Shown here piece by piece: positions 1-64,000 of a stretch of 64,000 nucleotides of DNA. A model generated the notes under the pieces. That model ran no database searches. It was not told where the DNA came from and saw only the letters and a list, made by a program, of their open reading frames with translations. Origin of the DNA: a virus. Position 1 is the stretch's first letter. Each line of letters starts with the position of its first letter. Position numbers and translations under genes: made by a program. The DNA lies in the IMG/VR virus record IMGVR_UViG_3300035002_000022, positions 6,192-70,191 of that record; one strand, written 5' to 3'.

Positions 1-4
1 ATCG

Positions 5-439
5 CTAAACCTCCAAAGCGCGATCGCTAATCTTCTGCCCCAACTCAGCCACCTTCAGCCGTGCTGCTGACTCTACCTGCTGAGCGGTCGCTTTTACTAA
101 CAGCGAGGCACGATCGCGCTGCTCCTTTAACACCCCTTTTACCGCCGCCACTGCTGCCTGAATCTTGTCAGTAGCAACCTTCTCAAAATCTTCATACTGC
201 CAATCGGCATGAGCTTGCGCCCATTGATGAATTGCTTTCGCTCCATCGATCAACAAGAGGATCGAGGCGATGCTGAGCAAGATTGTGGTGACTGCTGCAC
301 GTCTGATCGTGCGGTAGATGGACTGGGCGCGATCGCTTGTCACTGCTGCATAAACTTGTTCGCCGATTTCCCAAGTGCGGGAGACGAGTGCGATCGTCTT
401 GGCTGTGAATGGATGAGTGAGTTCTGGAAGTTGAATCAT
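5..439 (-). CDS. hypothetical protein with one hydrophobic segment and a helical C-terminus (early leftward operon)
   Basis: 144-aa ORF; hydrophobic stretch AAVTTILLSIASILLLI; GGAG upstream of ATG. Confidence 0.55.
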   Translation of the reverse strand: MIQLPELTHPFTAKTIALVSRTWEIGEQVYAAVTSDRAQSIYRTIRRAAVTTILLSIASILLLIDGAKAIHQWAQAHADWQYEDFEKVATDKIQAAVAAVKGVLKEQRDRASLLVKATAQQVESAARLKVAELGQKISDRALEV

Positions 440-469
440 GATGTTCTCCTTATGAAGTGGTTGGAGTGG

Positions 470-616
470 TTAGGCAGCGAGAAAAATTAGCGCTTCATCC
501 AGGTCGTCAGCCTCCCAGATTTCCATTCCGTCCCAAATGTCACGGATGGAAGCAAAGCCTGTCGCAACGTCGATAACGATGTAGCAGTAGTCGTGAGTGA
601 AAGCGGCGATAGACAT
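470..616 (-). CDS. small acidic hypothetical protein (48 aa, below the ORF-track cutoff)
   Basis: Read by hand: ATG 616 to TAA 470, MSIAAFTHDYCYIVIDVATG...IFLAA; GAGG upstream; first gene after the leftward promoter. Confidence 0.5.
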   Translation of the reverse strand: MSIAAFTHDYCYIVIDVATGFASIRDIWDGMEIWEADDLDEALIFLAA

Positions 617-619
617 GGC

Positions 620-745
620 GGAATCCTCGATCGTTTACAAAACGCCCATCATTCAGGGCTGCTGTAAACAGCGGTGTTTTTATTCCGGGTCGCCTCCGGT
701 CTTTCGCTGCCGCTTGAAGCGCCGGGGCGTTGGGTCGAACCCATG
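620..745 (-). ncRNA. structured 5' leader RNA (several hairpins)
   Basis: On - strand: TGGG-TTCGA-CCCA, CGCTT-c-AAGCG, CAGCG[CCGG..CCGG]CGCTG and GTTTACA[GCCC..GGGC]TGTAAAC stems, starting just after the -10 box. Confidence 0.4.
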
Positions 746-751
746 TCTCTA

Positions 752-781
752 ATAGTAATACCACCAATAGTAATACGTCAA
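752..781 (-). promoter_or_regulatory. sigma70-type leftward promoter overlapped by AATAGTAATAC operator-like repeats
   Basis: TTGACG (781-776), 18 bp, TACTAT (757-752); AATAGTAATAC occurs twice and related boxes extend to about 885, divergent from the XRE gene. Confidence 0.55.
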
Positions 782-898
782 TAAAAGTAGTATTACATTA
801 AGTGATACTATTGTGCTTGTTGTATAAGCTATATCTATTACGATAAGTAGCACAAAAGAAAGTAGTACCACTTATAATAGTAGGAGACGTTTACGGTA

Positions 899-1105
899 AT
901 GCCAGTGGAAATCAGATTGAAGCAAGTCAGGGAGGCAAAAGAGATCTCACAAAATGAGTTGGCTAGACGTATAAAGATGTCTCCGCAAAACATTCAAAAA
1001 TTAGAGCAAGGCAGAGCTAAAGGCGTTCAGCTAGATACGCTTGATATGCTTTGTGATGCGCTTGATTGTGAAATCCAAGATATTTTGGTGAGGATTAAAA
1101 AATGA
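899..1105 (+). CDS. XRE/Cro-family HTH regulator
   Basis: IRLKQVREAKEISQNELARRIKMSPQNIQKLEQG is a typical XRE HTH. Confidence 0.9.
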   Translation: MPVEIRLKQVREAKEISQNELARRIKMSPQNIQKLEQGRAKGVQLDTLDMLCDALDCEIQDILVRIKK

Positions 1106-1614
1106 TAGCTGCAGATGCATTGGCAAAGTATCCATACAATTCAACGCAATGGGAAGAGCTTGGTTTTAAGTCAAAACTAGACTTGGAGATGGTTTTGAAG
1201 CTTTCGCCTTCTAGCTATGGCTCTGACTACATGGAGGCGATACTTGTAACAGATGAAAAAGTGACAATGTTCAACGATTTTGCCAAGCAGTACCTTTTGC
1301 TATGGCATCAGTCTTGTCTCAAGGTGAAGCAAAAAGAATCAAGCACCAAACCTGGTACAAACGGGTTTGACTCAGTTTATTTTTTGTTTGATGACCTTAG
1401 ACAATCAATAAAAATTGGCACCACCATTTGCGTAAAACAAAGAGTTAAAGATTTGCAAGCGGGCACATCGGCAAATCTTCAGTGCCTAAAAGTAATAAAA
1501 GGTGGCAGGAGGAAAGAGCATCAATTGCATAAAAAATTTGCACATTTGCATATTAGGGGCGAGTGGTTCAAGGCGACTCCAGAACTACTGAGCTTTATTG
1601 AGGAATGCAAATGA
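1102..1614 (+). CDS. GIY-YIG (T5orf172/Mug113-like) nuclease-domain protein
   Basis: C-terminal IKIG..RVKDLQ..EHQLHKKFAHLHIRGEWF motif. Confidence 0.75.
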   Translation: MIAADALAKYPYNSTQWEELGFKSKLDLEMVLKLSPSSYGSDYMEAILVTDEKVTMFNDFAKQYLLLWHQSCLKVKQKESSTKPGTNGFDSVYFLFDDLRQSIKIGTTICVKQRVKDLQAGTSANLQCLKVIKGGRRKEHQLHKKFAHLHIRGEWFKATPELLSFIEECK

Positions 1615-1711
1615 CTGTCAGCACATTAGGACTGACAACATCAAAGAAATTAGACGGTTGTGGGGTCAGAAGAAGGGCAGTAGACAGAAGTTGTTAGGGG
1701 AGGGTTAAGCC

Positions 1712-1957
1712 ATGAGTAAATTGCAGGTATGCGTCAAACCGTGCAGCCAATGCCTGTTCAGCCGATCGCGCATCGTCTCAGCAGAGCGCAAGGCTGAAGT
1801 GCTGACAGAGTGCCGCAGTAGCGATTCACACTTTGTCTGCCACAAAACGGAAAGCGCTGTGTGTGCAGGGTTCTACAAGCGGTTCGATACCAACCTGATT
1901 CGTGTGATGGGTAGGTTAGGAGGATTGGAATTTATTGAAGGAGATCAAAAGCCATGA
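1712..1957 (+). CDS. Cys/His-rich putative Zn-binding hypothetical protein
   Basis: PCSQCLF...FVCHK...VCAGF; ATGA overlap with the next gene. Confidence 0.6.
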   Translation: MSKLQVCVKPCSQCLFSRSRIVSAERKAEVLTECRSSDSHFVCHKTESAVCAGFYKRFDTNLIRVMGRLGGLEFIEGDQKP

Positions 1958-2439
1958 GCAGTAAAACAACAGAGATTTTGGCAGTAGGCACGATCGCCAC
2001 TTGGACATCGCAAGCGGCTGGCACGGTTGGTCGTAGAGGGTTTGACATCCTCCCCGCTAAGGCTAACGAAAGTAAAAGTATTGGAGCAGCAGCCATGAGC
2101 AATCTAATAGAAGCCCTTAAGTCAAGCTGGCAACAGTATCCTCAATTGGCTGAGAAGCCTAAATGCCCTCTTTGTGGGATTCCAGCAATCATCCATTTAG
2201 CGTCGAGCAATGTTACAGATCAGATTGAGATCGAAAAATTGATTGAAAACAAAGGCGAAGTAGAAGCTACGGCTAAAGAAACGTGCGAGTATCGACTGAC
2301 CTTGATTAAAGCTGAATTACAAGACCTTCAGAGCAAGCTAGATAATTTCAACCCGGATAAAGCGGCGTGGGTTGACAGTGATTTACTAGGTGATATTTTG
2401 ACCTACTTAGCAAAAGCGAATGGGGTAAAACTGCCATAA
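1954..2439 (+). CDS. hypothetical protein (CPLC motif, coiled coil)
   Basis: 161-aa ORF coupled to the previous gene. Confidence 0.45.
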   Translation: MSSKTTEILAVGTIATWTSQAAGTVGRRGFDILPAKANESKSIGAAAMSNLIEALKSSWQQYPQLAEKPKCPLCGIPAIIHLASSNVTDQIEIEKLIENKGEVEATAKETCEYRLTLIKAELQDLQSKLDNFNPDKAAWVDSDLLGDILTYLAKANGVKLP

Positions 2440-2454
2440 GCCTGCTTTCCCAGG

Positions 2455-2754
2455 CTAAGCCGTCCACCGCTGCCGCTGCACCTCACTTAATCCTGCCAGC
2501 GGCATCATGGGTGCTTTTGGTTCATCCATCTGACGCAACTCCACAGCAGGCAATGGCTCATCCGATCGCAGTAGCTGATACCCACGCGCTGCACATTCAA
2601 CCTGGGTTTGCATCCCACCAAAGCTCATGCGATCGGGTTGGTAATGCTGCGATAGTCGGTAATGCCTCCAGGTGTGTCCTGGGTCTTGCACGTACAGTTC
2701 TTTTTTGGCATTGGATGATAGAGAGTTGCTGCGCCATTGCATTAAACCGGGCAT
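2455..2754 (-). CDS. hypothetical protein
   Basis: 99 aa; GGAG RBS 7 nt before ATG; TAAAAT -10 box at 2778-2783. Confidence 0.55.
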   Translation of the reverse strand: MPGLMQWRSNSLSSNAKKELYVQDPGHTWRHYRLSQHYQPDRMSFGGMQTQVECAARGYQLLRSDEPLPAVELRQMDEPKAPMMPLAGLSEVQRQRWTA

Positions 2755-2791
2755 AGGTCAAGCTCCAAGTTTTTGCCATTTTAGCGGATGA

Positions 2792-3020
2792 GTCGGCAAC
2801 CCCGCACTGAAGTGACGGGGCTTCAGGCGCAAGCCTAAGCCATGCTGACCAGATCACTCGCAAGAGTAGCCGTTAGTGGAGTCACGACACCCTGGGATGC
2901 GTGCTAGTCCCCTGCTCTGTCGCTGTCAGTTAAACAGTTCTAAGGTCACTGGAACAGTGCTTTCAGCCTAACAAGCTCCACTAACAAGATCGAAGCAAAC
3001 ATTACATTCCCATAGAAGAG
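2792..3020 (+). ncRNA. omegaRNA (HEARO-like) scaffold of IscB
   Basis: Upstream of iscB; ACACCCTGGGATGCGTGCTAGTCCCCTGCTCTGT and AACAAGATCGAAGCAAACATTAC segments resemble HEARO/omegaRNA. Confidence 0.75.
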
Positions 3021-3028
3021 ACGCTCCA

Positions 3029-4303
3029 ATGTCTAACTTTGTTTTTGTCCTCGACACCCACCACAAACCGCTCAACCCTTGCAAACCAGGAGTAGCGCGT
3101 TCACTCTTAACCAACGGGAAAGCTGCCGTTTTCAGGCGCTATCCGTTCACCATCATCCTGAAAAAGTCTGTAGCTGCTGACCCCTTACCCCTCACTCTGA
3201 AGCTCGACCCCGGTTCTAAAACGACTGGTATCGCTTTGCTGTCGGGTGATGCTGTAATCTGGGCGGGTGAACTTACTCATCGCGGGCAAGTCATCAAAGC
3301 GTCTCTAGATTCCCGTCGATCCATGAGACGTGGACGACGCAGCCGCCATACTCGCTACCGTCAAGCTCGTTTCTTGAACCGTACCCGTCCTGATGGTTGG
3401 TTAGCGCCTAGCCTTCGGCATCGGGTGTTGACGACGCTGACATGGGTAAAACGGATTAACCGTTTTACCCATGTCAAAGCACTCTCACAAGAGCTTGTGC
3501 GGTTTGACTTGCAAAAGCTTGAGAATCCAGAGATCAGCGGGGTTGAGTATCAGCAAGGTGAACTTGCTGGCTATGAAGTGCGTGAATACTTGCTCAATAA
3601 ATGGGATCGAAAGTGTACCTACTGCGGCAAAGAAAATGTGCCGCTCCAAGTGGAACACATCCAGCCCCGTGCCAAAGGTGGCAGTAACAGGATCAGTAAC
3701 CTGTGCTTGGCTTGCGAACCTTGTAATACGAAAAAAGGGACTCTAGACATCAAGGTGTTTCTAGCGAAAAAACCAGAAGCCCTTAAACGAGTCCTGGCAC
3801 AAGCAAAACGCCCATTGAAGGATGCAGCAGCGGTTAACTCTACCCGCTGGGCATTGTTCAACGCACTCAAGGCGACAGGGCTACCCGTGTCAGTGGGATC
3901 GGGAGGACTCACTAAGTTCAACCGCACACGTCTCAACCTGCCTAAGACTCACTGGCTGGATGCTGCTTGTGTGGGTGAAACGCTCACACTGACAGTGTTG
4001 ACTACGCAACCGCTGCTTATCAAAGCGACCGGGCAAGGTTCGCGGCAGATGTGCAGAACCGATAAATACGGATTCCCCAGTCGTTATGTCCCCCGGTTAA
4101 AGTTTGTGCAAGGCTTCCAGACTGGCGATATTGTGCAAGCGATTGTCACTACCGGGAAGAAGATTGGCACCTATGCAGGACGTGTGGCTGTGCGTTCTAG
4201 CGGTTCGTTCAACATCTCGGACAAATCTGGCTTGGTGCAAGGCATCAGTTACAAAGCCTGCAAAGTGACGCAACGCAAAGACGGCTATGGCTACGCACTC
4301 TGA
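3029..4303 (+). CDS. iscB: RNA-guided endonuclease IscB
   Basis: PLMP-like start (VFVLD..KPLNPC), RuvC-I DPGSKTTG, Arg-rich bridge helix RRSMRRGRR, RuvC-II ELVRFD, HNH CTYC..EHIQP..NLCLACEPCN, RuvC-III HWLDAAC. Confidence 0.95.
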   Translation: MSNFVFVLDTHHKPLNPCKPGVARSLLTNGKAAVFRRYPFTIILKKSVAADPLPLTLKLDPGSKTTGIALLSGDAVIWAGELTHRGQVIKASLDSRRSMRRGRRSRHTRYRQARFLNRTRPDGWLAPSLRHRVLTTLTWVKRINRFTHVKALSQELVRFDLQKLENPEISGVEYQQGELAGYEVREYLLNKWDRKCTYCGKENVPLQVEHIQPRAKGGSNRISNLCLACEPCNTKKGTLDIKVFLAKKPEALKRVLAQAKRPLKDAAAVNSTRWALFNALKATGLPVSVGSGGLTKFNRTRLNLPKTHWLDAACVGETLTLTVLTTQPLLIKATGQGSRQMCRTDKYGFPSRYVPRLKFVQGFQTGDIVQAIVTTGKKIGTYAGRVAVRSSGSFNISDKSGLVQGISYKACKVTQRKDGYGYAL

Positions 4304-4377
4304 CCGACTTTAATCAGTGTTTTTGTTCTTATTCCGCTTAAAAGACGAGGGTTTCCCAAAGGATTTTTTCACAACAA

Positions 4378-4416
4378 AACAGGGGCGATCGTGTTTAGTG
4401 CGATCGCCCCTGTTTT
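4378..4416. terminator. bidirectional intrinsic terminator between iscB and the RHH gene
   Basis: Perfect 14-bp stem AACAGGGGCGATCG/CGATCGCCCCTGTT with A/T tails. Confidence 0.7.
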
Positions 4417-4431
4417 CTATTGCGACAACCT

Positions 4432-4716
4432 CTAATTGTTTGATTTCAGGCTTTTCAGATAAGCGATTGCTTCATTCTGCTTATCAGATGGCAAAGAATC
4501 TAGCAGCGACTTGATTTCAGACCGGGCTATGGATTCATCCCACCAATTAATTTTGTTGTCTTCCTCAATCAAGATAGGCATTCCACGCTCAACCGCTTGA
4601 GCTAAAACTTCAGCGATCGCTACGTTGGTTTTAGCTGCCAACTTCCGAGCGGCATTGTTTAAGCTGTCGCTAATCCGAATCTTGACTTCGTTTTTTGCCA
4701 CTATCCTGTCTGCCAT
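4432..4716 (-). CDS. ribbon-helix-helix regulator divergent from parM
   Basis: EVKIRISDSLNNAARKLAAKTNVAIAEVLAQAVERG fits the RHH pattern. Confidence 0.7.
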   Translation of the reverse strand: MADRIVAKNEVKIRISDSLNNAARKLAAKTNVAIAEVLAQAVERGMPILIEEDNKINWWDESIARSEIKSLLDSLPSDKQNEAIAYLKSLKSNN

Positions 4717-4820
4717 CTTTAGGTTCCTATTATCTCATTTGAGATGATTTTAACCTGCATCCCCAAAAAGAACCCCTCAAACGGGGTTGACTGAGGGGCA
4801 GATTGTGCTATCTTCAATTT

Positions 4821-4860
4821 GTAACCACAGGTAGCCACTCGTCACCACCTGTCACCACCC
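4821..4860 (+). repeat. parC-like iteron array, 4 x 10 bp
   Basis: GTAACCACAG GTAGCCACTC GTCACCACCT GTCACCACCC in exact 10-bp phase upstream of parM. Confidence 0.75.
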
Positions 4861-4878
4861 GTTGAAATTAGGAGGATT

Positions 4879-5862
4879 ATGGGCGCGACTACGGCAATCA
4901 AGCCAAAGACTGAAAATTTGATCAGGGAGACGGTCGCTTTTGATGGCGGCAATCGCACGATTCAGTGGATTGACGCGCTAGGCATGGTGCATACAATCCC
5001 TTCGTTCATCAAATTCATTGATCCTACTTGGCAGGAGATTCAGCCATCGCACAACAGCGTGGTGATTGAGCACGAAGGACAGACCTTTGTACTTGGGCAG
5101 GCAGCGAAGGAAGAGGACGGCAAGCCTATTTTTGAGGCTGGCAAAATCAGCCTTGCACCGAAGCTTGTACTGGCAGCGTTACAACCGAATCCAGGGGAGG
5201 ACGTTGTACGGATTGAGCGACTATTGCTGGCACTACCAAGCTCTCGTGTCACTGAAGATTTGGAAGTCCTCAAGTCGATCGAGGGTACGCACGAATTTAC
5301 CCGCGATGGGCAGCGTATCGTTGCAACTGTCGGTCGTGTGGTTCCAGTTGATGAAACAAAAGCGGCTCATGCTCGTGCTGTTAAAGATCGGCTCTTCAAG
5401 TCTGATACCAAGCTCAACGGAGTTCTAGATCTAGGTGGGGGCACGGCTATCGCTCGTCTTTATAAAACAGATGGCTCCATCAAGCGCGATATGGATGTTA
5501 TTTTGCAGGGTACTGACGCTCTGGCAGAAGCAATTTCAGCACGAATCAACCACAAGTTAGGGCACACAGCGCAGGCGTGGGCTGTGATGGATGGTATTGA
5601 ACGTGGCGACTACGCAATTGGTGAAAATGGTCAGAGCTTCAAAGATGCATTTGATGACGCACATGCCGAATGGTTGACCAACATCCGGCAGAAGATTGGC
5701 AGTAAGTGGAAGCCGCTAAATCAATCGGGTCAGATTGGTGAAGTGCTCATCATCGGTGGTTCTGCCCCTTTAGCAAAACCACTGGAAGAGTTAACTAAAG
5801 GTCGATTTTTTGTTGCTGATATGCCTCAAGTGATCTCTATTCGTTCCATGCCTCTGCTATGA
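4879..5862 (+). CDS. parM: ParM/StbA-like actin-fold partition ATPase
   Basis: Phosphate-1 DGGNRTIQ, phosphate-2 DLGGGT and adenosine IIGGSA motifs; 327 aa. Confidence 0.85.
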   Translation: MGATTAIKPKTENLIRETVAFDGGNRTIQWIDALGMVHTIPSFIKFIDPTWQEIQPSHNSVVIEHEGQTFVLGQAAKEEDGKPIFEAGKISLAPKLVLAALQPNPGEDVVRIERLLLALPSSRVTEDLEVLKSIEGTHEFTRDGQRIVATVGRVVPVDETKAAHARAVKDRLFKSDTKLNGVLDLGGGTAIARLYKTDGSIKRDMDVILQGTDALAEAISARINHKLGHTAQAWAVMDGIERGDYAIGENGQSFKDAFDDAHAEWLTNIRQKIGSKWKPLNQSGQIGEVLIIGGSAPLAKPLEELTKGRFFVADMPQVISIRSMPLL

Positions 5863-6101
5863 CTTCCCCGCTGCGTGTTCAGTTCTCAGGCGATAAAGCT
5901 GAGTACGCTCGGCATTTGGCTAAAGTCGCTGGTCTTGATGATGATGTTCACCGCTTGTTTTGCCAAATGATGCACTTGTATGGATCTGACTGGGAGAGTC
6001 GATGGGCAGCGGATAGCAACCAGTTCCGACCACCAGCAGCAAGCTTTTCGCCACCGACTGTTGAAGTCGATCTTTCAGTTGATTCGATACCTGGCTTGTA
6101 A
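5859..6101 (+). CDS. ParR-like adaptor
   Basis: 80 aa; ATGA-coupled to parM; RHH-like N-terminus and disordered acidic tail. Confidence 0.55.
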   Translation: MTSPLRVQFSGDKAEYARHLAKVAGLDDDVHRLFCQMMHLYGSDWESRWAADSNQFRPPAASFSPPTVEVDLSVDSIPGL

Positions 6102-6104
6102 CAG

Positions 6105-6144
6105 GTGGCTATACGTCACCACAAGTCACCACTGATAGCCACCT
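6105..6144 (+). repeat. second parC-like iteron array, 4 x 10 bp
   Basis: GTGGCTATAC (inverted) GTCACCACAA GTCACCACTG ATAGCCACCT; same consensus and phase as 4821-4860. Confidence 0.7.
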
Positions 6145-6170
6145 GTTGTTTCGCGTCCTCACCATTAGCC

Positions 6171-6545
6171 ATGTCCAACCACTTAACTAAAGCTTTCCAC
6201 CGTCTGAGCCTGAAAACACTAAGCAGCGCGATCGTTAGTGGTGTTGCTGCTTTCCTTGCCACTGGCGCTGCCACCAATCACTACCTGGAGAACTATCCAG
6301 AAACCACAATTCAGGGGCGTGAGCGCTTTCTGGGTGTGGTGATGACGCACATTGCGCCTTTTGCGGGCTTGACTGCTGTAGCGGCAGTAATCGCCACAGC
6401 CTTAGCCATACCAGAGCGAGATGATGATGCAGTGGTAGCCAAATTCATTGCTCGACAGTTTAATCGAGGCACACTTACGGCTACTGAGCTAGAAGTACTC
6501 AGCAACCTGGTTTCGCTCCGAGAGGATCAAAAAACCAATCCGTAG
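6171..6545 (+). CDS. two-TM membrane protein
   Basis: Probable start ATG 6171 (MSNHL); two hydrophobic helices. Confidence 0.65.
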   Translation: MSNHLTKAFHRLSLKTLSSAIVSGVAAFLATGAATNHYLENYPETTIQGRERFLGVVMTHIAPFAGLTAVAAVIATALAIPERDDDAVVAKFIARQFNRGTLTATELEVLSNLVSLREDQKTNP

Positions 6546-6634
6546 AAAGCCCAGTTTCCCACCAACAACAAGCCTCAAAGACCGATTCTTGCGTTCATTT
6601 AGTGGGACAAATTCAAATCTAGTGGGACATTTTC

Positions 6635-7336
6635 ATGCTTTCAGACACACCAGATTTCGGCTCTCAAAATGGGCACACACCAACTCCACCAACGCCTCAG
6701 CCAAGCGCGATCGCCAAACCCACTTTTTTCAGCAAGCTACTGTTCTTTGGTGCTGTTGGTGGGGCGTTGATCTTACCTCTAGTCACACGTCCCCACCAAT
6801 CACCATCTGTTGCACCAACCCGCGACACGCCAGTAGTGAGGCAGCAACTGAAGGATGGACAGCCTGTAGCACCTGCAACTGATTCTCCTTCAATGGATGA
6901 GTTGATCAGTACGTTAGATAAGGCGGTAGTGACAGGCGATCGTGACTTTGGTTTACTGCTCAAGATTCGGGCTGACCAATTCCAGCGTCAGGCGCAAAAG
7001 AGTAGCAATGCTGAGTATTGGCTGGTGCAGACCTACGTTGCGCAGTACAACCAGTACATCAAAGCCTCCAAGCGCTACGGTTCTCTCTCTGGCGATGCCG
7101 AACAGTTTCAAGTGATCAAAGACTACTTCATCGATTCGCTTGCTTGTCTCTACGCCCTGAGAGCCGTCAAAAAAGGCGAGGCTGTGAGTGGCAAGGCGAT
7201 CGCGCCTAAAGAGTACCTGGACGCTGCCAACGAAGCGATCGCGCAATACTCTCTGATTCTCGGTACAAACTTTCTCAATCCTTCGGTGCCTCAAGATGAA
7301 CCCAAAAGCGATCGCAAGCCTGTTGCTGTTAAGTAG
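6635..7336 (+). CDS. single-TM membrane-anchored protein
   Basis: TM LLFFGAVGGALILPLV between Pro-rich linkers, then a helical domain. Confidence 0.65.
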   Translation: MLSDTPDFGSQNGHTPTPPTPQPSAIAKPTFFSKLLFFGAVGGALILPLVTRPHQSPSVAPTRDTPVVRQQLKDGQPVAPATDSPSMDELISTLDKAVVTGDRDFGLLLKIRADQFQRQAQKSSNAEYWLVQTYVAQYNQYIKASKRYGSLSGDAEQFQVIKDYFIDSLACLYALRAVKKGEAVSGKAIAPKEYLDAANEAIAQYSLILGTNFLNPSVPQDEPKSDRKPVAVK

Positions 7337-8588
7337 CGCTACTCTCACCATGTCTTTGCTGCGTAGTCCGGTAGGGATGTATGCAGGGTTGGCAATGGTG
7401 GGCGGTGCGTATGGCATCAACCGCAAGCACCAGCTCACAAACGGCGATTATGCTGCTGTTTTGCGTGAACCTGTCAATGGCTTTACCGAAGGCTGGCAGC
7501 ACTTATTCGAGACGTTTGCCTTCAGTCGCAAGGACATTGGTGAAGCTCGCAAGTTAATCCAAGTGCAGAACCTGCAAAAAGAACTCAAGACAAATGTGCA
7601 AGCTTGGGTAGAAGCAGAGTCCATCAAAGGCGAGTGGCTAGGCGATTGCATCCGACGATCGTTGTTGGTCTGCGGTGTGAGTGGCGATGGCAAGACTACC
7701 TTTCTGCTGTGGGTCTTAGCCAAGCACTTTGAGATTGTTGCTGATCTGCATGTCACTATCTGCGACTTGGATTATGGTTCGTCGCATGAGGGCAGTGAGC
7801 CGAATTGGTGGTTTAACCTGCCGCGAGGACGCTATATCCGTGCCAGCTACGAAGAAATCCGTGATTCGATTCTGGCTGAATCGGCAGAAGTCGATCGACG
7901 TGCCAAACTGAGCCAGGATCCAATGCAAGTGCGTAACTTCCAATCCAGGCTCTTAGTGATTGACGAGCTGATTGCAGTGATTGACATTGCGCGGTCAAAA
8001 GGTAAAGACGAGTTTGATCCGTTTATCTCTGCCTTTAAAAATATTCTTAACCGTGGACTCAAACAGCGGGTGAAGGTAATCTGCGGTGTGCAGAATTTGA
8101 CCGTGACCGACACCGGGTTATCACTGGCGGCACAAGACTCGTTTAATACGATCGTCCTTCACACATCAGCCTTGAAAAAAGACCCATTGAAGCGCATGGG
8201 TGTTGAAGATGTAGATGCAATGCTTGAACGCGCTAAGGGCATCACAAGGATCCCAGGCTGCGATCGCATTGGTGTTGTGCGGACTAATCAAGAGATCAAT
8301 ATTCGCATCATGCCGTATCTCAGCGTGGACAGCGTTGAGCTTAAGTTGCCAGAAGACGACACAGACCCGCTTGAAGTTTGGCATCAGCAAGTGTTTACAA
8401 CCGCAAAGTTGGCTGAAATTGAACAGCTGGCTGAGCAGTTTTTAGCAAAAGAGATCAAGAGTCCGTTAAGGCAGATTGCGATCGACTGTGGCTTGAAAGA
8501 ACTCCGCAACGCTGACCCGAAATACCAACGGGTGAAGCAGGTCTGGGAAAGTGCATTACAAAAAGTGGGGGTATTGGTTCATGGTTAG
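7296..8588 (+). CDS. membrane-anchored P-loop ATPase, FtsK/HerA/coupling-protein-like
   Basis: N-terminal hydrophobic hairpin, Walker A GVSGDGKT, Walker B LLVIDE, RGLKQRVKVICGVQ motif. Confidence 0.7.
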   Translation: MNPKAIASLLLLSSATLTMSLLRSPVGMYAGLAMVGGAYGINRKHQLTNGDYAAVLREPVNGFTEGWQHLFETFAFSRKDIGEARKLIQVQNLQKELKTNVQAWVEAESIKGEWLGDCIRRSLLVCGVSGDGKTTFLLWVLAKHFEIVADLHVTICDLDYGSSHEGSEPNWWFNLPRGRYIRASYEEIRDSILAESAEVDRRAKLSQDPMQVRNFQSRLLVIDELIAVIDIARSKGKDEFDPFISAFKNILNRGLKQRVKVICGVQNLTVTDTGLSLAAQDSFNTIVLHTSALKKDPLKRMGVEDVDAMLERAKGITRIPGCDRIGVVRTNQEINIRIMPYLSVDSVELKLPEDDTDPLEVWHQQVFTTAKLAEIEQLAEQFLAKEIKSPLRQIAIDCGLKELRNADPKYQRVKQVWESALQKVGVLVHG

Positions 8589-8778
8589 ATTGGTTGGCAC
8601 TTTGGTTATTGCTTCGCTGCTACTGAACCTTCTAGGCTCAGGCACCATCAAACTTTCAGTGGACGTAAGCGGCACGATCAAAGTGCTCTATAACGTCGCT
8701 ACGTTCATTCTGACTGGGCAAACCCGCACGCCCACACCAGAGCAGCGCAACCCAGTACCACCAAACGGGGTTGAGTGA
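8581..8778 (+). CDS. small membrane protein (holin/pilin-like size)
   Basis: MVRLVGTLVIASLLLNLLG; overlaps the ATPase stop. Confidence 0.55.
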   Translation: MVRLVGTLVIASLLLNLLGSGTIKLSVDVSGTIKVLYNVATFILTGQTRTPTPEQRNPVPPNGVE

Positions 8779-8954
8779 TGGTACGCACAGCGATCGCCAC
8801 TTACTACTTCGTCATGCTCTGGATTGCCATGCAGATTCTTACGCCTGGGTTGATTGCGCCTGCCAACCAGGAAATTCAACGGGCGACAGGGTGGGATCTG
8901 CCAAGCATGGGTAAAGACTCAAGTCAGATGCAGCCACCGACACCGAAGGAGTGA
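8778..8954 (+). CDS. small single-TM protein (58 aa, read by hand)
   Basis: TGATG coupling; MVRTAIATYYFVMLWIAMQILTPGLI...PKE. Confidence 0.55.
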   Translation: MVRTAIATYYFVMLWIAMQILTPGLIAPANQEIQRATGWDLPSMGKDSSQMQPPTPKE

Positions 8955-8957
8955 GCA

Positions 8958-10682
8958 ATGGCTGAGAACGCTGACTTAGTAAGAGCCCTTACAAAAATAA
9001 ATCAACGGCTGGATGGCATTGAGTCAGGACTAAAACGATCGCAGTCATCAACGAAGCGCGATCGCAAGAGCAAAGATCATGATGCTGAAAAGTTGGTCAA
9101 GTTTGTCAATCGCAAACTTAAAGCAGCTTCAGACGACATCCAGGAAGCGCTCTATCTCAATACGCTAGGCTTTCATCTGATTGCGCCGTGGGTTTGTATT
9201 GGAGTGCTGCTAGTGGGACAGCAAGCAAAAACGCTAGACCCGAAGGATTGGGTGCGCGTGGTCTTGACGATGATTAACCCTGTGGCTGGTCTAGTGCCGA
9301 TGGACAGCAAGACACCTGAACCGAGCGGCGATACTGTGATTGATCTTGCCAAAGTTACAGCAGGCGAGAAGATTGGCAGTTACGAAGTCACTAGTGGCTA
9401 CGGACCGCGTAACTCCCCCGGTGGTATCGGATCGACTTCCCATAAAGGTGTAGATGTGGCTTTGCCATCTGGCACACCCATTAAAATGCCTCTAGATGGC
9501 AACGTGAAATGCCATGACCAAAGTGAAGGCAATGCAGCAGGCACTTATGCAGTGATTGTGCCGACTGAAGGCACTTATGAGTTTATGGCAGCGCATCTGT
9601 CACAGTGCAACTCAGGCACCTATAAAGCAGGAGCTACGATCGCCCTTTCTGGTAACACAGGCAATTCAACTGGACCGCATTTGCATTGGGCGCAAAAGCC
9701 CAAAGGTGGTAGCTACATGCCGCCGATGCGGGGTTACTTAGAATTAGCTGTGGTGGGGCAAGCGTCGATCGTTGTGGCAAATCCAGTGATCAAGGCGATC
9801 GCCACCCAGGAATCAGGCGGCGACTATACTCAGGTCAACCGTGATTCTGGAGCGCTAGGCAAGTATCAGATCATGCCTGACAATGTGCCGTCCTGGTCGA
9901 AGGAGTGCTTAGGGCAATCGATTAGTGCTCAACAGTTTTTAGGTAGTTCCAGTCTCCAAGAAAAAATTGCGACTTGCAAACTAACACAAGAGTTTGAGCG
10001 ATCGCGTAAGGCTGGTGAGAGCAGTTTTGAAGCCTGTCGATCGACCGCTGCATTCTGGTACTCAGGCAATGCCAGTAATAAGAACAGCAGCAAGCCTCAA
10101 GGCGGTTATCCGTCTATTCAGGATTACACGATTCAGGTTTGCTCTAAGGTTGGCAAGCAGACTGAGGTTGCTGCTAGTCGTGGAGCACAGACGACCTTTG
10201 CAATATATGCAGGTTACGAAATCGGTAGCGCTGTGAGTCTTGGCAGAGGGAAGCTGCTCACGAATTACCACGTGGTCAAAGGCAGCAATACAGTTAACGT
10301 CAAATTATCAAACGGCTTTATTACTCGCGCCAAGTTAATCAAGCAATCCCCATCAGAAGATTTAGCGTTGTTGTCAGTCTCTACTGCGTTGCCTGGTGTG
10401 CCGCTGGCGGCAAATGTGCGTCAGGGTGAGCGAATTACAGCGATCGGTAATCAGCTTGGCAAGATGACACGCACAACGGGTAGTGTGAGCGCTATCAGTG
10501 CCATGGTGCAGCATTCAGCCCATCTCGATCGCGGCAACAGCGGTGGGGCATTGCTGAACGATCGAGGGCAGTTAGTCGGCATCAATGCTCAATGTGATGC
10601 TGATGAGCGTGGCAATTGCAAAGCTGGCGGCAATGGTTTTGCAATTCCAGTCAATAAAGTCAGGAGGTTCATCGATGGCTGA
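8958..10682 (+). CDS. multidomain cell-wall hydrolase: TM + M23 peptidase + lysozyme-like domain + trypsin-like (S1) protease
   Basis: HKGVD and HLH (M23); QESGG..GALGKYQ (lysozyme-like); TNYHVV, EDLALL, GNSGG (His-Asp-Ser triad). Confidence 0.85.
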   Translation: MAENADLVRALTKINQRLDGIESGLKRSQSSTKRDRKSKDHDAEKLVKFVNRKLKAASDDIQEALYLNTLGFHLIAPWVCIGVLLVGQQAKTLDPKDWVRVVLTMINPVAGLVPMDSKTPEPSGDTVIDLAKVTAGEKIGSYEVTSGYGPRNSPGGIGSTSHKGVDVALPSGTPIKMPLDGNVKCHDQSEGNAAGTYAVIVPTEGTYEFMAAHLSQCNSGTYKAGATIALSGNTGNSTGPHLHWAQKPKGGSYMPPMRGYLELAVVGQASIVVANPVIKAIATQESGGDYTQVNRDSGALGKYQIMPDNVPSWSKECLGQSISAQQFLGSSSLQEKIATCKLTQEFERSRKAGESSFEACRSTAAFWYSGNASNKNSSKPQGGYPSIQDYTIQVCSKVGKQTEVAASRGAQTTFAIYAGYEIGSAVSLGRGKLLTNYHVVKGSNTVNVKLSNGFITRAKLIKQSPSEDLALLSVSTALPGVPLAANVRQGERITAIGNQLGKMTRTTGSVSAISAMVQHSAHLDRGNSGGALLNDRGQLVGINAQCDADERGNCKAGGNGFAIPVNKVRRFIDG

Positions 10683-11103
10683 TTTAGGTTACTACGCACG
10701 GCTAGAAAGGATGAGGCGGCATCATAAGCGCTGGCTTTGGCTGGTTTGTGGGCGCTGCTGCATCACATTGCAAGCGATCGGGCAACAGCGCGGCGGCTAT
10801 ACAGGGTACGCCTGCCATCACCTGAACTATGGTAGCGATCGCTTATGGTGGTCTGTTTTACCAGTTTCTAAAAGCTTTCACGACAGCGTTTTGCACGGCG
10901 TTTTATCTGGTGGTCTTTCGGCAGGCGAACAACGACGCAAGCATGGGCGCTACCCAAATCTTTTGCAAACGCTGTTGCATTGGTGGGGGAGGTTTGTGCT
11001 GTTGTGCCTGCTGCTATGTCGTTTTGTGTTGACGGTATGGCGCTACAAGTTTGAGTTAGCAACTATGACAGCGATCGGTCTTGTTCTGCACCGTTTTCTT
11101 TGA
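10675..11103 (+). CDS. HNH-like domain protein with C-terminal hydrophobic helices
   Basis: GGAGG RBS before ATG 10675; CHHLNY...VSKSFHDSVLH; two hydrophobic C-terminal segments. Confidence 0.5.
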   Translation: MADLGYYARLERMRRHHKRWLWLVCGRCCITLQAIGQQRGGYTGYACHHLNYGSDRLWWSVLPVSKSFHDSVLHGVLSGGLSAGEQRRKHGRYPNLLQTLLHWWGRFVLLCLLLCRFVLTVWRYKFELATMTAIGLVLHRFL

Positions 11104-11121
11104 TTCAACTGGAGCAATAAA

Positions 11122-11427
11122 ATGTCGAAGATTCTTATAGTGATTTTTGGACTTACTTTTCTAGGCGCTTTGCCTGCTTCTGCTGCAACTAAAGTTTGTG
11201 TTAATGGAGGCAGCACAGGTTTATCTGTACGTGGTGCCGACCAAAAAGCTATTGCCAAGGTGCCAATCGGTTCTCGGTGGTGTGGCGTGACAAATTATAA
11301 GGTTAAGTACAGGATTGATTTTGGGCGTGATGGCTTGGTTGATTATGTTGATGTCGCTTTTCTTAATGGCACAAAAGGTTATGTAGCAAAAACTTTTTTA
11401 TTCCCTTTTAAGATTCAACGTCGTTGA
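11122..11427 (+). CDS. secreted SH3b-like protein
   Basis: Signal peptide ending ASA-A; GLSVRG...KGYVAKTFL pattern. Confidence 0.55.
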   Translation: MSKILIVIFGLTFLGALPASAATKVCVNGGSTGLSVRGADQKAIAKVPIGSRWCGVTNYKVKYRIDFGRDGLVDYVDVAFLNGTKGYVAKTFLFPFKIQRR

Positions 11428-11879
11428 CACTCCCACGGCTAAAGCACGATCGGTTTTGCGGGTTCTCAGCCTCTCCCTTTTCTATAAAATTGTTATGTGT
11501 TCCAGGTTGCCCCATGCAAAGTAGATCTAAGCCCGTTGTCGTCGGTGGCAGAGTTAAAGCAGAAGAAGTGAATGCGCCTGCTGAATGGCTAGAAGCGATC
11601 GCTGCTGCCATGTTTCATATCGGTGCTCAATGTCGGCGGGCGCATAAAGCGCTGGTCGATCGCTCTAGTGCTGATTCCGACTTCATGACGGATGAAGAGA
11701 TTAAGGATAAGCTCGACATGATGCATCAGAAGTATTTGGAAGCGCAGGGCGCATTGCGAAATCAGCTTTCGGAGCATCGCGCACTTCGGGCAATCCATTT
11801 CAATCGTAAAGCTGTGAAACGTCGCCTGCAAGAATTGAAAGAGGCAGAAGATAAGCACCTATACAGGAGGGAGGGCTGA
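11424..11879 (+). CDS. helical hypothetical protein (start uncertain)
   Basis: ORF; TGATG-coupled to the next gene. Confidence 0.45.
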   Translation: MTLPRLKHDRFCGFSASPFSIKLLCVPGCPMQSRSKPVVVGGRVKAEEVNAPAEWLEAIAAAMFHIGAQCRRAHKALVDRSSADSDFMTDEEIKDKLDMMHQKYLEAQGALRNQLSEHRALRAIHFNRKAVKRRLQELKEAEDKHLYRREG

Positions 11880-12277
11880 TGGACGCTAAGACACTAGCAG
11901 CATTGTTAGACGGTCGGCAGATGGGCGATGAGATTACTAAAGAGGAAGAAGCGATCGCCAAAGAGCATAGCTTGGTTGTAGCGTTTGGCTACTCCGACGA
12001 CAATGTTGAATTTAGAGGCGCGATCGATGATGAGGTAGGGGCTTACGATGGCGCTGAAGTAGCAATAGTAAACGGGGCGATCGTCACTTCTAAGGATGAG
12101 TTAGCTTTCTTGGCGAAGTATCCTACTGCATCCCTGACAGGCGTTCGCAAAGTTACAGCAACATGGGAACCAGAAGGGCTAGATGCTTCATGGCTGATTG
12201 ACACTGAAGGTGGCGAACCATTTGATATTTACGAGGACGAGAAATTGTTCTGTCGCGGCATGGTGTTCAAGCTATGA
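11879..12277 (+). CDS. phage hypothetical protein
   Basis: 132 aa; GGAGG RBS; VVAFGYSDDNVEFRGAIDDE motif; coupled on both sides. Confidence 0.65.
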   Translation: MDAKTLAALLDGRQMGDEITKEEEAIAKEHSLVVAFGYSDDNVEFRGAIDDEVGAYDGAEVAIVNGAIVTSKDELAFLAKYPTASLTGVRKVTATWEPEGLDASWLIDTEGGEPFDIYEDEKLFCRGMVFKL

Positions 12278-12480
12278 ACGACGATCGCAACCTAGACGCA
12301 ATTAAGGATAGGGCTACGACAGATGCGATCGCGCAGGCTCTGAGCACTATCGACAGCACTCTGGAGTATTGCGCTGTCTTTGTGGAAAGCAATATCGAGT
12401 ATTTTGTGGACCCGAAGGACAAGCGGTTGGCAGGTACGATCGCGCAAGCTTTGAGGAACAGGAAGGTGAGCAATGGATAG
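12274..12480 (+). CDS. hypothetical protein
   Basis: 68 aa; overlapping start/stop on both sides. Confidence 0.55.
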   Translation: MNDDRNLDAIKDRATTDAIAQALSTIDSTLEYCAVFVESNIEYFVDPKDKRLAGTIAQALRNRKVSNG

Positions 12481-12838
12481 TGATCGTTTTGTGATTGAGT
12501 CGATCGACCTTGCGCGTAATCTTTTTGGGCTATCAACTGAAGATGCAGTCGCAGCGCTAATCAGGCTTAAAATGATTCGTGGTTTGACATGGCAAGGGAT
12601 ACGCGATCGTCTTCGGGCTGATTTTATTTATTTGGATGCTGACGGGCAACTAGAAACCACACCCCACTTCACATCGATCGATTGGGATGATGTCATCCAA
12701 ACGCTCACACCACCACGCCGATCGACCTGTGTTGGCTGCCGTTTTTACCACGGGGAAGTGCATCGGGGCACGCAGTTGATCTGCGCGGTGCATCCGAAAG
12801 GCTGGCAAGGTGATGTTTGCCCTGATTGGGACAGCTAA
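12473..12838 (+). CDS. Cys-rich C-terminal (DUF6464-like) protein
   Basis: CVGCRFYHG..LICAVHPKG..CPDW. Confidence 0.6.
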   Translation: MDSDRFVIESIDLARNLFGLSTEDAVAALIRLKMIRGLTWQGIRDRLRADFIYLDADGQLETTPHFTSIDWDDVIQTLTPPRRSTCVGCRFYHGEVHRGTQLICAVHPKGWQGDVCPDWDS

Positions 12839-12847
12839 GGCTCCAAA

Positions 12848-13213
12848 ATGAATAAAACATTGAGACGATGGTTGATTTCTGGTTGCATGGTTGGCGCTTG
12901 CTCGATCGCGCTATTCTGGCAAGCCCCGCAAGTAGTTAACTCAAATTACTGGTACTTAGGTTTTGCGATGGATGGCGTAGCGATCGTGATGCCCGCTGCA
13001 TTAGGCATGAACATTTTCAGGCGTATGCGCCGAGCAACAAAAATGGCTGTGTTGATCTACAGCCAGACGAAGGTATGGGTTTCAAGCTGGGACTGCTTAA
13101 CCTTGCCGCAGATGACCGGGGATGAGTTGTTAGAGCGATTGGCAATATTCAAAGCCGATCGTGAGTTGTTTGAATCACCGTTGAATGTTCTTAGAGGCAA
13201 AAAAGTTAGCTAA
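12848..13213 (+). pseudogene. 5' part of a two-TM protein gene, probably interrupted by the RHH-tnpB element
   Basis: Joining GTTAG 13205-13209 to GTTAG 14630-14634 restores an open frame to TGA 14743. Confidence 0.55.
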
Positions 13214-13403
13214 GAGCGTGCTCTTCCCTCCTATTCGCCAACAATTGCTTGCTTTCGGGAGTGAGTGAATCTTCCAGTCCTCTCACCCACTCCCGAATCA
13301 ATTCCGTTTTTGACCGCGCCACCTGATCTGAGTAGACTTCCAAAATGTCCATCTCACCAACCAAAATATCTGCGTTCAACCTGACACCTTTTCGCTTTGT
13401 CAT
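13206..13403 (-). CDS. ribbon-helix-helix (CopG-like) protein
   Basis: VRLNADILVGEMDILEVYSDQVARSKTELIREWVRGL. Confidence 0.7.
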   Translation of the reverse strand: MTKRKGVRLNADILVGEMDILEVYSDQVARSKTELIREWVRGLEDSLTPESKQLLANRREEHALS

Positions 13404-13407
13404 TTGC

Positions 13408-13433
13408 TATAATGTGAGTAGTAGTTACTCACA
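13408..13433 (+). promoter_or_regulatory. tnpB -10 box plus palindromic operator
   Basis: TATAAT 13408-13413, then perfect inverted repeat TGTGAGTA-N5-TACTCACA (13413-13433). Confidence 0.65.
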
Positions 13434-13440
13434 GCTTATC

Positions 13441-14544
13441 ATGCTCCTAGGTTTCAAGACGGAACTCAGGTTAAACAACGAGCAGCGCATAGTGTTGGCG
13501 AAACATGCTGGCACTGCTCGTCACGCTTACAACCAGGGTCTTGCTTTAACCAAACAGGTGCTTGATTGGAATACTACACACCCAGAAGATAAGATCAAGT
13601 TCCCGACAGCAATTGACTTACACAAGTGGTACGTTGCATCTATCAAATCTGCCAATCCTTGGATATACGAAGTGTCTAAATGCGCTGGTCAATACGCGCT
13701 GAAAGCGTTGCGTGATGGGTGGGATCGGTGCTTTAAGAAAATCTCTAAGCCGCCAAAATTCAAGAAAAAAGGACAGCGTGATGCATTTAGATTAGATGGT
13801 ACGATCAAAATTTTAGGCGTTAATCATCTTCAACTGCCCGTAATTGGAGTGTTGCGGACGTTTGAAAACTTGCCGCAATCGTTCAAGCCAAAGAGTGTCA
13901 CGATTAGTCGTCAGTCCGATAAGTGGTTTGTTAGTTTCAATCTAGAAGTTGAGCCAACCCAGACAGAAAAAACCAATCTATCTGTAGGTGTTGACCTTGG
14001 CGTGAAGCATTTTGCTACCTTGTCTAACGGTCAAGTGTTCGACGTGCCTGCGTTGTACAAGCGGCTCAAAGTGAAGATTGCGAAGTTGCAATATGTCAAC
14101 CGTCATAAAGTCATTGGCTCTCAAGGTTATAAAGACTTTCAAGCTAAAGTCGCTCGACTTCACTACCGTTTGTTTTGCGCTCGCAAGGACTTCTTAAATA
14201 AGCTGACAACCTATCTAGCCAAAACTTTTCAGGTCGTCTGCATTGAAAATCTGAACGTATCGGGGATGCTGAAGTTTGGCAGGCTGGCGGGTGCTGTAGC
14301 CATGCTGGGCTTTTACGAGTTCCGTAGGCAACTGGCTTATAAGTGCAAGCTTTACGGTTCTCGACTGTCTGTAATCGGACGCTGGGAGCCTTCTAGTAAA
14401 CTACATCACAAGTGTGGTTGGAAGCATGAAACGCTCAAACTCTCAGACAGAATTTTCTACTGTCCTGAGTGTGATGAATCAATTGACCGTGATCTAAATG
14501 CGTCTCTGAATATAGAGCGCATCGGGCTGAGTCTCAGTTCGTGA
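13441..14544 (+). CDS. tnpB: RNA-guided endonuclease TnpB (IS607-like)
   Basis: Start MLLGFKTEL; RuvC-I GVDLG, RuvC-II IENL, Zn finger HxxC..CxxC, RuvC-III DRDLNA. Confidence 0.92.
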   Translation: MLLGFKTELRLNNEQRIVLAKHAGTARHAYNQGLALTKQVLDWNTTHPEDKIKFPTAIDLHKWYVASIKSANPWIYEVSKCAGQYALKALRDGWDRCFKKISKPPKFKKKGQRDAFRLDGTIKILGVNHLQLPVIGVLRTFENLPQSFKPKSVTISRQSDKWFVSFNLEVEPTQTEKTNLSVGVDLGVKHFATLSNGQVFDVPALYKRLKVKIAKLQYVNRHKVIGSQGYKDFQAKVARLHYRLFCARKDFLNKLTTYLAKTFQVVCIENLNVSGMLKFGRLAGAVAMLGFYEFRRQLAYKCKLYGSRLSVIGRWEPSSKLHHKCGWKHETLKLSDRIFYCPECDESIDRDLNASLNIERIGLSLSS

Positions 14545-14655
14545 AGGCTTGTGGACGTAGAAGTGCCGTCACCTACGGTTGAAGCAAGTAAATTTCAGTT
14601 TGTTCGCAAATGTAAGTAAACTATGGACGGTTAGAAGCTTTGTCGAAAGATTGCA
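14500..14655 (+). ncRNA. TnpB reRNA/omegaRNA with right-flank guide (limits approximate)
   Basis: GCTTGTGGACGTAGAAGTGCCGTCACCTACGGTTGAAGCAAG tail resembles IS607-type right ends. Confidence 0.55.
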
Positions 14656-14743
14656 TACGATCGCTGGTTTGGAAGTGCCAAATCTTGATCCCTACGATTA
14701 CGACAAAGACCCTGATAGCATTGAGAAGGTTATAGATGACTGA
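14630..14743 (+). pseudogene. 3' remnant of the gene split by the RHH-tnpB element
   Basis: 37 open codons VRSFVERLHT...KVIDD; stop overlaps the next start (ATGACTGA). Confidence 0.5.
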
Positions 14744-14966
14744 AACTATCGATCTAATTGCTAAATACCGTCTGACGATCGTGCCAGACGATGAAGATGA
14801 TGCCGTTTGGTACGCTGGTGTATTTTCATACGACTACTTTTCGACGTATGAGATATACGCTGCATTAGAAGGCGAGCTTGAGCGGCTAGGTACTGGCAGA
14901 ACGATCGACGAAGCCGTAACCGCAGCAGTAGCACTGATAGAAGCGGCTAATTCGGCATTACACTGA
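14736..14966 (+). CDS. small acidic hypothetical protein
   Basis: 76 aa; coupled start. Confidence 0.5.
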   Translation: MTETIDLIAKYRLTIVPDDEDDAVWYAGVFSYDYFSTYEIYAALEGELERLGTGRTIDEAVTAAVALIEAANSALH

Positions 14967-15228
14967 TCGTCGGCGTACCCTGATCAGTAGTATTTAGCGC
15001 TACAGGCTTCCCCTGCCCATTCGCATCGATTTCTATGGCACCAGTCGAGATGCTACGGCAGGTATATATTCTGCCACTGCCATCGTTTGCACGTACCTGA
15101 TATAGTTCGCCTGCCACGCCAACTACTGTACCTGTTGTGGGTGGCTGTGGGACGGCATTGGCGCGATCGTTGTAGCGACTGCGGGCAAGATCTAACTGAT
15201 TGCGTAGGTTAGCAGTAACGTCAGACAT
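14947..15228 (-). CDS. small putative tail/baseplate protein
   Basis: Last gene of the third tail block; N-terminus paralogous to that of 15235..16698. Confidence 0.5.
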   Translation of the reverse strand: MSDVTANLRNQLDLARSRYNDRANAVPQPPTTGTVVGVAGELYQVRANDGSGRIYTCRSISTGAIEIDANGQGKPVALNTTDQGTPTISVMPN

Positions 15229-15234
15229 TGTTAA

Positions 15235-16698
15235 TTAAATTTGCCCTGCGTTAAACGTCAAAATTTTAATCGTATTGTCAGCACTGCCTAACCCTTTGAC
15301 CTTCACTCGCTTAACCCGTTTAACTTTTTTCTCGATCAGTTTATAGGCAGGGTTGGTCGTGCAATTTTCAGCCGAACCAGTGTAGTTAGGATTAGTCTTG
15401 AGGTCAAAGTATCGCAAGTTTATTTGGATGTCTTCGAGGCTGACGAGGTTAGAGGCGATCGCGCCATAGGTGTAAACTGCTTCGCCAACCAAATCATCAA
15501 GCGGCGAATCTTCCCCTGTGATGGGGTCGATCAAGTACAGCCCTTTTGTGAGCTTCAAGTTAGTCAAATTGCGATGGGTGAAGCATTGGAGTTTAACGTT
15601 CAGCTTGCCTGCCATCACGAGGGCGGCAAGGTCAAGCTCCTCTGTTTTGGTTTTGGAGGCAGCGATCGCGTAAAACAGATTCTGCGTTTCTTGTAAAAAC
15701 GTCTCCAGTGAAACTGCCTGAGTCCAACTGTAGATAGTCTCACTACTTGTTAAGTCAGAAGTGCCAACGATTTCAAAGAGGCTCATTTTGCACCAATCGT
15801 CAGCAGACCCGCCATCATTGCCAGCGCCGCCGTATTTCAGCACCACGTAACTGAGGGAGGCTGATTTGTGAATGATGTAGGGCTTTGCATCAAGAGGCTG
15901 GTTAGAGGCAAACTTCTTCAGCCTGATCGGTACTGTTGCTTTACCGCCGTTGTACCAAAACTCAAAGCTGCTCGTAGGATTCGGCGTAGAGTCAGGCGGT
16001 GGCAAAACAACGTCGAAAGCACCAACTCTTTGCGACCAGTTATCCAGCTCAGGATGATCTGGATAAGTTCTGTCAAGACGCAGGTTTAACAAAAAAGAGC
16101 CGCCGCCATATTGCAAAGTTTGCTGATTTGTTACAGTAACTTGGCGTATAGACCCATAACCAGTAATGAACACAAATGTGTCTTCATTGAGACTTTGACT
16201 AGTTAAAAAAGGTTGAACACTTGCACCACCAAGAAACGATCGCGGACTAGTAAAGCTGAATCCTGCACTATTTGTCTCCGTATAAGATACATAGACTGAA
16301 CCGAAAGCGGTTCCGCCCACATTGCCGCCGCCTGACACTGGTGAAGCACAGACGATCGCCGTACTCCCTGTCACAGTCTTGCTAAACACGTACCCAATCT
16401 TTGTCTTAACTGCTGTCTTTTCTTCTGCCACCGCTTGCCGCCTTCTCACTGGCATCTCATTAGCAGTATTGCCGCGCACAGTCACCGGATCGCCCAGCCC
16501 GATCGCGCCATTGGTGATCGCATTTTTGGTTGTAACAGTGCCATTGTGACCGCGCACCACCACGCGATCGTCTGACCAGGCAGTGACAAAACTTTGCGAC
16601 TGAGTAGGGTCGTTATGCTTGGCTAAAACCTGCTTATTGTAATCGCCCCGCTTAGTATTTAGAAGGCTCCGCAGGTTGTCAGTAACATCATCAGGCAT
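15235..16698 (-). CDS. putative tail/receptor-binding structural protein
   Basis: 487 aa, Ser/Thr/Gly-rich, beta-rich; coupled to the upstream tail-fibre-like gene. Confidence 0.5.
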   Translation of the reverse strand: MPDDVTDNLRSLLNTKRGDYNKQVLAKHNDPTQSQSFVTAWSDDRVVVRGHNGTVTTKNAITNGAIGLGDPVTVRGNTANEMPVRRRQAVAEEKTAVKTKIGYVFSKTVTGSTAIVCASPVSGGGNVGGTAFGSVYVSYTETNSAGFSFTSPRSFLGGASVQPFLTSQSLNEDTFVFITGYGSIRQVTVTNQQTLQYGGGSFLLNLRLDRTYPDHPELDNWSQRVGAFDVVLPPPDSTPNPTSSFEFWYNGGKATVPIRLKKFASNQPLDAKPYIIHKSASLSYVVLKYGGAGNDGGSADDWCKMSLFEIVGTSDLTSSETIYSWTQAVSLETFLQETQNLFYAIAASKTKTEELDLAALVMAGKLNVKLQCFTHRNLTNLKLTKGLYLIDPITGEDSPLDDLVGEAVYTYGAIASNLVSLEDIQINLRYFDLKTNPNYTGSAENCTTNPAYKLIEKKVKRVKRVKVKGLGSADNTIKILTFNAGQI

Positions 16699-17348
16699 TA
16701 CAAATAATCGTCAATTTTTAGCAGGTAGGCAGGGAAAGTAAACGCGAAATCAGCACCACCGGAAGCGGTCGGTGGTGTGTAGGAATTAGGCGTTTTGACC
16801 GTGACCGTGACCGTACCTGAAGCCGTAGCCCGTTTAGAAAGCACGATCGTTGTACTGGTCGGAATCGCCAGAATCGTCGTCTCCGATGGGATGCCAGTAC
16901 CCGTGATGGTCTGCCCGACACTTAAAGCTGAGAAGCTATTGGTCGTGCTGATGTTGGGTGAGGCAGAGACGGTAGTGGTAGAGGCGATCGTTGTGTCAGT
17001 CGTAAGCTCGATCGCGTCAATGATGGGGTCAGATGACGCATAACTACCACCGATCCGCTTGGTAAACCCAATGTGAGTGATGGCAGTAGCAGCCCCTGCA
17101 TAAAGTCCCGTCCAGGTTAGAGACGTGACACTGGGGACTGTTTTGGCACCTGAACCATCGGCAGACGGTGAACTAAGTGTAAAGTTTTGACGGCTAACAT
17201 TACCACCACTGGCAACGGTAAGATCGGCTCCTGTGGTGGCAGATTCGGCAGGCGCTGCGGTCAACAGATGAGCGTCGATCGTGGTTGAGCCCGGTAGGTA
17301 GGCAGTCAGAAAGTCCAACGACAAGCGATTTGGGATAACAGAGGGCAT
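16698..17348 (-). CDS. tail-fibre-like structural protein
   Basis: AHLLTAAP...VSRQNFTL...LTWTG..AITHIG N-domain plus LSVGQTITGTGIP beta-sandwich insert. Confidence 0.6.
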   Translation of the reverse strand: MPSVIPNRLSLDFLTAYLPGSTTIDAHLLTAAPAESATTGADLTVASGGNVSRQNFTLSSPSADGSGAKTVPSVTSLTWTGLYAGAATAITHIGFTKRIGGSYASSDPIIDAIELTTDTTIASTTTVSASPNISTTNSFSALSVGQTITGTGIPSETTILAIPTSTTIVLSKRATASGTVTVTVKTPNSYTPPTASGGADFAFTFPAYLLKIDDYL

Positions 17349-17472
17349 GAGAAGAAGCAGTGACGATGCTTATATGATGCCACTTGTCAAGTGTTTCGCT
17401 TCATTGTTAGAGCGCTAGTACAGTTGATCCTTGCCGATCGCCTCTTGCAGTGGCTAGGCTAAAGCGAAAACA

Positions 17473-18279
17473 ATGACACTCCAAGAAGTTCTCGCTGGCA
17501 CGGTTGGACTGGTGCTTTTGGTTGGCTGCAAATCTATTCCACAGCCTCAGTCGTCAACACCTCAAGCCTTAAAAGGAGAGATTGCTGTACTTTTTGAATC
17601 AAAATCTGACTCAGCATGGCGACTTAGGCATGTTAAAGATGCACCAGCAGTTCAGCAGTGCGATGGTAGTTCAGCAAGCGTTTCCAACGGTGCCGCGATC
17701 GGGAAGCAAATAAGATTAAAAAATGGAGCTGGCAATTTAATTGCTGCCGGAGCATTAAGCAATGGCGAAGTCCAAAAAATTAGCAGTTCTGGGGCTTGCG
17801 TCTTCAGTTTCGCAATGCAACCAATACCCGCAGCCGACTTTTATACGATTGAAATAGATCCTTATGGCAGTCTAAGCTTTTCCAAGCTCGACCTTGTTGC
17901 TAAACAATGGACTCTAGGCATAACAGTTGATTTAACTGCTCAGACTCTTTCTGACAATCTTGCCGCAGTTCGTGAAGAGACAATAGCAAAAAGAAAAGAA
18001 TATGATGCTGCCGACAGGTTGATTGCTAGCCTGGAAAATGCGACCAGCAAAATTGCAGAAAACGAAGAAAAGACAAACCGAGAATATAAGGAAAGACTGT
18101 ATTGCATCAACGAACAGAAATTAGCAAACTTCAATGACGTTGACAAAGAAGTTTTATCAAATGAATGCCGCAAATTTCTGGCTAAAACTGGCGCGCTGAA
18201 TGAACTGGTGAAAGGCGCTTCCGGCGAACTGAAGTATAGAACAGAACTCGATCCTCCAAAGCCAAAAGTGAAACCTTAA
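17473..18279 (+). CDS. lipoprotein (accessory, moron-like)
   Basis: Lipobox LLVGC; opposite strand to the tail genes; own terminator. Confidence 0.7.
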   Translation: MTLQEVLAGTVGLVLLVGCKSIPQPQSSTPQALKGEIAVLFESKSDSAWRLRHVKDAPAVQQCDGSSASVSNGAAIGKQIRLKNGAGNLIAAGALSNGEVQKISSSGACVFSFAMQPIPAADFYTIEIDPYGSLSFSKLDLVAKQWTLGITVDLTAQTLSDNLAAVREETIAKRKEYDAADRLIASLENATSKIAENEEKTNREYKERLYCINEQKLANFNDVDKEVLSNECRKFLAKTGALNELVKGASGELKYRTELDPPKPKVKP

Positions 18280-18284
18280 CCCAC

Positions 18285-18322
18285 AAAAGGGGCGAGTGAT
18301 GGGTTGTCGCTCGCCCCTTTTT
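18285..18322. terminator. bidirectional intrinsic terminator
   Basis: AAAAGGGGCGAG..CTCGCCCCTTTT stem between convergent genes. Confidence 0.75.
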
Positions 18323-18341
18323 GCTGATTTTCGATCTCAAC

Positions 18342-19778
18342 TCAACCCATCACAGCCTTAATCGCCTCATCCAATATGTCTAAGTCGGCACTACTGTAGA
18401 CATTGACCTTGCTGGTCGTACCGTTTGTTGATTGAGTTACCTTGGCTGGATTGACCCCATGCCGAAGCGCATAATTCCTGGAAGCTTTACGGGCAATTTC
18501 CAGCAAAGTATAGGTATCGGGTTGATAGCCCAGTTCTACACACCGATCGCTGATGAAATAAACCGATTCCTCTACTCTTTCGCTTGGCGCTGCTGACTTA
18601 CTTTGTGTTGATGAGCGATCGGACATCAGCAAATGCATCACCTCGTTCTTGAGCAGCAGTCTGTCTTGGTCATCAGCAACACCAATCTGCTCCAATAGCT
18701 CAAAGCCTTCTTTCAGCAACGCTAGTTTCGCCTGAGACTCTGACTTGTGCCGCACTAACTTCGTCGGCTCTGTTTTTGCTTTGGTTGATTGCCTATGCGA
18801 AGCCTTAACTGGCTCTGCTTTGACCTCGATCGTCTCCTGTAGTTTTGATTTAGATGGCAAACCTAGCACTTGGCAAAACTTTGCGGCTGGTTCAGAGCCT
18901 CTCACCATCTGCACCAATTTTAAGAACGCTTGTGGTGTCCAAATGACAGCACTACTGGTTGGCACCGCCAGGTTTAACTTCTTCCGCAAGCCTACTTTAA
19001 CGGGACGTGTGATCACCCCATCCTTGATTAGCGCTTCACGGTGTCGATGCCGAAAACCTGCTACTTTGCTACTCGTCACTTCTAACCACTCAGCTACGCC
19101 TTCATTGGTTGCAATCAGATCGCCATGCCATTTGGTGAATGGGTGAGGCTTGATCGCAGACATCACTTCAAGAATGCGATCGTCTGAGATTTCAGGGGCA
19201 GAAGTAGAAATTGGTTCAGGCTGTGTTGAGACAACCTTATCCACTGGCAAACCCGATTCACGCCAGCCTGTTTTAGCTTGAATGTGCGTCCTCAGTCCAA
19301 TGCCTGTGCAAATCATCAAAGCAAGCTTGGCTGCTTGAGTTTGATCCTTGGGACTAGCAAAAGAAGCGTAGTAAACTATAACCGCTGCACAGAAATCATC
19401 GGGCAAGATTTCAGAGCCTTGTGGATCAGAGTTGTTTACAAGCTTCAAAGCCTTGCCTGCAAATGATTTGAAGACTTCTGGAAGGGAGTTGTTTACAGGG
19501 TCAGAAGTACTAATCTTGCGTTCCCAATAGATGATGGACGGATGAGCTACTCCTGCCATGCGTCCTAATCCACTGTGGCTCATACCCGATCGCCCGGTTG
19601 TCTGCTCTGTGTAATATTCAATACCATCTTCCACTTGCTTAATGAAGTCCCCTGCTTGGGGCTGTCGAAAGAAAGCGTCAAAAGTACTGGGGAGAGTAGC
19701 GCCGTTGTTAGAGCCGTTGTTTGTGGAGTTGTGCGAAAATGTCATGAGGTTACCTCTAGATAAGTGATTTGGGTGCAA
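18342..19778 (-). CDS. antirepressor-like multidomain DNA-binding protein (likely start ATG 19745)
   Basis: SHSGLGRMAGV HTH-like N-domain, ORF6N-like segment NEGVAEWLEV..FRHRHRE, C-terminal KVNVYS..DLDIL motif. Confidence 0.55.
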   Translation of the reverse strand: MHPNHLSRGNLMTFSHNSTNNGSNNGATLPSTFDAFFRQPQAGDFIKQVEDGIEYYTEQTTGRSGMSHSGLGRMAGVAHPSIIYWERKISTSDPVNNSLPEVFKSFAGKALKLVNNSDPQGSEILPDDFCAAVIVYYASFASPKDQTQAAKLALMICTGIGLRTHIQAKTGWRESGLPVDKVVSTQPEPISTSAPEISDDRILEVMSAIKPHPFTKWHGDLIATNEGVAEWLEVTSSKVAGFRHRHREALIKDGVITRPVKVGLRKKLNLAVPTSSAVIWTPQAFLKLVQMVRGSEPAAKFCQVLGLPSKSKLQETIEVKAEPVKASHRQSTKAKTEPTKLVRHKSESQAKLALLKEGFELLEQIGVADDQDRLLLKNEVMHLLMSDRSSTQSKSAAPSERVEESVYFISDRCVELGYQPDTYTLLEIARKASRNYALRHGVNPAKVTQSTNGTTSKVNVYSSADLDILDEAIKAVMG

Positions 19779-19838
19779 CTGAACAGGCGATCGCTACTTT
19801 GGAAGGTGGGCGATCGCTTCAAACTTGGAGCGAGAACA

Positions 19839-20078
19839 ATGACTGTCAACGGAAATAATGAGAAGTTAGACATCTTGACTGAGCAGATCGGGCACCTGAC
19901 CGAGACGATGACCCATCTCTCAAGCACTGTTGACCATTTGGCGCAGACCGTTGAAACGGGTTTTACGGAGCTGAAAACGCTTGTTCAAAAACAGTCGGAG
20001 ACAGCGGATAAACAAGCTGATACGATCCGGTCATTAGCTGATAGCGTTGCTGTGCTGGTAGCGCAGCTCAACAAATAA
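19839..20078 (+). CDS. coiled-coil hypothetical protein
   Basis: GGAG RBS; heptad pattern. Confidence 0.55.
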   Translation: MTVNGNNEKLDILTEQIGHLTETMTHLSSTVDHLAQTVETGFTELKTLVQKQSETADKQADTIRSLADSVAVLVAQLNK

Positions 20079-20096
20079 TGTTAGGGGTTTAAGGCT

Positions 20097-20315
20097 TTAA
20101 TCAACCTCTTCGACCGCCGCGCCATGAGTGTTATGCGGGCTGTTCTTTCCTTCCCAGGGGCTACCTTCCCAAGGATCAAGCCCTCGCTCTGCACACCATT
20201 GCTTAAGAAAGGCAAGGTCTGCCCGAACTTTTGCGTTCTTCGCCTGTTTTTCAGCAGTCATCTCACGAATACGATCGGATAACTTCTGAAGGCGCTCTAA
20301 AAGCTCATCAGTCAT
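20097..20315 (-). CDS. hypothetical protein
   Basis: 72 aa; GAGG RBS; downstream of the Bro-N gene. Confidence 0.55.
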   Translation of the reverse strand: MTDELLERLQKLSDRIREMTAEKQAKNAKVRADLAFLKQWCAERGLDPWEGSPWEGKNSPHNTHGAAVEEVD

Positions 20316-20318
20316 GGC

Positions 20319-21203
20319 TTAACCCTCTAATTGCCGTGCTTGTCTTACCTGCCCATTCAAGGCTTTTTGCTGCATTCCCCAAACAAACAGGTTGGCAGCA
20401 GCATTGTCTTGGGTCAAAATGCGACGAGCTTCAGCATACCTTGACTCTGCAATGACGTAGTGCTGACGCAAATAAGCAGCCTCTTCCAGCCCGTCTCCAG
20501 TCTCGTAGTCAATGCCGATCGCTTTGAGCCGCTCTTTAGCTTTGCTCATGTCTTTCTTTGAGCTTGGATTTAGACCAGCATCCTTTAAGAGAGATGTCAG
20601 CGATCGACCTTTAGCTGTCTTGCCAACTACTAAATCGGTACCCTGCTCAATGAAAACGGTTTCTGGAGCTGGTGGTGCTAACTGAATTAGCTGTTCGCCT
20701 CTAGCTTCTGCCATCACACGTCGCCCAGTTTCCTCCCCCATCGTCGCAGTGACAGCAAAAAACGTCGTCTCACGATCGCGTTTCAATTTTTCAAGCTCTA
20801 ACTCTAGTTCTAATTCTCTCAGTCTTTCATTTTGAGCGGGAACGACTACTTCTGCTTCCCTAGTTTTCACAGCGAAATACGACTGAGCGGAGGCAATTTC
20901 CGGCTTGCGTGGATCTCCGTTCATCGCAACTAAGTAAGCACCAAGTCGCGAAAGTTTGTAATCTTCCATCGGTCTACCCCCTAAAGGGTTTTTTCCGGTA
21001 TCGCGGCTAAAGTGCTCTATGACTGGGTTTCCAGTGTTTTCACAGGCAAGCTTTGCACGGCTAATCACAGGGCTGAAATGCTTCCATTCGGAATAGCCAA
21101 GCAACGGCATCAATTCACGACCAGACCAATACTCATTACCTGCTTCGTCAATACGGCAGATTGAGTCAAAGAGATTAGAGGCTGCACGAGAAAGGTTAGG
21201 CAT
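20319..21203 (-). CDS. Bro-N/DinD-like antirepressor
   Basis: EYWSGRELMPLLGYSEW..DYKLSRLGAYLVAMNGDPRKPEIASAQSYF. Confidence 0.85.
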   Translation of the reverse strand: MPNLSRAASNLFDSICRIDEAGNEYWSGRELMPLLGYSEWKHFSPVISRAKLACENTGNPVIEHFSRDTGKNPLGGRPMEDYKLSRLGAYLVAMNGDPRKPEIASAQSYFAVKTREAEVVVPAQNERLRELELELELEKLKRDRETTFFAVTATMGEETGRRVMAEARGEQLIQLAPPAPETVFIEQGTDLVVGKTAKGRSLTSLLKDAGLNPSSKKDMSKAKERLKAIGIDYETGDGLEEAAYLRQHYVIAESRYAEARRILTQDNAAANLFVWGMQQKALNGQVRQARQLEG

Positions 21204-21417
21204 TAGCCCGCCTCCCCTGTCTTTCTATTTCAGCCTGAACAAGCTCATCAAAAGTACACCCGTATACAGCCATTACCTGCTGCATATGCACAGGAGTCAT
21301 TCTAGGCACAGTCTTAAGCTGCTCCCAGTTTCGGACAGTAGACATCGCCACTCCTAGCTCTGCGGCGACCTCTTCAGCCCTTTTACCAGATCTGAGGCGT
21401 AGTTGCTTCATATTCAT
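21196..21417 (-). CDS. XRE/Cro HTH regulator
   Basis: LRLRSGKRAEEVAAELGVAMSTVRNWEQ. Confidence 0.9.
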   Translation of the reverse strand: MNMKQLRLRSGKRAEEVAAELGVAMSTVRNWEQLKTVPRMTPVHMQQVMAVYGCTFDELVQAEIERQGRRANA

Positions 21418-21480
21418 ACCAATAGATTACTACGGCTAGTGTATCACATGTAAATGGTACGTTGTTAAAGTACCAAGCAG

Positions 21481-21509
21481 TTGACAGGTACTAACTAATT
21501 AGTAATAAT
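21481..21509 (+). promoter_or_regulatory. rightward promoter of cassette A
   Basis: TTGACA at 21481, then an AT-rich but imperfect -10 (TAATAA). Confidence 0.45.
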
Positions 21510-21590
21510 AAGGCATAGAGAAACCGCTGCCCCTCCCGCGAAGAAAAAGCAACGGCTCTCTGAATCCATACACAAGGACTCCTGCTCATT

Positions 21591-21854
21591 ATGACACCCG
21601 CAACCGCTCAAGTCTCTCCTGCTAAGCGCTTTACCAGCCTTCCTTTGTCCGCTCCACGCCCGATCGCTACTCCTCCGCAAGTCCGTCACATTGTCACCCT
21701 TATCAACCGACGCACTGAGGATGAGCGCACCCTGACCATCACGACCAAGACCGATCGCTTCACCGATGTGATCCGCGAGATTGCTCATCAGAAAGTGATC
21801 AACGGCTTGATGGGTTACGAGATTTGGGAAACCCTCTCAGAACCTGGCTTCTAA
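21591..21854 (+). CDS. hypothetical protein, cassette A gene 1
   Basis: 87 aa; AGGA RBS. Confidence 0.6.
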   Translation: MTPATAQVSPAKRFTSLPLSAPRPIATPPQVRHIVTLINRRTEDERTLTITTKTDRFTDVIREIAHQKVINGLMGYEIWETLSEPGF

Positions 21855-21927
21855 CATCCTCTACTTGCTGCACGGGTGAGCCTCCTCACCCCTCCTTTAC
21901 TCACTGCACTTTTAGAGGAATAGAACC
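21855..21927 (+). ncRNA. structured intergenic RNA motif, copy A
   Basis: TCCTCTA/TAGAGGA outer stem covering the RBS, TGCA/TGCA, inner GGGTGAG/CTCACCC; homologous to 28743-28813. Confidence 0.6.
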
Positions 21928-22212
21928 ATGCACCTGACCTATAAAGATGTTTTGCCGATTACGCGCCGTGCCTTTAACTTCACTCAGCGACTGCTCTACG
22001 CTCATTCTCAACCATACAAGGATTGGCTGATCATACCGACAGCCACACCAGAAGGGCGTTTTGCCTTCCGTGTCTTTGACCCCGATGGCATGGATTGGAC
22101 TGATCCGTATGGCGAAAACTACGTTTCGCTTACTGCTGCCCTAGAGATGGGTGAGCACTACATCAACCTGCAACTGGCGGAGTTAGAGGAGTCGTTACGT
22201 GAATCAGACTAA
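21928..22212 (+). CDS. hypothetical protein, cassette A gene 2
   Basis: 58/94 identical to 28458..28742 by manual alignment. Confidence 0.8.
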   Translation: MHLTYKDVLPITRRAFNFTQRLLYAHSQPYKDWLIIPTATPEGRFAFRVFDPDGMDWTDPYGENYVSLTAALEMGEHYINLQLAELEESLRESD

Positions 22213-22963
22213 CCCCTACCAGTTTCCGCAACCGAAGTACAAAGCGGGTCAGCATATCCAGACTGAGTGGCGCACTGATGACACAAAAGAACTGGTGATC
22301 GAACAGGGCGTAATCATTGCGCTGACCTATACCGATTACGAAGCCGATCGGCATCATTACGAATCCGGCTTCACCTACCACGTGCAGTTTTACAAGCCGC
22401 GTGTCTTTGTTGATGACGTACCAGAGAACGATATTGAAATCATTGGAGACATTGCTATGAGCCAATCTACTGCTACATCGCGTCAGTACAAGTTTCCACA
22501 ACCTAAGTTTGAGGAAGGTCAACATGTCCAGACCCCAGGAGGCAATTGCGGCGTGGTGTCTGCCTTTACCTACACGACCGACACAGAAGATTGTCGCCTT
22601 GAGCCTGGTTTCAATTACCGCATTGATTTTTATAAGCCTATTCAGATGAGCGATGTGTCGCACGAAAGCAAGCTCTTTCCACTAGATGAGAGAGGCGCGA
22701 TGGAGCGTTTGATCATTGCCGTACCTGAATCTGTACCAGTGCCTAAGTTTCAACTCTTTGAGGAGGCTTTCTACGGCAAGCACAAAGGGGTGATTGTAGC
22801 GATGGCTTATGAAAATCCGTTTGAAGCGCTGCGGCATAACTCGGAACCCGGTTGGCGTTACGACTTAAGCTATTCGCTCAATCGGACTCCGCTAGAAGCT
22901 GTATCTGTCAGTGAAGATGACACTCTGATCTATGAAGACTCGCTAAGCCGTTGTAGCTGTTAG
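22199..22963 (+). CDS. three-repeat small beta-barrel (SH3/KOW-like) protein, cassette A gene 3
   Basis: Three PKY/PKF..G..I/V...GF/W.Y units; paralogue of 27977..28471. Confidence 0.75.
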   Translation: MNQTNPYQFPQPKYKAGQHIQTEWRTDDTKELVIEQGVIIALTYTDYEADRHHYESGFTYHVQFYKPRVFVDDVPENDIEIIGDIAMSQSTATSRQYKFPQPKFEEGQHVQTPGGNCGVVSAFTYTTDTEDCRLEPGFNYRIDFYKPIQMSDVSHESKLFPLDERGAMERLIIAVPESVPVPKFQLFEEAFYGKHKGVIVAMAYENPFEALRHNSEPGWRYDLSYSLNRTPLEAVSVSEDDTLIYEDSLSRCSC

Positions 22964-22987
22964 ATAGCGCCATCATTTGGCAAATAA

Positions 22988-23017
22988 AAGCCCGGTAGAT
23001 TCACGTCTACCGGGCTT
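22988..23017. terminator. bidirectional terminator shared by cassette A and the pilin
   Basis: AAGCCCGGTAGA/TCTACCGGGCTT 12-bp stem. Confidence 0.75.
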
Positions 23018-23041
23018 GCACCTTTTATGGAGATAGAAACC

Positions 23042-23575
23042 TTATTTACCCAAATCCGCAAAATCCGGCTCAGCGCAAGACGGACCAACATTAGCGACGA
23101 AAGTTACTGCTGCTGGGTTACCGCTAGCAGGTTTTACTGACTGACAGAGCACGGCTAGAGTGGTAGCTTCCCCTTCTGTCGTGCCAGTCGTGAAGCCGAT
23201 GCCGACACCACCTGTATACGCCCTTAGTGTAGTGGTGAAAAGGGGGTAGGCAACATTAGCGACAGCGGATTCAGAGGCATCTTGGATCGCGTAAGTGTAG
23301 TTAGTCGTCTCGGTTTTGATGCCTAAGCCCAATAACGAAACATCACTAGAGAAAGCGTTGTTTTCCAGAAAGTGAGCCTGTTGAGCACGGTTCATAGAAC
23401 CTGCATAAGTCTTAGCTTCAGACTCTTTCGCTTTGTTTGCCTGGTTCAGGAAAGATGGCAGGGCGATCGCGGAGAGAATGCCGATGATGATGATAACAAC
23501 TAGCAGTTCAATCAAAGTGAAGCCGTCGTCTGACTTTTTGATAGCGTTGATGAGCTTGAATTGAATTGGTTGCAC
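23042..23575 (-). CDS. pilA: type IVa major pilin (cyanobacterial PilA1-like)
   Basis: GTG 23575 after GGAG; leader ..IKKSDDG|FTLIELLVVIIIIGILSAIALPSFLNQANKAKESEAK; E5; two C-terminal Cys. Confidence 0.9.
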   Translation of the reverse strand: MQPIQFKLINAIKKSDDGFTLIELLVVIIIIGILSAIALPSFLNQANKAKESEAKTYAGSMNRAQQAHFLENNAFSSDVSLLGLGIKTETTNYTYAIQDASESAVANVAYPLFTTTLRAYTGGVGIGFTTGTTEGEATTLAVLCQSVKPASGNPAAVTFVANVGPSCAEPDFADLGK

Positions 23576-23606
23576 AAGGAACTCCAGATTGGATTGAGTA
23601 GAACAT

Positions 23607-26600
23607 TTACAAGGCACGACCTGCACCACTGTTGTAGTAGTACGAGAGGTCAACGTTGCCACCCTCAGAAGTTGGCAGGTCTTTGAAGAAACCCGTGTAG
23701 CGCATCCTGCCCCATAAGTTAGCGCCGTCTTCAGAGCGATACCCCAGCGTTAGATTCTGTGCCGTGTCGCCGTGCTGTATGGTGGTAGTTGCCTTATTGA
23801 ATGCGCCTGCATTCACGCTAATGCCAATTTCGTTTGGGGAACCAGGCTTGTAGTAAATGGTGAGAAAATAGAACGTGCTAGAGGTAGCTCCACTAAAATT
23901 ACTAGCCAAAACTGTTTGCGAAGTAGGCGCACCCGTTGCAATGTTATACAAAACATAAACAAACCGTGACCCGTCGAAGTACAAGACGTATTCAAAAATA
24001 GCATTTGAATAATTCGTACCCGGCACAAAACCCTTTTGAAGAATGAAGTAAGCAGTAGTTGAATTTAAATAAGCCCATGTACACCAAGTAAAAGCAGCAT
24101 TGCCTACGGATATGTCGGCAGTATCAGCCCCGGTCAAAGTAGAGTTAGAACCCCCGCTTAGAGTGACATAATCGCCACTTGTAAAAGTTGCGCCTGCACC
24201 AGCATCAAGGTTAGGTGTACCCACAACCGCATTGCCATTACTTGTGAGGTTCCAATAAGCAGAAGGAGAACCAGCAGAAGGAACACTAGCAGCTAGGGTT
24301 GCGGGGGTAGCATTTAACCTGAGCACAGGTGCCACACCCGATCGCGCTACAGATGCATTCCGGCTACCACTCAACGCACTCAACCTGAGTACAGGTGCCA
24401 CACCGGAACGAACCACGGGCAAAGCGTCAAAAGGATATTGAGGATTAGAGACTAGGCTAGTGATTTCGGCGCTACTCAGAACGCGGTTCCACATCGTTAC
24501 GCAGTCAATCCATGTGCCAGCGAAGAAACCTGAGTTGGGCTGATTCAGTAAGAAACGATTACTGCCACCTGTCCGTACAATCAGCGGCTTACCTGTTGCT
24601 GTAACGGTTGTGAAATTAACACTATCAGTTAAGTTTCGGACAGCTAACCCTGCGGTGCCTGTAGGATTATTCCAAATTACTACGAGGTAGGTTTTGTTGA
24701 TGCTGTACGATTCGCTTGTCTCTAGCCCCACATCTTGAGCCGAATCAAATAGCGCTACGTCTCCGTTGCCAGTCGTAGACGCATACTGGAAGGTGATTTT
24801 AGTGCCATTAAAGACAACCTGCATTTGAGTGGCACCAGAGCTTGTGTTGTAGTAGCACAACGGAATATAAGTGTAGCTAGAGCTTTGCGGTCTGAAAACA
24901 AAGGCTTGCGTAAACGATTTGTCGTCAATCCGCAGCGCTGTGCCAGTAGCAATGCTGATTTGCAGGAAAGAACCATAGACACCAGAACCAGCAGTGTCGC
25001 TACTGGTAAAGGCTTGACCGTTATAGCCAGTGACATAGGTAGGTGTTGCTGTTTGTAGGCTGCCAGCATTTTGATCAAAGTAGCGACAGATCCAATTATT
25101 CGTACTAATTGCATCATTGAGGCTGTTGTCAAGCTTCCAGGCACCGATCGCGCCTGTAGCCAGAGAGCTGCCGCCAATCACTCCGACACCTGAACCACTC
25201 AAGGCAGAAAGCCTGAGTACAGGAGCTACGCCCGATCGCGTAATTGTTGTAGCAGCTTTGCCACTAGGGGCAAACAAGCGAATGATCGGTGCCACACCAG
25301 AACGACTGATCAACGAACCGAACGAGCCAGAGATACTACTGAGTTGCAGGACTGGCGCTACACCTGATCGCATCACTGTAGGCACATAGGGCAGCACTGG
25401 CACAGTAGCGTTAGCGGGGATGGTTGCCAGCCAGATTAACTCACACCCCACAGTGGCGCGAGTGCGATCGTGCGAGAAGCTCAGCCCGTCAACTTGATAA
25501 ACAATCGTGTCATACACCTTTGACCAAACACCACTGCTAAACACAAAGCGCGGTTCTCTGACGTGGATGACCGGGTAAGGGTTTTCATTGGTCAACCATT
25601 CGTCAGTCAGCCCTAGCAGGATTTGCGCTCCTTGTCTGCGTCCGACGAGATCCTCACCTATTTCTTGAGCGATCGCGCTTGCTTGCTCATTGCTGATCAT
25701 CCAGGGGATTGAGATAAAGCGGCGACGGTCTTGCTGATTGGAACCTGCAAAGCTGCCAAATAACGCCACGCCGTCTAGCTGTCGTTCATTGCGTCCGTAG
25801 CGCTGTGGTCGCCGTTCAGCAGCAGGAGGGTTGTTTTGCCCACTGCCGCTCACCGTAGAAATTGGATTGGTTGTAGTGAGTCTGATTTTCTCGCTGACCG
25901 TTGCCGTATCAGGCACAGCATCAGGAAAGACATCAATCAGCGGTGCGGCTGGCGCTTGTGTGTACTCCCATTGCCCCGGTCTGATTTCGCGGTACGTCTG
26001 GATTTCACTCGCAGCAGGGACTTGGAAAATCACGCCTGCTGTCAATGGATTCACGTCAGGCAGAACGCTTGCCAGCATGCGGCTAGTGCGGCTTTCAATC
26101 TCGTCTACTACTTCTTTGGGCGTGTAGTGGTAGTAGGTGATCGTGCGAGTATCGATCGACGGACTAAAAGCCGCGTAATTTGCCTTCTGAGCAGTGCTTA
26201 AGCCACTCCAAAATTCGCTGGCTGCTACTCGAAACGGACGCACGATCGTTGTCTCGTCTTGCAGCAACTTCCCATTGCCGCAGACATTAACCTCGTAAGT
26301 CTTGATATTAGTCGTGCGGCGACTGAAGATGAGCGAATCATCACCTGGCGAATCGTCAGGTGCTAATAAGCCACGAGGCTCAAGTTCCTCGACTTCATGC
26401 AGGATTTGCGTTGCGTCCTGTGCGTCTCTAGTGCAGGTAATCCGAGTGACAAGATTAGAGCCAGGGGCATAAGTGATTTTGCAAACGGTTGTGTCTTGCC
26501 AGGTATCCGTGATGTCGTAGGTTGAGCCTTGCACGCGAATTTCTTCGCATGGCGTTTCTTGCCCAGCGACAGGCATATACTCAGCCTCGTCTTCTCCGAT

Positions 26601-27320
26601 CGTCACTGTTAGCAACGGCGTAGCATTGACATCAGCACGATAGTCTACAGCGGTGAGATTGCCAGCAGGCGATCGCTTCTGCACCAGCGAGTAAAACCGG
26701 GCATAGGCAACCTCTCCTGCAACCGCTAAATAGCTGCCACTGTCATTAGAAACAGGGTAATAGAAAGGATAGTTTTCGATTGAGCCTTCCCATGTGCCCT
26801 GTACGCCTGCTTTTACTAGTAGCTTACGGACTACTTCACCAGGGCTTTGCACAATGCCAACATTGCTGAGAGTTGGATCTTCAGGGTCACACGCTAGCAA
26901 AGGGTTAGGGTTGGGTGCTGCATAATCTTTTAGCTTCAACCAGCAACCAACTTCTAGCGTAATGCGTGCATCTTGGGGTTGCGGTGATTTTGGCGGTAAA
27001 GGCTCCTTAAGGATGAAGAGTTCACTGAAGCGATGGTCAATCCATGCCCCGCTGCTATTTAAGACCTGTACACGAAAAAACTGCCCGCGACTCCATAAAG
27101 CACGGGGAATGATGCCGCCCCCAATGTCATAGTTAAGCCTGGGGTTAAGCAGCGCTACATTGTTGTCTAATGCTGTCAATACTAATGTGCCGCTGATTTT
27201 GGCTAAGCCACCGCGATCGCGCTTGTCAAAGCCTGCTGCTAAGGTGACAAAGGCTTCATCAAACAGGATCTCATCCGGTCCTACTAAGATTCTAGTTTTA
27301 ACAGCAGTAGCGTTTACCAT
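23607..27320 (-). CDS. tail hub/receptor-binding protein with two C-terminal LamG (concanavalin-like) domains
   Basis: Follows a Dit-like gene; GAWKLDNSLND..IDCVTMWNRVLSSAEI and AYWNL..MRYTGFF LamG patterns. Confidence 0.7.
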   Translation of the reverse strand: MVNATAVKTRILVGPDEILFDEAFVTLAAGFDKRDRGGLAKISGTLVLTALDNNVALLNPRLNYDIGGGIIPRALWSRGQFFRVQVLNSSGAWIDHRFSELFILKEPLPPKSPQPQDARITLEVGCWLKLKDYAAPNPNPLLACDPEDPTLSNVGIVQSPGEVVRKLLVKAGVQGTWEGSIENYPFYYPVSNDSGSYLAVAGEVAYARFYSLVQKRSPAGNLTAVDYRADVNATPLLTVTIGEDEAEYMPVAGQETPCEEIRVQGSTYDITDTWQDTTVCKITYAPGSNLVTRITCTRDAQDATQILHEVEELEPRGLLAPDDSPGDDSLIFSRRTTNIKTYEVNVCGNGKLLQDETTIVRPFRVAASEFWSGLSTAQKANYAAFSPSIDTRTITYYHYTPKEVVDEIESRTSRMLASVLPDVNPLTAGVIFQVPAASEIQTYREIRPGQWEYTQAPAAPLIDVFPDAVPDTATVSEKIRLTTTNPISTVSGSGQNNPPAAERRPQRYGRNERQLDGVALFGSFAGSNQQDRRRFISIPWMISNEQASAIAQEIGEDLVGRRQGAQILLGLTDEWLTNENPYPVIHVREPRFVFSSGVWSKVYDTIVYQVDGLSFSHDRTRATVGCELIWLATIPANATVPVLPYVPTVMRSGVAPVLQLSSISGSFGSLISRSGVAPIIRLFAPSGKAATTITRSGVAPVLRLSALSGSGVGVIGGSSLATGAIGAWKLDNSLNDAISTNNWICRYFDQNAGSLQTATPTYVTGYNGQAFTSSDTAGSGVYGSFLQISIATGTALRIDDKSFTQAFVFRPQSSSYTYIPLCYYNTSSGATQMQVVFNGTKITFQYASTTGNGDVALFDSAQDVGLETSESYSINKTYLVVIWNNPTGTAGLAVRNLTDSVNFTTVTATGKPLIVRTGGSNRFLLNQPNSGFFAGTWIDCVTMWNRVLSSAEITSLVSNPQYPFDALPVVRSGVAPVLRLSALSGSRNASVARSGVAPVLRLNATPATLAASVPSAGSPSAYWNLTSNGNAVVGTPNLDAGAGATFTSGDYVTLSGGSNSTLTGADTADISVGNAAFTWCTWAYLNSTTAYFILQKGFVPGTNYSNAIFEYVLYFDGSRFVYVLYNIATGAPTSQTVLASNFSGATSSTFYFLTIYYKPGSPNEIGISVNAGAFNKATTTIQHGDTAQNLTLGYRSEDGANLWGRMRYTGFFKDLPTSEGGNVDLSYYYNSGAGRAL
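24318..25370 (-). repeat. five 27-bp RSGVAPVLR repeats (66-bp period) interrupted by a LamG domain
   Basis: Copies at 25344, 25278, 25212, 24384, 24318. Confidence 0.85.
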
Positions 27321-27826
27321 TACGCAGGCACGACCTTATACTCTTCAAACGCTAAGTCAATGATGACTTTCCCACCTTCCTGTGCAAAAGTAGGTTGCTT
27401 AGAGAACCACACATCAAACTGTGCGAAATACTCAGTTAGTCCATAAGTATTTGTGGTCACAGTATTAAAGGGAGACGGCGCTACAGCACGGGTACGGGTG
27501 CCCAGTTCATTAAAGCTTTGATACGCATCAATGAGCCTGATTTGTGCTGCCTGTTTTTTCACAAACAAATCGTTGTGAATGTCATACATTGCTTGCACAA
27601 CGGGCTGAAGCGCGATCGGTGCTAATACTTTCAACGTCCACACATGAGGTTCTGGCAGGAAACCGCCATATTTCACAGGGGTATTGTAGGCACTGCGTTC
27701 AATCCCCGGCGCTTCTGCCCTCACCCGTGGGAAGCTGTCCTGTTTCGCAAAAATAACTTCCCCAGATCCGGCGTAAATTGGCATGGTGATGCCTGCAATA
27801 CTAAATGATATGTAATTGATCGCCAT
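27320..27826 (-). CDS. distal tail (Dit/gpM-like) protein
   Basis: 168 aa; ERSAYNTPVKYG..PHVWTL; lies between the tape measure region and the hub; TAATG coupling. Confidence 0.55.
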   Translation of the reverse strand: MAINYISFSIAGITMPIYAGSGEVIFAKQDSFPRVRAEAPGIERSAYNTPVKYGGFLPEPHVWTLKVLAPIALQPVVQAMYDIHNDLFVKKQAAQIRLIDAYQSFNELGTRTRAVAPSPFNTVTTNTYGLTEYFAQFDVWFSKQPTFAQEGGKVIIDLAFEEYKVVPA

Positions 27827-27926
27827 TAGATATTCGCGTTAACAGGCAGTTTGGAACAAAACTCAGTATGAGTCTATTATGCCCTTCGATCCTGAAACTG
27901 CTTGCTCTGCTTACGATTAGCAAAAT

Positions 27927-27951
27927 GCCCGTAGATCATTGATCTACGGGC
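27927..27951. terminator. hairpin terminator of cassette B
   Basis: GCCCGTAGATC-att-GATCTACGGGC; similar stem to 22988-23017. Confidence 0.65.
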
Positions 27952-27976
27952 TAAAGGCTTCTCAACAAAACCAATC

Positions 27977-28471
27977 CTAGCAGCCGCACCGACTCAGCGA
28001 ATCCTCAAAAATCAGCGTGTCATCTTCACTGACAGAAACAGCTTCCAACGGTGTGCATCCGAAGGAAAAGCTTAAGTCATAGCGCCATCCGGTCTGTGAG
28101 TCCTGCCGTAGTGATTCATAGGGATTTTCATACGCCATCCCCACGATCGTACCCTTGTACTTGCCATAATATGCCTCCTCAAACAATTGGAATTTAGGGG
28201 TAGGCACAGAAGTAGGGATGGCAATAATCAAGCGCTCCATGACACCTCCTTTATCCAATGGGAAAACTCTGCTCTCGTGCAGCACATCGCTGATCTGATG
28301 CGGCTTGTAGAAATCAATGTGGTAATTGAAGCCTGGATCAAGCCGACAATCATCCGTTTTAGTTGTGTAGGTGAAAGCGGCAATGATGCCACACTCACCC
28401 GATGATGATTGGATGTGCTGCCCTTCTTCGTATTTGGGTTGTGGGAATTGGTAAAGGTTAGTCTGATTCAC
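27977..28471 (-). CDS. two-repeat beta-barrel protein, cassette B gene 3
   Basis: Aligns to repeats 2-3 of 22199..22963. Confidence 0.75.
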   Translation of the reverse strand: MNQTNLYQFPQPKYEEGQHIQSSSGECGIIAAFTYTTKTDDCRLDPGFNYHIDFYKPHQISDVLHESRVFPLDKGGVMERLIIAIPTSVPTPKFQLFEEAYYGKYKGTIVGMAYENPYESLRQDSQTGWRYDLSFSFGCTPLEAVSVSEDDTLIFEDSLSRCGC

Positions 28472-28742
28472 GTACCATCTCCTCTAAATCAGCCAAATGG
28501 ACGTTGACCCAGTGTTGCGCCATTACTAAGGCAGCTTCAGCAGAGCAGTACGTTTCGCCGTACATATCCTCGTGCCGATCGCCATCGGGATCGAACACCA
28601 CAAAAGCGAAACGACCATCAGGCGTGACGGTAGGGACGATTAGCCAATCCTGATAAGTCTCAGCGTGGCTATAGAGCAGGCGTTGCGTCAGGTTGAAACC
28701 AAAGCGGGTGATTTCGGATAAGTCTTCGTAAAGTAAGTGCAT
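28458..28742 (-). CDS. hypothetical protein, cassette B gene 2
   Basis: Paralogue of 21928..22212; same 14-bp overlap with the next gene. Confidence 0.8.
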   Translation of the reverse strand: MHLLYEDLSEITRFGFNLTQRLLYSHAETYQDWLIVPTVTPDGRFAFVVFDPDGDRHEDMYGETYCSAEAALVMAQHWVNVHLADLEEMVRESD

Positions 28743-28813
28743 CGTTCTAAGTCCTTCTAAAAGTGCAGTGGGTAAGGAAGGGGCTAGGTGCCCCTGTTGC
28801 AGCAGGTAGAGGA
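28743..28813 (-). ncRNA. structured intergenic RNA motif, copy B
   Basis: TCCTCTA/TAGAAGGA, TGCA/TGCA, inner AGGGGC/GCCCCT. Confidence 0.6.
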
Positions 28814-29044
28814 TTAGAACCGTGCAGCGTGACCTCTGCGCCAGCCATTCATGTAGTCAGCGTTGCTGTAAAGCGAACCACGTAAACCCAGGTTGTTAAA
28901 CCCATCGCGAAAGCCAGCACTTTCCATTTCATCAGGCGATATCTGACGGGCACGGACAAGAGCAAGATTAAGACTCGGATCAGAGGAGCCGTAGAGAATG
29001 GTTGCGGTTTCTACGGTCTTGGAAGGGGTGATTGCTTGAGGCAT
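28814..29044 (-). CDS. hypothetical protein, cassette B gene 1
   Basis: 76 aa; not visibly similar to cassette A gene 1. Confidence 0.55.
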   Translation of the reverse strand: MPQAITPSKTVETATILYGSSDPSLNLALVRARQISPDEMESAGFRDGFNNLGLRGSLYSNADYMNGWRRGHAARF

Positions 29045-29121
29045 AATAATGAAGTCTGCTAATAAGTGGACTGAGTGGGAGGGCGGTTAACTTTGGTCGG
29101 TGAGCCGCCTTTCCTTTGTCC

Positions 29122-29150
29122 ACTATATCTATTTCTATGCAGATAGTCAA
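29122..29150 (-). promoter_or_regulatory. sigma70-type promoter of cassette B
   Basis: TTGACT-17 bp-TATAGT. Confidence 0.65.
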
Positions 29151-29247
29151 CTATTTATAAATGGGTATATGCTTAATTACATAAGGGTTCAAAACCTTTG
29201 TATCAACCTGTTAACTGGAGGTGTGTAGAAAGATGAGAGTCATTTTC

Positions 29248-29520
29248 ATGCGAAAAGAGATCCTTCAGGATCGACTAAAGCAATTAGGGTGGACGCGGTA
29301 TCGTCTCACTCAAGAATATTGCCGTGTCCGTGGTGAGCCTACTACGGCAGACTCTGTAAAGCGCTATGAGGGGACTGTTAAAAGAGCGCTAGAAAATCCT
29401 AACCGCTCAAGCACTGAAGTTATTGAGGCGTTGGTTAAAGCGCTCGACGGTGAGCAAGTAATTAAGTGGAACAATCGGGAAGAGATTGTCACTGGTCAGG
29501 AAGAGGTCAAAGTTGGCTAA
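29248..29520 (+). CDS. HTH-like regulator divergent from cassette B
   Basis: LQDRLKQLGWTRYRLTQEY...STEVIEALVKALDG resembles XRE. Confidence 0.6.
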   Translation: MRKEILQDRLKQLGWTRYRLTQEYCRVRGEPTTADSVKRYEGTVKRALENPNRSSTEVIEALVKALDGEQVIKWNNREEIVTGQEEVKVG

Positions 29521-29594
29521 TAAACACCCTAGTATTTAGGGTGTTAAACCAAAAATAAAGACTAATAGATTAATAAAATTCAACCAGCGGTAAA

Positions 29595-30548
29595 ATGACT
29601 GACTTTGACACGGCTAAATTCTTTGTGGGAGATCTATGCCCTCACAATCATTTTTGGCAAGGTGAACCGCGATCGTTGCGTTACACAAAAGATCGTGGCT
29701 GCGTTGAGTGCAAGAAAGCTTATCACCAGCGCAACAAAGAACGCATCCTAGCCAAAAAGTCTGAATACCACAGAGAAAACATTGATAGCAGGAAGGCTTA
29801 CAATAAGCAATACATTGACAAGAACCTAGAGAGGATAAAGGCTCAACAAAAAGAGTATCGTTTAGCGAACAAAGATAAAATTACAGCTAGAAGCATTGAA
29901 TACAGGAGAAAAAATAGAGAAAGAAAGCTTGAATACATGCGTCGATATTACGCATTGAACAAAGACAGAATAAATGAATACAGCAGAGCGTATCATCATC
30001 GAAACGCTGACAGAAACAACGCCTATAAAAAAGCTTGGCATAGAGCAAATAGGCAGCATGTTTTAGATCAGAAAAAACTGGATCGAAAGCTGAATCCACA
30101 GAAGTATAAAGAAAAAGACCGGGAAAGGTATTCCAAGCACAGAGAGACTTGTCTAGCTAGAAATAAAGCTTATCGGCAGACAGAAAGGGGAAGACTGGTA
30201 CGAAGGCAACTTGAAAGAAAGAGAGAGGCGGTCAAGAAGGGCAACCATAGCGCCAAATACATCCCTGAACAACTATTGTCGCTTCGTCAAGAGTTCGGCA
30301 ATTTATGCGCTTATTGTCAATCGGGCGGAGCCAAAACTATGGATCACTTCATACCAGTCAGCAAGGGCGGATCTGATGTTTTAAGCAATTTACTCCCTTG
30401 TTGCTGGTCGTGCAACAGCAGCAAGCAGGATAAAGACCCAAAAGAATGGTATTTTAGTCAGTCGTTTTCTCAGAAAAAGCGGTGGGCTAAAATTCTAAAA
30501 GTGCTAGGAAAGACGGATAGCAACTACTTGGTACTGCCTTTGTTGTGA
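29595..30548 (+). CDS. HNH endonuclease with a basic repetitive helical region
   Basis: CAYC..TMDHFIPVSKGGSDVLSNLLPCCWSCNSSK. Confidence 0.9.
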   Translation: MTDFDTAKFFVGDLCPHNHFWQGEPRSLRYTKDRGCVECKKAYHQRNKERILAKKSEYHRENIDSRKAYNKQYIDKNLERIKAQQKEYRLANKDKITARSIEYRRKNRERKLEYMRRYYALNKDRINEYSRAYHHRNADRNNAYKKAWHRANRQHVLDQKKLDRKLNPQKYKEKDRERYSKHRETCLARNKAYRQTERGRLVRRQLERKREAVKKGNHSAKYIPEQLLSLRQEFGNLCAYCQSGGAKTMDHFIPVSKGGSDVLSNLLPCCWSCNSSKQDKDPKEWYFSQSFSQKKRWAKILKVLGKTDSNYLVLPLL

Positions 30549-30582
30549 CTTGTAAATAGCATGGTAGATGATTTCTCTAGCG

Positions 30583-31230
30583 CTATTTCTTGGTGTAGTA
30601 CATTGCCGCAAAGACAACCCCTAAAATGATTAGAATTATTCCTGCTGGAGGGAACACAAGAAGCATTAAAACGCCAAGCCCACCAAAGATAAATCCCATC
30701 CGGTTGTACTGATCTGCCTGTTGGGTGGATCCCTGTTTTTTGAGGTCTGAACTAAGTTCTGCCAAGTCTTTGACATACATCCATTGATCAAGGGTTGGGT
30801 TATAAATATAGTCGCTTGGCTTAACACTGCCATCCCTAAGCCATTGTCGCAGCGTTTCAATGTCAGGCACTTCTATTTCTTTATCGCTCTGCTTGACCCT
30901 GAAAACCTTTAGCTGGCTCACTTCTGAGACTTGTATCCGCGCTAACTCCACCCGATCGCTCCACGCTGGCACATCCTCACCCGTTAGCTTGCCGTAGACA
31001 ACAAGACTACTTACGTTTGCTACTCCTAACCCTTGCACTCCTTTGACAATAAAAGGGACGATCGCTCTCTGCTCAGGCACCGTCGCTCCTTCAACCATGA
31101 CGTGCAAATAGCCATCGGCAAGTCTAACTTTAGCGACGAGTTGTTGGGGCTTGAGCGATCGGTTAATCAATGCTGCTATAGCTTGCGGGTTGCCTTGTCT
31201 GGCAGCAGTTAGCACTTCCTGTGGGGTCAT
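30583..31230 (-). CDS. membrane protein: cyanobacterial N-domain + GYF_2-like domain + C-terminal TMs
   Basis: ARQGNPQAIAALINRSL..; LRQWLRDGSVKPSDYIY..QW; hydrophobic end. Confidence 0.65.
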   Translation of the reverse strand: MTPQEVLTAARQGNPQAIAALINRSLKPQQLVAKVRLADGYLHVMVEGATVPEQRAIVPFIVKGVQGLGVANVSSLVVYGKLTGEDVPAWSDRVELARIQVSEVSQLKVFRVKQSDKEIEVPDIETLRQWLRDGSVKPSDYIYNPTLDQWMYVKDLAELSSDLKKQGSTQQADQYNRMGFIFGGLGVLMLLVFPPAGIILIILGVVFAAMYYTKK

Positions 31231-31356
31231 AACTAAGTTTGTGGAGGATGTTTAAACCATTCCTCTACCTTAGAGAAAATCCGCACGAGGACAATAAAGA
31301 TTTTGCAAAGGTAGCATTAGAGGTTAACAACAATGCCGCTAACCTCTGGAAGTACG

Positions 31357-34300
31357 TCAAATGTTGGCATTGGAAACTTGTTGGGCAGAAATGTCTGAGT
31401 AAATCTTGGCTGCATCATTCACGGGTGACGGACTAGAAACTGTGAGATTCGGTCTACCCATTGCTGAACTGATGACATTAATTAACTGATCGAGCTTGCT
31501 AGAGACATCACCGCCTCCAGAACCACCCACAGCACCGCCGCCGAGTGATGGTATAGGTTTGTCTGCCAGTCCGCTGCTACCCAGTGGTGGCGCGTTGTTC
31601 ATGCCTGCACCAATGACAGTTGGACGGAATGATGTATCAGCGATCCCATTGCCAGCGATCGCGGGTCTAATAGCCGTATCAAGTTGACCGTTGCCTGCGA
31701 TCGTCGGTCTGATCGCGGTGTCTGCCATGCCGTTACCGGAAATCGTCGGTCTAATGGCAGTATCGATCGCGGCGTTGCTCATCTCTTGAGCAGGTTTCTT
31801 GATGCCCGACGCTGTGACTCCAATCAGCGTGATGAGAGCGCCTAGCCCTGCCAGTAACTGACCAATCCCGTCCGCTGAGCCACTACCGGACGGTGCAAAC
31901 GCTTCAGCCCCACGTTCGCCCACTAAGTACGGCTGCCCAGCGTTGACGGGTCCACCTGTGGCGCGGGCTTGAATTGCCTGCTTTGCCCCTTGCATATTCT
32001 GTCCGCTCAGTATCGTGGCAGTCTTAGAAGCGTCGATAATCTCGCCTGACACTTTTGGAATAAAGAGTTCCTGACCTTTTTCACCAACGACATAGGGTTT
32101 GCCTGCCTGAACGTCGCCGCCTTTGGCGCGACCGGGAATACTACCTTGCATTCCTGATTTGATAAGCTGCTCAATGAATGAAACGTCATTATTAGCGCGT
32201 CGATTCTGATCTTGCCCTTCAAATTGTTCTCTTGCCGTCTCTTGGTTTAACGCCAGAACTTGACGGCTATTTTGCGCCATTTCTTTTTGATTTGCCAAGC
32301 CTTCCAGCGCTGTCTGAATTTGAATGTCAGCCACCTTAGACATATTGTTGGCGATCGCAAGCGACATTTGAGCGATCGCCATCCCCTCTTTATCACCTGA
32401 CTTGATCGCTGTGGAATAGTCTTTAACTGCTTGGAGCTTGGCACGATCGGCATCGAGTTTATATCGCTGCCCCTCAATCACCAGTAACTTTGCTGCTATT
32501 TCTTGCTTGCGGATATCAAACTCAAGCGATTTTTTAGAAAGCTCAGCCTCTTTCTCGCGGGCACCTCTTTGCTTATCAGCAATGCTGTCTTCAATCTTCT
32601 GCCGAGCCAGTAGAATTTCGTAGGATTTTGAGTTGGCATTAACGCCACTAGCGCCAGACTCGTTTAACTGCTTGCCGATCAGTGCTTTTAGGCGCGGATC
32701 CATCTTCGGATCGCTTTCCACTCGATCTTGCAAACCGACGAGTCGATCGATTTTGTTTAGCTGCGTCGTGTCACGGGCGATCGCTAAGTCAGATTGAGCC
32801 TTTGCTAACGCCCCCTGACTCTCAAGTAATTGCTTGGAGCGATCGAGCTGATCCGTCTCTAATTTGGCAACAGCTTCCAGTGACTTGATACGTGAGTCTC
32901 GTAACTGCTGCTGCATCTGCACCTGACGCTGTGCTTGAGCCAGTTGAATATCGGCTGTTTCTTTATTTAGCCTTTGCTCTTCTAGAATGCCTTCTTTCCG
33001 TGACCTGCTACCCTCTGCCACTAACGCTTTGTTGTCCTCTATGGCTTTGCGGTTGAGCGCTAGAGTCGCTACAGAAGTGCCCTGCTCAATCAGTGTTTGC
33101 GATCGCCCTGCTTGAGCTTGAGAGAATTCGCCAGCGTCGGGGCTGTTAAGGAGATTACCTTGTAAAGCCGTAGTTTGCTGAGTTTGAGCGAGGGCGATCG
33201 CGGCGGCAGCGCTTTGATTGAGAAAATTAATCTGCTCAATCTTTTGCCTGGTCGTTGCTTCAATTTTCTTCGCGTATGATTCCTCAAGCGATGCCGCTGC
33301 CTCTGTCCCTCTTGCTCTTGCTTCAGTAAGCTTGTCCCCTAGTGCTAGTTCATCATCATGAAACTTTTTAGCGTTGATGCGGCGCTCCTGGTAAAGCTGC
33401 TTATTGCGCTGCATCTCTCGCTCAACGTTGACAATGGCTTGACCCGCAAGGTCTTTTTGAGTTTTAGCTTGACTGATGCCCAAATCTGCATCGGCTACAC
33501 CCGCTTCGGCATCGCTAAAGAAAACATTCTTCGCCTTCTGCATAGTCAGCTTTGCCCTTTGGGTGGCAAAATCCGCATTAGCCAGCGCTTGCCGTCTACT
33601 CAATGCGCTAGCTTCAGCCGCAGTGACTTTCTGAATCTGCTCAATGCGCTTGCGGTTAATGGCTTCAATACGTTTGCCCTTGGCTTCCTCGATTTGGGCT
33701 TCGGCTTCAGCACTTTTCGCCCTCGCCTGTGCCACCTGAGTAATTAAGTCACGCTCCTGATTCTTGAAGTCAATCTGATCAATTTTCCCTGCCTTGTAGT
33801 CTTCACGTAGTCGGCTCAAGGCAGCGCCAGAGTTAGCCAGCCCAGCCCCTGCACTTTGTTGTTGTGATTGGGCTTGGCTCAGTCCTAAATCTGCTTCTGC
33901 TACGCCTGCATCAGCGTCAGAGTAATATTGATTGCGCGATTTTTTAACGTTGATTGCTGACTGGTCTTTTCTCAGTTGAGTATTCCGGGTTAACTCAACC
34001 CGCGTAGCATAGGCAGCATCATTTGCATCTGATCTCTGTCTGAGATTAGCGGCTAACTGTCGTTCGGTTTGCTGCTGCTGTAGTTTGGACTGGTCAACCT
34101 GTAGTTGCTGTGCTGGTAACTGGTCTTGTAGATCTTTGAACTCTGCTGTAGACTCGATAGCTTTTTTAAGCTGTGGATTAGACGCTTGCCCTGCTTTCAG
34201 CTTTAATTCTGCTGCGCCCGCATTCGGATCAATACCAGCAGCTTTGAGCGTACTTGTAGCATCGATCGATTGCAAATACTGTTGTTTCTTCGCAAGCTCA

Positions 34301-37300
34301 TCTTGGCTAGCGCCAAGCTTTTGCTCTACCCCTTGCGTGTCAAGTTGCGCTGTTTTTTGCTGCGCCTGTTCTGAATTCAAACCACCAGTTAATTGTTGTT
34401 TTAGTACATCCGATTTACTGCCTGACACTGATGCATCGATCGCTTTTTGTGCGTCTTGGGCTTTAGCGGTGGCAAGATTCCATTTATCAGCAAAATTAGC
34501 GGCTAAAACTGCCGCCTCAGACAGTTTGCGGTTGTACTGTGTTTGGACGCTTTGAGCCTTTTCCAGTAGTTTGATCGTAGCTTCGTATTCTTCTGTGGGT
34601 AAGCCTAGTTCTTTAGCTTGTTTGACAGACTCTCTAAAATTCTTCAGCGCCGAGTCAATTTGGGCTGATTGCTCCAAAATGGGTGAAGCTTGCTTGTCTC
34701 GCTGCTCTGATAATGCTTGCCGCTGCTGGCGCAACACTTCTAGCTGATTCTTGTCAGCATTGGGCTGCATCTGTAATTTTTGGCGTTGCATGTCGATCGC
34801 TTTCATTTGATCGTCAAGCGCTTTTACTTTGGCGATTTGAGCATTCATGCCACTAGCGTCAAAGGCTTTAGCAGCCACGTCCTGAGCAGCTAACGCTTGA
34901 TCACCTAAAGATACTTGCTGATCGAACTGTTTTGATTCTGCCAGCGTGGTCATTCGCCCTAGACCAGTAAGCCCCATCTTTTCAACTAAGTTGTTGCGAA
35001 TTTTAATCGCATCATCTGTTTTGAACGACTTACCGAACATCCCACCCAATCCAAGCGTTAAGTCAAAGCCTTGCGAAGGCAAATCTTTTTTGTCGTTACC
35101 GATCCCAGCGACTTCACCTCTAGCGGCTTTTGCCGCTTCCTCTATGCGCTTCAGCCCGCTAACTGCCTCGTCTGTAAACTTGTTAAACTGTTTGGTGTTT
35201 TCATCAGGGGTGAACTGCCGCATCAGAGACTGCACAGACTCGATCGCGGCTGAAAAAAGCAGAAATTTAGCCGCGATCATGACTGATTGTTCAATCATTC
35301 GGGCTGTTGTGGCATTAAAGATTACGCCAAGTGACGCAACAGCCGTGCTACCAGTGATCGCCGCTGTTGCCATTCCAGTCAGTCGGACAATCAGATTGCC
35401 GCCAATATAAGCAGCAGTTATAGCAATGATTGATCCCAACTTTTCCATCGCTCCTGCCAGTAAATCGACAGCAATCGTAGCAGTATCTAATCCCGCTTTT
35501 TGAGCTGGCTGAATAACCAAACCAAAAGCTTCCTGAGCACGTTGATTGGCAGCATTGAAGCGATTTTCGGAAGATTGGACATTTTGAGAAGCTGTTTTTG
35601 CAGAAGCACCATAAGCAATCTGTAGCTGTCGCCCAAATTTAGGGATAAATTCTTCTGCTGATAACTGACCTGATTCAGTAAGTTTTGCTAATTCTTTTTC
35701 AGTGATCCCCATAGCGTCAGCAGCCGTTTTCATCACGCCTGTCAAGCCTGCGTCTCCTAGCTGTCCTTTTAATTCCTCCATCTGGACGGAACCCTTAGAA
35801 GCCATGTCACTTAGCGCTTTCATGACTTGCGCCGTTTGTTCGCTAGTTAGCCCTAAAACTGTTGCAGCTTGAGAAACACCCGTAATTGTTTCTTTGACAG
35901 CAAAACCTTCTGCCGCTGTGCCCTTGGTTGAAGCTGCCAGATTCTTGAAACCCTGCCTAGTTGATTCAAGTGGGATGCCTAAATCATCAACAGTCTTGTC
36001 GACAAACTTAAAGTCTACTCCTGCCTGTGCAGCGCTACCACTGGCAAAATCTAGCGCTGTCTTGAAATTATTCAAATTACGGGCGGCAACCAAAGATTGA
36101 TCAACGATTGGCTTGAAAATATTGACAGCGGCTATGGTTAGACCAATTGCTCCTACGCCTTTCACAATCAATCCAAAATTACCAAGAATGCCTTTGACAG
36201 CCCTATCAGCAAACCCTGGCAACTTGGACAAAATACCTGGAATCGTATCGATTGCAGACTCAACAATCTTTGGTATAAAAATACCTAGTTGCTGCAACCC
36301 TTGTTTAAATGATTCAACGTAGCTAACGGCATTCTCTAAAGCCTCAGCCTTCAGGCTGCCTGTTGCTTGAGGCGATCGCGCTACTGACACCTGACTACCA
36401 AGACCGCCGAGTGCTGATTCTTTGAGCGCTCCAAACGCATTACCGATCGCGCCTAGTGGATTACCAATGGCGTTACCAACCGACTGTTTCGCCTGAAGTG
36501 CTTTGACAAAGAAGTCAACCATCCGCTGATTCGGCTGCGCTTCCTGGATAGGCTGTGGCAGCGCTTCACCACTACGCACGCGAGTCGCAACATTGCTGAA
36601 GACTTTCGGTGCTTGCGTCTCAAACGCATAAGCGTCAGCTTCGGTCCGGGCGATCGTGCGTTGGAAATTCTGAGGCAGCAATCCGCCTGCCTGCTGATTG
36701 GCTACTTGAGCCGATCGCATGGCGTTGTACTGCATCGATCGCGGTAGCTCCTGGATCGGTGCCAAGGCTACGCCAGGTTGAGCAAAGCCTAGCGATTGCT
36801 TAGCAATGCTGGAACGCCCAAAGTCAAACTGGAAGGCATGACGGGATTCGTGGACAACATCCTTAATTGCTTCTTGCTGTTTCTCAATCTGATCCACCGT
36901 GCCGCTGAGCATCGCAGCGACTTCTTTGGTGATGATGATCTGATTATTTTTGATGTTGTACAGTGCCCTAGCACCAATGGCTTGCAGCTTGGCATCATCG
37001 ACTACCAGTTTAGGCAAATCACCGGGCTTGATTGTGACCTTAGAAAGTTTTGCCGCTTCCTGTACTAGCAATTGATAGGTTTGATCAGTCGTTAACTTAA
37101 GCTGTTGAGGCAGACGTTCTACTTGCTTCTGCGCTTCTCTTGCTGCTGCCTGCACCTTGGCAGCCATTGAAGGTGGTTGTGCAACGGGCGTAGGCTCTTT
37201 GATATAACGTTCTTCTAGAGCATCCATTGTCTTATTCAGACCTGACGCGATCGCTGCTTTAGCTTTCTCAGTGTCAGCTTTCGCTCGGTTGATCAAACCG

Positions 37301-40300
37301 CCTAACAACCCTTGCTTGGGCTGATCGCCAACTCGTGCTAATTCTGCAACGTCAGGTTCTAAAACTCGCTCTCTAGCATTCACAATACGAGGCACCGTAG
37401 CCATTGCCACAGCAGCACCTTTGAGCGGTATTTTGCCTAGCAGTCCTGCACCGGGCACAACACCATTCAGCGCTGATAGCCCAGCATTAGCCGCCATTGC
37501 TGAAACATTGCCAATGGCAAAACCAGTCAAGTCGCCTGTGAGGTTTGCGCCCATTTCTTTCTGGAACGCCGCACCACGCATCCCGTTTAGCGCTGCTCGT
37601 GCAATCTCCTTAAACTGCCTACCAGTACTAGACTGATAAGCCTTGAACACTTCAGCCGATGCTGCGATCGCCTGACGCGCTACCAATGCCCCGACCAAAT
37701 CGCCTGCAAGACCAGGGACAACGCCAAAGTTATTGCCTAGCTGAGAAGCGGCAAACCCAGCCGTATTCACTGCTAAATCAGTAGCGATCGCTTTTGCTTT
37801 GGGTGTACGCGCCGTCTGCGCCAAATTGCCACGAATGGAACCAACAGGTTCAGCATTAAAGGATTTTGCTAAAGCGCCTGTAGCGTCTCTCAGTGTTTCT
37901 CTAGGCGATCTTGCTAGCCCTTCAACATCGGCTGCGTTAAAGTTGGTTCGCAGTGACTCTAAGCGTCCGCGCGTCCTGCCTGCTTGCAAGCGAGTATCAG
38001 GAGACTGCGAAGCGCGTAGCTTTTCAAGCTCTGCTAAGGTGGCATTGATTTCATTGTTTGCTGCTGCGGCAATCTCTTCACGACGCTTGCCTTGGGCATC
38101 AACAAAAATACGTAGCGAATCATTGATGCGTTTCTCGGCGTCTTTAGTAGCCGCGATCGCCTTTTTCTCTTCAGCCGACTGCGGCAATTTTTTGATCGAC
38201 TGCCCACCCTTCGGACCCGTTTGCACCAAAGGCGCGATCGCATCAAACGCTTCACGCACGGACCGGGCATCGGCTTCTAGTAATTCTTTGACTAGCCTGT
38301 CTTTTGTACCTTTGCCAGCACCACCAGAAAGACTGGAGACTTCCTTGAGTATTTCGGTGTTATAGCCACTAATGATCGAGCGATCGAGCGGTTTCGTTTG
38401 CAGTGGTTGCGCCATCTGTGGGGGAGGGATGGCAGCCGCTTCTACGATCGCCTGCTCACGCTGTCTTGCTTTGAGTGCGGGTGCCGCTTGCTGCTGCGTG
38501 CCGAACGCCTGATACAGCATTGTTTCAGCTTCAGCCAGTTGCTCATCATAGCCAGCAAGTGTCTGATCAAGATTGCCCGTGGCTTGCTCCATCAGCAATT
38601 GCAGCTTTTCACGGTTGATCTTAATTTTGGCAATGACCGTTTTATAGAGTCCTGTTTTCAGGTAAAAGTCAGAACCTTGCATTGCTGCCATGAAATCATT
38701 GGCTGCCGCCTCCATGTCCTGCTCAACCGACTTCATCTCAAACGCCACAGCCGATTTTAATTCGGCAGGAATCTGGCGCTTGATATTGAGTTGCTTGAGG
38801 ATTGCCCCTTGCGTGTCATCAGCACTGAGGTAGCTCGATAGTTTATGCCCCTTACCACCCTCAGCATGAATCTGAGCATCCTTTGCGCCTGACAACCTAG
38901 CGATCTTAGATAATGGGTCACCTTCACCTAAAACCGTTTGAAACTGTTCTTTCGTAGTGCTGGCAGTGCTGCTAAAGCGCGGTGTACCAATACCAACGGC
39001 GCGAACATTATCAACGTTTGCCGCATTGAGTACTTCAGAGGATTCTCTAGCAGTAAAGCCACCTGCTGAATAACCCGCAATGCCGATCGGTAAGTCTGGA
39101 TTTTCCCGACGCACCGCGATCGCCTGCGCTGCTGCCTCAATAGCATCTTTGCTAACTACGAGGTTTTGCATGACGATCTTGTTGATCGCTTCAGCAAAGA
39201 ATCTGAGCTTACCTTCACCCAAATTCACTGATAAATCAGTAGCCTGGTTTTCAACAGGGATAACGGGATTCCGCTCACCCGTCAGCAGTTGCAAGCGTTC
39301 AGCGACAGGAATACTGCTTTTACCTCGTTGCGCCTTATCTTCATTGCCAGCAAAGCCACCAATCCCAAACACTACAGAATCAGCATTGTCGTATTTTGGT
39401 GCTTCAATTTGTTCTGATCTTGCCTGCGCTGTTTTGGCTGCTTCCTTAACTAAGCGCTGCCGCCTGTCTTCAATACCTTCCAGCGGTGTAGCAGCAATAT
39501 CGGCAACCGCTCCAGCAATACCCTGGAGATTGCCGACCTGGACACCCACCCCTTTAAGCCGCAGCAGGTCGTCAATGAGTTTGCCGATCTGGGTTTCAAG
39601 AACACTGAATTTGCGATCGAGCGTTTTGGTATCAATGATTTCATTGAGGAACTCAGTGGCTTGCGCTACTTTAGGCTTTAGCCCTGCCAGACCTTCTTCA
39701 ATGCCTAACCGTTTGACAAAGCGATCGCCTGCAAACTTGCCAGCCTTGCCAAACCCAGCACTAAATTTCTCGCCTAGTTTATCTAGTGATGTGCCTAGCT
39801 CAGCTTCGATATTCTTGATAGAGCCTTCTGTAAACTTGCGGGCATAGGTAGCACCTACGCCTTCCTGAAAGCCTCGAATCGTGTTTTGTAGCCCACCTGT
39901 AATCGGTGCAAACAAACCCGATCGTGCCTGTGCTTTCTTCGTGCCTTCAGTAACTGCCTTAGTTAAATCCTCTTCTAATCCTTTAGTGTCTAGCTCAACC
40001 TTGCGGCTAGTATTTGATGGCGTGTCAGCACTGACTGTGACCTGTAGTGATCGCTCTAGCCGTGCCCTGACTTGCTCAACATTGCTACTGTTGATTGTTA
40101 GCGTAGCTCTCAGGTCAAGCGTGGTAGAAGTAGTCTGACTGATTTCGTGGGCTACCTGTAAGCGATCGACCTTGACACCGATGGCAATTGTAGGCTTTTG
40201 ACTTTCAGTTTGTCTGATCTGATTTTGTAAAACCTTGGCATCAAAAGTAGGAGCAACTTTTAGCGATCGCTCCAAGTCTTTACCCATTGCCGCAGTCTGG

Positions 40301-40380
40301 TTTTTGATACTGGCAAGAGAGCGATCGAAGTTATCTGTCTGTAGCCCCAACTCAAGATAGAGAGATCCAAGTGAGGTCAA
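31357..40380 (-). CDS. tape measure protein with embedded enzyme domains
   Basis: 3007 aa; TTG start after GGAGGTG; tape-measure motif MASKGSVQMEELKGQLGD; long Ala/Gln/Lys helices; position after the chaperone. Confidence 0.9.
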   Translation of the reverse strand: MTSLGSLYLELGLQTDNFDRSLASIKNQTAAMGKDLERSLKVAPTFDAKVLQNQIRQTESQKPTIAIGVKVDRLQVAHEISQTTSTTLDLRATLTINSSNVEQVRARLERSLQVTVSADTPSNTSRKVELDTKGLEEDLTKAVTEGTKKAQARSGLFAPITGGLQNTIRGFQEGVGATYARKFTEGSIKNIEAELGTSLDKLGEKFSAGFGKAGKFAGDRFVKRLGIEEGLAGLKPKVAQATEFLNEIIDTKTLDRKFSVLETQIGKLIDDLLRLKGVGVQVGNLQGIAGAVADIAATPLEGIEDRRQRLVKEAAKTAQARSEQIEAPKYDNADSVVFGIGGFAGNEDKAQRGKSSIPVAERLQLLTGERNPVIPVENQATDLSVNLGEGKLRFFAEAINKIVMQNLVVSKDAIEAAAQAIAVRRENPDLPIGIAGYSAGGFTARESSEVLNAANVDNVRAVGIGTPRFSSTASTTKEQFQTVLGEGDPLSKIARLSGAKDAQIHAEGGKGHKLSSYLSADDTQGAILKQLNIKRQIPAELKSAVAFEMKSVEQDMEAAANDFMAAMQGSDFYLKTGLYKTVIAKIKINREKLQLLMEQATGNLDQTLAGYDEQLAEAETMLYQAFGTQQQAAPALKARQREQAIVEAAAIPPPQMAQPLQTKPLDRSIISGYNTEILKEVSSLSGGAGKGTKDRLVKELLEADARSVREAFDAIAPLVQTGPKGGQSIKKLPQSAEEKKAIAATKDAEKRINDSLRIFVDAQGKRREEIAAAANNEINATLAELEKLRASQSPDTRLQAGRTRGRLESLRTNFNAADVEGLARSPRETLRDATGALAKSFNAEPVGSIRGNLAQTARTPKAKAIATDLAVNTAGFAASQLGNNFGVVPGLAGDLVGALVARQAIAASAEVFKAYQSSTGRQFKEIARAALNGMRGAAFQKEMGANLTGDLTGFAIGNVSAMAANAGLSALNGVVPGAGLLGKIPLKGAAVAMATVPRIVNARERVLEPDVAELARVGDQPKQGLLGGLINRAKADTEKAKAAIASGLNKTMDALEERYIKEPTPVAQPPSMAAKVQAAAREAQKQVERLPQQLKLTTDQTYQLLVQEAAKLSKVTIKPGDLPKLVVDDAKLQAIGARALYNIKNNQIIITKEVAAMLSGTVDQIEKQQEAIKDVVHESRHAFQFDFGRSSIAKQSLGFAQPGVALAPIQELPRSMQYNAMRSAQVANQQAGGLLPQNFQRTIARTEADAYAFETQAPKVFSNVATRVRSGEALPQPIQEAQPNQRMVDFFVKALQAKQSVGNAIGNPLGAIGNAFGALKESALGGLGSQVSVARSPQATGSLKAEALENAVSYVESFKQGLQQLGIFIPKIVESAIDTIPGILSKLPGFADRAVKGILGNFGLIVKGVGAIGLTIAAVNIFKPIVDQSLVAARNLNNFKTALDFASGSAAQAGVDFKFVDKTVDDLGIPLESTRQGFKNLAASTKGTAAEGFAVKETITGVSQAATVLGLTSEQTAQVMKALSDMASKGSVQMEELKGQLGDAGLTGVMKTAADAMGITEKELAKLTESGQLSAEEFIPKFGRQLQIAYGASAKTASQNVQSSENRFNAANQRAQEAFGLVIQPAQKAGLDTATIAVDLLAGAMEKLGSIIAITAAYIGGNLIVRLTGMATAAITGSTAVASLGVIFNATTARMIEQSVMIAAKFLLFSAAIESVQSLMRQFTPDENTKQFNKFTDEAVSGLKRIEEAAKAARGEVAGIGNDKKDLPSQGFDLTLGLGGMFGKSFKTDDAIKIRNNLVEKMGLTGLGRMTTLAESKQFDQQVSLGDQALAAQDVAAKAFDASGMNAQIAKVKALDDQMKAIDMQRQKLQMQPNADKNQLEVLRQQRQALSEQRDKQASPILEQSAQIDSALKNFRESVKQAKELGLPTEEYEATIKLLEKAQSVQTQYNRKLSEAAVLAANFADKWNLATAKAQDAQKAIDASVSGSKSDVLKQQLTGGLNSEQAQQKTAQLDTQGVEQKLGASQDELAKKQQYLQSIDATSTLKAAGIDPNAGAAELKLKAGQASNPQLKKAIESTAEFKDLQDQLPAQQLQVDQSKLQQQQTERQLAANLRQRSDANDAAYATRVELTRNTQLRKDQSAINVKKSRNQYYSDADAGVAEADLGLSQAQSQQQSAGAGLANSGAALSRLREDYKAGKIDQIDFKNQERDLITQVAQARAKSAEAEAQIEEAKGKRIEAINRKRIEQIQKVTAAEASALSRRQALANADFATQRAKLTMQKAKNVFFSDAEAGVADADLGISQAKTQKDLAGQAIVNVEREMQRNKQLYQERRINAKKFHDDELALGDKLTEARARGTEAAASLEESYAKKIEATTRQKIEQINFLNQSAAAAIALAQTQQTTALQGNLLNSPDAGEFSQAQAGRSQTLIEQGTSVATLALNRKAIEDNKALVAEGSRSRKEGILEEQRLNKETADIQLAQAQRQVQMQQQLRDSRIKSLEAVAKLETDQLDRSKQLLESQGALAKAQSDLAIARDTTQLNKIDRLVGLQDRVESDPKMDPRLKALIGKQLNESGASGVNANSKSYEILLARQKIEDSIADKQRGAREKEAELSKKSLEFDIRKQEIAAKLLVIEGQRYKLDADRAKLQAVKDYSTAIKSGDKEGMAIAQMSLAIANNMSKVADIQIQTALEGLANQKEMAQNSRQVLALNQETAREQFEGQDQNRRANNDVSFIEQLIKSGMQGSIPGRAKGGDVQAGKPYVVGEKGQELFIPKVSGEIIDASKTATILSGQNMQGAKQAIQARATGGPVNAGQPYLVGERGAEAFAPSGSGSADGIGQLLAGLGALITLIGVTASGIKKPAQEMSNAAIDTAIRPTISGNGMADTAIRPTIAGNGQLDTAIRPAIAGNGIADTSFRPTVIGAGMNNAPPLGSSGLADKPIPSLGGGAVGGSGGGDVSSKLDQLINVISSAMGRPNLTVSSPSPVNDAAKIYSDISAQQVSNANI

Positions 40381-40399
40381 CTGTCACCTCCGATCAGCT

Positions 40400-41758
40400 A
40401 AAACAACAGGACTCCTGCACTCTAATGAGGTCGAGAGTCGGGAGGAATGCGGATCTGGCGGAGACACGGAGCCGGACAATAATTCACCGGGCATACAGTT
40501 GTACTCCTGTTTCTGATGAGGTAGAATAGGGCTATGAATCAAGTCCTGACTGTCTCCTGCAAGCTCAAGGTATCCGAATCGCAAGCTATAAAACTTGCTG
40601 CGACACTGAACGCTTTTGGGCAGGCGTTGAACTGGGTGAACCAGAACACACCTGAGAAGATAGCCAATGCGGTCAAACTGCAGTCCCTTTGTTATTACGA
40701 AGTCCGCGCTCGTTTTGGTCTGTCGAGTAATTTGGCTCAACAGGTCTGTAGGCGGGTAGCAGGTTCTCGCAAGGTCGCCAAACAAAAGCACCGTCCGGTC
40801 AAGGCGTTCAAGCATAGCTTTGCGACCTACGACGCTCGGATCTTCTCGTTTCGAGAAAAGGACTGGACGGTTTCGCTCACTACTGTTGATGGTCGTGAGC
40901 GGTTTGAGTTGGCAATTGGTAACTACCAACGGGGAATGCTGGCAGACGCTAACCCCAAGTCCGCCACACTGATCAAGCGACAGGATGGTTCTTACTACAT
41001 CCAAATTTGTCTGGAGTCGGAGCCGCCAGAGCCGCAAGACGGTGGCGATATTTTGGGTGTGGATTTGGGGCGCACTGACATTGCTCATACTTCTGAGGGT
41101 CAAACCTGGGAAGGTCAGAGTATCAACAAGGTGCGTGACCACTACACCAACTTGAGAGCGAATCTCCAGCATAAAGCCAGTAAAGGCACACGCAGTACAC
41201 GCCGCCGAGTGCGTGAACTGTTGCAACGGTTGTCTGGTCGTGAGCGTCGTTTTCAAAGCTGGTTGAATCACAACATCTCGAAAAGTCTTGTTCAAACCGC
41301 CAAGTCCAAACAAGCCAGCATCGCGCTGGAAGATTTGACAGGCATTCGTGAGTGCACGAACCAACAACCCCGCAACAAAACCGAGCGCAGACGGTCGAAC
41401 AGTTGGGCATTCAACCAACTGAGACTGTTTATTGACTACAAAGCTTTGGGAGCAGGGGTAAAGGTCATCATGATCAAGCCTGCCTATACCAGCCAAACCT
41501 GCCACCAATGCCTGCACATTCACCCCGTCAAAAGGGAGTCGTACAGGCACGGTAAGCGGTTTAAGTGTGGTCATTGCGGTTGGCATGGTGATGCGGATTT
41601 GAACGGGGCGAAAAACATTCAAAGAATCGGGTTGTCGGTAATACAGCCTGGAGGCTCCTGGTTATCTTGCGAGATCGCTGGCGGGCTACTGAAACTTCCT
41701 GGGCTTTTGGAAAGCCCGCGATGCACTGCCTAAGCGGTCAGCATTGGGAAGACGTTAC
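40400..41758 (+). mobile_element. IS200/IS605-family tnpB-only element (left end uncertain, 40381-40410)
   Basis: Left hairpin CTCCTG..CGGGAG; right end AAAG + hairpin + AGACG-TTAC (ends 41758), matching IS608-type guide/cleavage pairing. Confidence 0.75.
40534..41733 (+). CDS. tnpB: RNA-guided endonuclease TnpB (IS605/IS1341-type)
   Basis: GVDLG, ALEDL, CHQC..CGHC, DADLNGAKNI; TAGAAT -10 upstream. Confidence 0.93.
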   Translation: MNQVLTVSCKLKVSESQAIKLAATLNAFGQALNWVNQNTPEKIANAVKLQSLCYYEVRARFGLSSNLAQQVCRRVAGSRKVAKQKHRPVKAFKHSFATYDARIFSFREKDWTVSLTTVDGRERFELAIGNYQRGMLADANPKSATLIKRQDGSYYIQICLESEPPEPQDGGDILGVDLGRTDIAHTSEGQTWEGQSINKVRDHYTNLRANLQHKASKGTRSTRRRVRELLQRLSGRERRFQSWLNHNISKSLVQTAKSKQASIALEDLTGIRECTNQQPRNKTERRRSNSWAFNQLRLFIDYKALGAGVKVIMIKPAYTSQTCHQCLHIHPVKRESYRHGKRFKCGHCGWHGDADLNGAKNIQRIGLSVIQPGGSWLSCEIAGGLLKLPGLLESPRCTA

Positions 41759-42226
41759 CGATTCCATCTCGCCTAGCAACTCACTAGCAGCACCAATTAC
41801 TTGCACAGGTATCAGCCCTTGAGCCTCTAACCCTAAAAAAATCCGCGCCGTTTCCTTGGACACGCGGCGACGATCGCGTGTCTCGCCAACAGCATCAGGG
41901 AAAGGTAGATATTGAATCCAGGTTGTTTGCACTTCTCTACCTTTACCACCGTTCGCTTTTTTCCAGGCATCCACTAATTGATCAACGCCTGCCCACCCGA
42001 TCGCGTTAGTCTTCGCTGCGATATTCGCGTCTAACTGTCGCTGCTTTTCGTAACGCTCTAGGAACCAAAAGATCAGCCAATCGGGGCAGTTTCCAAAGTT
42101 CTCGTAATTGGCAAGCCGTTCGTCTCTGATTCCGTAGGTGTGGACTCTACCGAAGATGTCATCCCAGTCAATGCAGGCTGATCTGTAGTAGGTTTCAAGA
42201 TTTTGCTTTTGCTCTGAGACTTTCCC
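41738..42226 (-). CDS. -1 frameshift extension (gpGT-like) of the tail assembly chaperone
   Basis: -1 frame read by hand is open from GGGAAAG (42226) through ORF 41738..41974. Confidence 0.8.
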   Translation of the reverse strand, partial: GKVSEQKQNLETYYRSACIDWDDIFGRVHTYGIRDERLANYENFGNCPDWLIFWFLERYEKQRQLDANIAAKTNAIGWAGVDQLVDAWKKANGGKGREVQTTWIQYLPFPDAVGETRDRRRVSKETARIFLGLEAQGLIPVQVIGAASELLGEMESVTSSQC

Positions 42227-43038
42227 TCACGCTTTGGCTCCTCTTCGCTACCTTCTAGCTGTGGCTTATCAGTCAGCGTCTCTAGCTTTGGCTCCACAAA
42301 CTGACCGGACTCACGCAGATAGAAGTTATAGATTGATTGAATCTGTGAGTCGCTACCATCGGCATTCTCTAGCGATAGTTCCTTGGTATGTTCGATCGTC
42401 CAAAATGGATCGCCCATTGCATAGGTCTTGCGATCGCTGTTGAGAAGAAAGCCAGCCGCGCCGACTGGCAAGACTGTATCAATCTGAGCAATGCCGATCG
42501 AACCATCCTCAGCATCGTAAGGTTCAGTGATGGATACCTTTAATTGGTCAAACTTAAACACAGCACCGACGCTGATTTCATACCACGGCTCACGCACGTA
42601 GAGTTTACGGGCTTTACCTTCTACTGGTTCAAGTAGTGTCAAGTCATAGGCAACCCTGAAGCGCATCATCAGTGTGGCTGCTAGCAGTGGCAATTCAGCC
42701 GCTTCAGCCGTCAGCCCAAAATACTCGGTTTTTTGTTCCAGGTTTAGGTAGGAAAGTGGATTGACTTCGATCGCAGTGCCCTTTTCTTTGTCATCAGGAA
42801 AGATGAGCGATCGTGCTTGCTCTGAAGTGATGCCTTGGCGTACCGCTAGGGTTTCGATCGCTTCTAGAATTAACGCATTAATCCGGGCTTGTTTGCGTTG
42901 TTTTTCCTGAATGGAAACAGGTGATGTGTTTGGGTCAATGCTGCCAGTGCTGACAAAGTAGACGATCGCGCCATCGGGCATCGTCACAACAGGTCGGATT
43001 TCTTGTTTGAGTGAGGCAAAGGGTGAACGGCTACGCAT
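42073..43038 (-). CDS. tail assembly chaperone (gpG-like)
   Basis: Between tail tube and tape measure; contains the slippery site. Confidence 0.75.
   Translation of the reverse strand: MRSRSPFASLKQEIRPVVTMPDGAIVYFVSTGSIDPNTSPVSIQEKQRKQARINALILEAIETLAVRQGITSEQARSLIFPDDKEKGTAIEVNPLSYLNLEQKTEYFGLTAEAAELPLLAATLMMRFRVAYDLTLLEPVEGKARKLYVREPWYEISVGAVFKFDQLKVSITEPYDAEDGSIGIAQIDTVLPVGAAGFLLNSDRKTYAMGDPFWTIEHTKELSLENADGSDSQIQSIYNFYLRESGQFVEPKLETLTDKPQLEGSEEEPKREGKSQSKSKILKPTTDQPALTGMTSSVESTPTESETNGLPITRTLETAPIG
42220..42226 (-). other. programmed -1 ribosomal frameshift site G GGA AAG
   Basis: Same heptamer and Gly-Lys codons as the lambda G/GT site. Confidence 0.8.
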
Positions 43039-43099
43039 GGTTTATTCTCAGGAATCAAGAAAGGGCGCGGATTTTAGGGAGACAGCGTGAAGCAGGAAA

Positions 43100-43324
43100 C
43101 TATTTGGTAGCGGGCTTAGCAGGTTCCACGGTTGGCAATACAGGCTCTTCGCCAAACTGTGAGACACCGACTAGCGGAGTGACAGCAGGAACATCACCGG
43201 GCTTGGCTGCCGCTTTGATTTCAATCAAGGACTTTGCCATCGCATCAGGTAGTTCAAACTCGGCACCGGGCTGATGCACAATGCCTTTGTCGTCAGAGCA
43301 AGCGGTAATCGCAACGAGTTTCAT
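43100..43324 (-). CDS. small virion-associated protein
   Basis: PGAEFELPDAMAKSLIEIKAA motif; in the tail operon. Confidence 0.55.
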   Translation of the reverse strand: MKLVAITACSDDKGIVHQPGAEFELPDAMAKSLIEIKAAAKPGDVPAVTPLVGVSQFGEEPVLPTVEPAKPATK

Positions 43325-43572
43325 AGGAGTTTCTCCACGTCGATTTGTAGGTTGTCGTTAGGGCTGCTGAGCAGCGTTGGCGTTTGATTGCGTTGAATCT
43401 GAGGCGCGATTTTGATGATGCAAGTTTTTTGGAACTGTGGGTTGTAGAGCGCGATCGTGGGTGGCAGATTCCCAGCGAAATAAAGCAAACCCGCCAACAC
43501 GCGACGCGCTGATACCTCGCAATTGCAAGCGAAGACCTCGCCATTCTCGGAAGTGAGGTAGTCGTAAACCAT
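43321..43572 (-). CDS. hypothetical protein
   Basis: 83 aa; coupled within the tail operon. Confidence 0.55.
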   Translation of the reverse strand: MVYDYLTSENGEVFACNCEVSARRVLAGLLYFAGNLPPTIALYNPQFQKTCIIKIAPQIQRNQTPTLLSSPNDNLQIDVEKLL

Positions 43573-43574
43573 CG

Positions 43575-44501
43575 TTAGTAGAAGGCGTAGGTAGACTTCG
43601 TGTAAACGTAGGTCTGACCCTGAACTTGCAACTTACATTGGATTTTCCGCAAATCTTGGACTGAACCTGTTTCAGGACCAGCGGTAATGATGGCAACACC
43701 CTCATGCCGTTCGCCGTCATCCATCGTCACTTGGAAGTAAATTTCCTTGTTGTACTTGTCTTTGTCGCGCAGGATTTCTACCAGCAGCCCACCACCCAAG
43801 TCACCGCGCACGATGTTGAAGTCAACACTCATTTCTTGCGAAATGGCAGTGATGACCTTCTCCATCCCGATACCGGATAGCAGGTTGGTGGTATCGACCA
43901 CCTTGGGAGTCGGACTAGGCACCGGGCTAACAGTACAACCAACGACTGCATAGAGCGCTTTAGTTGAGGCAGAGTTGCCAGCGGTTAGGGCTGATGTAAT
44001 TGCATTAACCCGTAGCTGTGTGGCACCAGCAGGCGATCGCCCAGTCACAGTTAACGTTTGAGGAATGGTGCTGTTGAATAGCAGCGTATCGCCCACGTCA
44101 ATCAGTGCGGGTAGAGCAGTGACAGGGATGACCCTAGAACCGATGGTGAGCGTGCCTGGGTTGTAGACAAAGGTTGTGCCGTTGAGGATCGTGAAGTTGG
44201 CAGGGTAGATCGTGAGCGATGTAGCAGACGAAGCAGCCGCAGCGGATGTGACGACAACTTGACCGCCGATCGATAGGATTGAGTTAGCAGGAACTGCAGC
44301 AGTCAGCGCACCGACCGTTAAAGTCGTAGCACCGATCGCAGCATCAGCAGCCACAATCACGTTGACAGATGATCCACCCGTACCAACAGTGACGGTATAG
44401 GTAGCAGGGGTACGCACACCGAGCGGTAGTTCACCAACTCGGAGCGCAATACCCGTAGTGACTTTGGCACCACCGGGATAATTGAGAACAGCAGTAGACA
44501 T
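43575..44501 (-). CDS. major tail (tube) protein with inserted beta-rich decoration domains
   Basis: C-terminal VDTTNL..EKVITAISQEMSVDFN..IYFQVTM..HEGVAIIT tube-like core. Confidence 0.7.
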   Translation of the reverse strand: MSTAVLNYPGGAKVTTGIALRVGELPLGVRTPATYTVTVGTGGSSVNVIVAADAAIGATTLTVGALTAAVPANSILSIGGQVVVTSAAAASSATSLTIYPANFTILNGTTFVYNPGTLTIGSRVIPVTALPALIDVGDTLLFNSTIPQTLTVTGRSPAGATQLRVNAITSALTAGNSASTKALYAVVGCTVSPVPSPTPKVVDTTNLLSGIGMEKVITAISQEMSVDFNIVRGDLGGGLLVEILRDKDKYNKEIYFQVTMDDGERHEGVAIITAGPETGSVQDLRKIQCKLQVQGQTYVYTKSTYAFY

Positions 44502-44525
44502 TCAGGAACTCCAGTAAGTAAACAG

Positions 44526-44957
44526 TCAGCGAGACACCAAAACTTGCTGCCCAGACACGAATTGCCGAACAGTGATTTGGAAGATTGCCTGTGGTGGTAG
44601 ATCCTCTCTGTATGAAGGGATGGACTCACGACGCACAGGGAACGCCGATCGCATTAGCGCGATCGCGCGGTCAAACTTTTGTAAATTGGCTTCGTAAATT
44701 GCGTATTCTGCTGGTGTCTTACCGGGTGAACCATGCAGTACTAAATCCACACGCCATTGATAGGTGTCATTGGTTAATTGTGTGAAATGCCGCTGGACAA
44801 TGGCATGTACACCTTTACCAACTGGCGTTACTTGGGGAGGCTCCGCACGAACTGCTTGCTTCCCATCGGCAAGGGTGCCTAGTTGGGCAGAGAGCAGCGA
44901 TCGGAGTTTGGCAACTAAATCAGCAACGACTGGATTGTGAATTTCTACAGCGCTCAT
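44526..44957 (-). CDS. tail terminator/completion protein
   Basis: Position and size just before the tube gene. Confidence 0.5.
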   Translation of the reverse strand: MSAVEIHNPVVADLVAKLRSLLSAQLGTLADGKQAVRAEPPQVTPVGKGVHAIVQRHFTQLTNDTYQWRVDLVLHGSPGKTPAEYAIYEANLQKFDRAIALMRSAFPVRRESIPSYREDLPPQAIFQITVRQFVSGQQVLVSR

Positions 44958-45337
44958 GCGTCTCTGACCTCCATTTGCAGGGAGTCACGCAACGCGCCAC
45001 TGTCAGTTATTTTTTGCCAAGTCGGAACGCCTGGACGGTATTGTTTTGGGTTGTCGCTGGCAATACTCCAATTGTGGTTGTCGATCGTGTCGCTGAATCT
45101 GCCTGCCATATCGTGAGCAAAAGCAGCAAAGGCAACGCGAATATCACCTCTATAGTGATCAGCAAATACTTTGGGGCAATTAGTCTCAGAAATTGCTACC
45201 GTTGTCCAGGGGCGAGCAACGCCACGACCGCCGATGTAATGCAACCCCATATGCACCTCATCTGCGTATGGGGCGCTCCATTCGTAGGAAGCAACTAAGC
45301 TAGGGGCTTCAAAGTCTTCATTCCACTTGAGTTCCAT
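44954..45337 (-). CDS. tail completion (HK97 gp10-like) protein
   Basis: Probable start ATG 45337; YADEVH.G..RPW and ITDSGALRDSL motifs. Confidence 0.55.
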   Translation of the reverse strand: MELKWNEDFEAPSLVASYEWSAPYADEVHMGLHYIGGRGVARPWTTVAISETNCPKVFADHYRGDIRVAFAAFAHDMAGRFSDTIDNHNWSIASDNPKQYRPGVPTWQKITDSGALRDSLQMEVRDA

Positions 45338-45789
45338 TAGGCAGCCCCCGTTAAAATGAGACTGCCTGATATTTTTTGACCAAACTTCTGAGTGATACCG
45401 CTGATTCTTGCTTGAGTTGTTGGGAGAAACACCCACTCGCCTTCGTAGGCTGCCTTGGAAATAGAATCGCTATAGACAGCAAAAGCTTTGAGTTGATTGT
45501 TGATACTGGCTGGCAAGAACTTAGGTTTAACAAGCCGTCCTTCTAGCTCTAGCTCCTGCCTGCCTGCGCCAGCGATCGGCGTGTTCGTTGCTTGCTTTGT
45601 CGGTCGTCTCACTGATGCCTGAACAACGATCGCCTGAGTATTGGAAACCTCATTGCCCGCACTGTCAAACGCTACGCCACCTGCTAAAGGCACCAAAAAA
45701 GTCAAGACCAAATTAGGTCTTTGATAATCAGGTGTAGGAAGTGAAGCTACAGCGGCGTCAAGGGCAGCGTTGACCACAGCAAAAGGCAA
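45337..45789 (-). CDS. head closure/head-tail adaptor
   Basis: First gene of the tail arm; beta-rich 150 aa. Confidence 0.5.
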   Translation of the reverse strand: MPFAVVNAALDAAVASLPTPDYQRPNLVLTFLVPLAGGVAFDSAGNEVSNTQAIVVQASVRRPTKQATNTPIAGAGRQELELEGRLVKPKFLPASINNQLKAFAVYSDSISKAAYEGEWVFLPTTQARISGITQKFGQKISGSLILTGAA

Positions 45790-45821
45790 ACTCTACGCCT
45801 TCAATCTGCCCTGCTCATCCC

Positions 45822-46127
45822 TTGAAACACGGGCTATACTTGGGAATCGGACATCATGTTTGCAAATTGAACACAACCGTGATATGCAAGAAACAGCGTG
45901 ATCGCAAATTGCCCAATCAATTGGGTGGCAACATTGCCGCATTGCGTCGGTACTGGTGCATCACGCAGTCTGATTTGGCTGATTCAGTTGGACTCAGCAG
46001 ACAGCAGTTAGGCAGGGTTGAGCGTGGTGAAGCGCAATTGAAAGCTGAGTACTTGCCTAAACTGGCGATCGAGCTTCGGTGCTTACCGGAAGAGTTGACA
46101 GATCAGGACTATACGGAGAAAAACTAA
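45822..46127 (+). CDS. XRE HTH regulator
   Basis: IAALRRYWCITQSDLADSVGLSRQQLGRVERG. Confidence 0.85.
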   Translation: MKHGLYLGIGHHVCKLNTTVICKKQRDRKLPNQLGGNIAALRRYWCITQSDLADSVGLSRQQLGRVERGEAQLKAEYLPKLAIELRCLPEELTDQDYTEKN

Positions 46128-46405
46128 TGGGTGAGTTTAAGGCTGTCGCTAAAAGATACGGTTCGTTTGAAATACACGAGTACTCATCGATGGATGAAGC
46201 TATTAGCGATATAGAAGGAGGCAACGACTTAGGTGAGCATTACGGCATCGGTATCTACAACGAGCAAAGCAATTCAGTTTGGCTCCCAGAAACTACCGCT
46301 GTACAGATTGATCATGATGGTCATTCGGGAGTCATAAAGAAAGCACTTAATTTACCCCAGGCTCTAGAGTTTGACTCTATTAGCAAGTTTGGAGAGGCAG
46401 GATGA
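46127..46405 (+). CDS. hypothetical protein
   Basis: TAATG coupling; in an operon of small genes. Confidence 0.5.
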   Translation: MGEFKAVAKRYGSFEIHEYSSMDEAISDIEGGNDLGEHYGIGIYNEQSNSVWLPETTAVQIDHDGHSGVIKKALNLPQALEFDSISKFGEAG

Positions 46406-46662
46406 AAGTTGAAATAGTATGTCCTGAAGGTCTTGCCCGTGGTACACGTGTTTTTGTCGATGGCAAAGAGATGACGTGCTTAACAGGGCTAACACTAACA
46501 ATCGACGTTGATGAAATAGCACGACTAGAGTTAAGAACGATCATGGTAGGGCACGGTGATCAGCCTATGCTTAGAACGCTTGAAAATGGCGATCGAGAAA
46601 TTAGGAAAGAATGCCTAGTCTTTACTGGCGAATTCGCCAATCTGGAGCGTGAAGAACTATGA
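46402..46662 (+). CDS. hypothetical protein
   Basis: ATGA coupling. Confidence 0.55.
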   Translation: MKVEIVCPEGLARGTRVFVDGKEMTCLTGLTLTIDVDEIARLELRTIMVGHGDQPMLRTLENGDREIRKECLVFTGEFANLEREEL

Positions 46663-46862
46663 AAAACTTATTTCTTTGGTTCAAATACATTGTTGTCAAG
46701 CATGAATCTACTTTGAACTTTGGCTGGTTGCGGCAATACGAAGTTGCCGCTACGAGTAATGGCGATGTTTTGGGTTATAGAGGCACAGTTTTAACGTTTC
46801 CATCTGGTACGGCTGTTGTTTTGAATGCTACGTCAACAACTTTAACGATCGCTAAATTATGA
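46659..46862 (+). CDS. hypothetical protein
   Basis: ATGA coupling. Confidence 0.45.
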   Translation: MKNLFLWFKYIVVKHESTLNFGWLRQYEVAATSNGDVLGYRGTVLTFPSGTAVVLNATSTTLTIAKL

Positions 46863-47278
46863 AGTGGGCGTACCTCAAGAAAAACGCGCTTTACCTCACT
46901 GAGTCAGACCTAAATAAACTCGGTGAGGAGCATTGGGAGTTAGTAGGTTTCGATGCCGGCAGCGCTTACTTTAAGCGTCCTCTGTCAGCTTCGCAGCAGT
47001 TACCTAAAAAGCCTAAATCAGTGCCACAGCTAGATACGGTATTGACTTATGAGGGAAGGGCGATCGAGATTTTCTCTAAGCCATATTACGAACCTAGTAG
47101 CACCATTGAGAAGGTTTATCGCTATCAGGTAGAAGGATTGCCAGAAGGGTTTTGGTTGTCAAGCGTTGAAACGGCAATCGCTGCTGCGAAGAGCGCGATC
47201 GATGAATACATTGCATACACAGGGCATACACAGGCGCGATCGATGCTTTACAGCAAACAAATGCGGCAATGGGATTAA
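46859..47278 (+). CDS. hypothetical protein (DUF4177-like start LNKLGEEHWELV)
   Basis: ATGA coupling; motif. Confidence 0.5.
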   Translation: MKWAYLKKNALYLTESDLNKLGEEHWELVGFDAGSAYFKRPLSASQQLPKKPKSVPQLDTVLTYEGRAIEIFSKPYYEPSSTIEKVYRYQVEGLPEGFWLSSVETAIAAAKSAIDEYIAYTGHTQARSMLYSKQMRQWD

Positions 47279-47293
47279 GCACTGAGGTTTCTG

Positions 47294-47662
47294 ATGGATA
47301 AGAGCGCTATCTATAAAGGCTTTCGGATCTCATATAGCAACGAAAGAGACTTAGCTAACGCAAAGACTGATATTGACCTTTACTTTGAAAACATTGAAGG
47401 TGGCTACCCTAGAGTCGCTACAAATCTACTTCGCACTGAAACATACAAAGGCATAGACGTTAGGGTAATGGAAAGGTACAAAGGGCTTAACCCAATCGAA
47501 TATCAATGCATTTTTTCAGGTGAAAAGCTGCCATTAGCAAAGGCTGGCAATGTAATGTATGTAAGTACTAATAACAATGAAACTGTTGCTATAGAAAACG
47601 CTAAGAGCGCGATTGATAAAGCAATGGCAACAGCAACCAAAATTGTAGACAGCAATGATTAG
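47294..47662 (+). CDS. hypothetical protein
   Basis: GAGG RBS. Confidence 0.5.
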   Translation: MDKSAIYKGFRISYSNERDLANAKTDIDLYFENIEGGYPRVATNLLRTETYKGIDVRVMERYKGLNPIEYQCIFSGEKLPLAKAGNVMYVSTNNNETVAIENAKSAIDKAMATATKIVDSND

Positions 47663-48170
47663 CACAAGACAAGAAGAGTTTATTTTTGCTTGCTTTAAGC
47701 ACAAGAACTTGACGTGTGGGGAGGTTCAACATGGTTTTGTTAAAGTACAAAGCGGCATGTTTGTTGAGCATGTTTCTACGGGCGTGCAAACAGTTAAGCT
47801 TTCATATATTTGCAATAAAGGTGAATCTGTTGCTTTAGAACTACGGCAACAATTAAATGCCTATCTCGAAGTAAGAAACAAAACGGCAGCACAAGAGCTT
47901 GAAAACTGGTTCCAACGTTGGGAGTCGCCACAGCGTACCCCAGTCGGGATTTTTGCCATTCCTAGACCCAACGGTGTGATGCCTGTACCGATCGGAGACG
48001 ACAAACCCCACCTACTACGATTGTCTTGTGATGTCTGGTATGTGCAGGAGCGAAGCCTGTTTGATATATGCAAAGGTGAAATAGTTTGCAGGGTTGTATC
48101 TCAATCTATAAGTGCAGGCATTCCAGAAGCAGAGACAATAGAGCTAGATACCGACGAGTACGACTACTGA
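47655..48170 (+). CDS. hypothetical protein
   Basis: Overlapping start; 171 aa. Confidence 0.5.
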   Translation: MISTRQEEFIFACFKHKNLTCGEVQHGFVKVQSGMFVEHVSTGVQTVKLSYICNKGESVALELRQQLNAYLEVRNKTAAQELENWFQRWESPQRTPVGIFAIPRPNGVMPVPIGDDKPHLLRLSCDVWYVQERSLFDICKGEIVCRVVSQSISAGIPEAETIELDTDEYDY

Positions 48171-48173
48171 ACC

Positions 48174-48419
48174 ATGAACAATCTCTCTGAGTTAGCAGCC
48201 TCTAATCTGGTTGCCACAATGGGGCAAATCGCTGCCTGTATGAACCGCTACACGGAGTCACCAGATTGCCGCAATTTGGAAGATGCTTTGCTATTGTCTG
48301 AGACGCTAGGAAACTTGAGTGAAGCGATCGCGCAGCTCAAGGCATCGGGCTTGGTCGAGGAAGAAGCTTTTGCTGTGTGGGTGGCACGAGTGGGTCTGAT
48401 GGTGAGTGAGGGACAATGA
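48174..48419 (+). CDS. hypothetical protein
   Basis: 81 aa; in operon. Confidence 0.5.
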   Translation: MNNLSELAASNLVATMGQIAACMNRYTESPDCRNLEDALLLSETLGNLSEAIAQLKASGLVEEEAFAVWVARVGLMVSEGQ

Positions 48420-48598
48420 AAGTAGAGTTAAAACCCGGCGTTAGAATATTCGCTAAAGATCTCAAAACTGGTGAAGTAACAGAGATCACTGATTGGTTGT
48501 ACTTCTTTGAAGAAGAGGGCATTCGAGACTTGAGTGGCGAAGGTCATGGAGCAAGTTATACGTTTTGGATAGAAACGCCAGATGAGGCAAATAAGTGA
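48416..48598 (+). CDS. hypothetical protein
   Basis: ATGA coupling. Confidence 0.5.
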   Translation: MKVELKPGVRIFAKDLKTGEVTEITDWLYFFEEEGIRDLSGEGHGASYTFWIETPDEANK

Positions 48599-48831
48599 AT
48601 AAATTAACGAAAGCTGATATAGCCAAGATTACGCCCGTCCATAAGGCATTGGTCAATAACCTGGTGTTTTGCCTTGCTCCTGGAGATCTTGTGCTGAAAC
48701 ATGACGGACTGACGGCGATCGTCTATATGCCATCATGCAATACTGTGATGCAGTGGGAAGCAGAAGAAGTCAGTGGCGGTGAGGACAAATGTCTGTCTTG
48801 GCGCGTTGCAGGAAACTATCAGCCAGATTAA
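48595..48831 (+). CDS. hypothetical protein
   Basis: GTGA coupling. Confidence 0.45.
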   Translation: MNKLTKADIAKITPVHKALVNNLVFCLAPGDLVLKHDGLTAIVYMPSCNTVMQWEAEEVSGGEDKCLSWRVAGNYQPD

Positions 48832-48844
48832 GCCAAAAGAAAAA

Positions 48845-48885
48845 GCGATCGCAGTAGTCCTAAAACCACACGCGATCGCCCCAAT
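48845..48885. terminator. HIP1-based hairpin between convergent genes
   Basis: GCGATCGC-19 nt-GCGATCGC with a T-tail on the - strand. Confidence 0.5.
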
Positions 48886-48910
48886 CTACAACAGAGAGCA
48901 TTAGAACAGT

Positions 48911-49234
48911 CTAAGCAACAGGCTCAGCAGGCTCAACAGGTGCCACTTCATCAGGTGCAATATTCTTGACACCAGCGATCGCAGCATCAACAGCAGCAAT
49001 TTCTGCCGATAGGTCAACTTCTACTTCAGCTTCAGCCAAAGCAGCTTTCAATTGCTCGATCGTGGTGATCAAGGTGCCAACCTGAGTACGCTCGTCAGCG
49101 ATCGTGGTTTGCAGTTCGTTTAGTTTGGTGTTCAGTTCAGCGACAGAAGCCATGATGAATTTCTCCAGATTAGTAAGCGTTTTCAGGATACGAGGCAACA
49201 AGGCAAGGTAGCCCAGCGATTGAAATGGATTCAT
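48911..49234 (-). CDS. acidic coiled-coil hypothetical protein
   Basis: 107 aa; heptads; Pro/Glu tail. Confidence 0.6.
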   Translation of the reverse strand: MNPFQSLGYLALLPRILKTLTNLEKFIMASVAELNTKLNELQTTIADERTQVGTLITTIEQLKAALAEAEVEVDLSAEIAAVDAAIAGVKNIAPDEVAPVEPAEPVA

Positions 49235-49323
49235 CAGTTTGTCCAGAGTGGACAGTTCTATTTTAGCCGCGACTCTTGACTGCGATTACAATTTGTGTAT
49301 TGGGATAGATAGGTTCCTTTTTA

Positions 49324-49962
49324 GTGGCAAAGTCTAAATACACTCCAGACCGAGTGCAAACCATCATCGACGCGATCGCTCAGACTGGGGCAGACCGTGC
49401 AGGTTGGCAAGCGGGTAAGATCAGCGAAGATACTTTTTATGACTGGGTAAAGCGATATTCCGAGTTTTCCGAGTCGGTATCTAGGGCTAAGGATGAATAC
49501 CGTGACACGTGTCCAGGAACGTTGGTAAGGCAAGCTAGAAAGGCGTTTGCCGACTATCTGTTTGGTCGGATGGAACGTGTCACATACACGAAAGAAACGG
49601 GCATCAATGCACGCACTGGTGAGCCTTACGAAAAAGAGATCACGCAAAGGGTGCCAGTAGGAGTTCCTAAATGGGCGATCGAACGAGTTTTAGGCAAGCC
49701 GTTAGACATTCTAGAAGCGGTTAGCACCCTTTCTGAAGCAGGAGTTTTACCACGCTGGTTAGTGCAGGCTGTAAGCGATGAAGTGGGCAACGCTAGAGAA
49801 GGGATTACAGAAGTATTTGCAGGAGTCATCCCCGATCGCGACAATCGACGGGTTAGACCTGGACTCTCTGAAGAAACAGCAGCAGCGATTAGAGCACACC
49901 TTTTGGGCATCCAGCCCACCGATGCTACTGCCTTACCAACAACGGTGGATCTCAGACAATAG
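49324..49962 (+). CDS. terS: terminase small subunit
   Basis: SKYTPDRVQTIIDAI..AGKISEDTFYDW HTH; directly before terL. Confidence 0.7.
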   Translation: MAKSKYTPDRVQTIIDAIAQTGADRAGWQAGKISEDTFYDWVKRYSEFSESVSRAKDEYRDTCPGTLVRQARKAFADYLFGRMERVTYTKETGINARTGEPYEKEITQRVPVGVPKWAIERVLGKPLDILEAVSTLSEAGVLPRWLVQAVSDEVGNAREGITEVFAGVIPDRDNRRVRPGLSEETAAAIRAHLLGIQPTDATALPTTVDLRQ

Positions 49963-51259
49963 TCCCATCAAGATAGCGGAGAAATCGCGGCGGATCGGGT
50001 TTAGTTGGGCAGATGCAGCAGACTCAGCTTTGGAAGCAGCGCAAGCAGGCGGACAAGACACTTACTACATTGGCTACAATATTGAAATGGCTCAACAGTA
50101 CATCAAGGATGTAGCGTATTGGGCTAAAGCTTATCAATTAAGCGTTAGTGATTTTGAAGAGTCAGTCATCGAAGAAAACGGAAGAAGTATTTTTACTTAC
50201 ACAATTCACTTTCTGAGTGGCTACAAAGTTTCCGCCTTGTCGTCTAGACCAGCTAACCTGAGATCAAAAAAAGGACGTTTACGTATCGATGAAGCTGCTT
50301 TCCACGAAGATTTAAAAGAATTGATCAAAGCAGCTTTAGCGGTTGTGATGTGGGGCGGGTCTGTCGGTATCTGGAGCACTCATGATGGAGAGGATAATCC
50401 TTTCAACCAATTGATTAAAGCAGTCAAAGCAGGCGATCTCGATTATGGTTATCATCGTGTTTCGTTAGATGATGCCTTGTCTGAAGGTTTTTACCAGCGT
50501 ATCTGCTTGACTCAAAATCAGGTATGGACACCAGAAGCTGAATTTGCATGGCGATCGCAGCTATACAAAGACTACGGTGATGCCGCAGACGAGGAGCTAG
50601 GCTGCATACCTAAAAAACGGCAAAACGGCGATCCTGTTTACCCCAAATTCGATCGCGCCTTAAACAACTGCACAGATACGGTGCAACTTGGTGATCGCTT
50701 ACATATTGGCATGGACTTTAACGTCACTAACATGAATGCTGTGGTGCATGTTGTCAGGAATGGGATACCAAGAGCGGTCAGTGTGTTGTCAGGCATTGCA
50801 GATACACCTGCCATAATTGCAGCAATCAAAAACCGCTACCCTAACCACACCTCTTTAATTTCTGTTTACCCTGACGCATCAGGGCAAAGCCGTAAATCTA
50901 CTAATGCATCAACTTCAGACGTGGCATTGCTGCGGCAGGCTGGCTTCACGGTAATAGTTGATGGTTCAAACCCCGCTGTCAAAGATCGCATCAACGCAAT
51001 GAATACAGCTTTTTGCAATCCATTAGGAGATCGCTGTTATCTGGTAAACGCCAGCGAGTGTACGCCTTACGTAGAAGCGCTAGAAAAGCAGGGTTGGAAA
51101 AATGGGGAGCCTGACAAATCACAGGGTTTTGACCACTTACCGGACAGCGCAGGCTACTTCATCTGTAAATTTATGCCGATCTCGGCAGCATCAGAAACCA
51201 CCTTCGCGGCATCAGTACGATCGCACTCTGCCTCTAGTCGCTTCACTGGCAGGCGTTAG
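49778..51259 (+). CDS. terL: terminase large subunit (probable start ATG 49922)
   Basis: LLPYQ, Walker A AEKSRRIGFS, Walker B RIDEAAF, nuclease GMDFN..PDASG..DHLPDSAGY. Confidence 0.92.
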   Translation: MKWATLEKGLQKYLQESSPIATIDGLDLDSLKKQQQRLEHTFWASSPPMLLPYQQRWISDNSPIKIAEKSRRIGFSWADAADSALEAAQAGGQDTYYIGYNIEMAQQYIKDVAYWAKAYQLSVSDFEESVIEENGRSIFTYTIHFLSGYKVSALSSRPANLRSKKGRLRIDEAAFHEDLKELIKAALAVVMWGGSVGIWSTHDGEDNPFNQLIKAVKAGDLDYGYHRVSLDDALSEGFYQRICLTQNQVWTPEAEFAWRSQLYKDYGDAADEELGCIPKKRQNGDPVYPKFDRALNNCTDTVQLGDRLHIGMDFNVTNMNAVVHVVRNGIPRAVSVLSGIADTPAIIAAIKNRYPNHTSLISVYPDASGQSRKSTNASTSDVALLRQAGFTVIVDGSNPAVKDRINAMNTAFCNPLGDRCYLVNASECTPYVEALEKQGWKNGEPDKSQGFDHLPDSAGYFICKFMPISAASETTFAASVRSHSASSRFTGRR

Positions 51260-51318
51260 CACAAAAACGGCAACTTAGCATGTGTAGGGCATCATAGAAG
51301 AAAGATTGATTGTGAGTT

Positions 51319-52614
51319 ATGCGATCGCCCATCCCTACACCTGGCAGAAATCGGCGTTTAGAAAACCTTTGGCAGACGATCACAGGTTTTGTCCGCTCAA
51401 TCTTTGGTGGCAGTCAGCGCCCAGTCGCCTTCCAGCAATTTTACGGTTCAGATCAGACATCAACACGGGCACGTAACTACGATTTAGAGATTGGCGAGTA
51501 TCCGATCAGGGATTACGATCGCGCTGTCGAGTTAATCGAGATGGCGGAATGGTGCCCTGAAGTTGCAGCAGCTACTGACATTCTCAAAGGGGCAGCATTG
51601 TCCTCTGAAGATGGGGACGACCAGGGGTTTACCATTGCCACCGAATTGAATGATGGCAGCGCGATCGACAAGCAAGTCTATACCGTTTGCCTCAATACTC
51701 TAGAGCGCCTATTCCCGCACTCTACTTCTCAAGTGGTGTTAGAGCGGATGCTGAACTGGGGTGATGCGTTCGCTGAGTTGGCGATCGACCTTTCTAAGAA
51801 TCAAGTCAATTCTCTAATGTTTCTGCCCACGTGGGAAATGTTCAGGGTAGAAGCACAAGGCGAGTTATTAGGCTTTCAGCAACGACGCAGACTCTATGAA
51901 GAGGAACCAGCGAAAGTCTTTGTACCAGGGAAGGTAGTACATTGGCGCTATCGTCGCAAGAACCTATACGGTCGATCGCTGTTCCATGAATCGCCGCAGG
52001 ACTGGGCACGGCTGAAGCGGGCAACAGATGCACTGGCGATCGCGGCTGACACGGTAGGCTATAACCCAAATCTACACGCAATGCAGGAGGGTACGACCCG
52101 CGAACAGTTGCAGGATTATCAACAACGGTTAGAGCAGCGACAAGCGGACGGCATCATTACTGACTATTATTTGATGCCGGGGCAAGACATTAAAAAGCTA
52201 AGCAACATAAACCCAGACATTGAGGCTTTAGCGGCTAATGTCTTGCAGTGGCGTAGTCGCATTGTGATGCGATCGCGTGTCCCTCCCTATTTGTTGGGAT
52301 TGCCCGCGATCGGTGCTCAAGAGATTGCAGGACAGCCTGCATTGGAAAATGCCCGTCATGTGAACGAGATCAGAATGTGTTTGACTGAAGGCGTGATGCA
52401 AGTCTTGCACACTGAGCTATATCTGAAGGGGATTAATACTGGGCTGTGGTTGAATAAGCTGAAGCTGGTATTCCCCAAAATCATTACTAATGCGATGGCA
52501 CCGGGTCAAGGGGCAAGTAGCGAGGGTGATCCCGGTGAGTTGGATGAACCGGGGATTACTGATTTAGATTCAACGCGAGTACCAATTTTTAGCACCAATG
52601 GGAGGCACCATTAA
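51319..52614 (+). CDS. portal protein
   Basis: After terL; GKVVHWRY..YGRSLF..; VPPYLLG motif. Confidence 0.85.
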   Translation: MRSPIPTPGRNRRLENLWQTITGFVRSIFGGSQRPVAFQQFYGSDQTSTRARNYDLEIGEYPIRDYDRAVELIEMAEWCPEVAAATDILKGAALSSEDGDDQGFTIATELNDGSAIDKQVYTVCLNTLERLFPHSTSQVVLERMLNWGDAFAELAIDLSKNQVNSLMFLPTWEMFRVEAQGELLGFQQRRRLYEEEPAKVFVPGKVVHWRYRRKNLYGRSLFHESPQDWARLKRATDALAIAADTVGYNPNLHAMQEGTTREQLQDYQQRLEQRQADGIITDYYLMPGQDIKKLSNINPDIEALAANVLQWRSRIVMRSRVPPYLLGLPAIGAQEIAGQPALENARHVNEIRMCLTEGVMQVLHTELYLKGINTGLWLNKLKLVFPKIITNAMAPGQGASSEGDPGELDEPGITDLDSTRVPIFSTNGRHH

Positions 52615-52769
52615 TGAAACCTACAGAGCGGCAGGTAGTAGTACATACAAAGACTATTGACGGCTATGAGTACATCTCTCATTTTGAGTGGAAGCCTGAA
52701 GGTTTCTTTGATCCAACCATTCCTAGATATACGATTTGGGATATATCAGTAAAACCTAAAGATGCTTAA
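52614..52769 (+). CDS. small hypothetical protein (51 aa, read by hand)
   Basis: TAATG coupling after the portal. Confidence 0.4.
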   Translation: MKPTERQVVVHTKTIDGYEYISHFEWKPEGFFDPTIPRYTIWDISVKPKDA

Positions 52770-52772
52770 CCA

Positions 52773-52964
52773 ATGGACATCATCGCTAAAGACGATGCAT
52801 TCAAGCCACCATCTGAGACTCTGCCACCTATGAAAGAATTAGAGGCGATCGCTGAAATTGACGATGCAGCAGTGAGTAACGCAATCGACCAGTGGAAAGC
52901 TAACCCACCTGATGCAGAGTTCAAGTTGATTCTAGAGGCGACTGACGATGCAGAAACGAATTAA
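52773..52964 (+). CDS. small acidic head-associated protein
   Basis: 63 aa in the head operon. Confidence 0.5.
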   Translation: MDIIAKDDAFKPPSETLPPMKELEAIAEIDDAAVSNAIDQWKANPPDAEFKLILEATDDAETN

Positions 52965-53199
52965 GCTTTTGAACAGCAGCGATCGTGATTTTCATTACGG
53001 TGCAGACCGCGATCGGATTGTGCGAATCTTTCAGGAACGAGGCTACAGCATCAGTGCCTACGAAGCGCGATCGCTCTGGGAACAGTTTTCAGAAATGATG
53101 GCGGCGGGCTGGATGTCCCCACCTGAAGATGATGAAGAGGTTTTCAACAGTGTCAAAACCTTCTTTGAAGTAGAAGAGGCGACTGATGGCGAGTCGTGA
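52948..53199 (+). CDS. hypothetical protein
   Basis: 83 aa; overlaps both neighbours. Confidence 0.5.
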   Translation: MQKRIKLLNSSDRDFHYGADRDRIVRIFQERGYSISAYEARSLWEQFSEMMAAGWMSPPEDDEEVFNSVKTFFEVEEATDGES

Positions 53200-53908
53200 G
53201 TTTGCCTACGATGCCTCATCCGGTCGTTACCGTGCCACCAGTGGTGCGGGCAAGGGGCAGTACATCAGCAGTAAGGCTATAACCGCTCTCACTGAGTCCT
53301 ACATTGACCAGTCAAAAGAGAAGGCGCGATCGCTCACCTCTGATCTGTTAGCGGGAAATCTGCGAGTAGGTGAATGGGAGAAGGCGATCGCGCTTGAATT
53401 GAAGTCTGCCCACATCAACGCTTTCACTTTAGGCAGAGGTGGTCAAGCACGGTTAGAAACGGCAAAAGAGCGATCGTATGGGCTGATTGGTGCCGAACTG
53501 AAGAAAGAATACGGCTATCTCAGGGGCTTCAGCAAAGATATTTTGGCAGGCTACCTGAGTGAGTTGCAAATACAAAACCGCGTCTCTATGTACCTGGATG
53601 CCCTACACGGCAGTTTTGAGCTAGGAAGGTTAGAAGCACATAAAGCAGACGGCTTCATCAGAGAACGGCGCATTAGAGACTCTAGAGAATCGTGTGATGA
53701 CTGCGTTGGGTACGCCGCTCAAGGGTGGGTAGACATTGGCTCACTACCGAATCCTGGCGACAAGTCGAGTTGCCGATCGATGTGCCGCTGTAGCAAGCAG
53801 TTCGACAAAGGCGATAGTGGTCAGGATAGTTTGTTAGCGCGATCGTGGGGATGGACAGGTGCTGCAATCTCTAGACCGCTGAGTATGATGGCTTTAAGTA
53901 AGAGTTAG
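53186..53908 (+). CDS. minor head (Mu F/SPP1 gp7-like) protein
   Basis: ESCDDCVGYAAQGWVDIGSLPNPG..CRSMCRC C-terminal motif. Confidence 0.75.
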   Translation: MASREFAYDASSGRYRATSGAGKGQYISSKAITALTESYIDQSKEKARSLTSDLLAGNLRVGEWEKAIALELKSAHINAFTLGRGGQARLETAKERSYGLIGAELKKEYGYLRGFSKDILAGYLSELQIQNRVSMYLDALHGSFELGRLEAHKADGFIRERRIRDSRESCDDCVGYAAQGWVDIGSLPNPGDKSSCRSMCRCSKQFDKGDSGQDSLLARSWGWTGAAISRPLSMMALSKS

Positions 53909-53912
53909 AACA

Positions 53913-54683
53913 ATGCTGCAATTCCCATCGTTTGATAGCGCGATCGCGTCCGTCCCTGGCATGGGGCAACCTGAACCCTGGCAACTAGACCAGATGAACA
54001 AATTCAGACCCAAAGGCATGAAGCCCTACACAGCCGATCAGATGGTATCGGTGCCCATGCTGGCATCCCACAACCTGATGAGCTTCAGTAATGGCGTGTG
54101 GGATGACCAATCGATTGAAAGCATGGCGGCATTCTTCCCCGGCAAGCCCATGAACCTTAACCACTCGTGGGAGGACGTGCAGCAAAATGTCGGGTTTGTA
54201 TACTCTGCCTATGCCATCCAGACACCAGACGCACCCGTTAACATTCTGAATGCGGCTGATTATTTTGACATCAACCGAAGCATCGTCGCTAACCACGGCT
54301 TTCAATTCTTGCTGACCTATGCTGCGTTCCCTGCTGATAGTCCAGCGGTCAATGCAATCGGCTACGGCATGGCAAAAGATGTAAGTACAGGTGGCATCAC
54401 TGACAGCACGATGATTTGCCCCTTGTGCGATGGGGAGTTCTTCACTGATGAATGTGACGGGCACATGCCACCCCACCCCATGCTGCTATTCTTTTTGGGC
54501 GATGAGGAAGGGATTGATTGGGCACCTTATTACATTCGTGCTGGTTTCCACACCGCTGTAGAGCTGACCCTATGCGTCAGTGGCAATTTACCCGGCGCTG
54601 AAGTGCTGACAGAACCTGAAGAAGCAGGTGATCCAGTAGAGGAAGAAGCAGGGCAGGCGATCGGGCTTCAGGTGATTCGTTAG
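53913..54683 (+). CDS. prohead protease-like protein
   Basis: LNHSW and DVSTGG motifs, CPLC Zn insert; position before the capsid gene. Confidence 0.55.
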   Translation: MLQFPSFDSAIASVPGMGQPEPWQLDQMNKFRPKGMKPYTADQMVSVPMLASHNLMSFSNGVWDDQSIESMAAFFPGKPMNLNHSWEDVQQNVGFVYSAYAIQTPDAPVNILNAADYFDINRSIVANHGFQFLLTYAAFPADSPAVNAIGYGMAKDVSTGGITDSTMICPLCDGEFFTDECDGHMPPHPMLLFFLGDEEGIDWAPYYIRAGFHTAVELTLCVSGNLPGAEVLTEPEEAGDPVEEEAGQAIGLQVIR

Positions 54684-54907
54684 TAATTGATGAAGTAAGC
54701 TCGCTCTACGAAGGCGCTGTTGATTGCATTAATCATTCTGCGGTTTGGATGAAGATTGCCAGATTCAATTATTTCTAATTGCGAAAGATCTATATCAATA
54801 TCTTTAGCAAGATGCTCTTGCGCCATCCCTAACCGCTGACGCATTTCTCGTATTGCCTGACCACCCACACTCTCGCTTAATGTTAATTCTCTATATCTAG
54901 TCATCAT
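54680..54907 (-). CDS. XRE HTH regulator
   Basis: AIREMRQRLGMAQEHLAKDIDIDLSQLEIIESG. Confidence 0.8.
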   Translation of the reverse strand: MMTRYRELTLSESVGGQAIREMRQRLGMAQEHLAKDIDIDLSQLEIIESGNLHPNRRMINAINSAFVERAYFINY

Positions 54908-55134
54908 CCCTCCAAATCTGGTAACGGTTTTTCTACTAACAGTCGGGCATCAATCTTCAAGGCATGGGCGATCGGAAATAAACAGGTGGCAGGCAGAGTG
55001 CGTCCACGCTCAATACTGCTAACCCATCGCTGCGATCGACCCAGTACAGATCCAAGCTTTGCTTGAGAAAGTTCTAAAGACAATCTTCTGATTCTGATAT
55101 TACGAGCAAGGATTCTATCAGGATCGTGCAACAC
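54904..55134 (-). CDS. XRE HTH regulator
   Basis: NIRIRRLSLELSQAKLGSVLGRSQRWVSSIERG. Confidence 0.85.
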   Translation of the reverse strand: MLHDPDRILARNIRIRRLSLELSQAKLGSVLGRSQRWVSSIERGRTLPATCLFPIAHALKIDARLLVEKPLPDLEG

Positions 55135-55240
55135 TTTTTAGTCTCAATCCCGCTAACTTAGCCAAATACTGGTTACAACCAATTATACCCGCAGAGATAG
55201 AGGGCAGCATGTAATTAAAGTTTCTGAAAACTGCTGCCCA

Positions 55241-57097
55241 ATGCGTACCCGTAAACAATCTGTGTTCGTAAAAGACGAACTGAACCAGGATGCAGCCATG
55301 AGCGAGACGGATCGCATTGTGGCTGCTGCTAAAGCTTCAATCGCCTCCAAGTCTGCCAACAGTGGTAAAGGCTTCACCAAAGATTCTACAGCGGCAACTG
55401 TCGCGGTGACACCTGAACCAGAAAAAGAGCCAACCGAAGAGCCTGAACCCGTAGCGCCTAAAGTTGAGCCAGTTACAGAAGTAGCTGCTGAATCTGTAGC
55501 TGTGACCGCTTCTATTACGGCTGATCAATTGGCTGATGTTGTTAGCAGTGCCGTGCAAGCTGCGATCGCACAGCACAAAACGGAAACTGATAGCGCGATC
55601 GCGTCAATCAAAGAACAATCGCAAACACAAATTGACGCTGCCAAAGCCGCTGAACAGGAAGCCAGAGACAAGGCTGAAGCATCTGAAGCGTCACGCCTGA
55701 ACCTAGTGAAAGCTTTCAACCTTGACAAACTCTCTGGAGAACAAACACCCGTGACCAGCAAAGAGGCAGGGATGCCGATGGTAAACCGTCTCACTTCTAC
55801 CAAGTCGGACGTGCCGATCGGTTCGGTTAAAGAGTTTCTAGAACTGGCTCAGTCATTGCCTAAAGTCGTTCGCAACTCGCAACGCGCTGGGCAAATGGTT
55901 TCTTACGACTGGCGTGAGCTTGACGCTTACACCCGCGACAACAAGAAGCAGATGATCAAGGATATGGAATCCTGGGGTAAGGGCATTGGCTTGTTCCGAG
56001 GTTCCAACCAAATTACTACTGATTCGGCGACCATCATCAACAACATCCCCGGCGGTTTCCTGGAAACGTTATCAAGCATGATGCGTTCCAATAACCGCCC
56101 TGCCTACGTGTTCTGGCAATTCATTGATTATCAATTCGATTTTGCCGCTCGTATGGGTAGCACAATTGACATCCCTCGCGCTGCTTACATCACCGGACCA
56201 CAGCAAGCTAGCGATCGTCTACTGTCTGGCGGCGGCGTTTACTACCCAATCGATGCAGCCCGTCAGCCTGTACAAACAGGGATTGTGCCTGTCACGATCA
56301 AGGAATGGGGTTTAGGCAAGGATTCGACCGCAGCGCCGATCGGTATACCTACGTTTGTCGAAGCCTATTCAATGATCAACCTGCTCGACATCGTGAATCG
56401 CAACCTGATGCACGATTTTTACGCTTGGGAAGATCAAAGCGTGATTGAAGCGTGGGACGATACCAGCCGAGTCGTCTACAACAATGGTGGCGAGGTCACA
56501 ACGCTAGCATCGGATGTTGTTGCCACTAAAGATGGCACGATGACTGAAGATTACCTGCTGTCAATGTTTGGCTACATGCAAGATTTGCAGATTCCTACTC
56601 TGACCGATGGTTGCTATATCGGCTGGCTCAATTCTCGCTCTGTCACTCAGCTTAAAAAGTCTTTCCAAACCGTCTGGCAAGCCTCCACGCCTGAAGAATT
56701 AAGCGATCTGACCAACATCCTTAATCCTGGCGTCTTGAATGACACAGGCAAGATCAACGGCTATGTTGGCAACTACGGCGGCTTCCACCTGTTTACTTCA
56801 AACAACTGGGGGAATGTTTCTGGTCGTGGTTTGCAAACAGAGACGATCGGCGTGACAGCTGGCACCGAAACCCGCAAAAATTACTTTGCAGGGGTGAACA
56901 CGATCGCTAAAGGCGTAGGGATGCCAGTAGAAATTCGTCAGGACAGCTTGACTAACTTCGATCGTATACATAGTTTTACGTGGCTAGAACACTCATCGGG
57001 GTGTATCGGCATCGATGTTGACGGCGCAGGTGATACGTCGCTCGTGCCCCAGCAATTACGTGTGATTGAATCGCGCAACACGACAATCAAGCAATAG
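55241..57097 (+). CDS. major capsid protein with fused N-terminal scaffold domain
   Basis: About 170-aa acidic Ala-rich N-terminus, then a capsid-like body (MGSTIDIPR, DGCYIGWLNSRSVTQL). Confidence 0.8.
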   Translation: MRTRKQSVFVKDELNQDAAMSETDRIVAAAKASIASKSANSGKGFTKDSTAATVAVTPEPEKEPTEEPEPVAPKVEPVTEVAAESVAVTASITADQLADVVSSAVQAAIAQHKTETDSAIASIKEQSQTQIDAAKAAEQEARDKAEASEASRLNLVKAFNLDKLSGEQTPVTSKEAGMPMVNRLTSTKSDVPIGSVKEFLELAQSLPKVVRNSQRAGQMVSYDWRELDAYTRDNKKQMIKDMESWGKGIGLFRGSNQITTDSATIINNIPGGFLETLSSMMRSNNRPAYVFWQFIDYQFDFAARMGSTIDIPRAAYITGPQQASDRLLSGGGVYYPIDAARQPVQTGIVPVTIKEWGLGKDSTAAPIGIPTFVEAYSMINLLDIVNRNLMHDFYAWEDQSVIEAWDDTSRVVYNNGGEVTTLASDVVATKDGTMTEDYLLSMFGYMQDLQIPTLTDGCYIGWLNSRSVTQLKKSFQTVWQASTPEELSDLTNILNPGVLNDTGKINGYVGNYGGFHLFTSNNWGNVSGRGLQTETIGVTAGTETRKNYFAGVNTIAKGVGMPVEIRQDSLTNFDRIHSFTWLEHSSGCIGIDVDGAGDTSLVPQQLRVIESRNTTIKQ

Positions 57098-57120
57098 ATC
57101 AGCACTGAGGAATATTCACC

Positions 57121-57510
57121 ATGCCTGATCTAACTGCCCGCGCCAATGAAATCAGATCGCTGCATTGGAAGCGCCAAAAGCAAATGGCTGACGCGCTTGG
57201 CTTAGTTAAACCTGACTCTGTGAGTTGGGATGAGCTTGCCGAAACGATCGCAGAAGCTGAAGCGACCAACCCTGACGCAGCGGCGATCGAATCACAATTA
57301 CCTGCCGAAAATTCTGAAGACGATCCGGCAGTGATGCCAGGTGCTGTCACAGAACTTGGAGAGGATGTATTAATTGCGCCTCTCGCGCTGAGTTTTGCGC
57401 TGCGTGGCAACGTTTGCCCTGCCTGCAATGAAAAGCTACGCTCCGACAATAACGGGGTTTTCTGCCCTGTCTTTAATGCTGATTGCCCACGTAACCGAAA
57501 GGTAAGCTAA
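57121..57510 (+). CDS. head accessory protein with Zn ribbon
   Basis: CPAC..FCPV..DCP; GAGG RBS. Confidence 0.55.
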   Translation: MPDLTARANEIRSLHWKRQKQMADALGLVKPDSVSWDELAETIAEAEATNPDAAAIESQLPAENSEDDPAVMPGAVTELGEDVLIAPLALSFALRGNVCPACNEKLRSDNNGVFCPVFNADCPRNRKVS

Positions 57511-57918
57511 ATGGCTGTTTCTATCCCTGTTAAAGCCACCCGACTGCATCAAGACGACCTAGGTGGCTTGGTCAAAGTGCAATACGATTTTGCTGTCCAC
57601 GGTGGCGCGATCGGTGCTATCGCCATCCCGCTGCTGCTGCCAAATAAAGCTGTCATCTTTGACGGTTTTATGGATGTTGTCACTGCTCCAACGTCATCAG
57701 GCTCTGCCACGATCGCAGCTGGCTTCAATACAACTACCGACATTAAAGCAGCTACGGCGATCGCCTCTTACACAGGCATTGTTGCGGTTGTTCCTGTTGG
57801 CACGGCTGCGGCTGCTCTGAAATTAACCGCAGATCGACAGTTGACGCTCACTGTTGCAGTGGCAGCTTTGACTGCTGGCAAGATTAACTTCTTCTTCAAG
57901 TATTTCATCAGCGAATAG
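57511..57918 (+). CDS. capsid decoration-like protein
   Basis: 135 aa beta-rich; LTAGKINFFFKY end. Confidence 0.55.
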   Translation: MAVSIPVKATRLHQDDLGGLVKVQYDFAVHGGAIGAIAIPLLLPNKAVIFDGFMDVVTAPTSSGSATIAAGFNTTTDIKAATAIASYTGIVAVVPVGTAAAALKLTADRQLTLTVAVAALTAGKINFFFKYFISE

Positions 57919-57920
57919 CG

Positions 57921-58571
57921 ATGACCGCAATCTTCACTGAAGACGACAAGGATATTTACGCGCCTTCTGTGACTTTGACTGATGATGCTTTGACAGGTGC
58001 GATCTCGTTCTTACAAGCATTAGTTGAAGGAACAGAAGGCGCTAATCGTCCATTGGCGCTCACTCAGTTTGAAGAGATCTTAGAAGTCAATCGCAACCTA
58101 CAAACAGTCAGACTGTCTTATTTGCCGATCGCTGTCAGCCCAGTCATAGCCTTGCAATACCGCTCTGGCAACTATCTTAACCACCACTATCGCCCGGTAG
58201 GAACAAGCGCTTGGCAGTCAATGACAGGCAATAACTACATCCTGGATCGATCGACTGGACAAATCAACCTGAACGCTGAATGGTTGGATTCTTGGGGTCG
58301 GCGTGGTGCATCGCCTGCTACCGAAGTGACAGCAGTCTATACGGCGGGCTATGACTTCACAACCGACTCTTATGATGTGCAGCAGATTAAAGCTCTATTT
58401 GGGCAATTGCTAACTTACCAGCAAAGTGCTCGATTCTTTGGCTTTGAATCTGTAGACGTTGATCAGGAAGTGGCTGTAAAGATGGCACCGACCGCAACAG
58501 TGCCAGTAATCGCTCAAATCCCTAAATCATTACTGCTGCCTTTTAAGAAATACCGACCTAGAGGCACTTAA
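57921..58571 (+). CDS. head-tail connector/adaptor
   Basis: AVYTAGY..VQQIKAL..LLLPFKKYR pattern. Confidence 0.7.
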   Translation: MTAIFTEDDKDIYAPSVTLTDDALTGAISFLQALVEGTEGANRPLALTQFEEILEVNRNLQTVRLSYLPIAVSPVIALQYRSGNYLNHHYRPVGTSAWQSMTGNNYILDRSTGQINLNAEWLDSWGRRGASPATEVTAVYTAGYDFTTDSYDVQQIKALFGQLLTYQQSARFFGFESVDVDQEVAVKMAPTATVPVIAQIPKSLLLPFKKYRPRGT

Positions 58572-58705
58572 TTTGAAACCCGATCGCGCCTCCCTGTCTC
58601 CGCCTTCCTCACCTAACCATGACCACACTGATGAAAAGTAAGAGCAAAGGCAAGGGCGATCGGGCTGTGGTTGTGCTCTGCACAGTTGACTGGAGGTTTT
58701 AGGCG

Positions 58706-61700
58706 ATGGCGCTACAACTTGCTGCTAATGGCTTTGATATTGAGACACTAACAGGTGACGCGGGTACTTATACATGGGCTGATGTTGTCGCACTTGGAAG
58801 CACGAATCTAACTAGCAATACCGATACCAATGGAGTAACCTACTACCGTTGGAAAGGAACGATCACGGTCGGCTCTACAGCCACACTCAATATCCTGGGT
58901 ATCAACCTTGAATTGTTAGGTGTTTCAACTTCTCAGCCAGGATGCATTCGAGCGACAGGCAGTGGTACAGTGAATTTTGGGGAGTCTGTCACAGTTGGCA
59001 GCAACATAGTCTATAAAAACGGTTGTCAACTAACAATTTCTCGTCTTTTTTATAACAGTGCCAACAACGGGGTGCTTTACGCGGCGTTGAGCTACGACAC
59101 TTCCAGCCGTAGCTCAACTGGGGCAAAAATTAACCTTTACGCCACGCAAATTAGAGCGCGTCCTGATTTAGTAGCAGCAGGTATAAAACGCTTAGACCTA
59201 TTTGTATCGAGGATTATAAATACGACAATTGAAAGTGTTGATCCGGCAATCTTGACAGGTGCAGCCGACGCAAAAGGAACGTTTGCCTACTTGCAACCCT
59301 CTGGCACAATGGCAGATTCAACCATAATTTATGCTGCTACAGAGTTTGTCACTACTGCCACGCTAAGCGGTGTAAACCGCATCTATCAGCCGTATACAGG
59401 GATTGTTGCTTTTAGCGCACTTGATATTACAGCCGCAATTATTGACTCTACTTACGATTACTTTAGTGCCAAAAATTCGGGTATAAAAGTTGTTAACTCC
59501 CCGCTAGTAGACCTCACAAAAGGTTTGATTTATTGGGTCAACGCTGCAACCGTTGAAGCCACAAAAATTTATACGCATGACCTTAAAATTACAGACGGCG
59601 GTGGCAATGTCAACAACGCTTTTGTAGTGTATACAGGCTATTCCAACCTGAACAATACGAGTGCCCCAGATGGCTCTGTAGGTCGATTTCGTCTTGTCTC
59701 CGAGCGCACTAATCTCGGTAGTGGTTATTATACAGGTGGAGGGGATTACCTCAGCTTCTTCCCAACTCCGATTCCAACCGTTTCTACCTCTAGTTACACG
59801 CGGCAAATTCGCAGCTATTTGCATCAAGAGGAAGCAGAAACACTTACTATTGATTCTCAAATTGGATCGACAACATTACCTTCTACGATCAAACTTGCTG
59901 TTGATGCAGGTATCACGCAAACCAACACCACAACAGTTGGAGCTTATACGGGAATTACAAACGCTTCCGCCTTAATAACTCTTTCTGGCAGCCTGTCTCT
60001 AGCTCAAGTTTACGATTCACGCAAATTGTACTGGCGTAACACAGACAGCATCACAGCACCTTTTCGCAGTGGGCAGTTAGCTGATTTTGGGAACACTAAT
60101 TTGACAATCGCCTCTGGTGGCGTTCTCAATGCTTCTACCGCTAAATTTTCAGATGGCTTCAAATCAAACGGCACAATCACGCTACTTTCTCCCTCCAGTC
60201 TCACAACCACATTTCAAACGGATAGCGGCACAGTAGCGCTTCAAGCGGGCGGAGACTATCGACCAATTGCAGCAACAGTTGGAGCGACAGCCACAATCAC
60301 GGTAGCGGCTGACACCGACATCTCAACTTGGGAGCTAGCGGCAGGCGCTACAATCAATCGTTCCGGTACTGGCACTCGTTTGGTCACGGTTAAAACATTA
60401 ACTGGCATCGCAGCGGGTACTGACGTAACGCTACAAACGCCTGTGACAACAATCACTATCTCAGGTATTCCAACAGGTGCTAATGCTATTTTAGGTGTCA
60501 TTGATCTAACGACAATGGCTCAGACGTTCCCCACGATCACAGGGGGCACTGCAACAATCCCTGTTAATCCAGCACGTAGTTATTTTATCGCTTGCGATGC
60601 TAGAGGCTATCTCAGAGAAACGGTAACGCTAGCTGGTAACGTGCCTAGCTACACATTTAACCTAACTAACTTCAGGTCACTCTACGATGCTGGTGTTAGC
60701 CGCTCAAGTGATATTAGTTTCAATACAAGCACGTTTGAGGTGATGATTGGTAGTGGCACGGCTAATCTGTCATTGGCTGATGTTTTCCATACAATCGAGG
60801 ATTACCTAGCAACTCCTGAAGCTGTCTTTTTTAGTACTCCTCCCTATCCACAAATCGTTTCTACTGGATCTGGTACTGCAAGACAATATTTAATTTTCCC
60901 ATATGATGCTGTTGCAGGAACACCAAACCCAGTACGCATTAAACCCAAAACAACAAACACATCAGATCCAACGCTGACCGACTTTGTGATTGTTCATGAA
61001 GGTTCGACAGCACCACTATTTACTATTTTCGATTTTACTGGTGCTAGTGGTAGAACGATTCGCTTTCAAACCGAAGCAGTAGCAGCGAGTGTAACAGTGA
61101 GTGGTAGTGGCGCTTTAACAACTGAGCAGTCAGCTCAGTTAACGGCTCTCAGCGCTACGCTATCAGATTCAGGCGTATTCAGTACAGGCGCTTTAGTCAA
61201 CACAAAAGGCGTAATTGGGCTTGCTACTGCAAACTTGGACACACAGCTAACAGGAATCAATACAAATATCGATCAAATTCCGTTAACAGATTATAGCGAG
61301 GATATTACAACTATCAAGGACAAAGTTAATCCGTTAACCTATACAGTCACAAATCAAGTTGATTCCAATCCAATCAATCGTACCGGCTTCAATCTTTCTA
61401 GTGCTGGAATACAAGCCATCTGGAACGCCCTGGTATCTAGTTTCACTGCTGATGGTACTATCGGCAAATACATTGTCGATTATTTAGACGGTATTGTCGG
61501 TTTAGCAGCAGGTAGCAACTTAATCGTCACAGCGATTCAAGAAAGAACAAATCAATTGTCTTTCACAGATGGTAAAGTTGATGCTCAAATTAACAATTTG
61601 CCTGCCATTCCAAACAATTGGATTACCGCAGCAGGCATCGCCACTGACGCTATTGATGCTGATGCTTTAGCTACAAGTGCTGTCACTGAGATTCAATCAG

Positions 61701-62374
61701 GGCTATCGACCTACAGCGGTGGCGATACAGCAGGTACTACAACGCTACTCAGTCGCCTCTCGGTGGCAAGGTCGGGATACCTAGACAACCTAACTAACCT
61801 TGATGCGTCAGTGTCAGCGCGTCCAACGCTAACGCAGATAGAAGACTCTACAGTACTGTTCAAAACCTCTCAATATACCGCACCCGCGAATAGTGTTATT
61901 TTGAGCGCGATCGGCAATATCCCCACTGTTGTTTACACGTCTACGCTAAGCAGCATCTTGTCGAGCGTGAACGGTATCCCCAACACTCCATTGCTGGTTG
62001 GTGATAGCCGCTTGAATTTCCTGGATGCGTCGATCGCAGCTATCCCCACGACAAAAACGGGCTACTCGCTAACAGGTGGCGAAAGAACAGCGATCGCTAC
62101 AGCCGTTGAAACACAACTGACGAGCGAATTTGAAGCACTCCCCACCGCCACAGAAATCAGAGAAGAGATGGACGCGAATAGCAAACTGGTAGCGATCGAC
62201 ACTAACGCCCAGATTGCAAGACAGGGAGTCACCAACCGTTACAAAATCGATGAGGATGCCAATACAGGCACACTGTACGCTGATGATGGCACTACACCGA
62301 TTGCAGTGCAAAACCTGCTAGACAAAGATGGTAATCCTGCCAGTACGCAAACTTACGAGAGGGTACCGCAATAG
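58706..62374 (+). CDS. large fibre/appendage structural protein
   Basis: 1222 aa, Thr/Ser/Gly-rich beta domains; TDAIDADALATSAVTEIQSGL motif; GGAGG RBS. Confidence 0.65.
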   Translation: MALQLAANGFDIETLTGDAGTYTWADVVALGSTNLTSNTDTNGVTYYRWKGTITVGSTATLNILGINLELLGVSTSQPGCIRATGSGTVNFGESVTVGSNIVYKNGCQLTISRLFYNSANNGVLYAALSYDTSSRSSTGAKINLYATQIRARPDLVAAGIKRLDLFVSRIINTTIESVDPAILTGAADAKGTFAYLQPSGTMADSTIIYAATEFVTTATLSGVNRIYQPYTGIVAFSALDITAAIIDSTYDYFSAKNSGIKVVNSPLVDLTKGLIYWVNAATVEATKIYTHDLKITDGGGNVNNAFVVYTGYSNLNNTSAPDGSVGRFRLVSERTNLGSGYYTGGGDYLSFFPTPIPTVSTSSYTRQIRSYLHQEEAETLTIDSQIGSTTLPSTIKLAVDAGITQTNTTTVGAYTGITNASALITLSGSLSLAQVYDSRKLYWRNTDSITAPFRSGQLADFGNTNLTIASGGVLNASTAKFSDGFKSNGTITLLSPSSLTTTFQTDSGTVALQAGGDYRPIAATVGATATITVAADTDISTWELAAGATINRSGTGTRLVTVKTLTGIAAGTDVTLQTPVTTITISGIPTGANAILGVIDLTTMAQTFPTITGGTATIPVNPARSYFIACDARGYLRETVTLAGNVPSYTFNLTNFRSLYDAGVSRSSDISFNTSTFEVMIGSGTANLSLADVFHTIEDYLATPEAVFFSTPPYPQIVSTGSGTARQYLIFPYDAVAGTPNPVRIKPKTTNTSDPTLTDFVIVHEGSTAPLFTIFDFTGASGRTIRFQTEAVAASVTVSGSGALTTEQSAQLTALSATLSDSGVFSTGALVNTKGVIGLATANLDTQLTGINTNIDQIPLTDYSEDITTIKDKVNPLTYTVTNQVDSNPINRTGFNLSSAGIQAIWNALVSSFTADGTIGKYIVDYLDGIVGLAAGSNLIVTAIQERTNQLSFTDGKVDAQINNLPAIPNNWITAAGIATDAIDADALATSAVTEIQSGLSTYSGGDTAGTTTLLSRLSVARSGYLDNLTNLDASVSARPTLTQIEDSTVLFKTSQYTAPANSVILSAIGNIPTVVYTSTLSSILSSVNGIPNTPLLVGDSRLNFLDASIAAIPTTKTGYSLTGGERTAIATAVETQLTSEFEALPTATEIREEMDANSKLVAIDTNAQIARQGVTNRYKIDEDANTGTLYADDGTTPIAVQNLLDKDGNPASTQTYERVPQ

Positions 62375-62602
62375 TGTTGTTCCCTTCAGGCGTGAACCCA
62401 GACAGCACAAATCCGGGCTTCCCGTTGGGCATCGACCCAGCAACACTGCTCGTCCTAATCCTGATTACTTGCCTCACATTCACCCCGGCACCAGCATCTA
62501 TTGTCACCTTCACTTTTATCAGTCCTTCAGCAACACTCGCATGGTTCTCAGTGCTGAGCGACCTTACCTTTACCGATCGCCCTACCGTTGAGGTCGTCTT
62601 CA

Positions 62603-63040
62603 ATGCCAATCACACAGCTTGCCCTTAAACCAGATTTGACGATCGGGAATGACCCGGCAGTCTACGCCTTTGACTTGGTGATCAATGGAGAAGTCGTCGC
62701 CACAGCGCAGCCAACCACCGTGATTAAAGTGGGCGTAAAGGCGATCGGACAAACCGCCCTACTGGTTCCTGCTACTACAGCTACGCTGACTCCTGGCAAC
62801 CCTACGATCGGCAAATGGACGGTCAGTTTTAGCAACACCACTACGCTGCTGCAAGACCCTGCCAACCTTGGTAGCGCCATGCTCAAAGAATTGCTGAAAT
62901 ATCCAGACGATCGCGCGGACGATGTGACTGGGCTGCCCACTGGCTTTTGTAAGGCTTTAGTGGAACTTCAGATTGGTGCACCCTATAACAAACGCACGGA
63001 GCAGGCGTTAATTTATATCGGCAAGGGGTTGATCGCTTAA
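62603..63040 (+). CDS. BppU-like beta-sandwich structural protein
   Basis: MPITQLALKPDLTIGNDP..GKWTVSFS..VELQI. Confidence 0.5.
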   Translation: MPITQLALKPDLTIGNDPAVYAFDLVINGEVVATAQPTTVIKVGVKAIGQTALLVPATTATLTPGNPTIGKWTVSFSNTTTLLQDPANLGSAMLKELLKYPDDRADDVTGLPTGFCKALVELQIGAPYNKRTEQALIYIGKGLIA

Positions 63041-63043
63041 ACC

Positions 63044-63199
63044 ATGCCTGAACTAACTTGGCTTGAAAGCCGCGAGACTCTACTCAAATACGCTATGGTG
63101 CAAGCGCTTAACACAATGCCCTGGTGGATGCCTGCAAGCTGGGCGATCGCGCTGGCTGAGCGTAGGGCTAAGGCAGTGTGCGATCGGCTTGCCCAATGA
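63044..63199 (+). CDS. small hypothetical protein (51 aa, read by hand)
   Basis: Stop overlaps the acyltransferase ATG (ATGA). Confidence 0.45.
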   Translation: MPELTWLESRETLLKYAMVQALNTMPWWMPASWAIALAERRAKAVCDRLAQ

Positions 63200-63726
63200 A
63201 CCGCTTGATCCTTCCCACGCTCCAAGGCGACCAACAGCGGCAAGTGCTGAACGAATTGGCATCAGCAGACCGTATTAATAACGTCGATCGCCTGAACATT
63301 TACCGTCTTTTCGGGTTAGGTGCTGGCGATAAAGTATCGATCGCCTCACTCTGTTTCTTTACTCATCTGGACCTGAGCGCTGTCACTCTAGGCAGCGAAG
63401 TCTATATCAACCACGCCGTTTACTTTGACAACGGGGCAAGCATTACGGTGGGCGATCGCGTAGACATCGGCGATCATTGCCGTTTGCTCACTGGTACCCA
63501 TGCGATCGGTTCTGCCCATGAACGCGCTGGGTATGGCTGTGTACGCAAACCCATCAGTATCGGCGCTGGCTCGTGGCTAGGATCTGGAGTGACGGTGTTG
63601 CCAGGGGTAGAGATCGGGCTTGGATGCGTGATTGGTGCCGGGGCTGTGGTCAACCGCGATTGTGAGGATGGGTGGCTCTATGCTGGGGTGCCTGCCAGGA
63701 AGGTGCGGCTGTTGCCAACACTCTAG
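63196..63726 (+). CDS. hexapeptide-repeat O-acyltransferase (maltose/galactoside acetyltransferase-like)
   Basis: ITVGDRVDIG..LLTGTH..PISIGAGSWLGSGVTVLPGVEIG..VIGAGAVV..AGVPAR. Confidence 0.9.
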   Translation: MNRLILPTLQGDQQRQVLNELASADRINNVDRLNIYRLFGLGAGDKVSIASLCFFTHLDLSAVTLGSEVYINHAVYFDNGASITVGDRVDIGDHCRLLTGTHAIGSAHERAGYGCVRKPISIGAGSWLGSGVTVLPGVEIGLGCVIGAGAVVNRDCEDGWLYAGVPARKVRLLPTL

Positions 63727-63756
63727 AATGCCGCGACTTGGCAACAGCCGATCGCT

Positions 63757-63957
63757 TCAGGGCACAAATTTGACGTTGTACCGCTCACAGCAATCAATAA
63801 ATTCAGCCTCGGTTTCAGCCCATATGTAGCCGATACCTCTCGCTGAAACCTGATAATTATTTGGGGCGTACAAAGTGTGCGCGACATCACGAGCAATCAA
63901 AGAGCCGTCTCTGAGTTGGTTGAAATCAATCAAACAGATGAGCGATCGTACCTGCAT
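63757..63957 (-). CDS. hypothetical protein
   Basis: 66 aa; convergent with the acyltransferase. Confidence 0.45.
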   Translation of the reverse strand: MQVRSLICLIDFNQLRDGSLIARDVAHTLYAPNNYQVSARGIGYIWAETEAEFIDCCERYNVKFVP

Positions 63958-64000
63958 CTGCTCTACAAAATAAGCATAATCGTTTGAGAAATTCGACTCG

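Follow-up and report, generated by a model that had tools for sequence, protein, structure and literature searches.

The hub gene and its surroundings

The window analysed here is a stretch of 64,000 nucleotides (positions 6,192-70,191 of the IMG/VR record IMGVR_UViG_3300035002_000022) from a cyanobacterial prophage, whose tail-tip hub protein, P0001, is encoded by a gene present in one copy per genome. This gene lies downstream of the tape-measure gene in a tail operon and is contiguous with a gene for a 168-residue protein, the end of which (27320) coincides with the first base of the P0001 start codon. In the related IMG/VR locus L010, the order is tape-measure gene, 168-aa gene and hub gene; it is the same in the window, where additional genes occupying about 3.5 kb separate the first two. 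Family-database searches, NCBIfam included, returned no match for the 168-aa product. The features of the locus are as follows, with the analyses that support them in parentheses.

27320..27826, minus strand, 168-aa gene upstream of P0001, conserved tail-operon partner (83% identical in L010)
23607..27320, minus strand, hub gene P0001, 1237 aa, with a repeat stalk and two lectin-like domains (ORF list, translation)
25371..27320, minus strand, N-terminal domain, aa 1-650, predicted baseplate hub of gp27-like fold, containing large insertions (AF2, Foldseek, VIA, HMMER)
25305..25370, minus strand, unit 1, aa 651-672, immediately after the hub domain (translation, unit alignment)
25239..25304, minus strand, unit 2, aa 673-694 (translation, unit alignment)
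25194..25238, minus strand, core of unit 3 with the start of its spacer, aa 695-709 (homologous to unit 3 of L010, P0002 and P0153)
24429..25193, minus strand, LamG-1 segment, aa 710-964, a Gly/Ser-rich linker and a Laminin_G_3 domain within the unit-3 spacer (Pfam PF13385)
24411..24428, minus strand, unit-3 tail remnant DALPVV, aa 965-970 (matches DYTLPVI, SYSLPVA and EYSLPVI of alleles without LamG-1)
24345..24410, minus strand, unit 4, aa 971-992 (79% nucleotide identity to L010 unit 4)
24279..24344, minus strand, unit 5, aa 993-1014; end-domain swaps start in or just past its 10-residue core (allele comparisons)
23610..24278, minus strand, LamG-2, aa 1015-1237, terminal domain, predicted concanavalin-A-like jelly roll (AF2 pLDDT ~85, Foldseek)

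According to structure prediction, residues 1-650 form a baseplate hub of the gp27/Mu gp44/VgrG type. The AF2 hub model has a mean pLDDT of 87.6, with values >90 for most of this domain, and Foldseek matched it with probability 1.0 to Mu gp44, the phage Milano hub, VgrG and T4 gp27. The tandem beta-barrel fold of gp27 and Mu gp44 was also recovered by VIA, with Z scores of 18-22 against gp27-type hubs over ~320 aligned residues and with model residues 5-644 covered; the individual values are 22.0 for 8fqc_C1 (rmsd 3.8 Å, 320 aligned), 21.1 for Mu 9ki1_G and 18.4 for T4 gp27 (1k28_D). This type of fold places the lectin domains at the tail tip and implies that P0001 should be a trimer, although the prediction was made on the monomer. 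No Pfam, PHROG or NCBIfam entry matched the N-terminal domain, and the whole protein found no match by tblastn against phage records, by PDB sequence search or in PHROGs or NCBIfam; likewise, no relative came from a related-locus search of genome contigs. HMMER retrieved 239 homologues of the N-terminal domain.

Repeat units and lectin-like domains

The hub domain is followed by five RSGVAPV(L/I)xL units of 66 bp, or 22 residues, each, which start at aa 651, 673, 695, 971 and 993. The earlier note had read these as five RSGVAPVLR units with a 66-bp period and an 828-bp gap, and both the translation and a direct-repeat search bear this out, the latter giving start-to-start spacings of 66, 828 and 66, with the 828 bp running from the start of unit 3 to that of unit 4. 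A DNA pattern of three cores has a single match in the window and none in 100 shuffles. Each unit consists of a 10-residue core and a variable spacer. The full span of unit 3 in window coordinates is 25173-25238, and its L010 counterpart is 81% identical in nucleotides. At core position 5, every unit of P0001 and L010 has Ala; P0153 has it in four units, with Gly in its divergent unit 5, and P0002 has Thr in all five.

The units have pLDDT values of 31-39 in both AF2 models and appear there without structure, so that a monomeric beta-solenoid finds no support in these models (pLDDT <40). Their cores alternate Gly or small residues with hydrophobic ones and resemble the beta strands of a regular fold. 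In spikes of the gp5C or VgrG type, eight-residue VxGxxxxx-type repeats form a trimeric beta-helix. The P0001 units occupy the place of such a spike after the gp27 module, since they begin at aa 651, straight after the last hub strand, but their period is 22 residues (18-24 in the family) instead of eight.

LamG-1 between units 3 and 4 and LamG-2 after unit 5, as the earlier note had placed them, were recognized by Pfam and by AF2 with Foldseek, respectively. LamG-1 matches Laminin_G_3 (PF13385) above the gathering score (29.9 bits, cut-off 27.6; strongest over aa 796-953), is flanked by the ...LSALSG and DALPVV of unit 3 and has an AF2 pLDDT of ~25-40. Its identity with the C-terminal domain of a family member, P0019, is 30% (E 1e-15), and the motif NPQYPF ends both the LamG-1 domain and the P0019 protein. 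The LamG-2 model matches lectin-like jelly rolls with Foldseek probability 1.0, among them the tailspike of cyanopodophage Pan3 (9vyh_p). LamG-2 is 57% identical to the end domain of L010 and 64% identical to a domain of P0152, a different carrier, in which an Ig-domain protein has different repeats (AGSYWRD) ahead of the LamG-2-type domain. Between LamG-1 and LamG-2, no sequence similarity was detectable (BLASTP E 1.1), and a recent tandem duplication was rejected on this ground. A receptor-binding role is proposed for both domains from their fold and tail-tip position, and the predicted ligand is probably a host surface glycan or protein.

Domain turnover in close alleles and across the family

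The three close alleles P0002, P0153 and L010 carry these five units as an uninterrupted array, without LamG-1, followed by three different end domains. The domain turnover at the repeats that the earlier note had anticipated for homologues is thus observed. Their N-terminal domains are 83-85% identical to that of P0001 and nearly equidistant (85.3, 83.2 and 82.9%), the window and P0002 being the slightly closest pair at 85.3%. All five units are orthologous in the four alleles, which show no sign of a unit having been gained or lost. The nucleotide breakpoints of P0001 come from the comparison with L010 only, in which the main DNA alignment stops at window position 25194; the LamG-1 junctions lie in the unit-3 spacer, outside the cores, and have no mutual homology. 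P0153 and L010 are 100% identical to the end of the N-terminal domain and through the core of unit 1, remain ~85% identical across the units and are unrelated past the RSGV of unit 5, which sets their junction within the unit-5 core. Overall, modules with junctions at conserved motifs were found in P0002, P0153, L010 and P0152.

Among the 239 hub homologues, short repeats (at least two units) occur in 111 of 118 C-terminal tails, with 2-12 units per protein and lineage-specific core sequences. The first unit spacing is ~24 residues (mode 24) and later ones are ~18-22 (mode 18). The segment after the last unit is shorter than 60 aa in 44 proteins and at least 130 aa long in 56; units without a distal domain are found in 44 of 103 family members. 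On the tree built from the N-domains of 70 hubs, end domains of at least 33 classes change 45 times. No other family member has a clear domain between units, P0049 being doubtful. A degenerate three-core DNA pattern, used on metagenome, viral and genome collections, proved unspecific, and no relative was encoded at the at least ~290 loci listed.

Repeat DNA and the basis of module exchange

The earlier note had proposed that recombination between the repeats can delete, duplicate or swap lectin domains without a dedicated recombinase, and had mentioned a HIP1 role as unproven. Taken as a full mechanism, the 66-bp units would be substrates of homologous recombination, aided by HIP1 cores, and such changes would be frequent. 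Modules bounded by repeats are indeed what the natural alleles show, their junctions lying in the repeat array and that between P0153 and L010 falling within a core, but the mechanism fares poorly. Within the P0001 gene, the cores are 53-87% identical as DNA, the longest exact match between units is 14 nt and, where units share a residue, the codon is the same in only 33% of pairs, an identity inadequate for crossover; between different alleles, exact core matches reach up to 20 nt, which is borderline. Codon differences in the unit cores are mostly synonymous (59 versus 12 non-synonymous), and units 3 and 4, with 16 identical residues, differ in 9 of the 16 codons, including TCN/AGY serine switches. 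To judge from these sequences, the repeats appear to be conserved as protein and not as DNA recombination sites, peptide-level selection seemingly maintaining core identity while the DNA diverges. The constant set of five orthologous units and the spacer location of the LamG-1 junctions, with no shared homology, also speak against recombination between repeats.

The HIP1 part of the proposal meets similar difficulties. CGATCG or TGATCG is present in four of the five units (plus strand 25365, 25283, 25233 and 24339), one more than the three previously counted, which favours the proposal. However, CGA-TCG is the commonest Arg-Ser codon pair in the long ORFs of the element (18 of 52 Arg-Ser dipeptides), which accounts for CGATCG in the units, and CGATCG is less dense in 23607-25370 than in the window (1.7 versus 3.6 per kb). 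The full octamer GCGATCGC is absent from 23607-25370, and its three copies in the P0001 gene are all within the N-terminal domain, so that neither the octamer nor its core is enriched at the junctions over background. The lack of CGATCG reported for the LamG interiors holds for LamG-2, which has none, but not for the LamG-1 segment, which has one close to its start (25145). From amino-acid content, only 0.02 and 0.18 copies are expected in the two LamG domains. Taken together, frequent recombination between the repeats is improbable as the source of the turnover. Of the stretches of the window that lack GATC, the longest and the third longest coincide with the two LamG domains; GATC is expected there only 1.8 and 3.3 times when the proteins are recoded with the codon usage of the element. 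Taking these GATC- and HIP1-free interiors as a sign of recent acquisition from elsewhere was therefore rejected, amino-acid content explaining the signal.

The reading that we favour, with moderate confidence, is that the units form a structural stalk tolerating fusions and insertions, and that junctions cluster there because in-frame chimeras remain functional, not because the DNA recombines efficiently. Beyond the distal end of the hub, the chain would run on as a short stalk built of 22-residue units, a structural element that would recur across the family with 2-12 units and a core specific to each lineage. It would fold only once the oligomer is assembled, probably as stacked or intertwined beta structure, and in P0001 it would be trimeric; to go by the models, the units could instead be disordered, with no stalk fold at all. 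As a general adaptor, the stalk would accept distal domains joined behind its last core, and a spacer loop could take up a domain with neighbouring ends, leaving the stalk unbroken. LamG-1, of a type normally terminal in such proteins, would thus have been inserted in frame into the unit-3 spacer as a side decoration, with the second, unrelated LamG-type domain, LamG-2, as the tip. Turnover would result from infrequent recombination of alleles that have diverged, or from illegitimate joining. Given the inter-allele core matches of up to 20 nt and the P0153/L010 junction in a core, relatives infecting the same cell may also exchange sequence at the cores with the help of homology.

Two other explanations concern the history of LamG-1 and the nature of the units. 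The two-LamG form could be ancestral in this small clade, with LamG-1 deleted in the relatives; the near three-way tie of N-domain distances leaves room for this, and one loss would be enough if P0002 and the L010/P0153 lineage were sisters. With the window and P0002 as the slightly closest pair, two losses would be needed, the only family relative of LamG-1 (in P0019) is terminal with the same NPQYPF end, and clear between-unit domains are missing from the other family members. We consider this direction unlikely and the event to be an insertion, gain being only modestly favoured over loss because the three N-terminal domains are nearly equidistant. A comparably low probability is given to the view that the units are a flexible tether and their identical cores docking peptides, each for a single copy of a virion protein encoded by another gene; a fibre and the neighbouring 168-aa or pilin-like product would be candidate partners, and lineage-specific cores would track the co-evolving partner. 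It agrees with the lack of structure in AF2, with cores that are identical within a protein, completely different between lineages and changing in step (Ala to Thr in every P0002 unit), and with the 44 of 103 members that lack a distal domain and would leave host binding to something else. Against this stand the constancy of the spacing (24, then 18-22) together with the alternation of Gly/small and hydrophobic residues, which suggest beta strands, the fact that no partner emerged, and unit counts that range over 2-12 while gene content is not known to change with them.

Beyond the structural stalk that we favour, a more specific and tentative proposal is that these phages, a large and mostly uncultured family, have a new kind of self-matching stalk after gp27-type hubs, acting as a universal socket for end and side domains. 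Successive units would need the same core, either for stacking on one another or for binding a shared partner, and for this reason would evolve in step without homogenisation of their DNA, as the Ala and Thr alleles and scrambled codons suggest. Such a socket, if real, would account for changes of receptor-binding domains in P0001-family phages.

Significance and comparison with known systems

Exchange of receptor-binding modules at the tail tip is well known; here it is found on a hub family without Pfam, PHROGs or NCBIfam entry. The family follows a rule: the hub is succeeded by 2-12 short units of conserved spacing, and these either lead to no other domain (<60 residues remaining) or to a domain from one of at least 33 classes. 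This rule offers a simple route for annotating host-range determinants in cyanobacterial prophages and metagenomic phages. The four alleles, with one inserted domain and three different end domains, are a natural series that maps tolerated in-frame exchange. In addition, repeats conserved as peptide and divergent as DNA allow structural need to be separated from recombination and remove an unsupported role of HIP1.

Among known systems, the Dit and Tal proteins of lactococcal siphophages are decorated by carbohydrate-binding modules that provide extra host-binding sites. They resemble P0001 in having lectin-like domains in or on tail-tip proteins, but the carrier family differs and, to our knowledge, no repeat stalk has been described for them. 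With gp27-type hubs and Tal proteins (T4 gp27, Mu gp44, VgrG and ‘evolved’ VgrG), P0001 shares the hub fold (Z 18-22) and the place at the tail tip. In the Anabaena myophage A-1(L), the hub gp15 carries lysozyme, endoglucanase and peptidase domains (PMC10966104), and functional domains are thus added onto or into the hub, as in P0001. The P0001 family differs from these systems by its lack of Pfam, PHROGs and NCBIfam matches, by ~300 residues of hub insertions and by 18-24-residue units with lineage-specific cores, which replace a gp5-type OB fold and eight-residue beta-helix repeats.

In the gp38/gp37 adhesins of T-even phages, conserved glycine-rich motifs, together with His boxes, alternate with hypervariable segments (Trojet et al. 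2011, PMC3157838); as in P0001, short conserved motifs are a structural core flanking the variable parts that confer specificity. However, the variable parts of these adhesins are short loops in one domain, whereas whole domains of 220-300 residues are exchanged in the P0001 family. Moreover, the T-even motifs are conserved in sequence and DNA across phages, while P0001-family cores are lineage-specific and diverge synonymously within the gene. Finally, in the antireceptors of Streptococcus thermophilus phages, as far as the account in PMC5601072 conveys (citing Duplessis and Moineau 2001), collagen-like repeats separate domains and the VR2 host-range region, and the variable region groups by host and not by phage group. 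In both cases, repeats lie between the separate domains of a host-specificity protein at the tail tip, but collagen GXY triplets combine a known trimeric fold with highly repetitive DNA, whereas the P0001 units have a 22-residue period encoded by non-repetitive DNA.

Identity and architecture of the hub protein

Residues 1–650 of P0001, the product of the gene under study, have no match in Pfam, PHROG, NCBIfam or PDB sequences. HMMER returned 239 homologues of 590–1461 aa from 1.84 billion representatives scanned, and an AF2 model of this hub domain, built on an alignment of 88 of them, reached a mean pLDDT of 87.6 (>90 over most of aa 1–650). The model is matched by baseplate hubs (Mu gp44, the phage Milano hub, VgrG N-terminal halves, T4 gp27 and the cyanophage A-1(L) hub), with a Foldseek probability of 1.0 and VIA-align Z of 20–22 over ~320 aligned residues spanning model residues 5–644, and, at lower Z, by siphophage tip proteins. 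In L010, a related IMG/VR contig, the gene order is tape measure, 168-aa gene, hub gene. These fold matches and this order together argue that P0001 is the central hub of the tail tip, its C-terminal part being predicted to exit the hub distally. The 63 sites for HIP1 (the cyanobacterial octamer with the core CGATCG) in the 64-kb window fit a cyanobacterial host.

Beyond the hub domain, the protein carries 22-residue (66-bp) units, each made of a core, RSGVAPV(L/I)xL, and a variable spacer, and two lectin-like domains, LamG-1 between units 3 and 4 and LamG-2 after unit 5.

23607–27320, minus: hub gene encoding P0001 (1237 aa; ORF and translation), its 3′ half being the region under study
25305–25370, minus: unit 1, core at aa 651
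25239–25304, minus: unit 2, core at aa 673
25173–25238, minus: unit 3, core at aa 695
24429–25193, minus: LamG-1, aa 710–964, mapped to the unit-3 spacer
24345–24410, minus: unit 4, core at aa 971
24279–24344, minus: unit 5, core at aa 993

Translation gives the core five times, and a direct-repeat search of the window finds copies spaced 66, 828 and 66 bp start to start, so that the five units, 66-bp period and 828-bp gap described in an earlier note are right in coordinates and counts. The three-core DNA pattern has one match in the window and none in 100 shuffles. The two LamG-type domains of that note are likewise recovered: Laminin_G_3, the sole Pfam match in P0001, exceeds its cut-off and aligns best over aa 796–953, between units 3 and 4, and the segment after unit 5 is predicted to be a concanavalin-A-like jelly roll (pLDDT ~85). 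Structures that this LamG-2 model matches, in fold only (11–16% identity), include a cyanopodophage tailspike chain and lectin-like subdomains within solved proteins; the model of LamG-1 is of low confidence. LamG-1 and LamG-2 have no sequence similarity to each other (E 1.1). Given their domain type and place at the tail tip, both probably bind host surface molecules.

Directly after the hub gene lies a type IV pilin-like gene (Pilin_GH and N_methyl; 23042–23662, minus). It has no homologue within 6 kb downstream of the L010 hub gene, so the similarity between the two elements stops at the hub stop codon. The tape-measure gene directly adjoins the 168-aa gene in L010 (5260–5489); in the window they are separated by ~3.5 kb of additional genes (27827–31356), one of them on the opposite strand, and comparison of the two loci suggests an insertion within the tail operon. 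Inverted repeats of ~640 nt (22102–22963 and 27977–28568; 72–73% complementary) flank the block of 168-aa gene, hub gene and pilin gene, and their divergence makes present-day inversion between them seem unlikely.

Domain turnover at the repeats

Four close alleles have N-domains that are 83–85% identical.

Architecture after the hub domain in the four close alleles
Window allele: units 1–3, LamG-1, units 4–5, LamG-2
P0002 (992 aa, Logan assembly): five tandem units, then a different Laminin_G_3 domain
L010 (IMG/VR contig, 107.6 kb): five tandem units, then a LamG-2 homologue (57% identity)
P0153 (JGI fragment): five tandem units, then an unrelated ~300-aa domain

Comparison of homologues, as the earlier note had suggested, thus finds different end domains after the same five units (P0002, L010 and P0153). 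DNA identity between the window and L010 is 81% in unit 3 and 79% in unit 4, so the five-unit array is common to both. Their homology breaks off at window 25194, behind ...LSALSG in unit 3, and restarts at DALPVV, which corresponds to the unit-3 ends of the other alleles (DYTLPVI, SYSLPVA and EYSLPVI); LamG-1 therefore sits within the unit-3 spacer, both the core and the tail of unit 3 being kept. Its sole relative in the family is the terminal domain of P0019, a protein ending at the same NPQYPF motif, and the internal placement of LamG-1 hence looks derived. The reverse direction, in which LamG-1 was lost by the relatives rather than gained by the window allele, is a question separate from that of mechanism and is considered unlikely.

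From the hub (at least 176 residues) to the end of the unit-1 core, P0153 and L010 show 100% identity; this falls to ~85% in the units, and beyond RSGV of unit 5 the two are unrelated. This is a very recent end-domain swap with junctions within the unit array. The L010 hub gene contains at least three frame changes in ~450 nt (7770–8215; unit lengths 67, 65, 66, 65 and 66); since the P0153 protein is residue-identical over this stretch and intact, these are probably assembly errors, a decaying gene copy being a possible alternative. P0152 (372 aa, ENA metagenome) is a second, unrelated carrier with short repeats and then an end domain. There, a He_PIG/PKD Ig-like domain, together with four or five AGSYWRD repeats (~18 residues), precedes a LamG-2 homologue (64% identity), so the module moves without RSGVAPVLRL units.

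All-against-all comparison sorted 74 tails into 33 end-domain classes, and on a tree of 70 hub domains (FastTree, with several long branches and trustworthy for the broad pattern only) these classes need 45 changes, the minimum being 32, with different domains on sister hubs and the same class in distant clades. The four alleles, the P0153/L010 swap and the family classes uphold, on an evolutionary scale, the earlier proposal that the lectin-like domains are modules bounded by repeats.

Conservation of the units as peptide and the means of exchange

Of the 118 homologues whose tails reach 30 residues or more, 111 have at least two short units directly after the hub domain (2–12 per protein). 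The first spacing has a mode of 24 residues and later ones of 18, with 19–22 also common. Cores are nearly identical inside one protein and vary between lineages (GGIRVGG, GGLRLGG, GGMRMGG, RGFGFGR, VGKGKG, GVGFGGW and others), RSGVAPVLRL being restricted to the window's small clade. What follows the last unit is shorter than 60 residues in 44 proteins and, in 56, a domain of 130 residues or more. The tail of P0049, with seven GxDTAxGT units, a ~195-residue stretch and two weak unit-like matches, may be a second instance of a domain within a repeat array, the late matches perhaps being due to chance.

In the window gene, core codons (ten codons in ten unit pairs) differ synonymously 59 times and non-synonymously 12 times, and the same codon is used in only 33% of same-residue pairs. 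Between units 3 and 4, 16 residues are identical, and 9 of these are written with different codons, including serine TCN/AGY switches. This codon divergence argues that selection maintains the unit peptide, and that neither gene conversion nor a recent duplication does so. At core position 5, every unit of P0001 and L010 has Ala, as do four of the five in P0153, whose divergent unit 5 has Gly; P0002 has Thr in all five. This distribution points to units of one protein evolving in step. The Ala/Thr change in P0002 affects repeats that show no homogenisation of their DNA in the window.

The reading moderately favoured here is that the units would build a stalk upon the hub trimer, accepting fusions beyond the last core and insertions in spacer loops, and that rare recombinants would persist if their junctions land in these tolerant sites; LamG-1 would be a side decoration and LamG-2 the tip. 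The two jelly-roll ends of solved LG/LNS domains lie close together, so an inserted LamG domain would fit a spacer. In both AF2 monomer models the units are unstructured (pLDDT 31–39), which is equally compatible with a trimer-only fold and with disorder; a docking-peptide tether in place of the folded stalk is thought rather improbable. The earlier note had instead proposed recombination between repeats, mentioning an unproven role for HIP1. Within the window gene, however, little DNA identity is available for it (the longest exact match between any two units is 14 nt), all four close alleles retain exactly five orthologous units, and both LamG-1 junctions lie in spacer sequence with no homology to each other. 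Full HIP1, GCGATCGC, is absent from 23607–25370, the gene's three copies all lying in the hub domain. The note's tally of CGATCG-type sites needs correcting in its details (its remaining counts and coordinates stand): four units, where the note had three, contain CGATCG or TGATCG. On the coding strand, CGATCG occurs in units 3 and 5 and CGATCA in unit 1, as the Arg-Ser codons of the motif, CGATCG writing 18 of the 52 Arg-Ser pairs in the element's long ORFs, and CGATCG density is lower in the region (1.7 per kb) than in the window (3.6 per kb). These observations speak against a HIP1 role at the units and leave the recombination model very unlikely, although cores of different alleles have exact matches of up to 20 nt and one natural junction (P0153/L010) falls inside a core; on these last two grounds, homology-assisted exchange between co-infecting relatives at the cores is possible.

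The two LamG domains fall on the longest GATC-free stretch of the window and on the third-longest. This was set aside as uninformative, because the expectation, once their protein sequences are recoded by local codon usage, is only 1.8 and 3.3 GATC and 0.02 and 0.18 CGATCG. A tape-measure-like ORF (3007 aa; 31357–40380, minus) contains 35 CGATCG where protein sequence and codon usage predict 5.3, so host HIP1-type enrichment reaches into prophage structural genes.

Relation to known systems

Additional domains have been described on other hubs, A-1(L) gp15 among them (PMC10966104), and P0001 is likewise such a hub. Conserved motifs flank exchangeable specificity segments in T-even gp38 (PMC3157838), just as conserved unit cores border exchanged domains in the window hub, and domains separated by repeats, described for Streptococcus thermophilus antireceptors (PMC5601072), are also found in P0001. 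What is new is the hub carrier family itself, its family-wide putative stalk, in which spacing is conserved and lineage-specific cores change in step, and one clear instance of a domain, LamG-1, plugged into that stalk.
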